Shown here piece after piece: positions 1-48,665 of a stretch of 48,665 bases of DNA (its first letter is position 1; the number at the start of each line of letters is the position of its first letter). The stretch lies in the NCBI RefSeq assembly GCF_017889095.1, contig NZ_JAGHEW010000124.1:1-48665 (forward strand), in the 5' to 3' direction. A model generated the notes under the pieces. The model saw only the letters and a list, made by a program, of their open reading frames with translations. It did no database searches and was not told where the DNA came from. Position numbers and translations under genes: made by a program. The stretch is from Thomasclavelia sp. (GTDB taxonomy: Bacteria; Bacillota_I; Bacilli_A; Erysipelotrichales; Coprobacillaceae).

Positions 1-39
1 ATATTCTAGGATGCTTTTTTATGAAGGGAGAGGGGTCAT

Positions 40-543
40 TTGTACTGGTATGTTGTTCATGTAAGAACTAATTACACTAATCAGGTCGTTGAATTTTTTA
101 ATCGCTTTGATGACATTAGTGCTTTTGTTCCTAAAATGGAACGCTGGTATAACATCAAAGGAAAAAAAGATTATTTGATCAAAGATCTTTATCCTGATTA
201 TGTTTTTATCAAAACTAGTTTAAATCTTGATGAGTTTAAAAAGCAGTTTCATCACTTTTTTAATAGTGTTGATAATTTAGCATCATTACTTGAACACGAT
301 GAAATTTATGCTTTAGACGATCAAGAAGTGGTGTTATTAGAAAAAATGCTTAATAACGAAAAAATCGTTCGCCATTCAGTCGGTAATATTGTTAATTCGG
401 TTTTGATTGTTGATCAAGGACCATTAATCGGACTAGAAGACAAGGTTATTAAAATCGACCGTCATAAACGATTAGCTACCTTAGAACTTAGTCTATCAAA
501 CAAACAAATGAAAGTTCCCTTGGAAGTAGTAAGTAAATCATGA
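40..543 (+). CDS. NusG-paralog transcription antiterminator (LoaP/UpxY-like), copy 1
   Basis: N-terminal WYVVHVRT...FVPK...LYPDYVFI (NGN domain) and C-terminal GPLIGLE..VIKIDRHKRLA (KOW). TTG start after GGAGAGGGG. Heads a polysaccharide locus. Confidence 0.88.
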   Translation: MYWYVVHVRTNYTNQVVEFFNRFDDISAFVPKMERWYNIKGKKDYLIKDLYPDYVFIKTSLNLDEFKKQFHHFFNSVDNLASLLEHDEIYALDDQEVVLLEKMLNNEKIVRHSVGNIVNSVLIVDQGPLIGLEDKVIKIDRHKRLATLELSLSNKQMKVPLEVVSKS

Positions 544-1040
544 CCAATTGGTATGTATTACACACACTAAGTGTTAAAAGTGCCCAACTGGTAAAAAGAC
601 TAAATCAAAAGGGAACAGTAGAAGCTTTTATTCCCTGTTATGAATATTATCGTCGCAGTAGTAAAAGCTATGAAATTAAGCCGATGTTTAACGGCTATGT
701 TTTTGTAAAGTCCAATCTTTTACAAATAGAGTTTAATCAATTTCTTTATGACATGAAAGAAGAAAAAGATGGACTAATAAGACAGCTAAAAAACAAAGAT
801 GCATCGGCACTAAGAAAGCAAGAAATCGAGATGTTTGAAAAACTACTTGATGAAAACCACGTTGTAAGAATATCCCAAGTATTTTTACAAGATGGTAAAG
901 CTAAAGTAATTAGTGGACCGCTAAGATACTTTGAAAAAAACATCATTAAAATAGACAAGCATGATCGATTTGCTTATTTAGATTTGTCTTTTATGGATAG
1001 AACCATAAAAGCAGGAATAGAATTAACAAGCAAAGAATAA
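540..1040 (+). CDS. NusG-paralog transcription antiterminator (LoaP/UpxY-like), copy 2
   Basis: WYVLHT...AFIP...PMFNGYVFV NGN motif and GKAKVISGPL..FE..IIKIDKHDRFA KOW. ATGA overlap with copy 1. Confidence 0.88.
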   Translation: MTNWYVLHTLSVKSAQLVKRLNQKGTVEAFIPCYEYYRRSSKSYEIKPMFNGYVFVKSNLLQIEFNQFLYDMKEEKDGLIRQLKNKDASALRKQEIEMFEKLLDENHVVRISQVFLQDGKAKVISGPLRYFEKNIIKIDKHDRFAYLDLSFMDRTIKAGIELTSKE

Positions 1041-1069
1041 GCTGGGGAGAATGGTTTACCGCCTCCAGC
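1041..1069 (+). promoter_or_regulatory. GC-rich RNA hairpin upstream of terminator; candidate antiterminator-loading element
   Basis: GCTGGGG...CTCCAGC outer stem with inner GG-TTTA-CC, immediately after the second antiterminator stop codon. Conspicuously GC-rich in an AT-rich context. Confidence 0.45.
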
Positions 1070-1078
1070 ATGTATCTT

Positions 1079-1127
1079 GAATATAGTCAACTCTACTTGG
1101 GGTAGGGGAGACTATATTCTTTTTTTT
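1079..1127 (+). terminator. Intrinsic terminator between the antiterminator genes and the polysaccharide genes
   Basis: GAATATAGTC/GACTATATTC stem with inner CTCTAC/GTAGGG, followed by a T8 tract. Confidence 0.85.
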
Positions 1128-1189
1128 GCTTTTTAGATGGGAGAGAGGAAAAATAAAAGATTTATTGTTTTATTTAAGCAGGTGGTTCA

Positions 1190-1810
1190 ATGTATAAAAA
1201 TGGAATTAAAAGAATATTAGATTTTATTCTTTCTTTATGCGGATTAATTGTATTAAGCCCGATATTTTTAATTCTCTGTATCTGGATAAAACTGGACAGT
1301 AAAGGTTCAGTTTTATTTAAACAGAAAAGAATCGGAATCAATAAAACATATTTTAATATCTACAAGTTTAGAACGATGTATATTGATACACCTAAGGATA
1401 TGCCAACTCATATGTTAGCTGATCCTGATCAGTATATCACTAAAGCTGGCAAGTTTTTAAGAAAGACATCGTTAGATGAATTACCACAAATATTAAATAT
1501 CCTAAAAGGGGAAATGGCAATCATTGGACCAAGACCGGCCTTATGGAATCAGGATGACTTAATTGAAGAAAGAGATAAATATCACGCTAATGATGTAAGA
1601 CCGGGACTAACAGGCTGGGCACAAATTAACGGAAGAGATGAACTGGAAATACCGGTAAAGGCAAGATTAGATGGAGAATACGTAAAACGTATCTCTTTTT
1701 TATTTGACATCAAATGTTTCCTTGGAACGATCACATCAGTACTAAAGAGTGATGGAGTAGTTGAAGGAGGAACAGGAGAGATACATAAAAAGGATGGTGA
1801 AGTATCATGA
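1190..1810 (+). CDS. Priming sugar transferase (Bac_transf, polyprenyl glycosylphosphotransferase)
   Basis: KRILDF..TM..FKQKRIG..IYKFRTM, LRKTSLDELPQ, GPRP, RPGLTGWAQINGR motifs. Confidence 0.95.
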   Translation: MYKNGIKRILDFILSLCGLIVLSPIFLILCIWIKLDSKGSVLFKQKRIGINKTYFNIYKFRTMYIDTPKDMPTHMLADPDQYITKAGKFLRKTSLDELPQILNILKGEMAIIGPRPALWNQDDLIEERDKYHANDVRPGLTGWAQINGRDELEIPVKARLDGEYVKRISFLFDIKCFLGTITSVLKSDGVVEGGTGEIHKKDGEVS

Positions 1811-2601
1811 AAAGAGTACTGATAACTGGAGCCAACAGCTATATCGGAACATCATTTGAAAAGTATATAAATGAATACCATCCAAACGACTATCAGATAG
1901 ATACATTAGATATGCAAGATCCTAAGTGGAAGGAATATGACTTTTCTAATTACGATACAGTTTTTCATGTAGCCGGGATAGCACATCAAAAAGAAACAAA
2001 GGAAAATGCTTATTTGTATTATAAAGTAAATCGTGATTTAGCTGTTAAAACAGCATTAAAAGCAAAGGAATCAAAAGTAAAACAGTTTATATTTATGAGT
2101 TCAATGAGTGTTTATGGGTTAGATCATTCTAAAAAACTGATTGGTATTTATACACCAGCTAAACCAAAGACAAACTATGGCAAAAGTAAACTTGAAGCTG
2201 AAAAAGAAATATTAAAAATGGCTGATGAAAATTTTATAGTATCTATTGTAAGGCCACCAATGGTCTACGGTGAAAATTGTCCAGGTAATTTAACTAGACT
2301 GTTTAAGGCGGTAAGAAAATTTCATGTTTTTCCAACCATAAAGAATGAGCGCAGTTCTATAACGGTAGAAAAATTAAGTGAACAAATTGAAAAAATAATT
2401 TCGAATAATAAGTTTGGAATGTTTTTACCACAGAATGAACAGTATATGTGTACATATGAAATAGTAAAGAAACAAATGGAAGATGAAAAGGTAAAAGTAT
2501 TATACATACCTTTTTTTAATTGGTTAATTAGATTATTGATAGGAAAAATAGGGTTAGTCACTAAATGCTTTGGTAATCTAAGATATAAAAAATATATTTA
2601 A
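1807..2601 (+). CDS. NAD-dependent epimerase/dehydratase (extended SDR, Cap5N-like)
   Basis: ITGANSYIG Rossmann motif, YGKSK catalytic motif, RPPMVYG. Confidence 0.9.
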   Translation: MKRVLITGANSYIGTSFEKYINEYHPNDYQIDTLDMQDPKWKEYDFSNYDTVFHVAGIAHQKETKENAYLYYKVNRDLAVKTALKAKESKVKQFIFMSSMSVYGLDHSKKLIGIYTPAKPKTNYGKSKLEAEKEILKMADENFIVSIVRPPMVYGENCPGNLTRLFKAVRKFHVFPTIKNERSSITVEKLSEQIEKIISNNKFGMFLPQNEQYMCTYEIVKKQMEDEKVKVLYIPFFNWLIRLLIGKIGLVTKCFGNLRYKKYI

Positions 2602-2644
2602 ATATATTTTATGAATAGAAATAGAGATAAAGATGAGGTGTTTT

Positions 2645-3652
2645 ATGGTAGAACTAAAAAACAAACGAATTCTTTTTTTTGCACCATCTTTTTTTGGCTA
2701 TGAGAAGAAAATTAAAATTAAAATGGAAGAGTTAGGTGCAAAAGTTGATATGTTTGATGAAAGATCAATCAGCAGCAGTTGGCAAAAATCTTTATTAAAA
2801 ATAAATCCTGATATTTTTAAAAGAAAGACGGAAAACTATTACTTAAATATATTAAAAAATATCGGTGAAAGAAGTTACGATTATGTATTGTTTATAAAAT
2901 GTGAAATGGCAACAGAAAAAATTTTAACAATATACAGGAATAAATTTTCAAAAGCTAAATTTTGTTTATATTTATATGATTCCTTAATAAATATAAAAAA
3001 TATAGAAAACAAATTAAAATATTTTGATTTTATATGCTCTTTTGATCGGAATGATTGTTTAAAAAATAAAAAGATTCATTTTAGACCATTATTTTACTGC
3101 GATGAATATAAAAGAAACAATATTGAAAGTATAGATCATAAATATTATTTATGTTTTGTTGGAACTGTACACTCTGACAGATATAAAATTTTGAAAGAAA
3201 TAAAAGAGTTAGAAAAAGACGGCAAATCGGACATATTTTTTTATCCATATTTGCAGAGTAAGTTTATTTATTATTTTTATAAAATAACAAAAAAAGAGTT
3301 TAGAGATACAAAAATCAGAGATTTCAAATTCGATAAAATTTCGTCAAAAAAAATTTCAGAAATTATTAATGACTCCAATGCAGTAATAGATATTCAGCAT
3401 CCCAATCAAACTGGACTTACAATGCGTACAATTGAGATGATTGGAATGAATAAAAAAATAGTAACTACTAATAAAGATATAGTCAACTATGATTTTTATA
3501 ATCCAAATAATATATTAGTTTGCAGCAGAAATGATTTCAAAATAGACAGAAATTTTATGGAAAGGCCATATGAAAAAATACCAGGATATATATATGAAAA
3601 GTACAGCCTTCATGGATGGCTGATGGAAGTATTCGGAGGTGATTTAAAATGA
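2645..3652 (+). CDS. Capsular polysaccharide biosynthesis protein, probable glycosyltransferase
   Basis: FAPSFFGYE, FVGTVHSDR, DIQHPNQTGLTMRTIE motifs typical of cps-locus GT-B proteins. Start moved from 2633 to ATG 2645 after a GAGGTG RBS. Confidence 0.7.
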   Translation: MVELKNKRILFFAPSFFGYEKKIKIKMEELGAKVDMFDERSISSSWQKSLLKINPDIFKRKTENYYLNILKNIGERSYDYVLFIKCEMATEKILTIYRNKFSKAKFCLYLYDSLINIKNIENKLKYFDFICSFDRNDCLKNKKIHFRPLFYCDEYKRNNIESIDHKYYLCFVGTVHSDRYKILKEIKELEKDGKSDIFFYPYLQSKFIYYFYKITKKEFRDTKIRDFKFDKISSKKISEIINDSNAVIDIQHPNQTGLTMRTIEMIGMNKKIVTTNKDIVNYDFYNPNNILVCSRNDFKIDRNFMERPYEKIPGYIYEKYSLHGWLMEVFGGDLK

Positions 3653-4476
3653 AAATATTAGTAACTGGTGCTAATGGATATCTTGGTCAGGGGGTGACAA
3701 GGGAACTACTGGAAAGAGGTTTAGATGTTGTAGCAACTGATTTTAATGATGAGAAAATTGATAAAAGAGCAGAAATAAAAACAGCAGATATCTTTAACAT
3801 AAAAGATCCATATAAATATTTTGGAAGACCTGATATTTTGCTTCATTTAGCATGGCGAGATGGATTTGTACATGATTCAGTAAATCATATCAATGATTTA
3901 CCAAAACATTATAATTTTATTAACAAAATGATTAACTCAGATATCAAGCATGTAGCTGTTTTAGGAAGTATGCATGAAATTGGATTTTATGAAGGAAGCA
4001 TTAATGAACATACTTCATGTAATCCTCAAAGTTTATATGGGATAAGCAAAAATGCATTAAGAAAAGCAGTTGAACTTGTTTGTGGTGATAAAGTGGTTTT
4101 CCAATGGCTGAGAGGTTTTTATATAGTTGGAAACAGTACAAGTGGAAGTTCAATTTTTTCCAAAATAACTCAGGCTGTTAATGAAGGAAAAAAGGAATTT
4201 CCATTTACATTAGGATTAAATCAGTTTGATTTTTTGGATTATGATGAATTTTGTAAACTGGTAGCTGATACTGTGTCACAAACAGAAATTAATGGAATAA
4301 TAAACATTTGTTCTGGAAGACCTGAAAAATTAGCTGACAGAGTAGAAAGATTTATTAAAGAAAATAACTACAGTATAAAACTTCAATATGGTGCATTTCC
4401 AGACCGACCTTATGATTCAAAGGCAATATGGGGAGATGATTTTAAGATAAATATAATAGAAAAAAATGTAAAATAA
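3649..4476 (+). CDS. NAD-dependent sugar epimerase/reductase, similar to dTDP-6-deoxy-L-talose 4-dehydrogenase
   Basis: VTGANGYLG, HLAWRDGF, GSMHEIG, YGISK, FPDRPYDS. Resembles Tll-type SDRs; substrate is inferred. Confidence 0.75.
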   Translation: MKILVTGANGYLGQGVTRELLERGLDVVATDFNDEKIDKRAEIKTADIFNIKDPYKYFGRPDILLHLAWRDGFVHDSVNHINDLPKHYNFINKMINSDIKHVAVLGSMHEIGFYEGSINEHTSCNPQSLYGISKNALRKAVELVCGDKVVFQWLRGFYIVGNSTSGSSIFSKITQAVNEGKKEFPFTLGLNQFDFLDYDEFCKLVADTVSQTEINGIINICSGRPEKLADRVERFIKENNYSIKLQYGAFPDRPYDSKAIWGDDFKINIIEKNVK

Positions 4477-4627
4477 ATATTTAAGGATAGATAAAAAAAT
4501 AATGAATATTATGCAAATATATTAATTATTTATGAAATAAAAGATATTAGGCACATTAAAGATTTTTGTAATATGAGACACAGATAATGATAAAGTGATA
4601 TTTTTAATACATTTTGAGGTGATATAG

Positions 4628-5197
4628 ATGGATTTTAGGAAAATAATGTGGGCAATACGTTTTCAATTTTACAAAGTATATTTAAAAAAAGTAGGTAAGA
4701 TTGGGTATTTTGGTAAACCAATCTCTATCATTAATCCTAAAAAAATTTATCTCGGTAATAGAGTTAGAATATATCCTGGAGCAAGATTGGAATGTCATGA
4801 CAATGGAAGTATTGTAATTGAAGATAATGTTTCCATAGGACAAAATGTTCATATAACTTCTGGAAAAAAGGAATTGAGAATTAGATCAGGAACTACGATT
4901 ACTGGAAATGTTTGCATTACAAATATGGATCATAATTATTCTGATATTGACAAACCAATTCTTGAACAAGGCTTTATATCAAAAAAAACAGTTATTGGAA
5001 AAAATTGTTTTATTGGATTTAATGCGGTAATACAGGCTGGAACAGAGTTGAAAGATCACTGTGTAATAGGTGCTCATGCAGTTGTTCGAGGAAATTATGA
5101 TGATTATAGTGTTATTGCAGGAATACCGGCAAAAGTAATTAAAAAATATAATTTAAAAACAAATAACTGGGAAAGGATAAAAAATGAATATAAATAA
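4628..5197 (+). CDS. Hexapeptide-repeat O-acetyltransferase
   Basis: Left-handed beta-helix repeats (IEDNVSIGQNVHI, IGKNCFIG, GIPAKVIK). Confidence 0.9.
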   Translation: MDFRKIMWAIRFQFYKVYLKKVGKIGYFGKPISIINPKKIYLGNRVRIYPGARLECHDNGSIVIEDNVSIGQNVHITSGKKELRIRSGTTITGNVCITNMDHNYSDIDKPILEQGFISKKTVIGKNCFIGFNAVIQAGTELKDHCVIGAHAVVRGNYDDYSVIAGIPAKVIKKYNLKTNNWERIKNEYK

Positions 5198-5989
5198 TAA
5201 TGATATTACTGTAGTAATTCCAATGTATAATTCGCAAAAGACAATTATTAGAACATTGGATTCAATATGTAATCAAACTGGCATAAACTATATCAAAGAA
5301 ATTGTATTAGTTGATGACGGTTCTACAGATGAAACATATAACATTGTAAATGATTATAGGAACCATGCAAAAACAAATGTGAGAATTATAAAAAAAGAAA
5401 ATAGTGGTGTTTCATCAGCTAGGAATATTGGCATAAAATCATGTGATACAAAATGGATTGCTTTTTGTGATTCTGATGATTTTTGGGTACCTAAAAAATT
5501 GGCAGTACAAGCTAATTTTATTAATAATAACATTGATGTTGATTTTGTTGGAACAAATCACACGAAAAAGGTATTGAAAATCTTAGGAAAGAAAATAGAT
5601 ACTATTCATAAAGCTACAGTTAAGGAACTTTGTATAAAAATGTATCCACAAACATCTACAGTTTTAATTAAAAAGAAAGTTTGTGAAAAATGTGGTTATT
5701 TTGATGAAAAACAGAGATATTCAGAAGATGCTAATTTTTTTATTAAAGTTGCACATGATTTTAACTATTATTATATTCCTGAACAATTAGTAATTTATGA
5801 TAATCATCAGGGAGAATCGAGAAAATCCGGATTATCAAGAAATTTAAAAGAGATGCATAAAGGAGAAAAAAAAATATTAGAGAATTTTATCGATTGGGAT
5901 ATTTCTCCATATTTTTTTATTTAATATTGTATATTTTTTATGAATTGAAATATTTTAGAAGAATCATAATCTCAAAGTTATATTTATAA
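5184..5989 (+). CDS. GT2 glycosyltransferase with a frameshift in an A9 tract near the 3' end (as-read ORF stops at 5924)
   Basis: VVIPMYN, VDDGSTD, AFCDSDD GT2 motifs. Adding one A at 5866-5874 gives the tail KGEKKNIREFYRLGYFS...LKYFRRIIISKLYL*, ending at 5989. Confidence 0.85.
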
Positions 5990-6379
5990 AATGATTTTCG
6001 ATTTTTATTAGACAAGATGAAAATATGGATTTGTAGATTGCTCTAGTTATTTCATAAATTTTAGAAATCTATTGTATCTAAAAAAAATTTTTTTTAATTT
6101 TTTGCTTAATTGACTTCATTATACAAATTTTTTATTTTTCTCTTAAAAAAACTATAAAATTTTGACTATAAGGATTAGAAAAGTATTATAGATTGATTAA
6201 ATATATTTTCTGTTTTTTATTTAAAACACTAAATTTATATTAAATAATGAGGTTATTAAAATCATTTTTTATAAGGCAAAGACTTGGATATTAATAATTT
6301 AGATTTAGTTAATAGTAAGTAAATTCATTTTATTTGATTATAAAAATATTTTTAAGTTCATTTAATTAGATAAAAAGAG

Positions 6380-7327
6380 GTGATTAAAATTAGATTTAGT
6401 ATAGTTGTACCAATTTATAATGTACAAGAGTGGTTAAACGAATGCTTAATAAGTATAATAAATCAGACATATAAAGATTATGAGGTTATATTAGTAGATG
6501 ATGGCTCGACAGATAGTAGTGGTGAAATTGCTAAAACTTTTGCTGAAGGTTATAGTAATTTTTTTTATTTTGTTAAAGAAAATGGTGGCTTATCAGATGC
6601 ACGAAATTATGGGATAAATAAATCAAAAGGTGATTATTTGATTTTTGTAGACAGTGATGATTATTTAGAGTTGAATTGTTTGAAATTAATAAGCAAAACT
6701 ATTGATCAATATCCTGGGATAGAGATAGTTGAGTATAATGCAACTGTAAGATCTAAAGATAATTTACATAAACTAAATTTTGTTTATTCACAAACTGATA
6801 AACCTATCGAGGGTATTCGATACATGAGCGAGAATATAAAAAAAAGGTGCATTTTTGCGCCAGCATGGTTAAAATGTGTAAACAAAAAGTATTTAATTGA
6901 TAATAATATTTATTTTAAAAAAGATAGAATACATGAAGATGAATTGTGGACACCAAAATTATATATAAATGCTTCTAAAATAATTTATGTTGATGAGACA
7001 TTATATAATTACAGAATAAGGGATAATTCTATTACTACAAAAAAAGATAAGTCAAAAAATATAGAAGCAATTAAATTAAATTGTAATGAATTATTTAATT
7101 ATTATAAAAAAATGAATTTAAAAAAAAGTGATAAAAGAGTTCTTTATGATTATTTAGCTCGGCAATATATGAGAAGATGGTCTTTTGAAGGCATAAATAT
7201 TAATAAAAGCAAAGAGGATTATATATTTTTGATAAAAACATCTAAAACATTAAAAACCTTAATTAAACTATTGATCTTTACGACTGATATAAAGCTATAT
7301 AAAAGAATAGCTAATAAAAAATTTTAA
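6380..7327 (+). CDS. GT2 glycosyltransferase
   Basis: SIVVPIYN, VDDGSTD, NGGLSDARN, FVDSDD, HEDE motifs. Start codon uncertain (GTG 6380 or ATT 6389). Confidence 0.92.
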   Translation: MIKIRFSIVVPIYNVQEWLNECLISIINQTYKDYEVILVDDGSTDSSGEIAKTFAEGYSNFFYFVKENGGLSDARNYGINKSKGDYLIFVDSDDYLELNCLKLISKTIDQYPGIEIVEYNATVRSKDNLHKLNFVYSQTDKPIEGIRYMSENIKKRCIFAPAWLKCVNKKYLIDNNIYFKKDRIHEDELWTPKLYINASKIIYVDETLYNYRIRDNSITTKKDKSKNIEAIKLNCNELFNYYKKMNLKKSDKRVLYDYLARQYMRRWSFEGININKSKEDYIFLIKTSKTLKTLIKLLIFTTDIKLYKRIANKKF

Positions 7328-7387
7328 ATTATATCATATAACTTTAGGTAAGGAATTAAAAATATATTTATTTTATGAGGAATTTGT

Positions 7388-8782
7388 ATGAAAAAAATAT
7401 TTACAATTAAAAAATATGATAGCATTGTAATATTACTGTTAATAAGTTCAATTCTCATGTTATGGATGTTTAAAAATATTAATATGATAACTTTTATTAG
7501 TATTATTCAAATAATATTATTTACTTTTTCGATTATCAAATCAAATATGAAGATATTTTCTATTTCATATATATTTGTGATATTGACAATTATTACCCAT
7601 TTAGGGCATTTTTTTATTTATACATTCAATATTGATGCTGATGTACCATACTATTTTGATACATTCAATAATTTAGAAATTACTGATATTTTGGAACCAG
7701 GAATATTTATCTCGACAATAATAGGATTAATCATTATAGGAATGATAATAGGAAACAATATAAGATTTAAATATGAATTTAATAATAAGATGATACCTAA
7801 TGATTATTTTAAGATTATTGGTAAAGTATTTATTTTTATAGGTATATTTTTTGAAATATATGTTGATTATAATCTAATTAGTAGCTATTTAACTGGTGGA
7901 TATCTAGCAACTACTCAATTTGTCGAATCAGGAATAATAAATACTTTTTCAAATTTTTTTAAATATGGAATAATTTTTTTAATGATAGCATATAGAAAGG
8001 AAAAGAAAAAGTTAACTATACTTTATGTTCTGTATAATCTTTTTTTAATTATTCCCATGTTTAGTGGTAATAGATTTAATTCTATATTATTTATAATTGT
8101 AGGCGCATATGTTTATTTTATAATATTAAAAACAAAAATATCATATATAAAAATAATTAAATTACTAATATTTTCCTTATTACTATTAGCCTTCTTGAAT
8201 ATAATTGCTGATTATAGACAATCTAATTTATCATATTCGGATGTTGCTAATAATTTTATAAAATATTTAACTGGAAATAATATCATTTTTGATGCTTTTG
8301 GTGAATTTGGAGTTACATTTTATTCTGTATATTATAGTATGTTGTGTATTCCGTTAATAAATCCATATGGGTTTGGCCTTACATATATTACACCTATAAT
8401 TACTGTATTTCCTAGTGTAAGTGGTGTGTTTGGTTTAGTGGATAAGTATTTGTTATATACTAATAATTTTCCATCTTATTATAGGGCTGGACTAGGCGGA
8501 TCATATATTGGTGAGTTATATTTTAATTTCGGGTGGTATAGTTTGATATTTTCTTTATTTATAGGAATAATTATTGTATGGATAGAAAAAAAATTTATAA
8601 TTTCGGCAAAAAATAATAACTGGATTAGTGTAATTAAAATTCTACCTATTTTTGTTATTCTTTTGATGTGGATTAGAGGATATTTTAGAGATTTTGTTAG
8701 AGTTTATGTTTGGAATTTGGTTCTTATTTATATGATTATATCTGTTGTTAATAAACTTCTCATAAAAAATAATAGAATATAA
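7388..8782 (+). CDS. wzy: Wzy O-antigen/polysaccharide polymerase
   Basis: About 10-12 hydrophobic segments, GNR loop, GLGGSYIGELYFNFG motif, very low GC, position within the cps cluster. Confidence 0.8.
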   Translation: MKKIFTIKKYDSIVILLLISSILMLWMFKNINMITFISIIQIILFTFSIIKSNMKIFSISYIFVILTIITHLGHFFIYTFNIDADVPYYFDTFNNLEITDILEPGIFISTIIGLIIIGMIIGNNIRFKYEFNNKMIPNDYFKIIGKVFIFIGIFFEIYVDYNLISSYLTGGYLATTQFVESGIINTFSNFFKYGIIFLMIAYRKEKKKLTILYVLYNLFLIIPMFSGNRFNSILFIIVGAYVYFIILKTKISYIKIIKLLIFSLLLLAFLNIIADYRQSNLSYSDVANNFIKYLTGNNIIFDAFGEFGVTFYSVYYSMLCIPLINPYGFGLTYITPIITVFPSVSGVFGLVDKYLLYTNNFPSYYRAGLGGSYIGELYFNFGWYSLIFSLFIGIIIVWIEKKFIISAKNNNWISVIKILPIFVILLMWIRGYFRDFVRVYVWNLVLIYMIISVVNKLLIKNNRI

Positions 8783-9360
8783 GACTAATGTAGGAATTGT
8801 TTAATAAGATAAAAATAGATATTTAATTTCAAAATTTTTTGATTTTTACACATGAAAAAGATTAATAAATTAGTTTGATTAATTAATGCTAAATATTTTT
8901 TATTTTAGTAAAAGTAAGAACTATGTTTTTAATAAACAAAGTTTATTTTTCTTCAGTAATAAAAAAGGTGGGATCAAGATATTAAATATATTTTTTAGTT
9001 CGTAGAAAGAAATTGTGAAATAGAGTGTTTAGATTATGCATTCTATAATTTTTTACAATTTTATAATAGTTTTGAATTTGTAGAGATGTATCAAGTATAC
9101 TTAACTATATGTTAAAATTTTAAAAGAAAGGATATGAAGAGCTGAGAAAGGGCGAATAATAACAATAGTATGTATAAAATTTTTAAAACATAAATAGAGA
9201 TGACATTGTTATTGATATTGATATCTTTCGTTTTCGTTATTTAGAATACAATTTGTTGAAAAAAATTGATTTAACGTTAGATTTTATTATTTTGAAACAT
9301 ATAAATATATTTATAAATTGTTGTTTATCTTAATCAGATTGCTTCATAGTGAGAAATAGT

Positions 9361-10308
9361 ATGGAACAAGAATATAGAGTAAGTGTTTGTGTCATTACTT
9401 ATAATCAAAAAAAATATATTGAACAAGCTTTAAATAGTATTTTAGATCAAAAAACAAATTTTGAATTTGAAGTTTTAGTGCATGATGATTGCTCATCAGA
9501 TGGCACTGTTGAAATTTTAAAAAGATACAAGAAAAAATATCCAGATAAAATTACATTATTATTAGAAAGAGAAAATCAATATAGTAAAGGAAAAAAGATT
9601 ATGCCCTTGTTTATCCCTTATGTAAAGGGAAAGTATATTGCGATTAATGAAGGTGATGATTATTGGTGTGATAATTCTAAACTCCAAAAACAGGTTGATT
9701 TTTTAGAAAAGAATGATGACTATTCCTTAGTTGTTCATCGAGCCAATATGGTTAATATTAAAGGACAAATAATGAAAACAATAGGAGGTAATAAAAATAT
9801 AGATTACAGTATAAAAGATATTATATTAGGTGGTGGAGATTTTATTGCTACAAATTCAATGCTTTTCAGAAGTGAGTTGTTTTTTTCTCTACCGGATTTT
9901 TATCATAACTCTGATATAGGAGATTATATTATGTGTATTTATTATGCAAGTATGGGAAAAGTTCATTATATGTCACAAATAATGAGTGTATACAGATTTT
10001 CTTCTGAGGGATCATGGACGCAAAAATATATTGAAGATAATGATTTTTTTAACAAACATATAGAAAAAATGAAATCGATTTTGGATGAAATAAATGTACA
10101 TTATAATTATAAATATGATAACATATTACAGGAAGAAATTGAAAATTATAATATGCAAAAAGCAATTCGTTATTATAAGTATTATGAATTTAAGAAAAAT
10201 GATCGATATAATTTTAATAGATTAAGTTATAAACAAAGAATTATTTTATTTTGTAAAAGTTATTTTCCATTTTTAATTAAAATACATCATAAATTAAGGG
10301 GAATTTAG
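9361..10308 (+). CDS. GT2 glycosyltransferase
   Basis: VSVCVITYNQ, HDDCSSDGT, EGDDYW..KLQKQVDFLE motifs. ORF track start is 9349; ATG 9361 preferred. Confidence 0.92.
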   Translation: MEQEYRVSVCVITYNQKKYIEQALNSILDQKTNFEFEVLVHDDCSSDGTVEILKRYKKKYPDKITLLLERENQYSKGKKIMPLFIPYVKGKYIAINEGDDYWCDNSKLQKQVDFLEKNDDYSLVVHRANMVNIKGQIMKTIGGNKNIDYSIKDIILGGGDFIATNSMLFRSELFFSLPDFYHNSDIGDYIMCIYYASMGKVHYMSQIMSVYRFSSEGSWTQKYIEDNDFFNKHIEKMKSILDEINVHYNYKYDNILQEEIENYNMQKAIRYYKYYEFKKNDRYNFNRLSYKQRIILFCKSYFPFLIKIHHKLRGI

Positions 10309-11745
10309 ATGAATAAAATTATTTCAAATCTAATATGGAAATTTAGCGAAAGAATGCTGGCACAAATAGTAACCTTTATTGTTTCGATAGTTCTTGCTAG
10401 GCTACTTTCACCTTCAGAATATGGAACAATAGCTTTGGTAATGGTTTTTATTTCGATTGCTGATGTATTTGCTAATGCTGGTTTTGGAAATGCACTTATA
10501 CAAAAATTAAATGTAGATAATGTAGATTATTCTTCTGTATTATATTTTAGTATATTTTTATCTTTTATAATTTATATCTTATTATTTATTCTAGCTCCTC
10601 ATATTGCTGATCTTTATAATAATGAGTCATTAACCATGATTTTAAGAGTTTTAGGACTAAGAGTGCCTATAGCTGCGTTCAATTCTATACAGCAGGCATA
10701 TGTTTCTAAAAATATGCTTTTTAAAAGGTTTTTCTTTTCTACGTTATTTGGAACAATATTATCAGGATTTGTTGGATGTATAATGGCTTATAAAGGGTTT
10801 GGAATATGGGCTTTAGTAGCCCAGTATTTAACTAATACTGTTGTTGATACTACAGTATTATGGTTTACTGTAAAGTGGAGACCCAATCTTGTATTTTCAT
10901 TTAAAAGAGTTACAGCTCTTTTTTCTTTTGGATGGAAACTGTTACTTTCAAGCTTAATAGATACGGGATATCAGCAGCTTAGAAGTTTAGTTATTGGCGG
11001 TAAATACAGTTCATCTGATTTAGCATATTATAATAGAGGGCAACAGTATCCTCAGTTAGTCGTTACAAATGTTAATACTTCTATTAGCAGTGTTTTATTT
11101 CCGGCAATTTCACAAAATCAGGAGAATTTAGAAATTGTAAGAAATATGACTAGAAAGGCTATAAAAACAAGCTCATATATTATGTGGCCATTAATGTTTG
11201 GATTGGCTGTTATTTCTAAACCTTTAATTTCATGGATGCTTACTGATAAATGGTTGCCATGTGTTCCTTATTTACAAATAGCCTGTTTTACTTATGGATT
11301 TTGGCCTATTCATACTGCAAATTTAGAAGCATTGAAGGCAATAGGTAGAAGTGATTTATTTTTAAAACTGGAAATTATAAAAAAAATTATAGGTATAGTA
11401 TTATTAGTAATTTCAATGAATTATGGAGTTATGGCAATAGCTTTAAGCATGATAGTTTCAACTTTGTTAAGCAGTTTTATCAACGCTTTTCCAAATTCAA
11501 AAATATTAAGATATAGCTATATGGATCAAATAAGAGATCTTTTACCCAGTTTGTTATTATCTTTATTAATGGCAATTATTATTTATCCAGTTAGTTATAT
11601 AATTGATAAATCTCTTTTATTGATTATAGTTCAAGTGATATTGGGTGCAGTCATATATATGTTTTTTTCAATATTGTTTAAATTAGAACCATATACATAT
11701 ATAGTAAACACTATTAAAAATATAAATTCAAAAAATAAATGTTAG
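10309..11745 (+). CDS. wzx: Wzx flippase (WzxC-like)
   Basis: LARLLSPSEYG, GFGNALIQ, WALVAQ, ~12 TM segments. Confidence 0.93.
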   Translation: MNKIISNLIWKFSERMLAQIVTFIVSIVLARLLSPSEYGTIALVMVFISIADVFANAGFGNALIQKLNVDNVDYSSVLYFSIFLSFIIYILLFILAPHIADLYNNESLTMILRVLGLRVPIAAFNSIQQAYVSKNMLFKRFFFSTLFGTILSGFVGCIMAYKGFGIWALVAQYLTNTVVDTTVLWFTVKWRPNLVFSFKRVTALFSFGWKLLLSSLIDTGYQQLRSLVIGGKYSSSDLAYYNRGQQYPQLVVTNVNTSISSVLFPAISQNQENLEIVRNMTRKAIKTSSYIMWPLMFGLAVISKPLISWMLTDKWLPCVPYLQIACFTYGFWPIHTANLEALKAIGRSDLFLKLEIIKKIIGIVLLVISMNYGVMAIALSMIVSTLLSSFINAFPNSKILRYSYMDQIRDLLPSLLLSLLMAIIIYPVSYIIDKSLLLIIVQVILGAVIYMFFSILFKLEPYTYIVNTIKNINSKNKC

Positions 11746-12147
11746 TGTAATAAAATTTAATATAGAGTACTTAGGATAGTAATGATTATGATCAATATTT
11801 TAATACAACTTAAATTGTAAGAGATATTTTATGTTTGGATAATTTATCTTATGGTACGTATTATGATAATAAATAAAAATAAACAGTTTGCTATTATATT
11901 ATTTATACCACTTTTTTAAATTTAAATATGACAAATAATAAATGAATTAATTAGCTATTAGTAACACTATTTAGTGTTTTGTATGTTTAAACAATGATAA
12001 GTGTTTTGGTTATATATTTTATTTTTGCTTTCTTAGAATTGTTTAGAATACGATTAATGAAAAGCAAGTTTTAGAAGCTGTTTATCAAATAGAAACATTT
12101 AATAGGTTAAAAGAAAGTATTAAAGTTTATGATTATGGAGGTAAAAT

Positions 12148-13266
12148 ATGAATAAAATTTTAGTAACAAGATCATCTATGCCAGAAATAGATGAATATAT
12201 TGATGAGATAAAAGATATATGGAATACTCATTGGCTTACTAATATGGGAAGTAAACATAAAAGACTGGAAAGTGAATTAAAAGAATATTTAGATGTAGAA
12301 AATATATCTTTGATGACAAATGGACATTTGTCATTGGAATTAGGAATACAGGCAATGAATTTAACGGGTGAGGTGATAACCACACCTTTTACTTTTGCTT
12401 CAACTACGCATGCAATTGTACGAAATGGACTGACACCAGTATTCTGTGATATCGATCCAGATGACTATACCATTGATGTTACAAAGATTGAAGAGTTAAT
12501 TACTGACAGGACGTCAGCAATTATTCCAGTACATGTTTATGGAAATATATGTAATGTAGAAGAAATTGAAAGAATAGCAAAAAAATATGATTTAAAAGTA
12601 ATATATGATGCTGCCCATACATTTGGTGTCAGATATAAAGGAAAAGGAATCGGTTCATTTGGAGATGCATCAATGTTCAGCTTTCACGCTACAAAAGTAT
12701 TTAATACGATAGAAGGCGGAGCAGTATGTTTTAACGATGAAGAATTTGGAAGAAAACTTTATAAATTAAAAAACTTTGGAATCAAAAATGAAACAGTTGT
12801 CGATGGAGTTGGATCTAATGCGAAGATGAATGAATTTCAGGCCGCTATGGGACTATGCAATTTAAAACATGTAGATGAAGAAATTCAAAAAAGAAAAAAA
12901 ATTGTTGAAAGATACCGTGATAATTTCAATGGTATTGATGGCATCAAACTGTCACCGGTTCAGGAAAATGTAGAATCAAACTATGCATATTTTCCAATTG
13001 TTATCGATGAGAAAGTATTCGGTGTATCCAGAAATGAAATATATGATGAGCTAAAGAAATATGATGTTTTTGCGCGCAAGTATTTTTATCCGCTAACTAA
13101 TACATTTGACTGCTTTCATGGAAAATACGATGTAAATCAGACTCCTGAGGCATTGCATATTTCTAAAAGAGTTTTAACATTACCATTATATGCAGATCTA
13201 AAACCAGATGAAGTAGATCGAATTTGTAAGCTTATTTTAGATATGAAATCAAATTATGCGAGGTAA
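12148..13266 (+). CDS. DegT/DnrJ/EryC1/StrS PLP sugar aminotransferase (VioA-like)
   Basis: ITTPFTFAST, YDAAH, SFHATK (PLP lysine), NAKMNEFQAAMG. Confidence 0.92.
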   Translation: MNKILVTRSSMPEIDEYIDEIKDIWNTHWLTNMGSKHKRLESELKEYLDVENISLMTNGHLSLELGIQAMNLTGEVITTPFTFASTTHAIVRNGLTPVFCDIDPDDYTIDVTKIEELITDRTSAIIPVHVYGNICNVEEIERIAKKYDLKVIYDAAHTFGVRYKGKGIGSFGDASMFSFHATKVFNTIEGGAVCFNDEEFGRKLYKLKNFGIKNETVVDGVGSNAKMNEFQAAMGLCNLKHVDEEIQKRKKIVERYRDNFNGIDGIKLSPVQENVESNYAYFPIVIDEKVFGVSRNEIYDELKKYDVFARKYFYPLTNTFDCFHGKYDVNQTPEALHISKRVLTLPLYADLKPDEVDRICKLILDMKSNYAR

Positions 13267-13271
13267 TTATT

Positions 13272-14549
13272 ATGGCAAAAGATAATATTTTGATTTTTCC
13301 CGCGGGAACAGAAATCTCATTTGAAATATTTAATGCTTTAAAAAATTCTAAATTTGTTACTTTATTTGGCGGTACAAGTATTGATGATCATTCATTAATG
13401 GTATATGAACGAATAATTACTGGCTTCCCCTTTGTTGACGATCCAGATTTCATACCTTTTTTAAATAAGATAATTGATAAATATGATATCGATTATGTTT
13501 ATCCAGCTCATGACAGTGTTGTTATGAATTTAACTGAGAACAGGGAAAAAATTAATGCAAATATAATTACTACGGAATTAGAAACAGTAGAAATATGCCG
13601 TTCAAAAGAAAAAACATATAAATATTTGAAGGACGAAAATTTTATTCCTGAAATCTATTCAGCATGTGAATGTAAGAAATTTCCTGTTTTTTTAAAACCT
13701 AAGGTTGGTCAGGGATCGAAAGGTGCCAGAATCATATGGTCTAAAGAAGAATTAAAAATATATTATACGGATACAGATATAATTTGTGAATATTTACCAG
13801 GTGAAGAAATTACAGTAGACTGTTATACCGGTTGCAGAAACGAGTTAAAAGTTATATCTCCTAGATCGCGTTTAAGGATACGTAATGGGATAGCTGTAAA
13901 ATCAGAAAATATCAAATTAACAGATGAAATCAGACAGATTGCAGAAATTATCAACAGCAGGTTCAAGTTTTTAGGAGCATGGTTTTTTCAATTGAAAAGA
14001 GATTCAGCAGATAACTATAAACTGTTGGAAATATCACCAAGAATTCCTGGAACAATGGGATTGAGCAGAAACAGAGGAATAAATTTTCCTTTACTGTCTA
14101 TATATGCTAATAAGGGAATTGACTGCTCTATTATAACAAATGATTACAGTATTGTACTGGATAGAGCATTTATAAACAGATACAAACTGAATATTAATTA
14201 TAATAAGGTTTATGTTGATTTAGATGATACATTGATCATAAACGAAAAAATAAATGTAACTCTTATGAGCTATCTATATCAGTGTATCAATAAAAATATA
14301 AGTATTTTTCTGTTAACCAGACATGCGAAAAATGTAGATGCTACATTGAAAAAACACAAGATTTCAAAAGAAATTTTTGAAAATATTTATCATATTGGTT
14401 CAGCTAAAAGTAAAGCGGAGTATATAGATCCTAAAAATAGTATTTTTATTGATGATTCATTTGCAGAACGGAATGATGTCAAAAATAAGCTGGGGATATA
14501 TGTTTTTGATATAGATATGATAGAATGCTTAATCGATTGGAGGAAATAG
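13272..14549 (+). CDS. ATP-grasp ligase fused to a C-terminal HAD-like domain
   Basis: FPVFLKPKVGQGSKG, EYLPGEE, LLEISPR ATP-grasp motifs. C-terminal VDLDDTL and FIDDS HAD motifs. Confidence 0.85.
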   Translation: MAKDNILIFPAGTEISFEIFNALKNSKFVTLFGGTSIDDHSLMVYERIITGFPFVDDPDFIPFLNKIIDKYDIDYVYPAHDSVVMNLTENREKINANIITTELETVEICRSKEKTYKYLKDENFIPEIYSACECKKFPVFLKPKVGQGSKGARIIWSKEELKIYYTDTDIICEYLPGEEITVDCYTGCRNELKVISPRSRLRIRNGIAVKSENIKLTDEIRQIAEIINSRFKFLGAWFFQLKRDSADNYKLLEISPRIPGTMGLSRNRGINFPLLSIYANKGIDCSIITNDYSIVLDRAFINRYKLNINYNKVYVDLDDTLIINEKINVTLMSYLYQCINKNISIFLLTRHAKNVDATLKKHKISKEIFENIYHIGSAKSKAEYIDPKNSIFIDDSFAERNDVKNKLGIYVFDIDMIECLIDWRK

Positions 14550-14551
14550 CA

Positions 14552-15799
14552 GTGTGTATAGGATATATAGGTCCTTTTGGAGATTCGAATTTTGGAGATT
14601 ATGCAATGCTTATTAATAATGTATTGGATATAAATACAGGAGAAAAAAATTTAATTTTTACATATGATAGTATAAATACAGAAGAGATATGTAATTATTA
14701 TTTGAAAGATTACGATATTGAATATTTACAAATAGATATAGAAAAACCTGAGATTCAATATAGCAAGGAATATACTGTAGAATTCAATGATTATCCATTT
14801 ATACCTTTAGAAATGTATAAAAAAATAATCAATAGAGATGAGATATTTAAAAAAATAAAAGAAATAGATAAACTAATTGTTATAGGTGGAGGATATTTTA
14901 ATCATTTATGGAATGCTAAACATCGTCAAAATAAGTTGCTGTCAATTATGAGTATTATCCTGAAGGCAAACGAATTAGGAAAACAAATTTATTTTTTAGG
15001 CAATACATACGGCCCATTTTTAAAAAGTGAAGAAATGTTCAGATTATTTTTTTCATCACTGGATTTAGCAAAATTTGCAACCCGTGACAATGTTTATTCA
15101 CCTATATGGTTTAAAACAGTTTGTGATAAAAGACTAGATTTATTGCCAGATGATTTATATTTTTTGAATGATGTATTAAAAAACAGATCAGAAAGAATAA
15201 TTGAAAAAAAATATATTATTCTTGAAGTATATTATTCAATGCAAGAATTAGAAGAAAATGTACAGTATTATAAAGAATTTGTTGACAAAATAAAGAGTAA
15301 ATATGGTTTGGAAGTAATATTTTTACCTTTTGATGTTAAATATGGCGGAGAATACCAGGGTAAATATTTATCATCCAAAATTAGGAACTTAAGATATTTT
15401 CATATTCAAAATGGAAGATTTTTAAAAATTGAAGATACGTTGAATCTTGTAAAAAATGCTGAATTTGTTATCTGTAATAGATATCATTTATTTGTATTTT
15501 CAATTGCAAACAATATACCGGTAATCCAGATATTGAAAGATGTTTTAGGAAATAAGTCATACTACTATACAAAATCAAAGGGCGTACTGGATCAGGTATT
15601 TAAAAATCACTGCTATGATGAATCACTTTTCCTAGCAGTTAATGTGGATGAATGTTTTGATAAAGTTATAAATAATTTAAAAGGAATTATTGAACAACAG
15701 TCTAGATTGTTCAATAATCCAATAAAACAATTTAATGAAAATATAATGTTAAATAATAGAAAAAAATTTTTATATAATATTATAGTAACAAGTAATTAA
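14552..15799 (+). CDS. Polysaccharide pyruvyl transferase family protein
   Basis: GPFGDSNFGD, IGGGYF, GNTYGP, TRD, PDD, NRYH motifs. GTG 14552 follows GGAGG (ORF track start is 14525). Confidence 0.8.
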   Translation: MCIGYIGPFGDSNFGDYAMLINNVLDINTGEKNLIFTYDSINTEEICNYYLKDYDIEYLQIDIEKPEIQYSKEYTVEFNDYPFIPLEMYKKIINRDEIFKKIKEIDKLIVIGGGYFNHLWNAKHRQNKLLSIMSIILKANELGKQIYFLGNTYGPFLKSEEMFRLFFSSLDLAKFATRDNVYSPIWFKTVCDKRLDLLPDDLYFLNDVLKNRSERIIEKKYIILEVYYSMQELEENVQYYKEFVDKIKSKYGLEVIFLPFDVKYGGEYQGKYLSSKIRNLRYFHIQNGRFLKIEDTLNLVKNAEFVICNRYHLFVFSIANNIPVIQILKDVLGNKSYYYTKSKGVLDQVFKNHCYDESLFLAVNVDECFDKVINNLKGIIEQQSRLFNNPIKQFNENIMLNNRKKFLYNIIVTSN

Positions 15800-16039
15800 A
15801 CTATTTTTTGGTGTTTAAATATAATTATATTTGCTTTTTAAATCTAATTCAAAACCTGTTTAATAGATATATTAAGTGATAGAAAAGATTATTATATACT
15901 GGAAATGAATATTAGGTTTGGTGGAGGATATCCTTTTAGTCATATGGTAGATGTTAATCGAGCAATGTCAATAATTAAATGGTTAGTAAATGAAGATGTA
16001 AAAGATAATTTATTAAAGGCAAAAATTGGAGTAAGAGGA

Positions 16040-16685
16040 CATAGAACAGTAAAGCTATTATGTAAATATCTAAAAAAACATCATAATTATTATCTTGTTT
16101 TAGTTTCCTCTTCTATTCAGGCTGGTAGAGAAAATGATTATGGAAAATCTAAGAAAATATGAGAAAAGTATTTGTCAAATTTTGGTCAGGATCACGAGAA
16201 TCCTGTTTTTTTATTTACCGTTTTTGCAAATTTATTTGGAAAAATAATGCAAACTAAATTACAACAGTGTTGTAGCAACATGGTGCTATAATATGACTCA
16301 CGATCTTGATATTCAGATCGATAATCCTAATGCAATAGTTCCTTTATGCTATATAGATGATGTTGTTGATGAAATTATGCATACTGTTACTGGACAGACT
16401 CCTATTAAGAAAGACGGTTATTATACAGTTGAGCCAGTTTATGAAGTCAGTTTAAAGAAATTAAGTGAAATTATCTATTCATTTAAAGAACAGACAAAGA
16501 CATTAATTATGCCTGAAATACCAAATAATTCATTAGAAAAGAAACTGTACAGTACATATCTTTCATATTTGCCAAAGGGAGAAGTCTCAATTTCATTAAG
16601 AATGAATGTAGATAATCGCGGGAGTTTTATTGAATTATTGAAAACAGAAAAATATGGACAGTTTTCTGTGAATATATCAAAATAA
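16040..16685 (+). pseudogene. Fragmented CapF/WbjC/FnlB (UDP-L-FucNAc pathway reductase)
   Basis: Pieces in different frames: LKKHHN..SSSIQAGRENDYGKSKK, ANLFGK, NYNSVVATWCYN, LCYIDDVV, KLYSTYLSYLP, DNRGSFIELLKT..GQFSVNISK*. N-terminus and the rest of the cupin are missing. Confidence 0.85.
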
Positions 16686-16746
16686 GATGAGGGGTATTAT
16701 TTATGATTAATTGTTCTTGAAAATGTGATTAATTATACCTAAAAAA

Positions 16747-16775
16747 TTGATTATTTTCTAAGTTAATATTATAAT
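16747..16775 (+). promoter_or_regulatory. Putative sigma-A promoter for the Roc-COR/AbiH operon
   Basis: TTGATT-17 bp-TATAAT. Confidence 0.55.
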
Positions 16776-16886
16776 GTGTATAGAAAAAAGAAGTTAGTTA
16801 ATGAACTGCAAAAATTTAATTAAAAATGGTAAGATATTATATAGACAATTATGTTGATATTTGGTGCAAATAGCTTATGAGGGGAG

Positions 16887-19800
16887 TTGAAGGGATATAT
16901 GCTAATAACAGAAATAAAAGTAACAATAATTAATAAAAATAATTACAAAGCTTTAGTGGATATTAATTTGAATAATGTTGTATGTGTTAAAGCAATAAAG
17001 ATATTTGAGTATAATGGTCAATATCAATTATCGATACCTAGTACGAAAATCAATAACAAAGACATAAGTTTAGTACTTCCAATTAATAAAAAATCACGTA
17101 AACAATTAGAAAAATTATTGTTTCAGGCCTATCATATATCTGAAAAAGATACTCAAAATACAAGTATATTTGTTCTTGAAAATCGTTTTAGAAGATTAGA
17201 TTTTTTTGATCAAGAAATTCAGCATTTTAATATGCTAAAAGAATTTACTGATCTTGATGATAAAAAATATATCATACCTTTTAATTCAATTGATGTGAGC
17301 ATTAATAAATATGATAATAACTATTGTTTAGCATTTGTAAGAATTATATTAGATGATATTATGGCTATTGATTTTTTAAAAATTAAAAAAACTAAAAATA
17401 ATTTAATGAGAGTTGCTTTCCCAGTAAAGAAAATAGGGGCAAAGTATAAAAATGATATATTTCCTATAAATTCAAAAGCTAGACAATATTTAGAAAATGT
17501 TATTTTTTATGCTTATAATACTATGATTGAAAACAATGATTCAAAAATAAAATATAGTACACAAAGAATAACTTCAAACAATTACTTGATTAATGATATT
17601 GGCCAATCCCAAATAATTGAAAATATATATGAATTATTAAAAAATGCATCTATTTATGGATTGATACCAATAGATGAAGTAGAAAATATATTAGAACTAA
17701 ATCAAATTGATTGGAGAAATATATTTAATATATATAGATTAGAAGAATTGGTTGAGATATTAGACTTTATGACTATAAAAGATTTTAAAATAAATTCAGA
17801 TCAAAATTACAAATATGTTATATTATCATTAAAAAATCAGGACAATCAGAATAATGAATTGCAATATCCTTTCTTACCAATTGGAAAATATTATTATGAT
17901 ACTAATGAAGAGTTATATGAATCAGCGTGGGAAAATATTCAATCAGCATATCAAAGTAAAGAGGCAATAATTTGTGTTGTCTTTGAATATAATAAAGTTG
18001 ATGAATGTTTATTACTTTTTTATCATGGTATCCTTGGATATTTACCTAGAGATTATTTAACAAATAATCAATTTCTAGATATACAATACTTTATAGGAAA
18101 TACTATCAAATGCTATGTTACTGATATTAACAAAGAAAAAAATGTATTTTATGCTGATAGACTTAAGATTGAAAGAGATGCTAGACAATTTATTAAAGAT
18201 AATAATCCCGATGTTGAATGTATGGGTGTTGTACGAAAAATTGGTAGTGATAAAAGTTATGCTTTAGTAGATATTATGGAAGGGAATCATGCATTTCTAG
18301 GTTTTGATCAAATATCTTTTTTACCTAGAACTGGATTCAATATAGATGATGTCCTACGAAAAGATCAAATAATTAATGGCTATGTAACGATTCAACATAA
18401 TAACAATAATTCTATTCTATTTTTTATGAGAATCAAAAATTATATATTAGATTTTCAAAAAATGAGTAGTGAATTAAAAAAAGGTCAAATAATATCAGGT
18501 TTATTAAGACAAGATATTTTAGAAGAAGATATTTATTATTTAAGGTTTAATAATTATTTTTGCGTGAAAATTCAATATGAATATCTTGTTAATAAAGATG
18601 ATGTTTTTGATGTGGAAATTACAAGTATTGATCATGAAAATGAAGAAATTCATGGTAAGGTTATTAATAAAGAAAATAATGAAAATCTAAAAAAGATATT
18701 AAAACCATCAATTCCTGAAAATAAATTAGGATCATTATTTGAAAAATCTATCAATGCTGTAGTGAGTCCATATGCTTATAGAGCTAATGAAACTTACATA
18801 ATAAAAGAAATGGAATTTAAAATTAAAACCAGATATTCGTATGGTGTTATTGAAAATTTAATAAAGGAAAAAATAATAACGAAAGAGCATTTAATCATTT
18901 TACAAATCATTAATGACTTACATTATACAACTACTAAACATTTAAGATCATTTAACTATACTTCTGAACAATATCTACATTTAAATTCTGATAAATTTTT
19001 CAACAGGATTAATTCATTAAAAAAACGTCAATTAATTGAAATATATAACTTTAAAAGTTCAGGGGACACACCTGCCTATTATAATTTTTACAAAATATCA
19101 GGATTAGGAAAAAAAGTAATAAAAAATATATATAAAAAAACAACACCAGGCAATTCTTATTTAATTGATATATTAAAAGCAGAGAGAATAAAAGGTATTT
19201 TAGCAGCTAATCAATTCTTTGTCTCTTGTAAAGAACGGATTAGTTCTCATATCAATTATCATGTCCAATGTAAACTAAGAATATTAGGGACACAAATAAA
19301 ACCCACATCAATTATTGAATTTGAAAAATCAATCATGATTATTGAATCAATTAGAAATTGTGATGATGAAAAAGAGCGAATATTAGAGAAATGTGAAAGA
19401 TATGATACTTTATTTAATCAATATAAAATGGGAACGCTAATATATAAAAATCAAGATTTTTTAAAGAAAAAAATGTATTATGTTTTTATAGGCGAGGATT
19501 TTGAACATACGAAAGATATTTCTCATTTTATAAAAGATTTTTCTTTTTCAAAAGAAGTTTTTTATACATATGACCTTCTTATCTTTATGCAAAGTCCAGA
19601 ATTTGCTTTATATAGATTTGTAGATAATGAAAGTGATGCTGTTCATTATTATAGCATAGCAGATTTAGTAAAGGAAAATACCGAGTGTTTTACATCAACA
19701 CCAATATATCATAACCAACTCATTTATGAAAATTATACATTTAATTCATTTCCGAAAATGTATTTAAAACTGTTATTGACTAGATATAATGAAGAAAAAA

Positions 19801-22046
19801 TAAAATTTATTAATATGGATAGCAATGATAGTCAACAATATATTCAACTGATCAATGATCATGAATTTCAAACTTATTTTGAATTAACAGAGTTAAGTCA
19901 ACAAAAAAATAAATATGAAATGCTTTGGGAACCTAGAGTTTTCTTGTTAGGAAATGGTGGTTCTGGAAAAACGAACTTTGCAAATGTCATGGCAGGATTG
20001 TCTTTTAATATTAATGAGTCAAAAACGATAGGTGTTACAATAAAAAATGACTTATGGAAAGATTTGCCATGGCTTGAAAAAGATGGATATAAAATAGATT
20101 ATATAAGTGTTTGGGACTTTGCCGGACAGGAAATGGATCAAATTATAAGTAACTATTTAATTCAATCAGCGTGTTTGTGTATTATTGTTTTAGATTCACG
20201 GCATGAAGATTATCCAGATCATTGGTTAAAATATATTTCAACATACGCTCCTCATGCTAAGATAATGATTGTTTTAAATAAGATTGATGATGCAAATGTG
20301 ATTAATGATAAAGATAAAAATCGGTATAGCAGATTAGATGTATCTTATTATTATAAAACATACAAGAATCTTGTTGGTATATATAATTTGTCGTGTAAGA
20401 ATGTTAATCATCCTTTGAGTCAAATAACCCTTATCAAAAAAACATTGGTTGATACTATTCAATCAATAGAGCAGAAATATCTTAGAATATGGGATATTGG
20501 AATTAACGAATTTAAACTGTATCTTCAAAAGACGGAAAATGGGTACATTGATTTTAGTACTTTTGCTAAAAAATATAAAGAATATTTACCTGATAGTAAG
20601 TTTGAAGTTAAAGAAACATTAAAATTACTTGATGAAGCTGGTATATGTATTTATAGAAAAGAAATGGGGACAACAATTATTATAAAACCAGACTGGCTTG
20701 TTTGCGCATTAAATAGACTTTTAAAATTTGAAAATTATTCTTATTATAAATGGGAATTAACTTCTGAAGAAATATATTCAGCTATAGAAAATAATCAAGA
20801 TGGTCTTTATCAGTATCAAACAGGCGAGAGTATGTATATTTTAGAAATTTTAGAGAAAATAAAAATTTGTATAAAAGATGAAGATGACCATTATATTTTC
20901 CCATGTTTTTTTGCATATTCAATAGAGGATGTGTCATATGAAACGTTTTATGATAAAGGAAATTGTTATGAATATTGTTTTGAATATACTAGTATACCTG
21001 TAGATTTATTTCCTTCACTACAAGTTGCTTTTTGGCAATATTACAAAGAATTAATAGCATTTGATGATAATAATGCCTATTTGCCTAATAAAAAACAATT
21101 ATATTTTATATTAGAAAATCATAGAATGCTCATAAAAAAAGAAGAAAATTGTATTTATTTGGCTATTGAAATGAAAAATCAAAATTTGAATAAGTCAGAA
21201 ACCGATACATTTAATTTTGCTAAGAGAAAAATTTTAGATTTGAATAAAAGATATTTTTCAAATTCGAAGCACATTAGTGAGTATGTTGTTATTCGTGGTA
21301 GAGAGCAAAATATGAATATGAAATTTATAAGGTATAAGTATTCAATAGAGAATTTAAGGAAGATATCTATTCGTGGTATTGATAGAAGATATTTTCCTGT
21401 TGTAGATGAGTTTTATGATACATCTGATCTTCTATTGAAAAGTTATACTTTAGATGAAATTAAAGCTATTTTATTAGAACAAATGTTAGTTATTTATGAG
21501 GATCAAAACAATTCTAATGATGAATTTGGTGATTCATTAAAGAAAGGAATGGCAGTTTATATACCGTATAATTCAAAATGGTATATAGTAACAACATTAA
21601 AATTGGATAGTACTAGTAAATATTATGCAGTTGATCATTTGGAAAGATCTATAGATTTGAAACTCTTATATAAAGAAAAAGTAACAATATTTGAACCAGT
21701 CAAAAAAAGGAAAATTGATATACCTTATCCTAAAATAAAAATTTCTCTTGGTGGAAATGTTAATAATAATAATTTCGTATTCTACTTTCAAAATGATAAA
21801 AATCAACCTTTTATAGAAGTGAAGTGTGAATTATCTAATGCCAGTAGAAAAGTTTTTATCTGTGATAATATTGAAAAATTGAAAAAAGAGGTAGTAGGAT
21901 CAATTATTTTTGATATTGAAGCAAGACGAGGTATTGGCATTATAAGTAGGGTTATTAAACCTAATTTGTTCGAATACATAGATATAGATGAAGTATTTAA
22001 AACATTTGAAAAGTTAAATTTATCATCTAACGATAAAAGAGGTTAA
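16887..22046 (+). CDS. Large multidomain Roc-COR (Roco) GTPase with N-terminal SpoVG-like x2, LOTUS-like, S1 x~3 and wHTH/Replic_Relax-like domains and a C-terminal trypsin-like region
   Basis: G1 GNGGSGKT (aa 1022), G2 T in SKTIGV, G3 WDFAGQ (aa 1076), G4 NKID (aa 1131), G5 SCK. COR-like LLDEAGIC..IIIKPDWL, YIFPCFF, IPVDLFPSL. Other domains by eye. Alternative start ATG 16899. Confidence 0.8.
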   Translation: MKGYMLITEIKVTIINKNNYKALVDINLNNVVCVKAIKIFEYNGQYQLSIPSTKINNKDISLVLPINKKSRKQLEKLLFQAYHISEKDTQNTSIFVLENRFRRLDFFDQEIQHFNMLKEFTDLDDKKYIIPFNSIDVSINKYDNNYCLAFVRIILDDIMAIDFLKIKKTKNNLMRVAFPVKKIGAKYKNDIFPINSKARQYLENVIFYAYNTMIENNDSKIKYSTQRITSNNYLINDIGQSQIIENIYELLKNASIYGLIPIDEVENILELNQIDWRNIFNIYRLEELVEILDFMTIKDFKINSDQNYKYVILSLKNQDNQNNELQYPFLPIGKYYYDTNEELYESAWENIQSAYQSKEAIICVVFEYNKVDECLLLFYHGILGYLPRDYLTNNQFLDIQYFIGNTIKCYVTDINKEKNVFYADRLKIERDARQFIKDNNPDVECMGVVRKIGSDKSYALVDIMEGNHAFLGFDQISFLPRTGFNIDDVLRKDQIINGYVTIQHNNNNSILFFMRIKNYILDFQKMSSELKKGQIISGLLRQDILEEDIYYLRFNNYFCVKIQYEYLVNKDDVFDVEITSIDHENEEIHGKVINKENNENLKKILKPSIPENKLGSLFEKSINAVVSPYAYRANETYIIKEMEFKIKTRYSYGVIENLIKEKIITKEHLIILQIINDLHYTTTKHLRSFNYTSEQYLHLNSDKFFNRINSLKKRQLIEIYNFKSSGDTPAYYNFYKISGLGKKVIKNIYKKTTPGNSYLIDILKAERIKGILAANQFFVSCKERISSHINYHVQCKLRILGTQIKPTSIIEFEKSIMIIESIRNCDDEKERILEKCERYDTLFNQYKMGTLIYKNQDFLKKKMYYVFIGEDFEHTKDISHFIKDFSFSKEVFYTYDLLIFMQSPEFALYRFVDNESDAVHYYSIADLVKENTECFTSTPIYHNQLIYENYTFNSFPKMYLKLLLTRYNEEKIKFINMDSNDSQQYIQLINDHEFQTYFELTELSQQKNKYEMLWEPRVFLLGNGGSGKTNFANVMAGLSFNINESKTIGVTIKNDLWKDLPWLEKDGYKIDYISVWDFAGQEMDQIISNYLIQSACLCIIVLDSRHEDYPDHWLKYISTYAPHAKIMIVLNKIDDANVINDKDKNRYSRLDVSYYYKTYKNLVGIYNLSCKNVNHPLSQITLIKKTLVDTIQSIEQKYLRIWDIGINEFKLYLQKTENGYIDFSTFAKKYKEYLPDSKFEVKETLKLLDEAGICIYRKEMGTTIIIKPDWLVCALNRLLKFENYSYYKWELTSEEIYSAIENNQDGLYQYQTGESMYILEILEKIKICIKDEDDHYIFPCFFAYSIEDVSYETFYDKGNCYEYCFEYTSIPVDLFPSLQVAFWQYYKELIAFDDNNAYLPNKKQLYFILENHRMLIKKEENCIYLAIEMKNQNLNKSETDTFNFAKRKILDLNKRYFSNSKHISEYVVIRGREQNMNMKFIRYKYSIENLRKISIRGIDRRYFPVVDEFYDTSDLLLKSYTLDEIKAILLEQMLVIYEDQNNSNDEFGDSLKKGMAVYIPYNSKWYIVTTLKLDSTSKYYAVDHLERSIDLKLLYKEKVTIFEPVKKRKIDIPYPKIKISLGGNVNNNNFVFYFQNDKNQPFIEVKCELSNASRKVFICDNIEKLKKEVVGSIIFDIEARRGIGIISRVIKPNLFEYIDIDEVFKTFEKLNLSSNDKRG

Positions 22047-22050
22047 ATGT

Positions 22051-23106
22051 ATGAATATTTTAATTATTGGTAATGGATTTGATATAGCACATAATCTACC
22101 AACAAAATATAGTGATTTTTTAAATTTTGTAAATGATTTTAAAAATAATTATTACAATATAAAAAATAATGGATATAGATCTGATATTTTTAAATTATTT
22201 ACGGATAATATTTTAGATGAATTATATAATTTAATTAAAGATAATTTATGGTTTTCTTATTTTACTGAATTAAATGTTGATAAGGGATGGGTTGATTTTG
22301 AAAATGAAATTTCGCAATCTATCCAACTTATTGACAGTTTGAGGAAACAGACAAGACATAATGATTTATATGAAGAAGTTATATCATTAGAAAACTGGCA
22401 AATAAAGAAATTAGGTGACTTATTTTATTTTGATAATAATATTATTTTGAAAAAACAATACAATGAATTTAAAATAAGACTGTTATCTGATTTAAATAAA
22501 CTAACAAGAGCACTAGAAATATATCTTTCTTTTTATGTTAATAATATAAAATGTGACAATAAATTAAATCAAATATTAGAATTAGATATAGATAAAGTAT
22601 TAAGCTTTAATTATACTAATACTTTTGAAAGATTTTATGGTGATGAAAAAGTGGAATATGATTATATTCATGGAAAAGCATCTTGTGAAAGCAGTTTAGA
22701 AAGTTGCAATTTAGTTTTAGGTATAGATGAATATCTAAGTAGTTCACAACAGGATAGTGATAATGAGTTTATAGAGTTCAAAAAATTTTTTCAAAGAATA
22801 TATAAGATGACAGGATGCGTATATATAGATTGGTTAGATCAGATAAATAGGACTAATGTTTTGTTTTATGATAAAGAAAATCTTAATGTCTATATTTATG
22901 GACACTCTTTAGATATTACTGATAAAGATATTATAAGCCAAATAATTAATTTTAGGAATGCAAAAATTACTATATTTTATCATGATAGAAAATCTTTAGG
23001 TAATCTTATCATGAATCTGGTTAAAATGATTGGAGAACACAATTTAATAAATAGGGTTCATGGGGATAATGCTTCAATTATTTTTAAATATATTACGAAT
23101 AAATAG
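22051..23106 (+). CDS. abiH: AbiH-family abortive infection protein
   Basis: ILIIGNGFDIAHNLPTKYSDF N-terminus, W.DFE, SFNYT, IHG, LVLG, YGHSL..D motifs. Starts 4 bp after the Roco stop. Confidence 0.9.
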   Translation: MNILIIGNGFDIAHNLPTKYSDFLNFVNDFKNNYYNIKNNGYRSDIFKLFTDNILDELYNLIKDNLWFSYFTELNVDKGWVDFENEISQSIQLIDSLRKQTRHNDLYEEVISLENWQIKKLGDLFYFDNNIILKKQYNEFKIRLLSDLNKLTRALEIYLSFYVNNIKCDNKLNQILELDIDKVLSFNYTNTFERFYGDEKVEYDYIHGKASCESSLESCNLVLGIDEYLSSSQQDSDNEFIEFKKFFQRIYKMTGCVYIDWLDQINRTNVLFYDKENLNVYIYGHSLDITDKDIISQIINFRNAKITIFYHDRKSLGNLIMNLVKMIGEHNLINRVHGDNASIIFKYITNK

Positions 23107-23521
23107 AAGATCTGTAAAGAATATATCTTTTCTACTAGATAAAGGAAATTGTTAATAATTAATCATCAATAAGCATTTTGGATTAGTATATACATTTTTC
23201 ATGATCAATTAAATTAATTATTTTTAGGTAAAGATTTATTTAAAGAATTTCTCTATTTTTTTAATTGAAAATTAGATATAAGATTTTATCTAAATAGTAA
23301 AGGTAATTTATTTTTAATGTAATATAAAGAATTATCGGTTAAAGGTTATTATAATGACTATTGCAATGCTAAAAATATAGGTTATAAAATAAGTATAAGA
23401 GCTTAAATATCCATGATGTTACAATAATTTAAATAAAGTCAAAAATTGATTTTTTTACAATCATCTTTGTGTTTATGATATTAACTTTTTTAATATTTAT
23501 ATATTTATCTTTTTTGAAATT

Positions 23522-23561
23522 AACAAGCACCACCTCAATGTGAAAGTGGTGCTTGTTTTTT
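23522..23561. terminator. Intrinsic terminator between convergent units (T-tail on + strand)
   Basis: 12-bp stem AACAAGCACCAC/GTGGTGCTTGTT running into a T tract. Confidence 0.85.
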
Positions 23562-23592
23562 GCTTTTTAATAATATTAATTGATTTTTATAG

Positions 23593-25035
23593 TTAATAAC
23601 ATTTTTTACATGCATCAAAGCCACGATTTTGTGCTTCGGTTATTGATACAGCAGTTGGATTTTTCATGTTGCTGCAATTAGGATTTGAATGATATTTTTT
23701 ACCATTTCCACTACTTGCAATATATACTCTAGTTTGGTTTTGTTGTTGCTGCTGTTGAGCTTGAGCTTGTCTTTGTGCCTCTTGTGCTTGTCTTTGAGCC
23801 TCTAATTCAGCCTGCCTTTGGGCTTCTTCAGCTTGACGTTTAGCTTCTTGTTCAGCAGCGATTTGAGCTTGTCTTTCAGCTTCTTCTTGTTGTTTTTTTA
23901 TTTCATCACTAGGATCTCTAGTAACTGGAGCTGATCCTTCTTTTGAAGTAGTATCAGTAAATTCATAACTGATTTTATCTTTATCAGTTGTAAAAATAAT
24001 GTTACCTTTTTTATCAGTTCTAAATACTTTTGCATCACTATCATCTAGTCGATCCAAAACTTCTTTATTAGGATGTTCGTATTTATTATTTTTCCCACAT
24101 TCAATAACTGCATATTTTAATGAGATAGAATCTAATAATTCTTCACTAGTTCCCGTTTTACTACCATGATGAGATACTTTTAAAATATCAATAGAATTTG
24201 GGATTTTATCTAAAATACTTTTTTCAACCTTTTCTGTTGCATCACCCATAAATAACATTTGATGATCACCAGAAGTTAAAAGGGCAACTAATGATAATTC
24301 ATTTCCTTCACCGGTTGCTTGAGTATTGTAGAATTTAACGTTTGTATCACCATCAAGTTCAATTGCTGTATCTTCTAACGGAACAGCCGGTGTTAATCCT
24401 TTAGATGAAAGTGAATAGATAAAATCACGATATGTTTTACTATCTGATGATCCATTAGATACATATGATTGACCAATTTCAAAATTAGTAACTGCAGCAT
24501 CAAGGCCACCACAATGATCAGCATCAGGATGCGTACTTACTAGATAATCAATTTTCCTAATTCCCAGATCATTTAAATAATTTACTATTCTTTGTTCATC
24601 ATTATTATTTCCACCATCAATCAACATATTTTTATCTCTGCTTTGGATAAAAGTACAATCAGAATTTCCAGTATCAATAAAATGAATTTTAATATTTGAA
24701 GCTTTAGCTTCAGGCTCCACTTTTTCTTCTGTTTTTTTAGTAACAGTTTGCTTATCATCATAGTTCTTTTCTATATCAGTACGTGAACTAGTAGGTGAAA
24801 GTCCTACTGCTACAAAGAATAAAATCAAACATAAAATTATTTTATATCTTTTTTTCATCGTAAGATTCCTTTTATCTAAAATGGTATTAAAATGTGAGGT
24901 TATAATCAAACCAACAATCATTATCAAGATACCTGGTAATATATATACTGTAGTTATTGCTAATCCTGATAGTATTACTAAATATCCTAAAAAATTACGA
25001 ATACCTCTTAATATCTTTTTCCCTTTTTCTCTCAT
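23593..25035 (-). CDS. Membrane-anchored ComEC/Rec2-type metallo-beta-lactamase-fold nuclease with Q/A-rich stalk and C-terminal Cys/His motif
   Basis: HFIDTGNSD, LIDGG, THPDADHCGG, MGDA, SHHGS, HP motifs; N-terminal TMs; KYHSNPNC...ACKKC. Start after GGAGGG (ORF track 25056). Confidence 0.85.
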   Translation of the reverse strand: MREKGKKILRGIRNFLGYLVILSGLAITTVYILPGILIMIVGLIITSHFNTILDKRNLTMKKRYKIILCLILFFVAVGLSPTSSRTDIEKNYDDKQTVTKKTEEKVEPEAKASNIKIHFIDTGNSDCTFIQSRDKNMLIDGGNNNDEQRIVNYLNDLGIRKIDYLVSTHPDADHCGGLDAAVTNFEIGQSYVSNGSSDSKTYRDFIYSLSSKGLTPAVPLEDTAIELDGDTNVKFYNTQATGEGNELSLVALLTSGDHQMLFMGDATEKVEKSILDKIPNSIDILKVSHHGSKTGTSEELLDSISLKYAVIECGKNNKYEHPNKEVLDRLDDSDAKVFRTDKKGNIIFTTDKDKISYEFTDTTSKEGSAPVTRDPSDEIKKQQEEAERQAQIAAEQEAKRQAEEAQRQAELEAQRQAQEAQRQAQAQQQQQQNQTRVYIASSGNGKKYHSNPNCSNMKNPTAVSITEAQNRGFDACKKCY

Positions 25036-25292
25036 TCTTTTCCCTCCAATCCCCATAATTATAACATATTATTTGAACTTTATGATACATTTGTGACTTT
25101 TCTAATTGTTTTAACATCATCATTGTAGCTTAATTTTTTATCGTTGTTGTATTTTTATTACACCTGTTTGTTTAAAGTTTTGCTTACAAAAAAGCCTTTT
25201 TATCCAAGTTGATGTTTAATATCATCAAAAAAATAACCATATTTAAATTTATTATTAATTATGTTACGATATAAATATTTGGAGGGAATAAT

Positions 25293-25784
25293 ATGTATTG
25301 TGAAAAATGTGGGCATGAATTGATTGAAAAGGAATGTGGAAATGATGGATTAGTGCCATATTGTCCTAATTGTAAAGAATTTAGATTTGTTAAGTTTAGC
25401 AGTGCGATTTCTGCTATTATTTTAAATCCAAATCGTGATAAGATTCTGTTGATCCAACAATATGGTAAAACTGATAATATTTTGATTGCTGGATATATAA
25501 ATAAAGGTGAAAATGCTAAAGAAACATTGATTCGTGAAGTTAAAGAAGAAACAGGATTAGAAGTTGTTGATTATTTATATAATGATAATGAATATTTTAA
25601 ACCAACCGATACGTTGATTCATAATTATTTAGCAATCGTAAAAAGTGAAGATTATCAGTTAACTAATGAAGTTGATTTAGCTAACTGGTATCCAATTAAT
25701 GATGCGATTAAGGCAATCAAACCTAATTCATTAGCTAAATCATTTTTATTAAAAGCAGTAGAAAAATTTAATCTAAACAAATAA
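25293..25784 (+). CDS. NUDIX hydrolase, NudC/NADH pyrophosphatase-like
   Basis: CEKCG..CPNC zinc ribbon and Nudix box AGYINKGE..REVKEETGL. Confidence 0.9.
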   Translation: MYCEKCGHELIEKECGNDGLVPYCPNCKEFRFVKFSSAISAIILNPNRDKILLIQQYGKTDNILIAGYINKGENAKETLIREVKEETGLEVVDYLYNDNEYFKPTDTLIHNYLAIVKSEDYQLTNEVDLANWYPINDAIKAIKPNSLAKSFLLKAVEKFNLNK

Positions 25785-25785
25785 A

Positions 25786-25803
25786 GCGAACTGATTAGTT
25801 CGC
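25786..25803. terminator. Hairpin between convergent nudix and bioY genes
   Basis: GCGAACT-GATT-AGTTCGC. Confidence 0.55.
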
Positions 25804-26319
25804 AATTTTTTTATCCAATTTTTTGCTTAAAACAATGGCAACAATAATCTTTAAAGTATCACCTGGTAAAAACGGAATTACGCACATAGTTAAAGCTGGT
25901 AATAAAGATGTATTGGTAACATAAATAAACCAGATAGTACCAATACCATAACATACAACCGTTCCAGCAACCATTGCAATAACTTTAAATAAAAGCGAAT
26001 TATTTTTAGTAATAATCAAACTAATTACTAAAGCCATAATTGGAAAACTATAAATATAACCACCACTTGGTCCTAATAAATTGGCAATACCACCATTAAA
26101 ACCACTAAAAACAGGTAAACCAATAGCTCCCATTAAAACATAAACCAAAGTACTAATAAACGCTAGTTTAGGTTTTAATAAAGCTCCAATTAAATAAACC
26201 CCTAATGTCTGTAAAGTGATTGGAACCAAAGTTGGTAAAGCAATTTGAACTTGTGCTAAAATTGCAATAATACAAGCAAACAAAGCACAAAGCAACATAT
26301 CTCTAACTTTTGTATTCAA
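25795..26319 (-). CDS. bioY: Biotin ECF transporter S component BioY
   Basis: VPITLQT, GAIGLPVFSG, GPSGGY, PFLPGD.LK motifs. Confidence 0.93.
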   Translation of the reverse strand: MNTKVRDMLLCALFACIIAILAQVQIALPTLVPITLQTLGVYLIGALLKPKLAFISTLVYVLMGAIGLPVFSGFNGGIANLLGPSGGYIYSFPIMALVISLIITKNNSLLFKVIAMVAGTVVCYGIGTIWFIYVTNTSLLPALTMCVIPFLPGDTLKIIVAIVLSKKLDKKIAN

Positions 26320-26441
26320 AACTCAAAACCTCCTCGACCATTTTAACAAACCTCTAATAAACTTACAAGTTTTTTAAAAATAAACAATTATCTTTTCAAA
26401 TAACTTAAATTATGCCAAAATAAATTTAGGTGGGTGATAAT

Positions 26442-26855
26442 ATGGATGAAAAATTAATAACTTTTAGTAAATTTAATAATGAAGATGCTTTAACTTTTGG
26501 TTTAAAAGTAATTGAAATCGCTAAACAAGAAAACTTAAAACCGCTTAGAATTCGTGTCATTAAAGATGATGATATTATTTTTCAATATCTAATGTCAGGT
26601 AAAACTGGTGTATTGTGGTTAGATCGTAAAGCTAATACCGTTATCAAAACTAAACATTCATCATTATTTGTTTTCAATCATCAAGAAAAGTTTAAAGAAA
26701 TTTTAAATGACGAAAATTATGCTGTTTGTGGTGGTGGTTATCCGTTAATAATTGATGATCAATTTAGAGGTGTTTTTTGTATTTCAGGGTTAGAACATGA
26801 TCAAGATCATAATTTGATTGTTAAAGTACTTAAAGAAATGCAAAAGGATATTTAA
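26442..26855 (+). CDS. Heme-binding/GlcG-like protein (UPF0303)
   Basis: F.NEDA..FG, WLDRKANTV, GGGYPL, ISGL..DQDH motifs. Confidence 0.8.
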   Translation: MDEKLITFSKFNNEDALTFGLKVIEIAKQENLKPLRIRVIKDDDIIFQYLMSGKTGVLWLDRKANTVIKTKHSSLFVFNHQEKFKEILNDENYAVCGGGYPLIIDDQFRGVFCISGLEHDQDHNLIVKVLKEMQKDI

Positions 26856-26905
26856 AAATAGCTTGATTATTATATAATAGTAGATAGAAAAAAGGAGGAA
26901 CTTAA

Positions 26906-27937
26906 ATGGCAAAGAAGCTAACTGTAGGATTTATTGGTAATGGTAAAAGTGCTAATCGTTATCATATTCCTTTCATTCAAACAAGAAAAGATAAAATAAA
27001 CATTAAAAAGATATATACACGTAATCACGCTCATGATAAGTGGGATGAAATTCCTGGTGTAATCTATTGTGAAGATCTAAATGATTTATTAACTGATCAG
27101 GATATTGATGTAATTATTATCAGTACGCCTTCTACTTATCACTATGAATACGCTAAAATGGTTTTAAATGCTGGTAAAAACTGTGTTGTTGAAAAACCAT
27201 TTGCTAGTACATATCAAGAAGCAAAAGAAATTTTTGATTTAGCTAAAGAAAAAGGTTTGATGGTACAATGTTATCAAAATCGACGCTTTGATAGTGATTT
27301 CTTAACAGTTCAAAAAGTAATTGAATCAGGTAAATTAGGAGATTTATTGGAACTAGAAATGCATTTTGATTACTACCGTCCATATATTCCTGAAAGCGCT
27401 AAAGAATTTAGTGTTATTAACTCTTATTTATATGGTCATGGCTGTCATACATTAGATCAAGTAATTAGTTATTTTGGAAAACCTGATCATGTCCACTATG
27501 ATGTAAGACAATTATTAGGTGAAGGGAGAATGAACGATTATTTTGATTTAGATTTATATTATGGAAATTTAAAAGTATCAGTAAAATCTAGTTATTTTAG
27601 AGTAAAAGAACGTCCAAGTTTTATTGTTTATGGTAAAAAAGGAATGTTTATTAAAGAAAAGAAAGATAAACAGGAAGAACATTTAAAATTATTCTATTTA
27701 CCTGAAGATCATGAAGACTTTGGTATCGATCTACCAAATGAATATGGAACGTTAATTTATTATGATGAAAATGGTAAATATCATGAAGAAAAAGTTGAAT
27801 CTATAAAAGGTGACTATGGATATTATTACGACGCTTTATATGAAACTTTAATCAATCATCAAGATGTATTAGTAACACCTGAACAAACTTTATTACAAAT
27901 CGAATTGCTTGAAAATGGAATTCAAGGATTAAAATGA
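26906..27937 (+). CDS. Gfo/Idh/MocA oxidoreductase (YhhX-like)
   Basis: GFIGNGKSANRYH, VEKPF, YQNRRFDSDFL. Confidence 0.92.
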   Translation: MAKKLTVGFIGNGKSANRYHIPFIQTRKDKINIKKIYTRNHAHDKWDEIPGVIYCEDLNDLLTDQDIDVIIISTPSTYHYEYAKMVLNAGKNCVVEKPFASTYQEAKEIFDLAKEKGLMVQCYQNRRFDSDFLTVQKVIESGKLGDLLELEMHFDYYRPYIPESAKEFSVINSYLYGHGCHTLDQVISYFGKPDHVHYDVRQLLGEGRMNDYFDLDLYYGNLKVSVKSSYFRVKERPSFIVYGKKGMFIKEKKDKQEEHLKLFYLPEDHEDFGIDLPNEYGTLIYYDENGKYHEEKVESIKGDYGYYYDALYETLINHQDVLVTPEQTLLQIELLENGIQGLK

Positions 27938-27959
27938 CAGCATAAAAAGCTGTCATTTT
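27931..27959. terminator. Bidirectional terminator
   Basis: AAAATGACAGC/GCTGTCATTTT 11-bp stem. Confidence 0.8.
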
Positions 27960-28175
27960 AATTACGAATTATCCTCAATAAAGTGCATTAAAAGATTATT
28001 ATAAGCTTAATATAATAATTAGTAACTTAATTATACATCAATAAAAGACATTCTTTATAGACTTGGTTGTGAGATTAAAACAATTAATTTGTTTAAATAC
28101 AAATTGGTATTAAATAATGGGACAATAATTTAGAAATGAAAAAACTGGTAAGAGTAATTTGAATCGTATGTGCAT

Positions 28176-28562
28176 TTAATTATTTTCAAATTCTATATTA
28201 GGAATAGTTAAAGGTGGAAGGCCTGATAATTCAATAAATTTATTTGAAGATTCTAATAATTTTTTAAGAGCAATATCAGCACAATATTTTTCAAGAGAAT
28301 TGGTTGAAATTTTTTCTTTGGGATCAATTTTTACATCAAGATACATTTCAGTAGACATGGTTAATTCGAAAGGTTCTTTTTCGCTACCAAAACAAAGATT
28401 TAATTGGATAATGATATCGCCTTTTTTAGCAAAAATTAAATTTTTTGGAATCATCGAGTTTCCAGTAATATTTAAGCTTATATTACTTTTATCAATATCC
28501 TCTAATTTGTTGATTTTAAAGTTGCATTCTTTTATTATATGTTTCTTTTGAATGTATTGCAT
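28176..28562 (-). CDS. SecB-like chaperone (putative TAC chaperone)
   Basis: 128 aa, beta-rich N-terminus, PFEL strand, C-terminal helix followed by SGLPPLTIPNI, the characteristic SecB-like ending. GGAGGA RBS. Confidence 0.75.
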   Translation of the reverse strand: MQYIQKKHIIKECNFKINKLEDIDKSNISLNITGNSMIPKNLIFAKKGDIIIQLNLCFGSEKEPFELTMSTEMYLDVKIDPKEKISTNSLEKYCADIALKKLLESSNKFIELSGLPPLTIPNIEFENN

Positions 28563-28575
28563 ATATGTCCTCCAT

Positions 28576-29136
28576 TTAATGGCATTTAAATTTTAACTTA
28601 TTAAAAATTATATTGTTTTTTGAAAATGAAACTGTTGTATTTAATGAGCTGGTAAATTGAATTATGGATTTTTGGTGAAAATACTGAATTGTTTTTGGTT
28701 CTAAATTTAATATAGTTTGTTTATAAGTTTTTTTTAAAGAATAATAATTAATTTCTTGCTCATATTCATTATCTTGACTATCCATATATTCTCCAGGAGT
28801 AGGTAATAAATGATTATCCATATTAGAAATATCTACTTTGTCTAAAAAATAATCATTACCATAATAATGAATAATAAATTTTTCATTTTCAAATTCTTCA
28901 AATGCTTTTCTAATAGTAATTTTGTTGCTCAACAAATCAATAATAATGTCACTTGAAGTTTTAGTTCCAATTAAAGTGATTTCTTTTGATAAAACTTGGC
29001 AGCATATTATTAAATAAAGATTATCTTGTGAGTCTGTACATGTAAAAAGAATAGGGTATTGTGCTTCAAATAAGATACAATCGATTGTTAATTTATCAAA
29101 TTCATTTATTTTTTTTAAAATATCATTAATGTTCAT
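28576..29136 (-). CDS. Putative antitoxin (DUF6575-like N-terminal domain plus low-complexity tail)
   Basis: ILFEAQYPILFTCTD..NLYL...LLSNKITIRKAF, LLP.PG.Y; extended aromatic/S/T/N-rich C-terminus. Overlaps the upstream gene. Confidence 0.6.
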   Translation of the reverse strand: MNINDILKKINEFDKLTIDCILFEAQYPILFTCTDSQDNLYLIICCQVLSKEITLIGTKTSSDIIIDLLSNKITIRKAFEEFENEKFIIHYYGNDYFLDKVDISNMDNHLLPTPGEYMDSQDNEYEQEINYYSLKKTYKQTILNLEPKTIQYFHQKSIIQFTSSLNTTVSFSKNNIIFNKLKFKCH

Positions 29137-29566
29137 TGTTTTTCACCTCTTTAAAATGTTCCCATGGTTTTGCTTTTGTAAAAAGCCACCAATCTACGTG
29201 AGAGCCTCTATATTTAATCCCTAAATGTTTTTTCCATATGCGTGTTTCTAAGGATGGCCCACATATCGGATGAGTTATTCCTTTTGCAATAACAAATGGA
29301 ATACCATAGTCACTTGTCATAGCCATAAATCGTCTAACATCTTTATATTTAGTATATGTAGATAGTGAGTATTCTTGAGGATCATTTTTTCTCTCTTTTG
29401 ATATAAGAAAGTTATGTTCTTCGTAAGAATTTAGGAATGATTCTCGATCAACTTTGCCACTTCGACATGCTCTATATACTTCTAATTCTTGAAATTCAGC
29501 CCATTCTGGGATCTTAAAATTTTGAAAATATGAAGGAAATTTTCTTTTTAATTTATTAATATCCAT
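29126..29566 (-). CDS. Putative ADP-ribosyltransferase-fold toxin (CmdT-like)
   Basis: VYR, SF..SYEE, SLS, IAKG, G, SHVDWW motif series consistent with an R-S-type ART fold. First gene of a triplet ending in a SecB-like gene. Confidence 0.6.
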   Translation of the reverse strand: MDINKLKRKFPSYFQNFKIPEWAEFQELEVYRACRSGKVDRESFLNSYEEHNFLISKERKNDPQEYSLSTYTKYKDVRRFMAMTSDYGIPFVIAKGITHPICGPSLETRIWKKHLGIKYRGSHVDWWLFTKAKPWEHFKEVKNNEH

Positions 29567-29574
29567 ACATGATA

Positions 29575-30330
29575 CTTGCCACTCAAAATATGATTAAATA
29601 TACTTACATTGAAAGTTGAATTTCTTACTGATACTTCTTGCTGGTTTTGTCGTGTATACTTGGGCAGTTATAAATAACCCTTACTCGCAGCAGTAGTATA
29701 GTTTTGATGATAGATAGAATCTATTAGTAATTTTTAATATAATATTGTTTTCTTTTGAATTAATAAAATTTCTGCGATGCAACAGTCTTTTCGGGATGTC
29801 TGTTTTTCATAATATTCCTTTTACATTCAAATCTTTAATTGTAATATAAGACAGGTTGATTTTCACTATCTTGGTGATTATCTTATTGATGCAGGCAGTG
29901 TAAATATTATCTATCTTATAATGTATTTTTAACCATTAGCTTCTACTTTTGTATATTTGTTTTTGAGCAGACTCTCCTTTCTATAAATTTTTCTATTTGT
30001 GTGTTAAATTTCTATGATTTCTTTACTCATAAATGTTTCATCATTTACATGAAACTCCTTAGTAATTTTCTCATCTCCTTCCATTTATTTTTTATATTTG
30101 TAAAGTCGCAGAGTATACGCAAAAATAATAATATCTGTTGGTTGGAGTTTGGTTTGCTTTAAATATTTTTCTTTGTATAATAGGAACTTGATATAAATGG
30201 CTAATTATTTGGTAAAATCTTTTGATTAGTAATTTGGGATATTTAATGTACTTATATGTTTTAGCGCGTTTGATATAAAAATGTTTAATCACTTTTGATA
30301 GCATATTTGATTACTTAACAATTTTAATTA
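29575..30330 (-). mobile_element. Decayed, internally deleted IS607-family element (tnpA + tnpB relics and 3' end/omega-RNA region)
   Basis: Minus-strand translated fragments: KANQTPTNRYYY (TnpA HTH end), RLYKYKK*MEGDEKITKEF (TnpA C-terminus), KGESAQK, KIDNIYTACINKIITKIVK..SYITIKDLNVKG / MKNRHPEKTVASQKFY* / NRFYLSSKLYYCC (TnpB RuvC-II and zinc finger). Boundaries approximate. Confidence 0.75.
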
Positions 30331-30411
30331 AGATGTTTATTATATATAAAACTATACTATATGTGTAAGTCTTTGTCTAGATAACTCGATTCTTGGTAAT
30401 TTTAGAAATGA

Positions 30412-30445
30412 AAAAACATGAGTATAATTTAAAACTCATGTTTTT
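30412..30445. terminator. Terminator downstream of patatin gene
   Basis: AAAAACATGAGT/ACTCATGTTTTT 12-bp stem. Confidence 0.75.
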
Positions 30446-30448
30446 AAA

Positions 30449-31729
30449 TTAATTACTAATTGTATATAAAAATAAAGCAATCAAATATTCAGGTAAAAAA
30501 ATATTACTAATCAATCCTGGTTCAATTGATTCCTGGTTTTTAAGCGAATGATAGAAAACACAAATAGCATCTTTACTGCCTAATGTTTTTATGGTTGAAA
30601 AGATTTCTTTAATGGGAATATCACGAAAACGGTTTTCTAATAAATGATAACGATTTTGATATTCTTTTAAAAATGTTTTTAAAAGTTCTTTACATACTTG
30701 ATCGATTTCATAGAGTAAATCACTTTGATAATTATAACGAGCCATTGTTATTTCTAAAGAACGAATAAAATAATCTTCAATTTCTAATGTATTTAAATAA
30801 GTATCTTTTTTCAATAAATCAGTTATTGGTGTAGTATTATAGCTTAAAGTTTTATTGACAATATTACGATTGATTTCATCTTCATAATTAAGAATTAAAT
30901 GATATATTTTATTGATTCTATCTTGATTTAATTCTGTTTTTTTAAAATTATAAAGATAACCATCAAGCTGATTAAAAGTTTTTAAAGTATCATAGTAGCC
31001 TAGTTTAATTCGCCAATCTAATATTTCTCGGTTAAAATCCAAAAAACCACCTAAATCATGACTTGGACGAATAATGGTAATATTTGGTCGATTTAAAAAA
31101 TGGGGATGAATTACTTCCTGCTTTAAATCAATTACAATAATTTTATCTGCTTTCATTTTTAAAGCTAAAGATATTGGTAAATTATCAAAATAACCACCAT
31201 CAATATAGCCCTGTTTATTAATATAATGAACGGGAAAAGCAGGGAAACAGGAGGCTGATGCTAGTGCATATTCTACTAGTTTTGCTTCAGTCATTTCTTT
31301 TTTAGTTATCTCTATCGGTGCTAAATTAGGATATTTGACAGTTACGATTCCATAATCAATTTTACTATTTTTAGCTTTTTGATCATCATATAAATGATAG
31401 ATCATATTTTTTAATGGGGTAATATCAGCACCTTTTTCATTTAAATAAGATTTAAAAAAGGGTTTGATTAAATTAGTTTGTGATAATAGTGATTCGATTG
31501 AAAAATCAAAGTTAACGGGATTTTTAAATACATCACTAACTTTCATCTGATCCCAAAGCTGGTATAATGCCTGGTAGTCTTGTTGGACCACTAATAAACC
31601 ATTTAAAGCACCAATTGAAGTCCCAGTCACAATATCAAAATCATAATTCAAATCTTTTAATGCTTTAATGCATCCGGCCTGATATGCTCCTTTAGCACCT
31701 CCACCAGCTAAAACTAATGCTTGTTTCAT
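30449..31729 (-). CDS. Patatin-like phospholipase
   Basis: LVLAGGGAKGAYQAG, GTSIG, ASASCFP, DGG. ATG 31729 after GAGGTG (ORF track 31798). Confidence 0.92.
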   Translation of the reverse strand: MKQALVLAGGGAKGAYQAGCIKALKDLNYDFDIVTGTSIGALNGLLVVQQDYQALYQLWDQMKVSDVFKNPVNFDFSIESLLSQTNLIKPFFKSYLNEKGADITPLKNMIYHLYDDQKAKNSKIDYGIVTVKYPNLAPIEITKKEMTEAKLVEYALASASCFPAFPVHYINKQGYIDGGYFDNLPISLALKMKADKIIVIDLKQEVIHPHFLNRPNITIIRPSHDLGGFLDFNREILDWRIKLGYYDTLKTFNQLDGYLYNFKKTELNQDRINKIYHLILNYEDEINRNIVNKTLSYNTTPITDLLKKDTYLNTLEIEDYFIRSLEITMARYNYQSDLLYEIDQVCKELLKTFLKEYQNRYHLLENRFRDIPIKEIFSTIKTLGSKDAICVFYHSLKNQESIEPGLISNIFLPEYLIALFLYTISN

Positions 31730-31878
31730 TATTTTCACCTCAAAGTAATTATACGTTTCATTAAATAAAAAATCCATTAAATCTACTTTTGATAGCAAAA
31801 CTTTTATAATTTAATAGTATTTTAATAAAATTTATTTAATAAAAATACTTTTAAATGAGAAAATATCTCAAATAGATG

Positions 31879-31906
31879 TTGAAAATTTCTTAAAATAACA
31901 TATAAT
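31879..31906 (+). promoter_or_regulatory. Putative sigma-A promoter of rloAB-like pair
   Basis: TTGAAA-16 bp-TATAAT, preceded by TGAGA-N5-TCTCA at 31856-31870. Confidence 0.45.
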
Positions 31907-31926
31907 ATGAATGAGGAGATGATTAT

Positions 31927-33195
31927 ATGTTGATTCAATTTAGTTTTAAAAATTTTAGATCTTTTAAAGATGATGCAACAATAGACTTATCAGCAACTAA
32001 AATTACTGAGTTTAATAATCGAGTTATCGAAATTGGAAATGAAAAATTATTACCAGTTGCTGCAATTTTTGGCGCTAATGCTAGTGGTAAATCAAACGTA
32101 CAATTGGCATTTCGATATATGCGTGCTTATGTGATTAATTCTTTTGGATTCGGTGGCGATGCTAAAGAAAAAAAGAATAAAAGCAACTTTTTAAAACCAA
32201 CACCATTTTTATTTGATAATAGCAGCAAAAATAGTGAATCAGTGTTTGAAGTTTATTTTATCGAGGATGAAAGTGATAAGTTTAAATCATATAATTACGG
32301 CTTTAGTATTGATGCTTTAGGAGTAAAGGAAGAATGGTTAAATACAAGAGCTAAAACGGCTCGGGGTGATTTTAAATCGTTATTTTATCGAAATAGAGAT
32401 GAAAATGAGTTAGATTTAAGCGGATTGCCTAAAAAATCACAAGAGAATATTTTAACTGCATTAGAAAAAGAAACACTAGTTGTTTCGTTAGGGGCAAAAT
32501 TAAAAGTGCAGGCTTTAAAAAAAATTAGGGATTGGTTTTTAAAACATGAAATAGCTAATTTTGGGGATCCTTTAGAAAATTTTGTATTATCTAGGTATAT
32601 TCCCGATGGATTTGATGAAGATAAAAAAGTTAGACAAGCTGTTCTTAATTATTTTTCTTCTTTTGATGAATCGATTGTAGATTTTGAGGTCGAAAAAGTA
32701 AAAGATGAAGATGGTGATGAACACTTAAATGTAAAAGCACTTCATAAAGTTATTGGTTCTAATGAAATGGTGGCTTTACCACTAAAAGAAGAATCAGCAG
32801 GTACTTTAAAAATGTTATCACTTTATCCTAGTTTTCAAGAAGTTATGGAAACTGGTGGGGTTTTTTTTATTGATGAACTGAATTCACGTTTGCATCCATT
32901 ATTAGTTCGTAATTTTTTAATTAGTTTTTTAGATCCAAAGATTAATAAAAATCATGCTCAAATTATTTTTACAACTCATGATTCATGGACATTAGCTAAT
33001 AATTTATTAAGACGAGATGAAATATGGTTTACTGAAAAAGATCAGGATGGTATTTCATCACTTTATTCACTTGCCGATTTTAGTGATGAAGACGGTATGA
33101 AAATTAGGAAAGACGAAAATTATGAAAAAAACTATTTATTAGGGAAATATGGTGCTATTCCTGAGTTGAAAACAATAATTTTAAAGGAGAAATAA
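31927..33195 (+). CDS. AAA_21/RloA-type ABC-like ATPase (AbiL-i-like)
   Basis: FKNFRSFKD, GANASGKSN Walker A, ESAGTLK, IDEL..RLHP Walker B, FTTHD, LRRDEIWF, YLLGKYGAIP. Confidence 0.9.
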   Translation: MLIQFSFKNFRSFKDDATIDLSATKITEFNNRVIEIGNEKLLPVAAIFGANASGKSNVQLAFRYMRAYVINSFGFGGDAKEKKNKSNFLKPTPFLFDNSSKNSESVFEVYFIEDESDKFKSYNYGFSIDALGVKEEWLNTRAKTARGDFKSLFYRNRDENELDLSGLPKKSQENILTALEKETLVVSLGAKLKVQALKKIRDWFLKHEIANFGDPLENFVLSRYIPDGFDEDKKVRQAVLNYFSSFDESIVDFEVEKVKDEDGDEHLNVKALHKVIGSNEMVALPLKEESAGTLKMLSLYPSFQEVMETGGVFFIDELNSRLHPLLVRNFLISFLDPKINKNHAQIIFTTHDSWTLANNLLRRDEIWFTEKDQDGISSLYSLADFSDEDGMKIRKDENYEKNYLLGKYGAIPELKTIILKEK

Positions 33196-33198
33196 TTA

Positions 33199-33846
33199 AT
33201 GTCAAGAAACGAAAGAAAGGGAAGAAGAAAGCCACGGATGTATCGTGGTAAAATACGTACTCCTAAACTGGGATATTATTATATAGTAACGGATACTGAT
33301 CAAACTGAAAAAAATTATTTAGAAGGGGTAAGAGATTCTATTCCTGAAAATTTAAAAGGAAAAATTGTTATTAAAGTATCTAAAACAAGAACAATTAATT
33401 TGGTAAAGACATGTAAAGAAGGTGCTTCTTTATTTCCACAATATAGTGAGCCTTGGATTGTCTTTGATCGTGATCAAGTCAAAAATTTTGATGGGATAAT
33501 TAAAGAAGCTAAACAAAATGGAATACATGTAGGATGGTCTAATCCTTGTCTTGAAATTTGGTTATTTGCTTATTTTGGTAGTATGCCAAATATTCAAGAT
33601 TCTATAACTTGTTGTAAAAGATTCGCTTTTGAATATGAAAGGAAAACAGGTCAGCGCTATGATAAAGCAGAAAGAAATTTATATAATAAGCTTTGTCATT
33701 ATGGAAATGAAGGAAAGGCAATAAAAATTGCTAGAGAAAAAAGAAAACAATGTCTTGACGAAAAACTAACGGAACCTTCTAAGATGATTCCTTGCACTAC
33801 TGTTGATATTTTAATTAATGAAATAAAAGCAAAAGTGACTAGCTAA
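33199..33846 (+). CDS. rloB: RloB-family protein (TOPRIM-like, AbiL-ii-like)
   Basis: IVTDTDQTEKNY, WIVFDRD, WSNPCLEIWL, PCTTV motifs. Adjacent to the AAA_21 ATPase. Confidence 0.88.
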   Translation: MSRNERKGRRKPRMYRGKIRTPKLGYYYIVTDTDQTEKNYLEGVRDSIPENLKGKIVIKVSKTRTINLVKTCKEGASLFPQYSEPWIVFDRDQVKNFDGIIKEAKQNGIHVGWSNPCLEIWLFAYFGSMPNIQDSITCCKRFAFEYERKTGQRYDKAERNLYNKLCHYGNEGKAIKIAREKRKQCLDEKLTEPSKMIPCTTVDILINEIKAKVTS

Positions 33847-33909
33847 ATAGATGATAAGAAATAAAAAGGAAGGATGAGATTAATTTAAACAATAAATCCA
33901 AACTTCCTT

Positions 33910-34503
33910 TTAAAAATAAGTTTTCACAAAAATTACTTTACCAATAACCTTTACTGGTAAATCATTTACTTCTTGAAAAGAAAAATGTTTATTTTCCACT
34001 TTTTTGTTGTAGGCAATTAAAGTAACACCAGTATTATCTTGGAAATATTTTTTTACCGTAACTTCATCACCAATTTGGATAATTGCAACTTCATTATTTT
34101 TAACTTGATCACATTTTTTTACATATACCAAACTGCCATCAACGATGCCGATATCTTTCATTGAATCACCGGTAATTTGTAAAAAATAATCACCTAAAGA
34201 ATATTCTTCTAAAGTTATGTTTTCTTGACCTAAATAATTATTATCTAAAAATAAATCATAACCACCTTTAGCCATTCCTAAGATTGGCTTTTTTAAAGTA
34301 ATGGCAACGCCATTTAATAAAGCCCCAACATCATAACCTAAAACATCAGACATTTTATCAACTGTTTCTTGCTGCAAAGCTTTTACGGATCCATTTAACC
34401 AGCGGCCCACAGTAGTATGAGTTACTCCAAATTGTTTAGCGATTTGCTGATTGGTTAAATGATGTAAACTTTTGTATTCTTTAATAAATTGTTTTAGTTC
34501 CAA
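33910..34503 (-). CDS. LexA-like XRE-HTH + S24 autopeptidase repressor (HdiR-like)
   Basis: HTH (LTNQQIAKQFGVTHTTVGRW), AKGG cleavage region, GDSM catalytic Ser, TVKK catalytic Lys. TTG 34503 after GAGGTG (ORF track 34512). Confidence 0.88.
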   Translation of the reverse strand: MELKQFIKEYKSLHHLTNQQIAKQFGVTHTTVGRWLNGSVKALQQETVDKMSDVLGYDVGALLNGVAITLKKPILGMAKGGYDLFLDNNYLGQENITLEEYSLGDYFLQITGDSMKDIGIVDGSLVYVKKCDQVKNNEVAIIQIGDEVTVKKYFQDNTGVTLIAYNKKVENKHFSFQEVNDLPVKVIGKVIFVKTYF

Positions 34504-34554
34504 TATTTTCACCTCACTTTGATTATAACGAAATATAAAGTTAAAATAAAGGAT

Positions 34555-34573
34555 TATAACTTAAAAAGTTATA
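34555..34573. promoter_or_regulatory. Candidate operator palindrome between the repressor and umuC-like gene
   Basis: TATAACTT-AAA-AAGTTATA perfect inverted repeat. GATTATAAC half-site is repeated at 34521. Confidence 0.5.
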
Positions 34574-34638
34574 CAAACATGCATGATTTAATTGAATATG
34601 CACATTTTAAAGCATATAATGGCATTGAGGTGATCGAA

Positions 34639-35895
34639 ATGAATCGAGTTTATTTATGTATTGATCTAAAAACTTTTTTCGCTTCTGTAGAGTGTGCTGA
34701 AAATAACTGGGATCCCTTTAAAGTCGACATGGTTGTTGCTGATAAAGATCGTGGTAAAGGGGCTTTGTGTTTAGCGATATCACCGAAAATGAAAGCCCGG
34801 GGAATCAAGAATCGTTGTCGCTTATTTGAAATTCCACCGGGAATTGATTATCGAATCGTAAAACCAAGAATGTCTTTATATATGGAATATGCAGCCAGGA
34901 TCTATGAAATCTATTTAAAATATGTTAGTGCTAATGATATTCATGTTTATTCAATTGACGAAGCTTTTTTAGATATTACTAGTTATTTTAAACTATACCA
35001 AAAAACACCATATCAGCTTGCCAAGATGATCATTGATGATGTTTTAAAAACTACTGGTATTACTGCTACAGTAGGCATTGGAACTAATTTGTATTTAAGT
35101 AAAGTGGCTTTAGATATCAGTGCTAAACATAATCATAATAATATTGGGATTTTAAATGAACAAATTTATAAAGAAACACTATGGCATCATCGTCCAATTA
35201 CTGATTTTTGGCAAGTTGGTAAAGGAATCGCTAAACGGTTAGCTAAATATCAAATTTATGATATGGCGGGAATAGTAAATTGTGATGAAAAGATAATTTT
35301 AAAAGAGTTTGGCATAAATGGTCAATATTTAATCGATCATGCCTATGGTAAAGAACCAGTTACGATTGCGGACATAAAAAAATATATTCCTAAATGTAAT
35401 TCGCTTTCTCATTCACAAATTTTATTTGAAGATTATAATTATCAGCAAGCTTTATTAGTAATGAAAGAAATGGTGGAATTAAAAGTATTGGATTTAGTGG
35501 AAAGACATTTAGTAACTAGTCATATTGCTTTATATGTAGGATATAGTAATCATGCCATCAAAGCTACTGGCGGTTCTTTAAAAATTGGGGTTTGTTGTAA
35601 TTCTTATCAAATTTTATTAACTGAATTTATAAATTTATATCAAAAAACGACCAATCCTAATTATCCAATCCGTCAAATTGGAATCAGTTTTGGTGATGTT
35701 ATTGATGAAAGCTATGAATATTATAATTTATTTATCGATTATAAACAGATAGAAAAAGAACGGCAAATTCAAAATGCATTAATTGAAATTAAAGATCGTT
35801 ATGGTAAAAATGCCATCTTTAAAGGGATGAATTTACTTGATAAAGCAACAACTTTAAAACGAAATAAACTAATTGGTGGTCATAATGCTATCTAA
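34639..35895 (+). CDS. Y-family DNA polymerase (UmuC/UvrX-like)
   Basis: CIDLKTFFASVE, PRM..Y, YSIDEAFLD, GIGTNLYLSK, C-terminal IGGH. ATG 34639 after GAGGTG (ORF track 34519). Confidence 0.93.
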   Translation: MNRVYLCIDLKTFFASVECAENNWDPFKVDMVVADKDRGKGALCLAISPKMKARGIKNRCRLFEIPPGIDYRIVKPRMSLYMEYAARIYEIYLKYVSANDIHVYSIDEAFLDITSYFKLYQKTPYQLAKMIIDDVLKTTGITATVGIGTNLYLSKVALDISAKHNHNNIGILNEQIYKETLWHHRPITDFWQVGKGIAKRLAKYQIYDMAGIVNCDEKIILKEFGINGQYLIDHAYGKEPVTIADIKKYIPKCNSLSHSQILFEDYNYQQALLVMKEMVELKVLDLVERHLVTSHIALYVGYSNHAIKATGGSLKIGVCCNSYQILLTEFINLYQKTTNPNYPIRQIGISFGDVIDESYEYYNLFIDYKQIEKERQIQNALIEIKDRYGKNAIFKGMNLLDKATTLKRNKLIGGHNAI

Positions 35896-36196
35896 TCATG
35901 CTTCTAGAGCTAAACAGTTTTTATCTTTTGATTCTTTAAAAGGGTTTAAAGAATTAATTGAAGCAAAACAAAAAGTTGTTGAAGAAGTTGTTTTGTTGAG
36001 TGAAGATGACTTAGCTACTTTAAATTGGCAAATTAAAACCGTTAAACCAGGAATGATGTTAAAAGTAATCTATTATGATCATGATCAATATTTAATGTTA
36101 GAGGGGATGGTTAGTAAGATTGATTTTAATCAAAAAAAATTAGTGATTGTTGATCAAGAAATTAAATTTGAACAGATCAAGAAAATAGATGATTAA
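35885..36196 (+). CDS. YolD-like protein
   Basis: RAKQFLSFDSLKGF, LSED, YY..G.VSKID. Overlaps the polymerase stop. Confidence 0.85.
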   Translation: MLSNHASRAKQFLSFDSLKGFKELIEAKQKVVEEVVLLSEDDLATLNWQIKTVKPGMMLKVIYYDHDQYLMLEGMVSKIDFNQKKLVIVDQEIKFEQIKKIDD

Positions 36197-36207
36197 TAAA
36201 ATAGATG

Positions 36208-36897
36208 TCAAAAGAGGATTATATTCCAATCCTCTTGTTGACTATTTAAATATATTATTATATCAAAAAGTTCATTTAAATTATTAATAAAGAAATCAGC
36301 GTTGCTTTGATCTAAGTTAAATAAATTATCTTTTCTAGCAACTACTTTAATATTAGCATTTTTTCCAGCTTGTATGCCGATTGGTGAATCTTCGATAACC
36401 AAACAATTATTATTTTTGTATCCAAAATATTTCTTACAGTATTGATAAATATCTGGTGCAGGTTTGCTGCTGGCAAAATCATCACAACTTAAAATAAGGT
36501 CGAAAAAGGAAACTAATTTATTACTATTTAAAACTTCATATATGTATTTGTAATTACTACTTGAAGCAACAGCAAGCTTTATCTTTTTTTCTTTTAGTTT
36601 TTTTAATACAATAGCTGTTTCTTCGAATGCTAGTGTACTATAATCTACTAGCTTTAATTTTTCTTGATGAGCTTTTTTAAATTTCATTTTAAATTCTTCT
36701 TTGGTATCCTTTAGCTTTATCCCATCAAGAATTTTATCCCAAGGATCTAAAGATTTATGGGAACCAATTAAATAATTAAGGCGCTCTGGAGGAATAGGGG
36801 AATTAGTTTCTTCTAGATATTCTTTAAATAATTGTTGATGCATTTTTTCACTATTAATTAATACACCATCTAAATCAAAAAATATTGCTTGGATCAT
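36208..36897 (-). CDS. HAD-family phosphatase
   Basis: FDLDGVL, VASSS, KPAPDIY, IEDS..GI. Confidence 0.92.
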   Translation of the reverse strand: MIQAIFFDLDGVLINSEKMHQQLFKEYLEETNSPIPPERLNYLIGSHKSLDPWDKILDGIKLKDTKEEFKMKFKKAHQEKLKLVDYSTLAFEETAIVLKKLKEKKIKLAVASSSNYKYIYEVLNSNKLVSFFDLILSCDDFASSKPAPDIYQYCKKYFGYKNNNCLVIEDSPIGIQAGKNANIKVVARKDNLFNLDQSNADFFINNLNELFDIIIYLNSQQEDWNIILF

Positions 36898-37568
36898 AAT
36901 AAATACCAGTCTCCTTTTAAAATATTATTTATTTTATTTATTGAAAGTTCATCATGAGTATTGTTTTTAGCAATGATTAAACAATCAGTAGCTTTTTTAA
37001 TATTTTTTTGATAAGAATACAATTTTGCTAAACGATAATTATAGACTGATAAAAGCTCTTGATTAGAGATAGAGGAAATAAGTTTCTCTATCTCTAAAAT
37101 TCTGGTAATATTTTTATTAAAATAAATATCATCAATCATATCACAATCATAAATGAAATATTTTATGGCTAAATCATTTTGGTTATCATAATTTTTATGA
37201 ATTTCCTTTAATAGGTTTTTAGCATCTTGTTGATATCCATAATCTACAAAGTATGAATATAGTAATTTATAATAGGCTAACTGGTCATTTTTATTAAATT
37301 TAATCCGATCTTTTTTTGTATGGATATCAATTATCTTTTGATGATTATCTTCCTTAAGATAAAATTTTAATTTTAAGATTATGTATGTTGCCTTTGAAAT
37401 GAGCATCTTATATTTTGGATTATTTAAAGTGGCTAAAAAATTTTTTTCATCATGATCATTGGAGGCAATATTTAACAAATTGAACATTTCGATTAATAAT
37501 TTTTTGCGATAGCAACTACCTAAAATCAAACTGCTTAAAACTAATATAACTATTATTATAACTTCCAT
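36894..37568 (-). CDS. Hypothetical membrane-anchored helical (TPR-like) protein
   Basis: N-terminal TM and helical repeats; lies within the PTS operon. Confidence 0.55.
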   Translation of the reverse strand: MEVIIIVILVLSSLILGSCYRKKLLIEMFNLLNIASNDHDEKNFLATLNNPKYKMLISKATYIILKLKFYLKEDNHQKIIDIHTKKDRIKFNKNDQLAYYKLLYSYFVDYGYQQDAKNLLKEIHKNYDNQNDLAIKYFIYDCDMIDDIYFNKNITRILEIEKLISSISNQELLSVYNYRLAKLYSYQKNIKKATDCLIIAKNNTHDELSINKINNILKGDWYLL

Positions 37569-37570
37569 TT

Positions 37571-38392
37571 TTATTTCATTGGAAAAAAGCCTATAGCAGT
37601 TAAAAGAATTCCTAATATTAAAAGAATAAATAACAGTTTATTTACACTAGTTCCCTTTTGAATGTAACGATATACTATAATAGAAAGAACTAATGGTAAT
37701 AAATTAGGCATAATACTATCTAAAACATCTGCTAGTATAAAAGATCCGCCTTCCAAGTTTAACTCTAAAGCAACAGGGACAATTACAATGCTTGGAATTA
37801 GACCACCTATAACTACTAATCCTAGAATTTTTGCAGCCTCAGTTATTTTATCTAGTGTACCATCAGCTTGAATTTTGGCTAAAAAGTCACGGCCACCACG
37901 ATATCCTATTTTAAAACCATAAATTCTAGTTAGAGTAGAAGGAAGTAAATTTAAGATCAAGTAAAGAATAACACCTAAAATATTTCCTTTTGCAGCTAGT
38001 GGTGCTCCAATACCACAAGCAATTACTCTAAAAGTTCCCCAAAAGAAACTATCACCAATTCCTGCTAAAGGACCCATTAAAGCAATTTTTACTGAGTTAA
38101 TAGATTGTGGGTCAAAACTTCCTTTTGGAGCATTTGCATATTCTTCTTCCATTGCACAGGTAATTCCTAAGCAAAATGGAACAAAAGCACAGGTTGTATT
38201 GAACATTGCATTATGCCGGTTTAAGGCTTCTTGTAATTTTTCTTTATCCGGATATAATTTTTCTAATGCAGGTAATAAAGCTCGCATGTAAGAAATTCCT
38301 TGTTGTTTATCGTAAGTATAACAGCCTAGAGCTTGATATGAACGATAAAAAACTTTTTTTAATTCTTTTTTTGTAAGTCTAATTTCTGACAT
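37571..38392 (-). CDS. PTS mannose/fructose/sorbose family IID
   Basis: RHNAMFNT, KIALMGPLAGIGDSFFW. ATG 38392 after GGAGG. Confidence 0.95.
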   Translation of the reverse strand: MSEIRLTKKELKKVFYRSYQALGCYTYDKQQGISYMRALLPALEKLYPDKEKLQEALNRHNAMFNTTCAFVPFCLGITCAMEEEYANAPKGSFDPQSINSVKIALMGPLAGIGDSFFWGTFRVIACGIGAPLAAKGNILGVILYLILNLLPSTLTRIYGFKIGYRGGRDFLAKIQADGTLDKITEAAKILGLVVIGGLIPSIVIVPVALELNLEGGSFILADVLDSIMPNLLPLVLSIIVYRYIQKGTSVNKLLFILLILGILLTAIGFFPMK

Positions 38393-38393
38393 T

Positions 38394-39134
38394 TTAATCA
38401 TCCTCCACTTCATTTGGTTTGAACTGGTAATAAATATAAGCACAAACAAGACCGGTTAAGGCTACAGCCATTGTACTTAATCCAAAATACGTAGGTAAAA
38501 GGAAGCCTAGTAATAAAAAGCCAGCATATTTCCAATCAAAAGTGAACTTCATTAAAATACCAATACCAATTGCTGGTAATAGTTGACTGGCATTACTTAG
38601 ACCATATCTAATTACATCTGGGATTGAATCTATTACAGCTTGAATGGCAACTGATCCAGCTAAAAATCCTAATGCAATAACAACAAAATATACAATAAAA
38701 TAAATAATGCCACCACCTATACCAGTCCACCATATCATTTTTGTATTACAGGTTTCGACAGCTTTATTAGTCATTGATGATAAAATTGCTGAATTGGCAG
38801 TAGAAATAAATGTATTTAATACACTAGCTAACAACGCAACCGGAATAGCTAAAGCTACACCTTCTTCAACAGTTAGATTACTAGTTATTACAAGTGCTGA
38901 TGCTAATACACTGCCACTAACTACCTCGGTTGGTGCAGCTCCGATTTGAACTACACCAGCCCATACTAATTCTAAAGTACCGCCAATAATTATGCCTTGT
39001 TCAAGATTACCAAGAACAAGTCCAACAAGTGTACAAAGCCAAATTGGACGAGCAATCATTTGTTGTCCGAACCAGGATTGTTCAATTCGTCCATATCCAG
39101 CAACGAGTCCAACTAAAATCGCTTCTAGTATCAT
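38394..39134 (-). CDS. PTS mannose/fructose/sorbose family IIC
   Basis: RPIW..LVGLVLG..GIIIGGTLEL, LLPAIG. Confidence 0.95.
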   Translation of the reverse strand: MILEAILVGLVAGYGRIEQSWFGQQMIARPIWLCTLVGLVLGNLEQGIIIGGTLELVWAGVVQIGAAPTEVVSGSVLASALVITSNLTVEEGVALAIPVALLASVLNTFISTANSAILSSMTNKAVETCNTKMIWWTGIGGGIIYFIVYFVVIALGFLAGSVAIQAVIDSIPDVIRYGLSNASQLLPAIGIGILMKFTFDWKYAGFLLLGFLLPTYFGLSTMAVALTGLVCAYIYYQFKPNEVEDD

Positions 39135-39135
39135 G

Positions 39136-39657
39136 TTAATTTTCCTCCTCATTTATAAATTTTTTTGAAAACTCTTTAAAAGAAACTGGAGGGACTTGCG
39201 GAGTTATTTGAGCAAAAACATCAACACCTTTATCATGCATTCGCTTAAGACTGGCAAATTGTTCTTTTGAAGCATATACACCACTACTTATTTCAATTTT
39301 TCCTGTCATAGTACGCCCATTTGCACCATCCACTTCTGGACCAATATTAACTTTTTTAATTTCTGGACAATGATTTACCATATATTCAGCATCAAAAATA
39401 GTTCCAACAGTCATGAAGATTTTCTTTTTCTGAAATTTAGGCTCATTGATTCGTTTAATGGCATTGTCTAAAGTTAAAATATACATATCAACATTAGCAG
39501 GTTTAGCTAGTTTTAAAGTCATTTTATGAAAATTGTCATTTGCAGCACTATCATTAGCAACCATCAAAACATTTGGTTTGAGCTCACCAACCCAAGTAAC
39601 AGCAACCATCCCATGAACTAGACGACCATCTACTCTTAATAAACTAATCATTTTCAT
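39136..39657 (-). CDS. PTS mannose/fructose/sorbose family IIB
   Basis: RVDGRLVHGMV..W phospho-His motif. Confidence 0.95.
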   Translation of the reverse strand: MKMISLLRVDGRLVHGMVAVTWVGELKPNVLMVANDSAANDNFHKMTLKLAKPANVDMYILTLDNAIKRINEPKFQKKKIFMTVGTIFDAEYMVNHCPEIKKVNIGPEVDGANGRTMTGKIEISSGVYASKEQFASLKRMHDKGVDVFAQITPQVPPVSFKEFSKKFINEEEN

Positions 39658-40054
39658 TACATCCTTTCTTAATATCAGCAGTTATTAAATTATTCATATA
39701 ACAGCATTGTTGTTTTGATGCATCAATTATTTGTAGTAATTCTTGACTTGACAGATCTTCAGCTTTGAAAACACACTCTAAGATCATTTGTAGGTTCATA
39801 CCTGTTATAAGATGAAATTTAAAATCTTTTAAACATTTAAAAAAATATTGGTTTACTGAACCTCCTAATAAATCAGTAAAAACGATGCAGTTTTTTTGTA
39901 AATTATCTCTTAAAATTTTTCGTATTTTATTTTCAAAATTAGATTCATCAACAGTTTGTTCTATTATTATGATATTTTTTGCACCAAAATATTCTAGTGT
40001 ATTTTTCATACCTGAAGCAAGTTTACCGTGAGATGAAATAATTATTTGGTTCAT
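39644..40054 (-). CDS. PTS mannose/fructose family IIA
   Basis: IIISSHG.LASG, TDLLGGSV, TGMNL. Confidence 0.95.
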   Translation of the reverse strand: MNQIIISSHGKLASGMKNTLEYFGAKNIIIIEQTVDESNFENKIRKILRDNLQKNCIVFTDLLGGSVNQYFFKCLKDFKFHLITGMNLQMILECVFKAEDLSSQELLQIIDASKQQCCYMNNLITADIKKGCNEND

Positions 40055-40084
40055 AAACTCTATGTGTTCCTCCTTTCAATATTA

Positions 40085-40240
40085 TAGAACTATCAGACTA
40101 TAATCATAATAGCATAAATATATATTTAAGTAAATAATAATTGTATATTTAATGAGAAATAGAATATTTTATACATAATAAATATATATTTATATTGAAA
40201 AAATAGAAAATTATGATATATTTAATGTAGAACTATCAGA
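40085..40240. promoter_or_regulatory. Divergent promoter region with two identical 13-bp sites (candidate GntR operators)
   Basis: TAGAACTATCAGA at 40085-40097 and 40228-40240, each just downstream of a TG-n-TATNNT-like -10. Confidence 0.55.
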
Positions 40241-40265
40241 TAAATATACTATGAGGAGAATATTT

Positions 40266-41372
40266 ATGGAAAAAGATAAATTATCAATGATTGGACATAT
40301 TAAAGATACTTCGCGCGTTTTAAAAAAGGCATATGAAACAAGAAATCTATATATGAAAGATTTTGTAGATGCCTTTGTAAATAATAATTTTAAGAAAGTT
40401 TATTTTTTAGGTTCGGGAACTTCCCATCATGTAGCTTTAGTTATCAAAAACATATTTGTAGACCTTTTAAATATAGAAGGATGTGCAATTCCACCAACAT
40501 TATTTACTTATCACGAAAAGATCAATCCAGCACAAGTTTTTGAACCACAAGAAATATGTGTCATTGGATTTTCACAACATGGTGATAGTATTTCAACATG
40601 CGATGCTTTAAAGAAAGCATATGATGATGGATATTTTACAATCGCTGTTACAGAACAGTTAGATAGTGTATTACAACAATATGGTAAAGCATATTGTCAT
40701 TTGGTTTGTGAAGAGGAAGAAATAGGACCTGAGACAAGAGGCTATACAGAAACTATTTTTCAATTTTATTTGCAAGCAATTGAAATAGCAAAACAAAAAA
40801 ATATCATTGGAAAAGATGATTTTGAAAATCTTGATTTTGTGGCAAAAGAGTTAAGTAATAGTTTGGATTTAGTTGTAAAAGAATCTATTGATTGGTATAA
40901 TCGTAATAGAAATGAGTTTTTGCAAATGACTAAATCGTCGATTGCTGGATATGGCTATAATTACCCAACGGCATTAGAAGGGCGTCTTAAATTTTTTGAA
41001 ACTTATGGCAGACCATGTACAGCGTATGAAATGGAAGAACAAATGCATGGACCAATGCGTGCTTATGACCAGAATAATTATATCTTTTTAATTGCTTCAC
41101 AAGGTGAAGCTGAGAAAAAAAGATTAAATGAACTTTTAGGATATTATAAAGATGTATTTACTAAGCATGTTTTTGTAATAACGAGTGAAAGTGATCAAGA
41201 AGTTAGTGATCGAGATTTAAAGCTAAGCATTACTACATCTGATATTCTTTCCCCAATTATTTATATTATACCATTTCAAGTGTTATCAGCTTTGATATGT
41301 GAAGATACTGGTATTGATACTAAGGTTAGTCCAATTAAAAAGCGTTATGTTTCTTCGCATTATTTAAAATAA
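40266..41372 (+). CDS. Double-SIS-domain sugar-phosphate isomerase/deglycase (GlmS-C/AgaS/FrlB-like)
   Basis: GSGTS, SQHGDS, ETRGYT, ALEG.LK..E, EEQMHGP. Confidence 0.88.
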   Translation: MEKDKLSMIGHIKDTSRVLKKAYETRNLYMKDFVDAFVNNNFKKVYFLGSGTSHHVALVIKNIFVDLLNIEGCAIPPTLFTYHEKINPAQVFEPQEICVIGFSQHGDSISTCDALKKAYDDGYFTIAVTEQLDSVLQQYGKAYCHLVCEEEEIGPETRGYTETIFQFYLQAIEIAKQKNIIGKDDFENLDFVAKELSNSLDLVVKESIDWYNRNRNEFLQMTKSSIAGYGYNYPTALEGRLKFFETYGRPCTAYEMEEQMHGPMRAYDQNNYIFLIASQGEAEKKRLNELLGYYKDVFTKHVFVITSESDQEVSDRDLKLSITTSDILSPIIYIIPFQVLSALICEDTGIDTKVSPIKKRYVSSHYLK

Positions 41373-41375
41373 TTA

Positions 41376-41403
41376 ATAAGGCAAACCAATTGGTTTGCCT
41401 TAT
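41376..41403. repeat. Perfect 28-bp palindrome between the SIS and gntR genes
   Basis: ATAAGGCAAACCAATTGGTTTGCCTTAT. Confidence 0.8.
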
Positions 41404-41424
41404 AAATAGGTGGGTGGTGAAATT

Positions 41425-42171
41425 TTGAAAAAAATTGCTAAATATATGGAAATTTTTAATTATTTTAAAGACAAGATAGAAAATGGAGAGTTAGTGGTAA
41501 ATACTTTATTACCTTCAGAGGATGAAATAATCGAACAATTTTCAGTAAGTCATATGACTATATCTAGAAGTATGAATGAATTAGCTGCGCATGGATATAT
41601 TAAAAGAATAAAAGGAAAAGGGACTTATGTTGATGATGGTTATAAGACTAAAATTGAAAAAGATATAGTAGAATTTGAAAGTATTACAGAGATGATTAGT
41701 AATGCTGGTTTAACGCCATCATGTGAATTGATTAAATATTTAATCATTAAAGGAAAAGATATTCCTGATGTTGCTAGAAAATTAGAAATTGATGAAAATG
41801 ATTTTGTTCACTTTTTTGTACGTGCCAGGTATGGGAATGATTCATTAATTTGCCTTTCGTATACATATATCTCACAAGAAATTTTACCAACGATTAATAT
41901 TAAAAAATTGGAAGGCTCTTTTAATGAATACGTAGATGAATTAAAAATTGAGCGTTCATATGGATATATGGAATTAGGAGCAGCTTTACCAGATAAAGAA
42001 CAAAGTAAGATCATTGGATCATCACATGTACCATTATTAAAACAAACCATTATGTGGTATGCTGGGGTACAACCGTTTGAGTTGACCACACACTACTTTA
42101 TTGCAAATAAATTTTCAATTAGGCAAGAGCGGGTAGCTACAAGTAATAAGCTATTTTGTCATGAAAGATAA
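41425..42171 (+). CDS. GntR/HutC-family regulator (UTRA)
   Basis: LPSE..I..QFSVSHMTI...G.I.RIKGKGTYV HTH followed by a UTRA-like domain. ORF track start is 41410. Confidence 0.92.
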   Translation: MKKIAKYMEIFNYFKDKIENGELVVNTLLPSEDEIIEQFSVSHMTISRSMNELAAHGYIKRIKGKGTYVDDGYKTKIEKDIVEFESITEMISNAGLTPSCELIKYLIIKGKDIPDVARKLEIDENDFVHFFVRARYGNDSLICLSYTYISQEILPTINIKKLEGSFNEYVDELKIERSYGYMELGAALPDKEQSKIIGSSHVPLLKQTIMWYAGVQPFELTTHYFIANKFSIRQERVATSNKLFCHER

Positions 42172-42183
42172 TTATATAAAAAA

Positions 42184-42212
42184 GGAGACTTTATATTAAG
42201 ATTAAAGTCTCC
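42184..42212. terminator. Bidirectional terminator
   Basis: GGAGACTTTA/TAAAGTCTCC stem flanked by A and T tracts. Confidence 0.75.
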
Positions 42213-42250
42213 AATTTTTATTTGTTTATGTACGAATAAAATTAAAATTC

Positions 42251-43096
42251 CTATAAAAATAAAATACTAATAACCCCAACAATTAAACAATATAAAGAAA
42301 AAACATTCAATTTTTTCTTATCTAACAGTTTAAATAATAATTGTAAGGCAGCATAAGTGACTACTCCGCTGACGATAAAAGCAACTAAATATGGTAGCCA
42401 TAGAGTAGCTAAAGTAGTTGAATTGATAAAATCAGGCAATTTTAAAATAATTGCGCCCACACTTACCGGCATAAACATGAAAAAAGAAAAATCCCGAGCT
42501 GCCTTTTGTGACAATCCGCCTAACATCCCACCAGTTAAAGTTGAACCACTACGAGAAATCCCTGGCATTAATGCTAATAATTGGAAAAATCCCATCCGCA
42601 AGGCATCAAAAAGATTTAATTTTCGTGCTTTGCGTTTTCCCCGATAACCAAATTTATGTACTAACAATAAAAAGTTAGCAGTTACTAAAAGCATACAGCC
42701 AACTAATTTAGGATTAGAAAAAGCTGCTTCAATTTTATCATTGAGTAAGTATCCGCCAATGGCTGCAGGAATAGTAGCAACTATTAATAAAATACAATAT
42801 CTAAACTCGCATTCATAATATTTACGTTTTCTTGTATCGCCACTAATATAACTAAAAAAGGCAATGAATAATCCAATTATTTGCTGGCGATAATAATACA
42901 TGATTGCAAGCAGGGAACCAGTATTGACGATAACTTCAAAAGTTATGTCATTCATTTGTGGGACCATTAATCCTAGTTTTTCAAAAATACTTTGGAAAAT
43001 AACTAGATGACCACTACTTGAAATGGGAATTGGTTCACTAAATCCCTGAATAGCACCAAGGATACTATAAACAATGATGTTTTTGATTAATTCCAT
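42251..43096 (-). CDS. uppP: Undecaprenyl-diphosphate phosphatase
   Basis: QGFSEPIPISSSGHL and PGISRSG motifs. Confidence 0.95.
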   Translation of the reverse strand: MELIKNIIVYSILGAIQGFSEPIPISSSGHLVIFQSIFEKLGLMVPQMNDITFEVIVNTGSLLAIMYYYRQQIIGLFIAFFSYISGDTRKRKYYECEFRYCILLIVATIPAAIGGYLLNDKIEAAFSNPKLVGCMLLVTANFLLLVHKFGYRGKRKARKLNLFDALRMGFFQLLALMPGISRSGSTLTGGMLGGLSQKAARDFSFFMFMPVSVGAIILKLPDFINSTTLATLWLPYLVAFIVSGVVTYAALQLLFKLLDKKKLNVFSLYCLIVGVISILFL

Positions 43097-43193
43097 TTTT
43101 TCACCTCAGGCACCATTATAGCCTAATTGAAAATAAAAAGATACAAAAAACATGATTTAATAAAAATAACATATATTTATATGGGAGGAATGT

Positions 43194-43772
43194 ATGAAAG
43201 ATGTTATTGTAAACTGGGTCAAAGAAGATGAAGAGTTATTAGAACCCTATGAATGGGATGAAGATGATGATCTTGAGATTATTTCGCGCTTAGAAGCTTA
43301 TCGGGTTGATCAAAAAACTCTTCATGATTTTATTTATGGCTGTATTAATTTATTTGATCAAGAATATTTTAATCGTATTTTTATTGTTGGCGATGGTAAA
43401 TATAGTGTGGTTGTTGAAATCAATCCTAATGGAAAATTAGCTTATCGTTCTTTGATGACAATGAAACAGCGTCAGGAAATTAATATTTATTTAAATAAGC
43501 AAACCTTTACTGTTTTTAATTATCATATGTATGATGAAGGTTTGCTTAAAGAATATGGATTAACAAGACAGGAAAGAATTAAAAAACAGTATGTTGAACA
43601 CATGGTCGATAAATTATATTTAGAAGATTATAATCGTTTTTTAAAAGTATGTAAGCAATTAGAAATTCATGGTGATAAAAGTATTGATAAATATTTGCAT
43701 TTAAAGAAGAAATTAGAAGTTGGTTATTCGTTTATTCATGAGCTTTTATATAACCAGTTTGTAAAAAAATAG
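43194..43772 (+). CDS. YjbA/DUF3603-like protein
   Basis: DVIVNW..YEW..DD.E, GDG, RS, GLTRQER pattern; near spx as in Bacilli. Confidence 0.6.
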   Translation: MKDVIVNWVKEDEELLEPYEWDEDDDLEIISRLEAYRVDQKTLHDFIYGCINLFDQEYFNRIFIVGDGKYSVVVEINPNGKLAYRSLMTMKQRQEINIYLNKQTFTVFNYHMYDEGLLKEYGLTRQERIKKQYVEHMVDKLYLEDYNRFLKVCKQLEIHGDKSIDKYLHLKKKLEVGYSFIHELLYNQFVKK

Positions 43773-43800
43773 AATTGTTGACAAAAATAAATAACTGTGA

Positions 43801-43826
43801 TACTGTATTAGTGTATTAATACAGTA
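43801..43826. promoter_or_regulatory. YtrA-type GntR operator palindrome
   Basis: TACTGTATTA-GTGTAT-TAATACAGTA, downstream of TTGACA (43778) and just before the RBS of the ABC operon. Confidence 0.75.
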
Positions 43827-43837
43827 GGAGGTATAAT

Positions 43838-44536
43838 ATGAATAATTTATTAGAAATAAGAGGTGTAACTAAAAAATATGGATCCTTTAAAGCTTTAGAT
43901 AATGTTTCATTAAACTTATCAGCTGGTAAGATCGTTGGATTATTAGGACCTAATGGTTCTGGAAAAACAACATTAATTAAAATAATCAATGGTTTGTTAA
44001 AAGATTTTTGGGGTGAAATTTTAGTTGCTGGTAATCCTATAGGGGTTGAATCACGTAAAGTTATTTCATACTTACCAGATGAAAACTATTTCCAGGACTG
44101 GATGTATGTTAAAGATGTTTTAAATATTTTTAATGATTTATATCAAGATTTTGATCAGGAAAATTGTTTAACATTGATGAAAAGATTTGATTTAAATCCA
44201 AATATGAAAATTAAATCAATGTCTAAAGGGATGAAAGAAAAATTTCAGTTATGTTTAGTAATGTCAAGAAAAGCGAAAATTTATATTTTGGATGAACCGA
44301 TTGCTGGTGTTGATCCCGCTGCCAGGGAAGTTATTTTAGATGTTATTTTAAATAATTATCAAAAAGATGCTTTAGTGCTAATTTCAACTCATTTAATTAG
44401 TGATCTGGAAACTATTTTTGATGAAGTAGTTTTCTTAAAAGAAGGGAAAGTAGTCTTACATCAAGAAACAGAAGAATTAAGATTACAACGAAAACAATCA
44501 ATCGATGAGGCATTTAGGGAGGTATTTAAATGTTAA
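43838..44536 (+). CDS. ABC transporter ATP-binding protein (YtrB-like)
   Basis: GPNGSGKT, MSKG, ILDEP, STH. Confidence 0.95.
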   Translation: MNNLLEIRGVTKKYGSFKALDNVSLNLSAGKIVGLLGPNGSGKTTLIKIINGLLKDFWGEILVAGNPIGVESRKVISYLPDENYFQDWMYVKDVLNIFNDLYQDFDQENCLTLMKRFDLNPNMKIKSMSKGMKEKFQLCLVMSRKAKIYILDEPIAGVDPAAREVILDVILNNYQKDALVLISTHLISDLETIFDEVVFLKEGKVVLHQETEELRLQRKQSIDEAFREVFKC

Positions 44537-45237
44537 AACTATTAAAATATGAAATTATTGAATCATATCGGCAGTATTTATTAACTTTTTTAGTCTTTTT
44601 ATTATTGTGTGTTGTTACTCCTTTAATGCCCATTACAACAATTACGGGTATTTTAAGCGTTTTAACTTCCGTTTGTTTTTTTGGAATTATTATTGCGATG
44701 TTTTTAAATGTGATCATCAGCTTTAATCGTTCAATGTATAAACGACCTGGTTATTTAACTTTGACGCTGCCAGTAAGCAGTGAAAAGTTAATTGGTGCTA
44801 AATTAATTGGCAGCTTAATCTGGATCAGTGCCAGTATGCTTGTGCTGTTAGTTGGGATTACGATTCTTTTATTTACAACTGGTGAAGTTAGGATGGCAAA
44901 TTTTTTTGAAGCACTAATAATAGTTGTAAAAAGGACATTTAGTAACTTTGACGTTTTTTTGATCTATTTAGTTGATTATCTTGCTTTTATGTCAGCAATT
45001 ATTTTATCATTTTATTTAGTGATTACTTTTACCAAAACAAAATTTATACCTAAATATAAAACATTTGTCGGAATTGCGATATATTTTATTAGCTGGATAG
45101 TAATTTTTAGCTTTTTAGAAAGATTGCCTATTGTCTATAGTAATGAAATATCATCTATTTGCTTAGGAGTTTGTTTGTCATTGATCTTTTTTGTAGCAAC
45201 AGTATATTTGATCAATCATCAAATTGAAGTTGAATAA
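44530..45237 (+). CDS. ABC-2 type permease
   Basis: LLKYE start, GYLTLTLPVS..LI.AKL, six TMs. Confidence 0.85.
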   Translation: MLKLLKYEIIESYRQYLLTFLVFLLLCVVTPLMPITTITGILSVLTSVCFFGIIIAMFLNVIISFNRSMYKRPGYLTLTLPVSSEKLIGAKLIGSLIWISASMLVLLVGITILLFTTGEVRMANFFEALIIVVKRTFSNFDVFLIYLVDYLAFMSAIILSFYLVITFTKTKFIPKYKTFVGIAIYFISWIVIFSFLERLPIVYSNEISSICLGVCLSLIFFVATVYLINHQIEVE

Positions 45238-45238
45238 G

Positions 45239-45595
45239 ATGAAATATGAATTTGACTCTAATTTACCAATCTATCTTCAAGTAATGGAGATAATTAAAAA
45301 CGAGATCTTTGACCATCATTATAATCCTGGTGATAAAATTGCTTCAGTTAGAGAAATGGCGCTGGCCTATGGTGTGAATCCTAATACGATTCAAAAAGCT
45401 CTTAATGAATTAGAACGGACAGGTATTATTTACAGTAAAAGAGCGGTTGGCCGTTATGTAGGTGAAGATATTGAATTAATTGAAAGAATGAAAAAAGAAG
45501 TTATTAATGAAAAAATTGCTGCTTTTTTAAATGAAATGCAGGAAATGGGCTATGATAAAAATATGATTATTAAAATGATCGAGGAATTTGAATAG
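45239..45595 (+). CDS. GntR/YtrA-family regulator
   Basis: PIYLQ, SVREMA..GVNPNTIQKA..ELER. Confidence 0.93.
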   Translation: MKYEFDSNLPIYLQVMEIIKNEIFDHHYNPGDKIASVREMALAYGVNPNTIQKALNELERTGIIYSKRAVGRYVGEDIELIERMKKEVINEKIAAFLNEMQEMGYDKNMIIKMIEEFE

Positions 45596-45731
45596 TTACA
45601 AATTCCTTGATTTTTTTTATTATTTACTAAAATAGTTGAGTGATTAGACAATCAAACTTGACTTATTCGTTAAAAAAGATAGAAAAAAAATAAATTTTAT
45701 GTATAATAGTATAGGTAAGGGAGATGATATT

Positions 45732-46184
45732 ATGATTCGTATCTATACTGCACCAAGTTGTGCATCATGTCGAAAGGTTAAGGCATGGCTGAAAGAACAT
45801 AATATTCCTTATGTGGAAAAAAATATTTTTTCAACCTTGCTTAGAGAAGTTGAATTAAAAGAATTGTTAGAGCGAAGTGAAAATGGTACTGATGATATCA
45901 TTTCTAAACGAAGTAAAGTTATCAAAGAAAATGATATTGATTTAGATAGTATGTCAATTAATGAATTAATTAAGTTCATTCAAGCTAATCCATCAGTATT
46001 AAAAAGACCAATTATGATCGATGAACGTCGTTTTCAGGTTGGTTATAATGCTGAGGAGATTAGAGTTTTCATTCCTCGTGAATTACGGAAATTAGCAGAA
46101 TGTCCTAATAGTGACCTCTGCCCTCAATTCATAAATAATCCAAATTCGATTAAAGAGGCTTATCACCAAGAAAATAAGCAGTGA
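45732..46184 (+). CDS. spx: Spx/MgsR-family transcriptional regulator
   Basis: IYTAPSCASCRK CxxC, SENGTDDIISKRS, LKRPI, VGYN.EEIR.F.PR. ATG 45732 after GGGAG. Confidence 0.92.
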   Translation: MIRIYTAPSCASCRKVKAWLKEHNIPYVEKNIFSTLLREVELKELLERSENGTDDIISKRSKVIKENDIDLDSMSINELIKFIQANPSVLKRPIMIDERRFQVGYNAEEIRVFIPRELRKLAECPNSDLCPQFINNPNSIKEAYHQENKQ

Positions 46185-46205
46185 TAATAAAATTCACTGC
46201 TTTTT
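46176..46205. terminator. Bidirectional terminator spx/CYTH
   Basis: AAGCAGTGA/TCACTGCTT followed by a T tract. Confidence 0.7.
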
Positions 46206-46767
46206 ATTTTGGAATGCTAGTAAGCATACGATTAATTTTACTCATACAATTATGTTCGTATGTTAAATTATATTGACCAATAAAATCAAGAAAAGCTTGT
46301 TTACCAGTTTGATAATCATTGACCTCATACTCTAATTCATAATCGTAAAGATGATTATAGGAATTAAAATCAACGCAGATTAATCCTTCATTAGTGACTA
46401 TTTCATGACGAATAGTAGTTAAATAATAATCAGTGATAAACATCATACTATTTAGATTTAAAGGTTTAAGTTTATCAAAAACTTCATTTTCAACTAACTG
46501 ATGATTTAAGATTTTATCTTTAGTTTCCTGATCAATCATTAAATTAGTTTCTAAAGTTCCTTGTTTTTGTGGCTGTTTTAAAGTTAATTCAAACTGATTA
46601 TCTTTATCCCGAATTCTAAGTGAATAACGCAGTTTCGATAAACGAGGATGTAATAAATAATGATTAGTTTGCTGGTAAGTACGATTAGGCGGATATTCAT
46701 TGATGATTCGATTATAAATATCTTTCGTAATTAGTATTTTAAATTCTATTTCTAAGTTTTCTTCCAT
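46204..46767 (-). CDS. CYTH domain protein (YjbK-like)
   Basis: EIEFK, QTNHY, LRIR, LTLK, DYELEYE. ATG 46767 after GGAGG. Confidence 0.9.
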   Translation of the reverse strand: MEENLEIEFKILITKDIYNRIINEYPPNRTYQQTNHYLLHPRLSKLRYSLRIRDKDNQFELTLKQPQKQGTLETNLMIDQETKDKILNHQLVENEVFDKLKPLNLNSMMFITDYYLTTIRHEIVTNEGLICVDFNSYNHLYDYELEYEVNDYQTGKQAFLDFIGQYNLTYEHNCMSKINRMLTSIPK

Positions 46768-46820
46768 AGTATCCTCCATTGTTATATAATATATTATAGA
46801 CGTTAAGGTTGGTGAAAACA

Positions 46821-47603
46821 ATGTTACAATATGCAATACTTAAAAAACAAGATGAAATTTCAAATCAAATAGCTAATCAGATTAAAGCAGGACTGACATC
46901 ATTTGCTATCAACAATCAGGAAAATCCGGATTTAGTAATAAGTATTGGCGGTGATGGAACGATGCTAACATCAGTTCATCAGTATTTAAATCAAGATGTT
47001 GGCTTCATTGGAGTACATACTGGTACTTTAGGTTTTTATACTGATTATTTAAAAGATGAAATTGATGAATTGATCGAAGCGATTAAAAGTAATCAATACA
47101 AAATAAATCATCGTAATTTACTAGAAGTTACTGTTTTTTATCAGGATCAAAAAGAAGTTTATTTAGCCCTTAATGAAATGCGTATTGATTATGGTTTTGT
47201 AACCCAGGTGATTGATGTTTATATTGATGATGAATTATTAGAAGTATTTAGAGGTAATGGTTTATGTGTTTCGACACCATCAGGTTCTACTGCTTATAAT
47301 AAATCAATCGGTGGTGCTGTAATTTATCCGGGTACACCATTAATGCAGTTAAGTGAAGTTGCTCCAATCCAGCACAATGCTTATCGCAGTTTAGGAGCGA
47401 GTATGATTTTAGATGCTAGTCGGGTTATCAAACTTGAAAGTAAACATTTTAAACAGCTTAGCATGGGAATTGATAATCTTCATTTTGATTTTACGGATGT
47501 AAAAAAAATTGAAATTAAAATAGCTGATCAAACCGTTAAATTTATCGAATATCGTCCGATTTCTTTCATTCAGCGAATTAGAAGGGCGTTTATTTGGCAA
47601 TGA
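46821..47603 (+). CDS. nadK: NAD kinase
   Basis: GGDGT, HTGTLGFY, LNE, STPSGSTAYNKS. Confidence 0.95.
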   Translation: MLQYAILKKQDEISNQIANQIKAGLTSFAINNQENPDLVISIGGDGTMLTSVHQYLNQDVGFIGVHTGTLGFYTDYLKDEIDELIEAIKSNQYKINHRNLLEVTVFYQDQKEVYLALNEMRIDYGFVTQVIDVYIDDELLEVFRGNGLCVSTPSGSTAYNKSIGGAVIYPGTPLMQLSEVAPIQHNAYRSLGASMILDASRVIKLESKHFKQLSMGIDNLHFDFTDVKKIEIKIADQTVKFIEYRPISFIQRIRRAFIWQ

Positions 47604-48409
47604 TATTAAAATCAAATCAAGATATTTTGTTGCGTGATTTTTTATTAAACCAGAATATTAGTAAAAAAGCACTTAAACGAATCAAAATGCAAGGAGATAT
47701 ATTAGTTAATGGGATTCATCAGACTGTTAGATATCAATTAAAAGTAGGTGATATCGTGGAACTAGTTTGGCCATTAGAACAAAATCAGTTAACTCCTTAT
47801 GATTTACCTTTAAAAATCTATTATGAAGATGATTATTATTTAATTGTCGATAAACCGCCAGGATTACCAAGTATTCCAACTAAACGCTACGTAGATAAAA
47901 CTCTTGCTAATGCATTAACAGCTTATTATTTAAACAATCAGCTTAAAGCAACGATTCATTTAGTTAATCGTTTAGACAAAGATACCCAGGGACTTTTGCT
48001 GATTGCTAAAAACAGCTATAGTCACTATTTACTTTCTAAAGATATTAAACAAGTAAAACGTGTTTATCACTGTTTGGTTGATGGTAAATTAAAGGGGTCA
48101 GGTACGATCAATCAGCCTATTATTAAAGATAGTAATAGTGTAAAACGTTTGATCTCTCCTGATGGTAAACAGGCAATAACTCATTATCGGACTTTATCTT
48201 ATAATGAATTTCAAAGTAAACTAGAGTGTATTTTAGAAACAGGACGTACTCATCAAATAAGGGTTCATCTAGCTAGTCTTAATCATCCTTTAACGGGTGA
48301 TGATTTATATGGTTCTAAACAGCCAGGACCCTACCATTTAGATAGTATTTCGTTATCGTTTATCCATCCTTATACAAACCAATTAATTGAAGTTACCAAG
48401 CTAGATTGA
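47600..48409 (+). CDS. RluA-family pseudouridine synthase
   Basis: DKPPG, NRLDKDTQG, TGRTHQIRVH, GDDLY. Confidence 0.95.
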   Translation: MILKSNQDILLRDFLLNQNISKKALKRIKMQGDILVNGIHQTVRYQLKVGDIVELVWPLEQNQLTPYDLPLKIYYEDDYYLIVDKPPGLPSIPTKRYVDKTLANALTAYYLNNQLKATIHLVNRLDKDTQGLLLIAKNSYSHYLLSKDIKQVKRVYHCLVDGKLKGSGTINQPIIKDSNSVKRLISPDGKQAITHYRTLSYNEFQSKLECILETGRTHQIRVHLASLNHPLTGDDLYGSKQPGPYHLDSISLSFIHPYTNQLIEVTKLD

Positions 48410-48425
48410 TAATCTAGTTTTTTTT
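48398..48425 (+). terminator. Intrinsic terminator
   Basis: CTAGATT-GAT-AATCTAG followed by T8. Confidence 0.75.
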
Positions 48426-48554
48426 AAAAAATTTAAAATAAAAAAAGAAAAAACACTAAGTGCGGTTGTATATAGATAGTAGAGGAATAAATTATGTAGT
48501 ATAATGTCTTTAGATTTAATGCTTTATTCTTCTAATTGAGATAGGAGGATAAAG

Positions 48555-48665
48555 ATGAAAACAGAAATTAAAAATGATTCAATTTTAAAGCATCATCTAA
48601 AAAAAGCTGTTAATTTTGTAGATATCTTTAACGCTGCAGCCTTTGACGGTAACAGCATCATTGAT
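48555..48665 (+). CDS. Partial CDS, possibly Rpn-family (PD-(D/E)XK) nuclease/putative transposase, truncated by window edge
   Basis: AGGAGG RBS; MKTEIKNDSILKHHLKKAVNFVDIFNAAAFDGNSIID resembles D..LK....F.DIFNA..F.G..II N-termini. Confidence 0.5.
   Translation, partial: MKTEIKNDSILKHHLKKAVNFVDIFNAAAFDGNSIID

Follow-up and report, generated by a model that had tools for sequence, protein, structure and literature searches.

The window, meaning the whole 48,665-nucleotide stretch of Thomasclavelia DNA analysed here, carries a gene for a Roco GTPase directly followed by abiH (Table 1). Here it is proposed, at about even confidence, that this Roco protein belongs, as a divergent member, to a rare Roc-COR family without leucine-rich repeats (LRRs), whose members are likely anti-invader switches, that its protease-Pepco output has been lost, and that the adjacent abiH is probably independent of it. 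The protein is ordered as two SpoVG domains, about 100 unassigned residues, three S1 domains, a winged helix (wHTH) with a Replic_Relax-like domain, Roc, COR and a trypsin fold.

Table 1. Features of the Roco-abiH block and its left junction, in window coordinates
Feature	Position	Strand	Remarks
Decayed, truncated capsule epimerase remnant	16160..16685	+	Polysacc_synt_C partial match; left junction of inserted block
Possible sigma-70-type promoter	16747..16775	+	TTGATT-17-TATAAT, 10/12 matches; not above chance, AT-rich region
Roco gene	16887..22046	+	1719 codons open counted from TTG; protein probably 1715 aa, starting at ATG 16899
Two tandem SpoVG domains	16899..17525	+	aa 5-83 and ~132-213; Pfam PF04026, two stretches
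Unassigned segment	17559..17846	+	aa ~225-320; no usable match
Three S1/OB domains	17919..18677	+	aa ~345-597; AF2 model pLDDT 81
Winged helix	18840..19142	+	aa ~652-752; structure matches to TubR, MarR/PadR
Replic_Relax-like domain	19179..19631	+	aa ~765-915; PF13814 below cut-off
Roc GTPase	19929..20486	+	G1-G5 intact; Pfam Roc E 7.9e-21
COR (A and B)	20487..21446	+	COR-A on slice, plus model matches
Trypsin-fold pseudo-protease	21474..22022	+	aa ~1530-1712; triad replaced
abiH ribosome-binding site	22038..22042	+	AGAGG within Roco 3' end, 8 nt before ATG
abiH	22051..23106	+	351 aa; Pfam PF14253 E 1.3e-41

Architecture of the Roco protein

The likely start of the Roco gene is the ATG at 16899, which gives the length of database record P0001 and is preferred because a GAGGGGAG stretch abuts the TTG. 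The GC content of the gene is 24%, compared with 30% for the genome. The initial annotation had placed a dedicated promoter upstream; the sequence match is plausible but no better than chance, with five promoter-like sites observed against 4.2 ± 2.3 in shuffled sequence. An assembly chimera was considered and rejected: a single contig of run X3, a run flagged as possibly the source of the window, covers positions 14500-23908 with no differences from it; at least six contigs of run X9, from a different study and without such a flag, cover parts of 15783-23556 with no differences, their overlaps spanning the SpoVG region and also falling inside Roc-COR; and six full-length homologs are collinear with the window protein, starting at aa ~320 and reaching into the C-terminal domain. 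Four low-coverage runs (X14, X18, X19, X20) gave short identical pieces only and no credible joint parting abiH from the Roco gene. Near-identical copies of the Roco-abiH block are present in gut metagenomes of several studies, with no RNA dataset among the matches listed.

A nucleic-acid-binding front had been proposed to replace the LRR sensor, and most of it stands. No LRR family was matched by Pfam in the whole protein or its slices, and the region folds as S1 and wHTH. The SpoVG pair was recovered by Pfam in the whole protein (E 6.5e-21) and on a slice (E 4.5e-23), as well as by NCBIfam PRK13259 (E 1.1e-14). These domains are missing from all six full-length homologs, which start at aa ~320, and among 299 further genomes from the class none had a match to the N-terminal 324 aa (E ≤ 1e-8). 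The part that was not confirmed is a LOTUS domain at aa 240-300, where sequence searches gave no match to PF12872 at E ≤ 1 and none in the Atlas or the PDB, the latter returning only summed PPR-repeat noise; against a weak LOTUS/DUF3825 protein upstream in the homolog locus L010, BLAST gave E 1.3. The S1/OB region matched ribosomal S1 both with its predicted model in Foldseek (E 2.1e-13) and with a family profile against bS1 (E 3.3e-13), and the winged helix was aligned by VIA-align to TubR (Z 8.5, rmsd 1.9, 84 aligned) and to the MarR/PadR family (Z 7.5-8.6).

The Replic_Relax-like domain (Replic_Relax has a restriction-endonuclease-type fold) matched PF13814 slightly below the cut-off in the window protein (E 6.8e-5, aa 672-845, 23.5 bits vs 25.3), and seven of eight stand-alone homologs of the module score above it. 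The canonical nuclease motif of Replic_Relax and PD-(D/E)XK proteins is PD...(D/E)xK, and its full set of residues is absent from the alignments, which have P-T/S...E-x-[IVR] instead. The best 50 structure matches include no nuclease fold, the lists being filled by S1 and wHTH. Invariant in 12 rows are N775, Q776, E820, R823, Y839, E870, D871, H874 and D896, and the invariant polar residues are common to the stand-alone, Roco-fused and NACHT-fused forms.

The full Roc G-box set and the COR-like region given in the initial annotation were both recovered. These include GNGGSGKT at aa 1022 (K1028), WDFAGQ at 1076, NKID at 1131 and SCK at 1169, with a Roc match to M. barkeri Roco2 (4wnr) at E 2.4e-25, and COR-A at E 2.2e-8 on a slice, marginally under the cut-off here and above it in the homologs. 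The predicted Roc-COR model matched 4wnr (Z 25.6), LRRK1 (Z 21.4) and the COR-only structure 3dpt (Z 17.9). By sequence and predicted fold, with G1-G5 in Roc and COR directly after it, the window protein is a Roco.

The initial annotation had missed the C-terminal trypsin-fold domain, whose predicted model aligned with DegS (Z 16.6, rmsd 5.9, 184 aligned), Deg1 (Z 16.3, rmsd 3.8, 186) and Rv0983 (Z 16.3, rmsd 2.9, 167). The His, Asp and Ser of its triad are replaced, at about K1572, K1598 and V1670; all seven homologs keep the motifs CAH, D[IM]A and GxSG. The domain is 17% identical to the homolog trypsin domains and keeps 8 of 21 family-invariant columns, against 159 of 214 (74%) elsewhere in the protein (Fisher p 0.0015, with each column counted as independent of the others). 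Judged from these residues, the trypsin domain is catalytically dead and the relaxation of constraint is specific to it. About 6.5% of point changes in the Roco gene would make a stop, and the 1719 codons are open all the same, which argues against a relic. In the Atlas, the whole protein matched at 0.84 a cluster annotated Trypsin_2 (100%) and Roc (26%), and matches below 0.9 were taken as leads only.

The abiH gene, the homologs and the genomic setting

As the initial annotation had noted, abiH begins 4 nt after the Roco stop and has its AGAGG inside the Roco 3' end. AbiH scores 143.9 bits against a Pfam cut-off of 30.9 and was identified by PADLOC (E 7.1e-9), in which no model matched the Roco. 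The motifs GNGFD, SFNYT, HG and GHS are invariant in an alignment with nine homologs, and the protein is 43-49% identical over its full length to 118 of 120 homologs among the matches listed, with no extra domain. One AbiH, P0002, is 74% identical to it. By these measures AbiH is intact and ordinary. A predicted complex of COR-B/pseudo-protease with AbiH scored 0.00 ('no answer') and counts for neither side.

The Roco family is rare, comprising seven homologs at ~30% identity, all with the His/Asp/Ser triad. Four homolog loci are readable, and two of them are of the Roco type, each with an intact protease. In both (L010 and L012), Trypco1 (PF19493 above cut-off) directly follows the Roco with a similar purine run ahead of it, and abiH occupies exactly this slot in the window. 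As assembled, the L012 Trypco1 contains a TAA in frame close to the 5' end, and the context of this locus includes a tRNA-Ser and a NikA-like mobilisation gene. No Trypco1 candidate was found in the window's genome (93.8% complete). The proposed gating of AbiH by the Roco is not supported as a conserved arrangement by these loci, none of the four having abiH beside the homolog (it lies on other contigs in two of the three genomes concerned); homologs rarely adjacent to abiH had been named as a refuting outcome in the initial annotation. Co-occurrence of the two genes fails as well: AbiH homologs are present in 14 of 80 genomes of the taxonomic family, none of the 14 with this Roco, and at 17 further abiH loci the flanking ~1.5 kb gave no match to the Roco family. 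Two readable loci, both with an intact protease, nevertheless say little on the dead-protease form.

The S1-wHTH-Relax arm is also found on five NACHT-pentapeptide proteins, with an apparent separate nuclease domain (by eye), and as stand-alone chromosomal genes of some Clostridia, surrounded by housekeeping or core genes and no defence genes. A Roco of the window type was present in none of the 80 family genomes, and the full form in one of 399 Clostridia-class genomes. A word-index search with the whole protein returned only itself, its profile version adding one NACHT-form protein. None of 313 viral candidates was confirmed, plasmids gave S1-domain matches only, and a metagenome scan gave 43 loci, of which one belongs to the family and 42 match Roc(-COR) only.

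The Roco gene is preceded by a capsule locus that has two NusG paralogues at its head. The epimerase remnant, presumably CapF/WbjC-like, matches Polysacc_synt_C over profile positions 2-26 of 111 (E 3.4e-4) before its reading frame stops, with frameshifted pieces upstream; the repeats there include no recognisable IS ends or target duplications. An AbiL pair and a patatin are located 7-11 kb downstream. A neighbouring MBL gene was rejected as a protease-activated effector, being on the opposite strand, having a hydrophobic N-terminus and adjoining an integrase without any Roco in genome G006. The defence role suggested initially remains likely, given the trypsin and Trypco1/Pepco of the relatives, the finding of the same arm on NACHT ATPases as well, and the AbiL genes ~9 kb downstream.

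Competing readings of the locus

In the ancestral system, the S1-wHTH-Relax arm would bind invader nucleic acid or, alternatively, be a decoy that draws off phage proteins targeting S1-type proteins of the host. The signal would be relayed by the Roc-COR monomer-dimer cycle, which is known for the C. tepidum Roco, and the trypsin would clip Pepco into a membrane-damaging barrel. From its gene content and residues, the window genome has lost this protease-Pepco output. The rest of the Roco, open over 5.1 kb and with most family-invariant residues kept, is still constrained, and would thus likely act through its enlarged nucleic-acid-binding arm, the pseudo-protease now being a binding or structural module. 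In this favoured account, abiH was likely brought in as a mobile, Sir2-like defence consisting of a single gene, would use the transcript and ribosome-binding site of the Roco, and would kill via NAD+ loss with no need of the Roco. Counting against it, the retained Roco is left without a demonstrated output, the stand-alone arm is found amid housekeeping genes, no PADLOC model matches the Roco, the L012 Trypco1 carries its TAA, and the place of abiH in the Trypco1 slot is just as compatible with selection for an effector to replace the lost one.

A possible, though not probable, explanation is such a replacement, in which AbiH was recruited after loss of protease and Pepco, and the GTP-switched Roco would activate it, or hold it inactive until infection, via the pseudo-protease/COR surface. 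The coupled position of abiH, the near-identical block copies in several studies and the constraint on a Roco that needs some output although its protease has decayed all agree with this, and NTPase-gated Sir2 effectors are known in Sir2-HerA and Avs5. However, none of the four homolog loci has abiH alongside, AbiH is ordinary and occurs without the Roco elsewhere in the family, and its ~49% identity to common relatives, set against 17% for the pseudo-protease and its own, suggests that protease decay preceded the arrival of abiH, although rates may differ. More doubtful is the wider proposal that a cellular gene pair, encoding an S1 protein and a wHTH-Relax protein, was captured as a portable sensing or decoy arm on Roco and NACHT, that the Roco form is a switch of the LRRK2 type killing via trypsin and Pepco, and that a pseudo-enzyme adaptor here gates the Sir2-like AbiH; if true, this gating would be an effector swap in nature, caught within a single step.

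It is improbable that the Roco is itself the effector, its Relax-like domain cutting or locking nucleic acid on GTPase switching with protease-Pepco as a dispensable second output. Measured against the family, no other part of the protein is as well preserved as this domain (identity ratio 0.94, 18 of 21 invariants), and its polar residues persist across the three forms; however, the Asp of the PD motif is Thr, Ser or Ala across the whole family, the second acidic/Lys position holds a hydrophobic residue or Arg, the window module has a long branch (2.03), and the separate nuclease domain apparent in the NACHT forms suggests that the arm is not an effector. A role outside defence, as a co-opted RNA/DNA-binding regulator (e.g., of the capsule locus next to it) or a relic in slow decay, is likewise unlikely. 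Both SpoVG and S1 are folds of host regulators, and the capsule locus with its NusG paralogues, the core-gene setting of the stand-alone arm and the lack of a PADLOC match for the Roco point the same way, whereas the patchy spread, the low GC and the mobile context in L012 speak against this reading as a whole, and the open codons against a relic.

Comparison with known systems

In the literature searched, a role of bacterial Roco proteins in immunity is a prediction only. AP-GTPase (Roc)-COR counter-invader systems were predicted by Kaur et al. 2021 (PMC8195603), with at least 24 variable effectors listed, including trypsin. The window protein resembles these in having Roc-COR between an N-terminal sensor and a C-terminal effector position, here a trypsin fold, and differs in its dead effector and in the arm of three S1, wHTH and Relax-like domains plus two SpoVG domains in place of an LRR sensor; the source table of Figure 6 in that work has a single S1-containing row, with LRRs retained (EAD11+LRR+S1+S1+AP-GTPase+COR). 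The arm is a candidate new sensor module common to GTPase and NACHT switches, also found as stand-alone genes.

Trypco was named in PMC7159879, and Pepco (Trypco1/2) is a protease-activated killer, whose clipping by trypsin into a membrane-damaging barrel was shown for the Avs4-trypsin/Pepco pair SsAvs4-SsPepco (10.1101/2025.11.14.688446). Like these modules, L010 and L012 pair a trypsin that is fused to an NTPase and keeps its triad with a neighbouring Trypco1, but the switch is a Roco GTPase and not a STAND ATPase; 'Roc' and 'GTPase' do not occur in the main text of 10.1101/2025.11.14.688446. The window differs further, having neither an active-looking protease nor Trypco1, and its copy would record the drift of such a system: protease dead, killer lost, SpoVG gained and another defence gene in the vacated slot.

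AbiH resembles sirtuins, and PMC13064643 describes its mechanism as only predicted even for the founding member. The window AbiH is like that of Lactococcus (PF14253) in being full-length, above the cut-off and intact in its motifs, and unlike it in its translationally coupled position behind a Roco. Sir2-HerA and Avs5 likewise have an NTPase gene beside a Sir2-like gene, but are described as pairs conserved together, whereas the Roco-AbiH pairing is found in one lineage only.

The Roc-COR core is shared in sequence and fold with the C. tepidum and M. barkeri Roco proteins (3dpu, 6hlu, 4wnr) and LRRK1/2, from which the window protein differs in its nucleic-acid-binding front and in having no LRR and no kinase. 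An intact relative in a named isolate, Roseburia sp. 1XD42-69, consists compactly of two genes (WP_120409860.1 with Trypco1), with a LOTUS/DUF3825-like gene upstream; its predicted readout, Pepco cleavage and cell death, is simple and makes the output and trigger of a bacterial LRRK2 homologue directly testable.

Domain architecture and the trypsin-fold end

The Roco ORF and abiH were located where the initial annotation had placed them, with all four G-box motifs present, a spacing of 4 nt and an AGAGG motif within the Roco 3' end; the probable Roco start is the ATG at 16899, which gives 1715 aa and matches its database record, P0001. The candidate for the proposed dedicated promoter upstream of Roco did not exceed chance (5 sites vs 4.2 +/- 2.3). 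An assembly chimera was ruled out by a 22-kb contig of sequencing run X3, itself a candidate source of this DNA, which equals 14500-23908 with 0 differences, and by six contigs, among those listed for run X9 of another study, identical to parts of 15783-23556. As a separate case, the database protein P0133 is probably the product of a chimeric contig: a stretch of 66 residues has 97% identity to window aa 522-587, and the Arg-rich tail behind it is unrelated.

Of the nucleic-acid-binding modules previously assigned to the protein, SpoVG, S1 and the winged helix were borne out by Pfam, Foldseek and structure matches, whereas LOTUS found no support in any test run on it. The sensor arm of the window Roco is real and unusual.

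Domains and loci of the Roco family and its surroundings
Feature	Position	Evidence or content
SpoVG x2	Window Roco, N-terminal	Pfam E 4.5e-23
Stretch of about 100 residues	After SpoVG x2	No domain matched
S1 x3	After this stretch	AF2 pLDDT 81; Foldseek bS1 E 2.1e-13; profile E 3.3e-13
Winged helix	After S1 x3	Structure match to TubR, Z 8.5
Replic_Relax-like domain	After winged helix	E 6.8e-5, under cut-off
Roc-COR	After Replic_Relax-like domain	4wnr E 2.4e-25; model match Z 25.6
Trypsin fold (predicted)	Last ~185 residues	Model pLDDT 77; DegS Z 16.6, Deg1 Z 16.3, Rv0983 Z 16.3
Roseburia sp. 1XD42-69 locus	L010	Weak LOTUS/DUF3825 gene (360-1394), Roco-trypsin, Trypco1 after 3 nt
Metagenome contig	L012	tRNA-Ser, Roco-trypsin, Trypco1 (5128-5433), NikA-like gene
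NACHT forms	L009:5324-10528; L011:9890-15108	S1 x3-wHTH-Relax arm, nuclease-like segment (predicted, by eye), NACHT, pentapeptide repeats
Genes upstream of NACHT form	L011:4388-9860	DUF5919-like, cytidylyltransferase-like, PPDK_N/PEP-utiliser, DHH phosphoesterase, cysteine desulfurase-like
Stand-alone wHTH-Relax loci	L075-L083	E.g. G461:C36:22065-22946; G484:C1:130562-131455
Fused AbiH form	L055 (G063:C52:48-1850)	AbiH domain within 601-aa open frame
Two NusG paralogues	Window 40-1040	In tandem, head of capsule locus
MBL-fold gene	Window 23593-25056	Membrane-anchored; G006 homologue in integrase-flanked region
Accessory patch	Window 30449-36196	Patatin (CBASS-effector-like phospholipase, PADLOC E 2.7e-14), AbiLi/AbiLii (RloAB) pair, LexA-like repressor, UmuC-type polymerase

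In all seven Roco-type relatives, the triad of the trypsin domain is preserved as CAH, D[IM]A and GxSG; the window Roco has K/L, K and V at these positions. Of the family-invariant columns, it retains 8 of 21 in the trypsin domain vs 159 of 214 elsewhere (Fisher p 0.0015, taking columns as independent), and its frame is open although ~6.5% of point changes in the gene would give a stop. Judged from sequence, these features argue that protease function was lost while the other parts stayed under selection.

Relatives and origin of the arm

A phmmer search with window aa 231-1200 against 1.84 billion representatives gave 1680 matches; among the best 150 are six relatives of full length (P0122-P0127), 1402-1466 aa long and 30-32% identical by BLAST, and a partial one (P0131). 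The full-length relatives start at window aa ~320, and SpoVG is therefore missing from all six. In P0128-P0130, P0132 and P0288, the common region covers only window aa ~325-930 and is followed by NACHT and pentapeptide repeats. The named family members are Lachnospiraceae, in which the NACHT form of L009 and L011 is an Avs-like protein; the L011 copy is broken by a frameshift, and the gene run upstream of it looks like a nucleotide-metabolism module.

The family profile, run on 399 Clostridia-class genomes, gave one full protein (Roseburia), 10 S1-only matches and 16 stand-alone wHTH-Relax matches, the 16 carriers of the latter being mostly of 1.1-1.8 Mb. The conserved stand-alone gene (~312 aa) is set among housekeeping genes, behind rluD/rluB-type synthases or ribosomal-protein genes in the nine loci read, with an S1 gene before it in 5/9 and a TraD/VirD4-like ATPase facing it in 3/9, and is possibly a domesticated DNA-transfer module. 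The fusions show the same order as the stand-alone pair, S1 and then wHTH-Relax. In the unrooted module tree, 8 stand-alone rows split from 11 fused rows (100/100), with only moderate support for the Roco and NACHT groups and a long branch leading to the window row; on such a tree, the capture of the arm from a cellular two-gene unit (S1 + wHTH-Relax) is inferred, not observed.

Neighbouring genes and genomic setting

Four homolog loci were readable, L010 and L012 encoding Roco-trypsin proteins with an intact triad and L009 and L011 the NACHT forms. As assembled, the Trypco1 gene of L012 carries an in-frame TAA at codon six; read from an inner ATG, a 78-aa ORF is still above the Pfam cut-off. 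A possible third component is encoded upstream of the Roseburia Roco, by the gene whose matches to OST-HTH/LOTUS (E 0.037) and DUF3825 (E 9e-5) are weak. The co-occurrence check proposed for abiH came out negative: it is next to the homolog in none of the four loci (1.2-6.7 kb of downstream DNA covered), being on other contigs in two of their three genomes, and the ~1.5-kb flanks of 17 other abiH loci contain no family match. AbiH homologs are present in 14 of 80 Coprobacillaceae genomes, none of these with a window-type Roco, and the window Roco itself is carried by 0/80 other genomes of the family. Trypco1 was not found in the window's genome (93.8% complete).

The Roco gene has a GC content of 24% vs 30% for the genome, downstream of a capsule locus whose final gene is a truncated epimerase remnant; the NusG paralogues are possible antiterminators, which could carry readthrough into the Roco-abiH block. 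All or part of the Roco block is present in 20 runs from 10 studies; most are gut metagenomes, those with a label being from chicken. The X3 contig that matches the block stops at 23908 and depth in this run drops past 24042, which points to another allele or another junction in the MBL gene. The patch at 30449-36196 is a second defence-rich accessory region.

Proposed function and comparison with known systems

AP-GTPase-COR proteins have been predicted to serve as switches against invaders, combining LRR sensors with effectors that vary and include trypsin (PMC8195603). In conflict systems, Trypco genes go with trypsin domains and inactive enzyme domains are common (PMC7159879), and an Avs4-fused trypsin cleaves Pepco (Trypco1/2) to give a lethal beta-barrel (10.1101/2025.11.14.688446). 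In the family, the arm would sense invader nucleic acid or act as a decoy for phage proteins, Roc-COR would then do the switching and trypsin-Pepco the killing.

The architecture, triad loss and neighbour pattern are established for the window Roco. Here it is proposed, at about an even chance, that this copy lost the trypsin-Pepco output and gained the SpoVG pair, with abiH most likely working alone off the same transcript; AbiH is sirtuin-like and may deplete NAD+ (PMC13064643), and the window AbiH is intact and unremarkable. The window abiH occupies the exact Trypco1 slot, with a purine-rich RBS similar to that of the relatives in front, which counts against abiH acting alone. An effector swap, moving the Roco output onto AbiH, is rather unlikely, and the Roco-AbiH coupling of the initial annotation, which conservation does not support, keeps a modest probability. 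A non-defence role for the Roco, or a relic, against which its open frame argues, is improbable, and about equally so is the Relax-like domain, common to the Roco and NACHT forms, as the effector.

The architecture of the window Roco was not described in the literature searched; Roco-trypsin-Pepco loci may be listed in bioRxiv supplements. In 10.64898/2026.10.19.760177, AP-GTPases are restated as switches. The PADLOC check suggested for the Roco returned no matching model, and the Kaur 2021 supplements (12 of 13 files) contain neither Roseburia accession, no SpoVG and no AbiH. Among the matches listed from the AP-GTPase table of Kaur 2021, one row contains S1, and that row has LRRs; the window Roco is a variant, with an unusual sensor arm, of a kind of system so far predicted.
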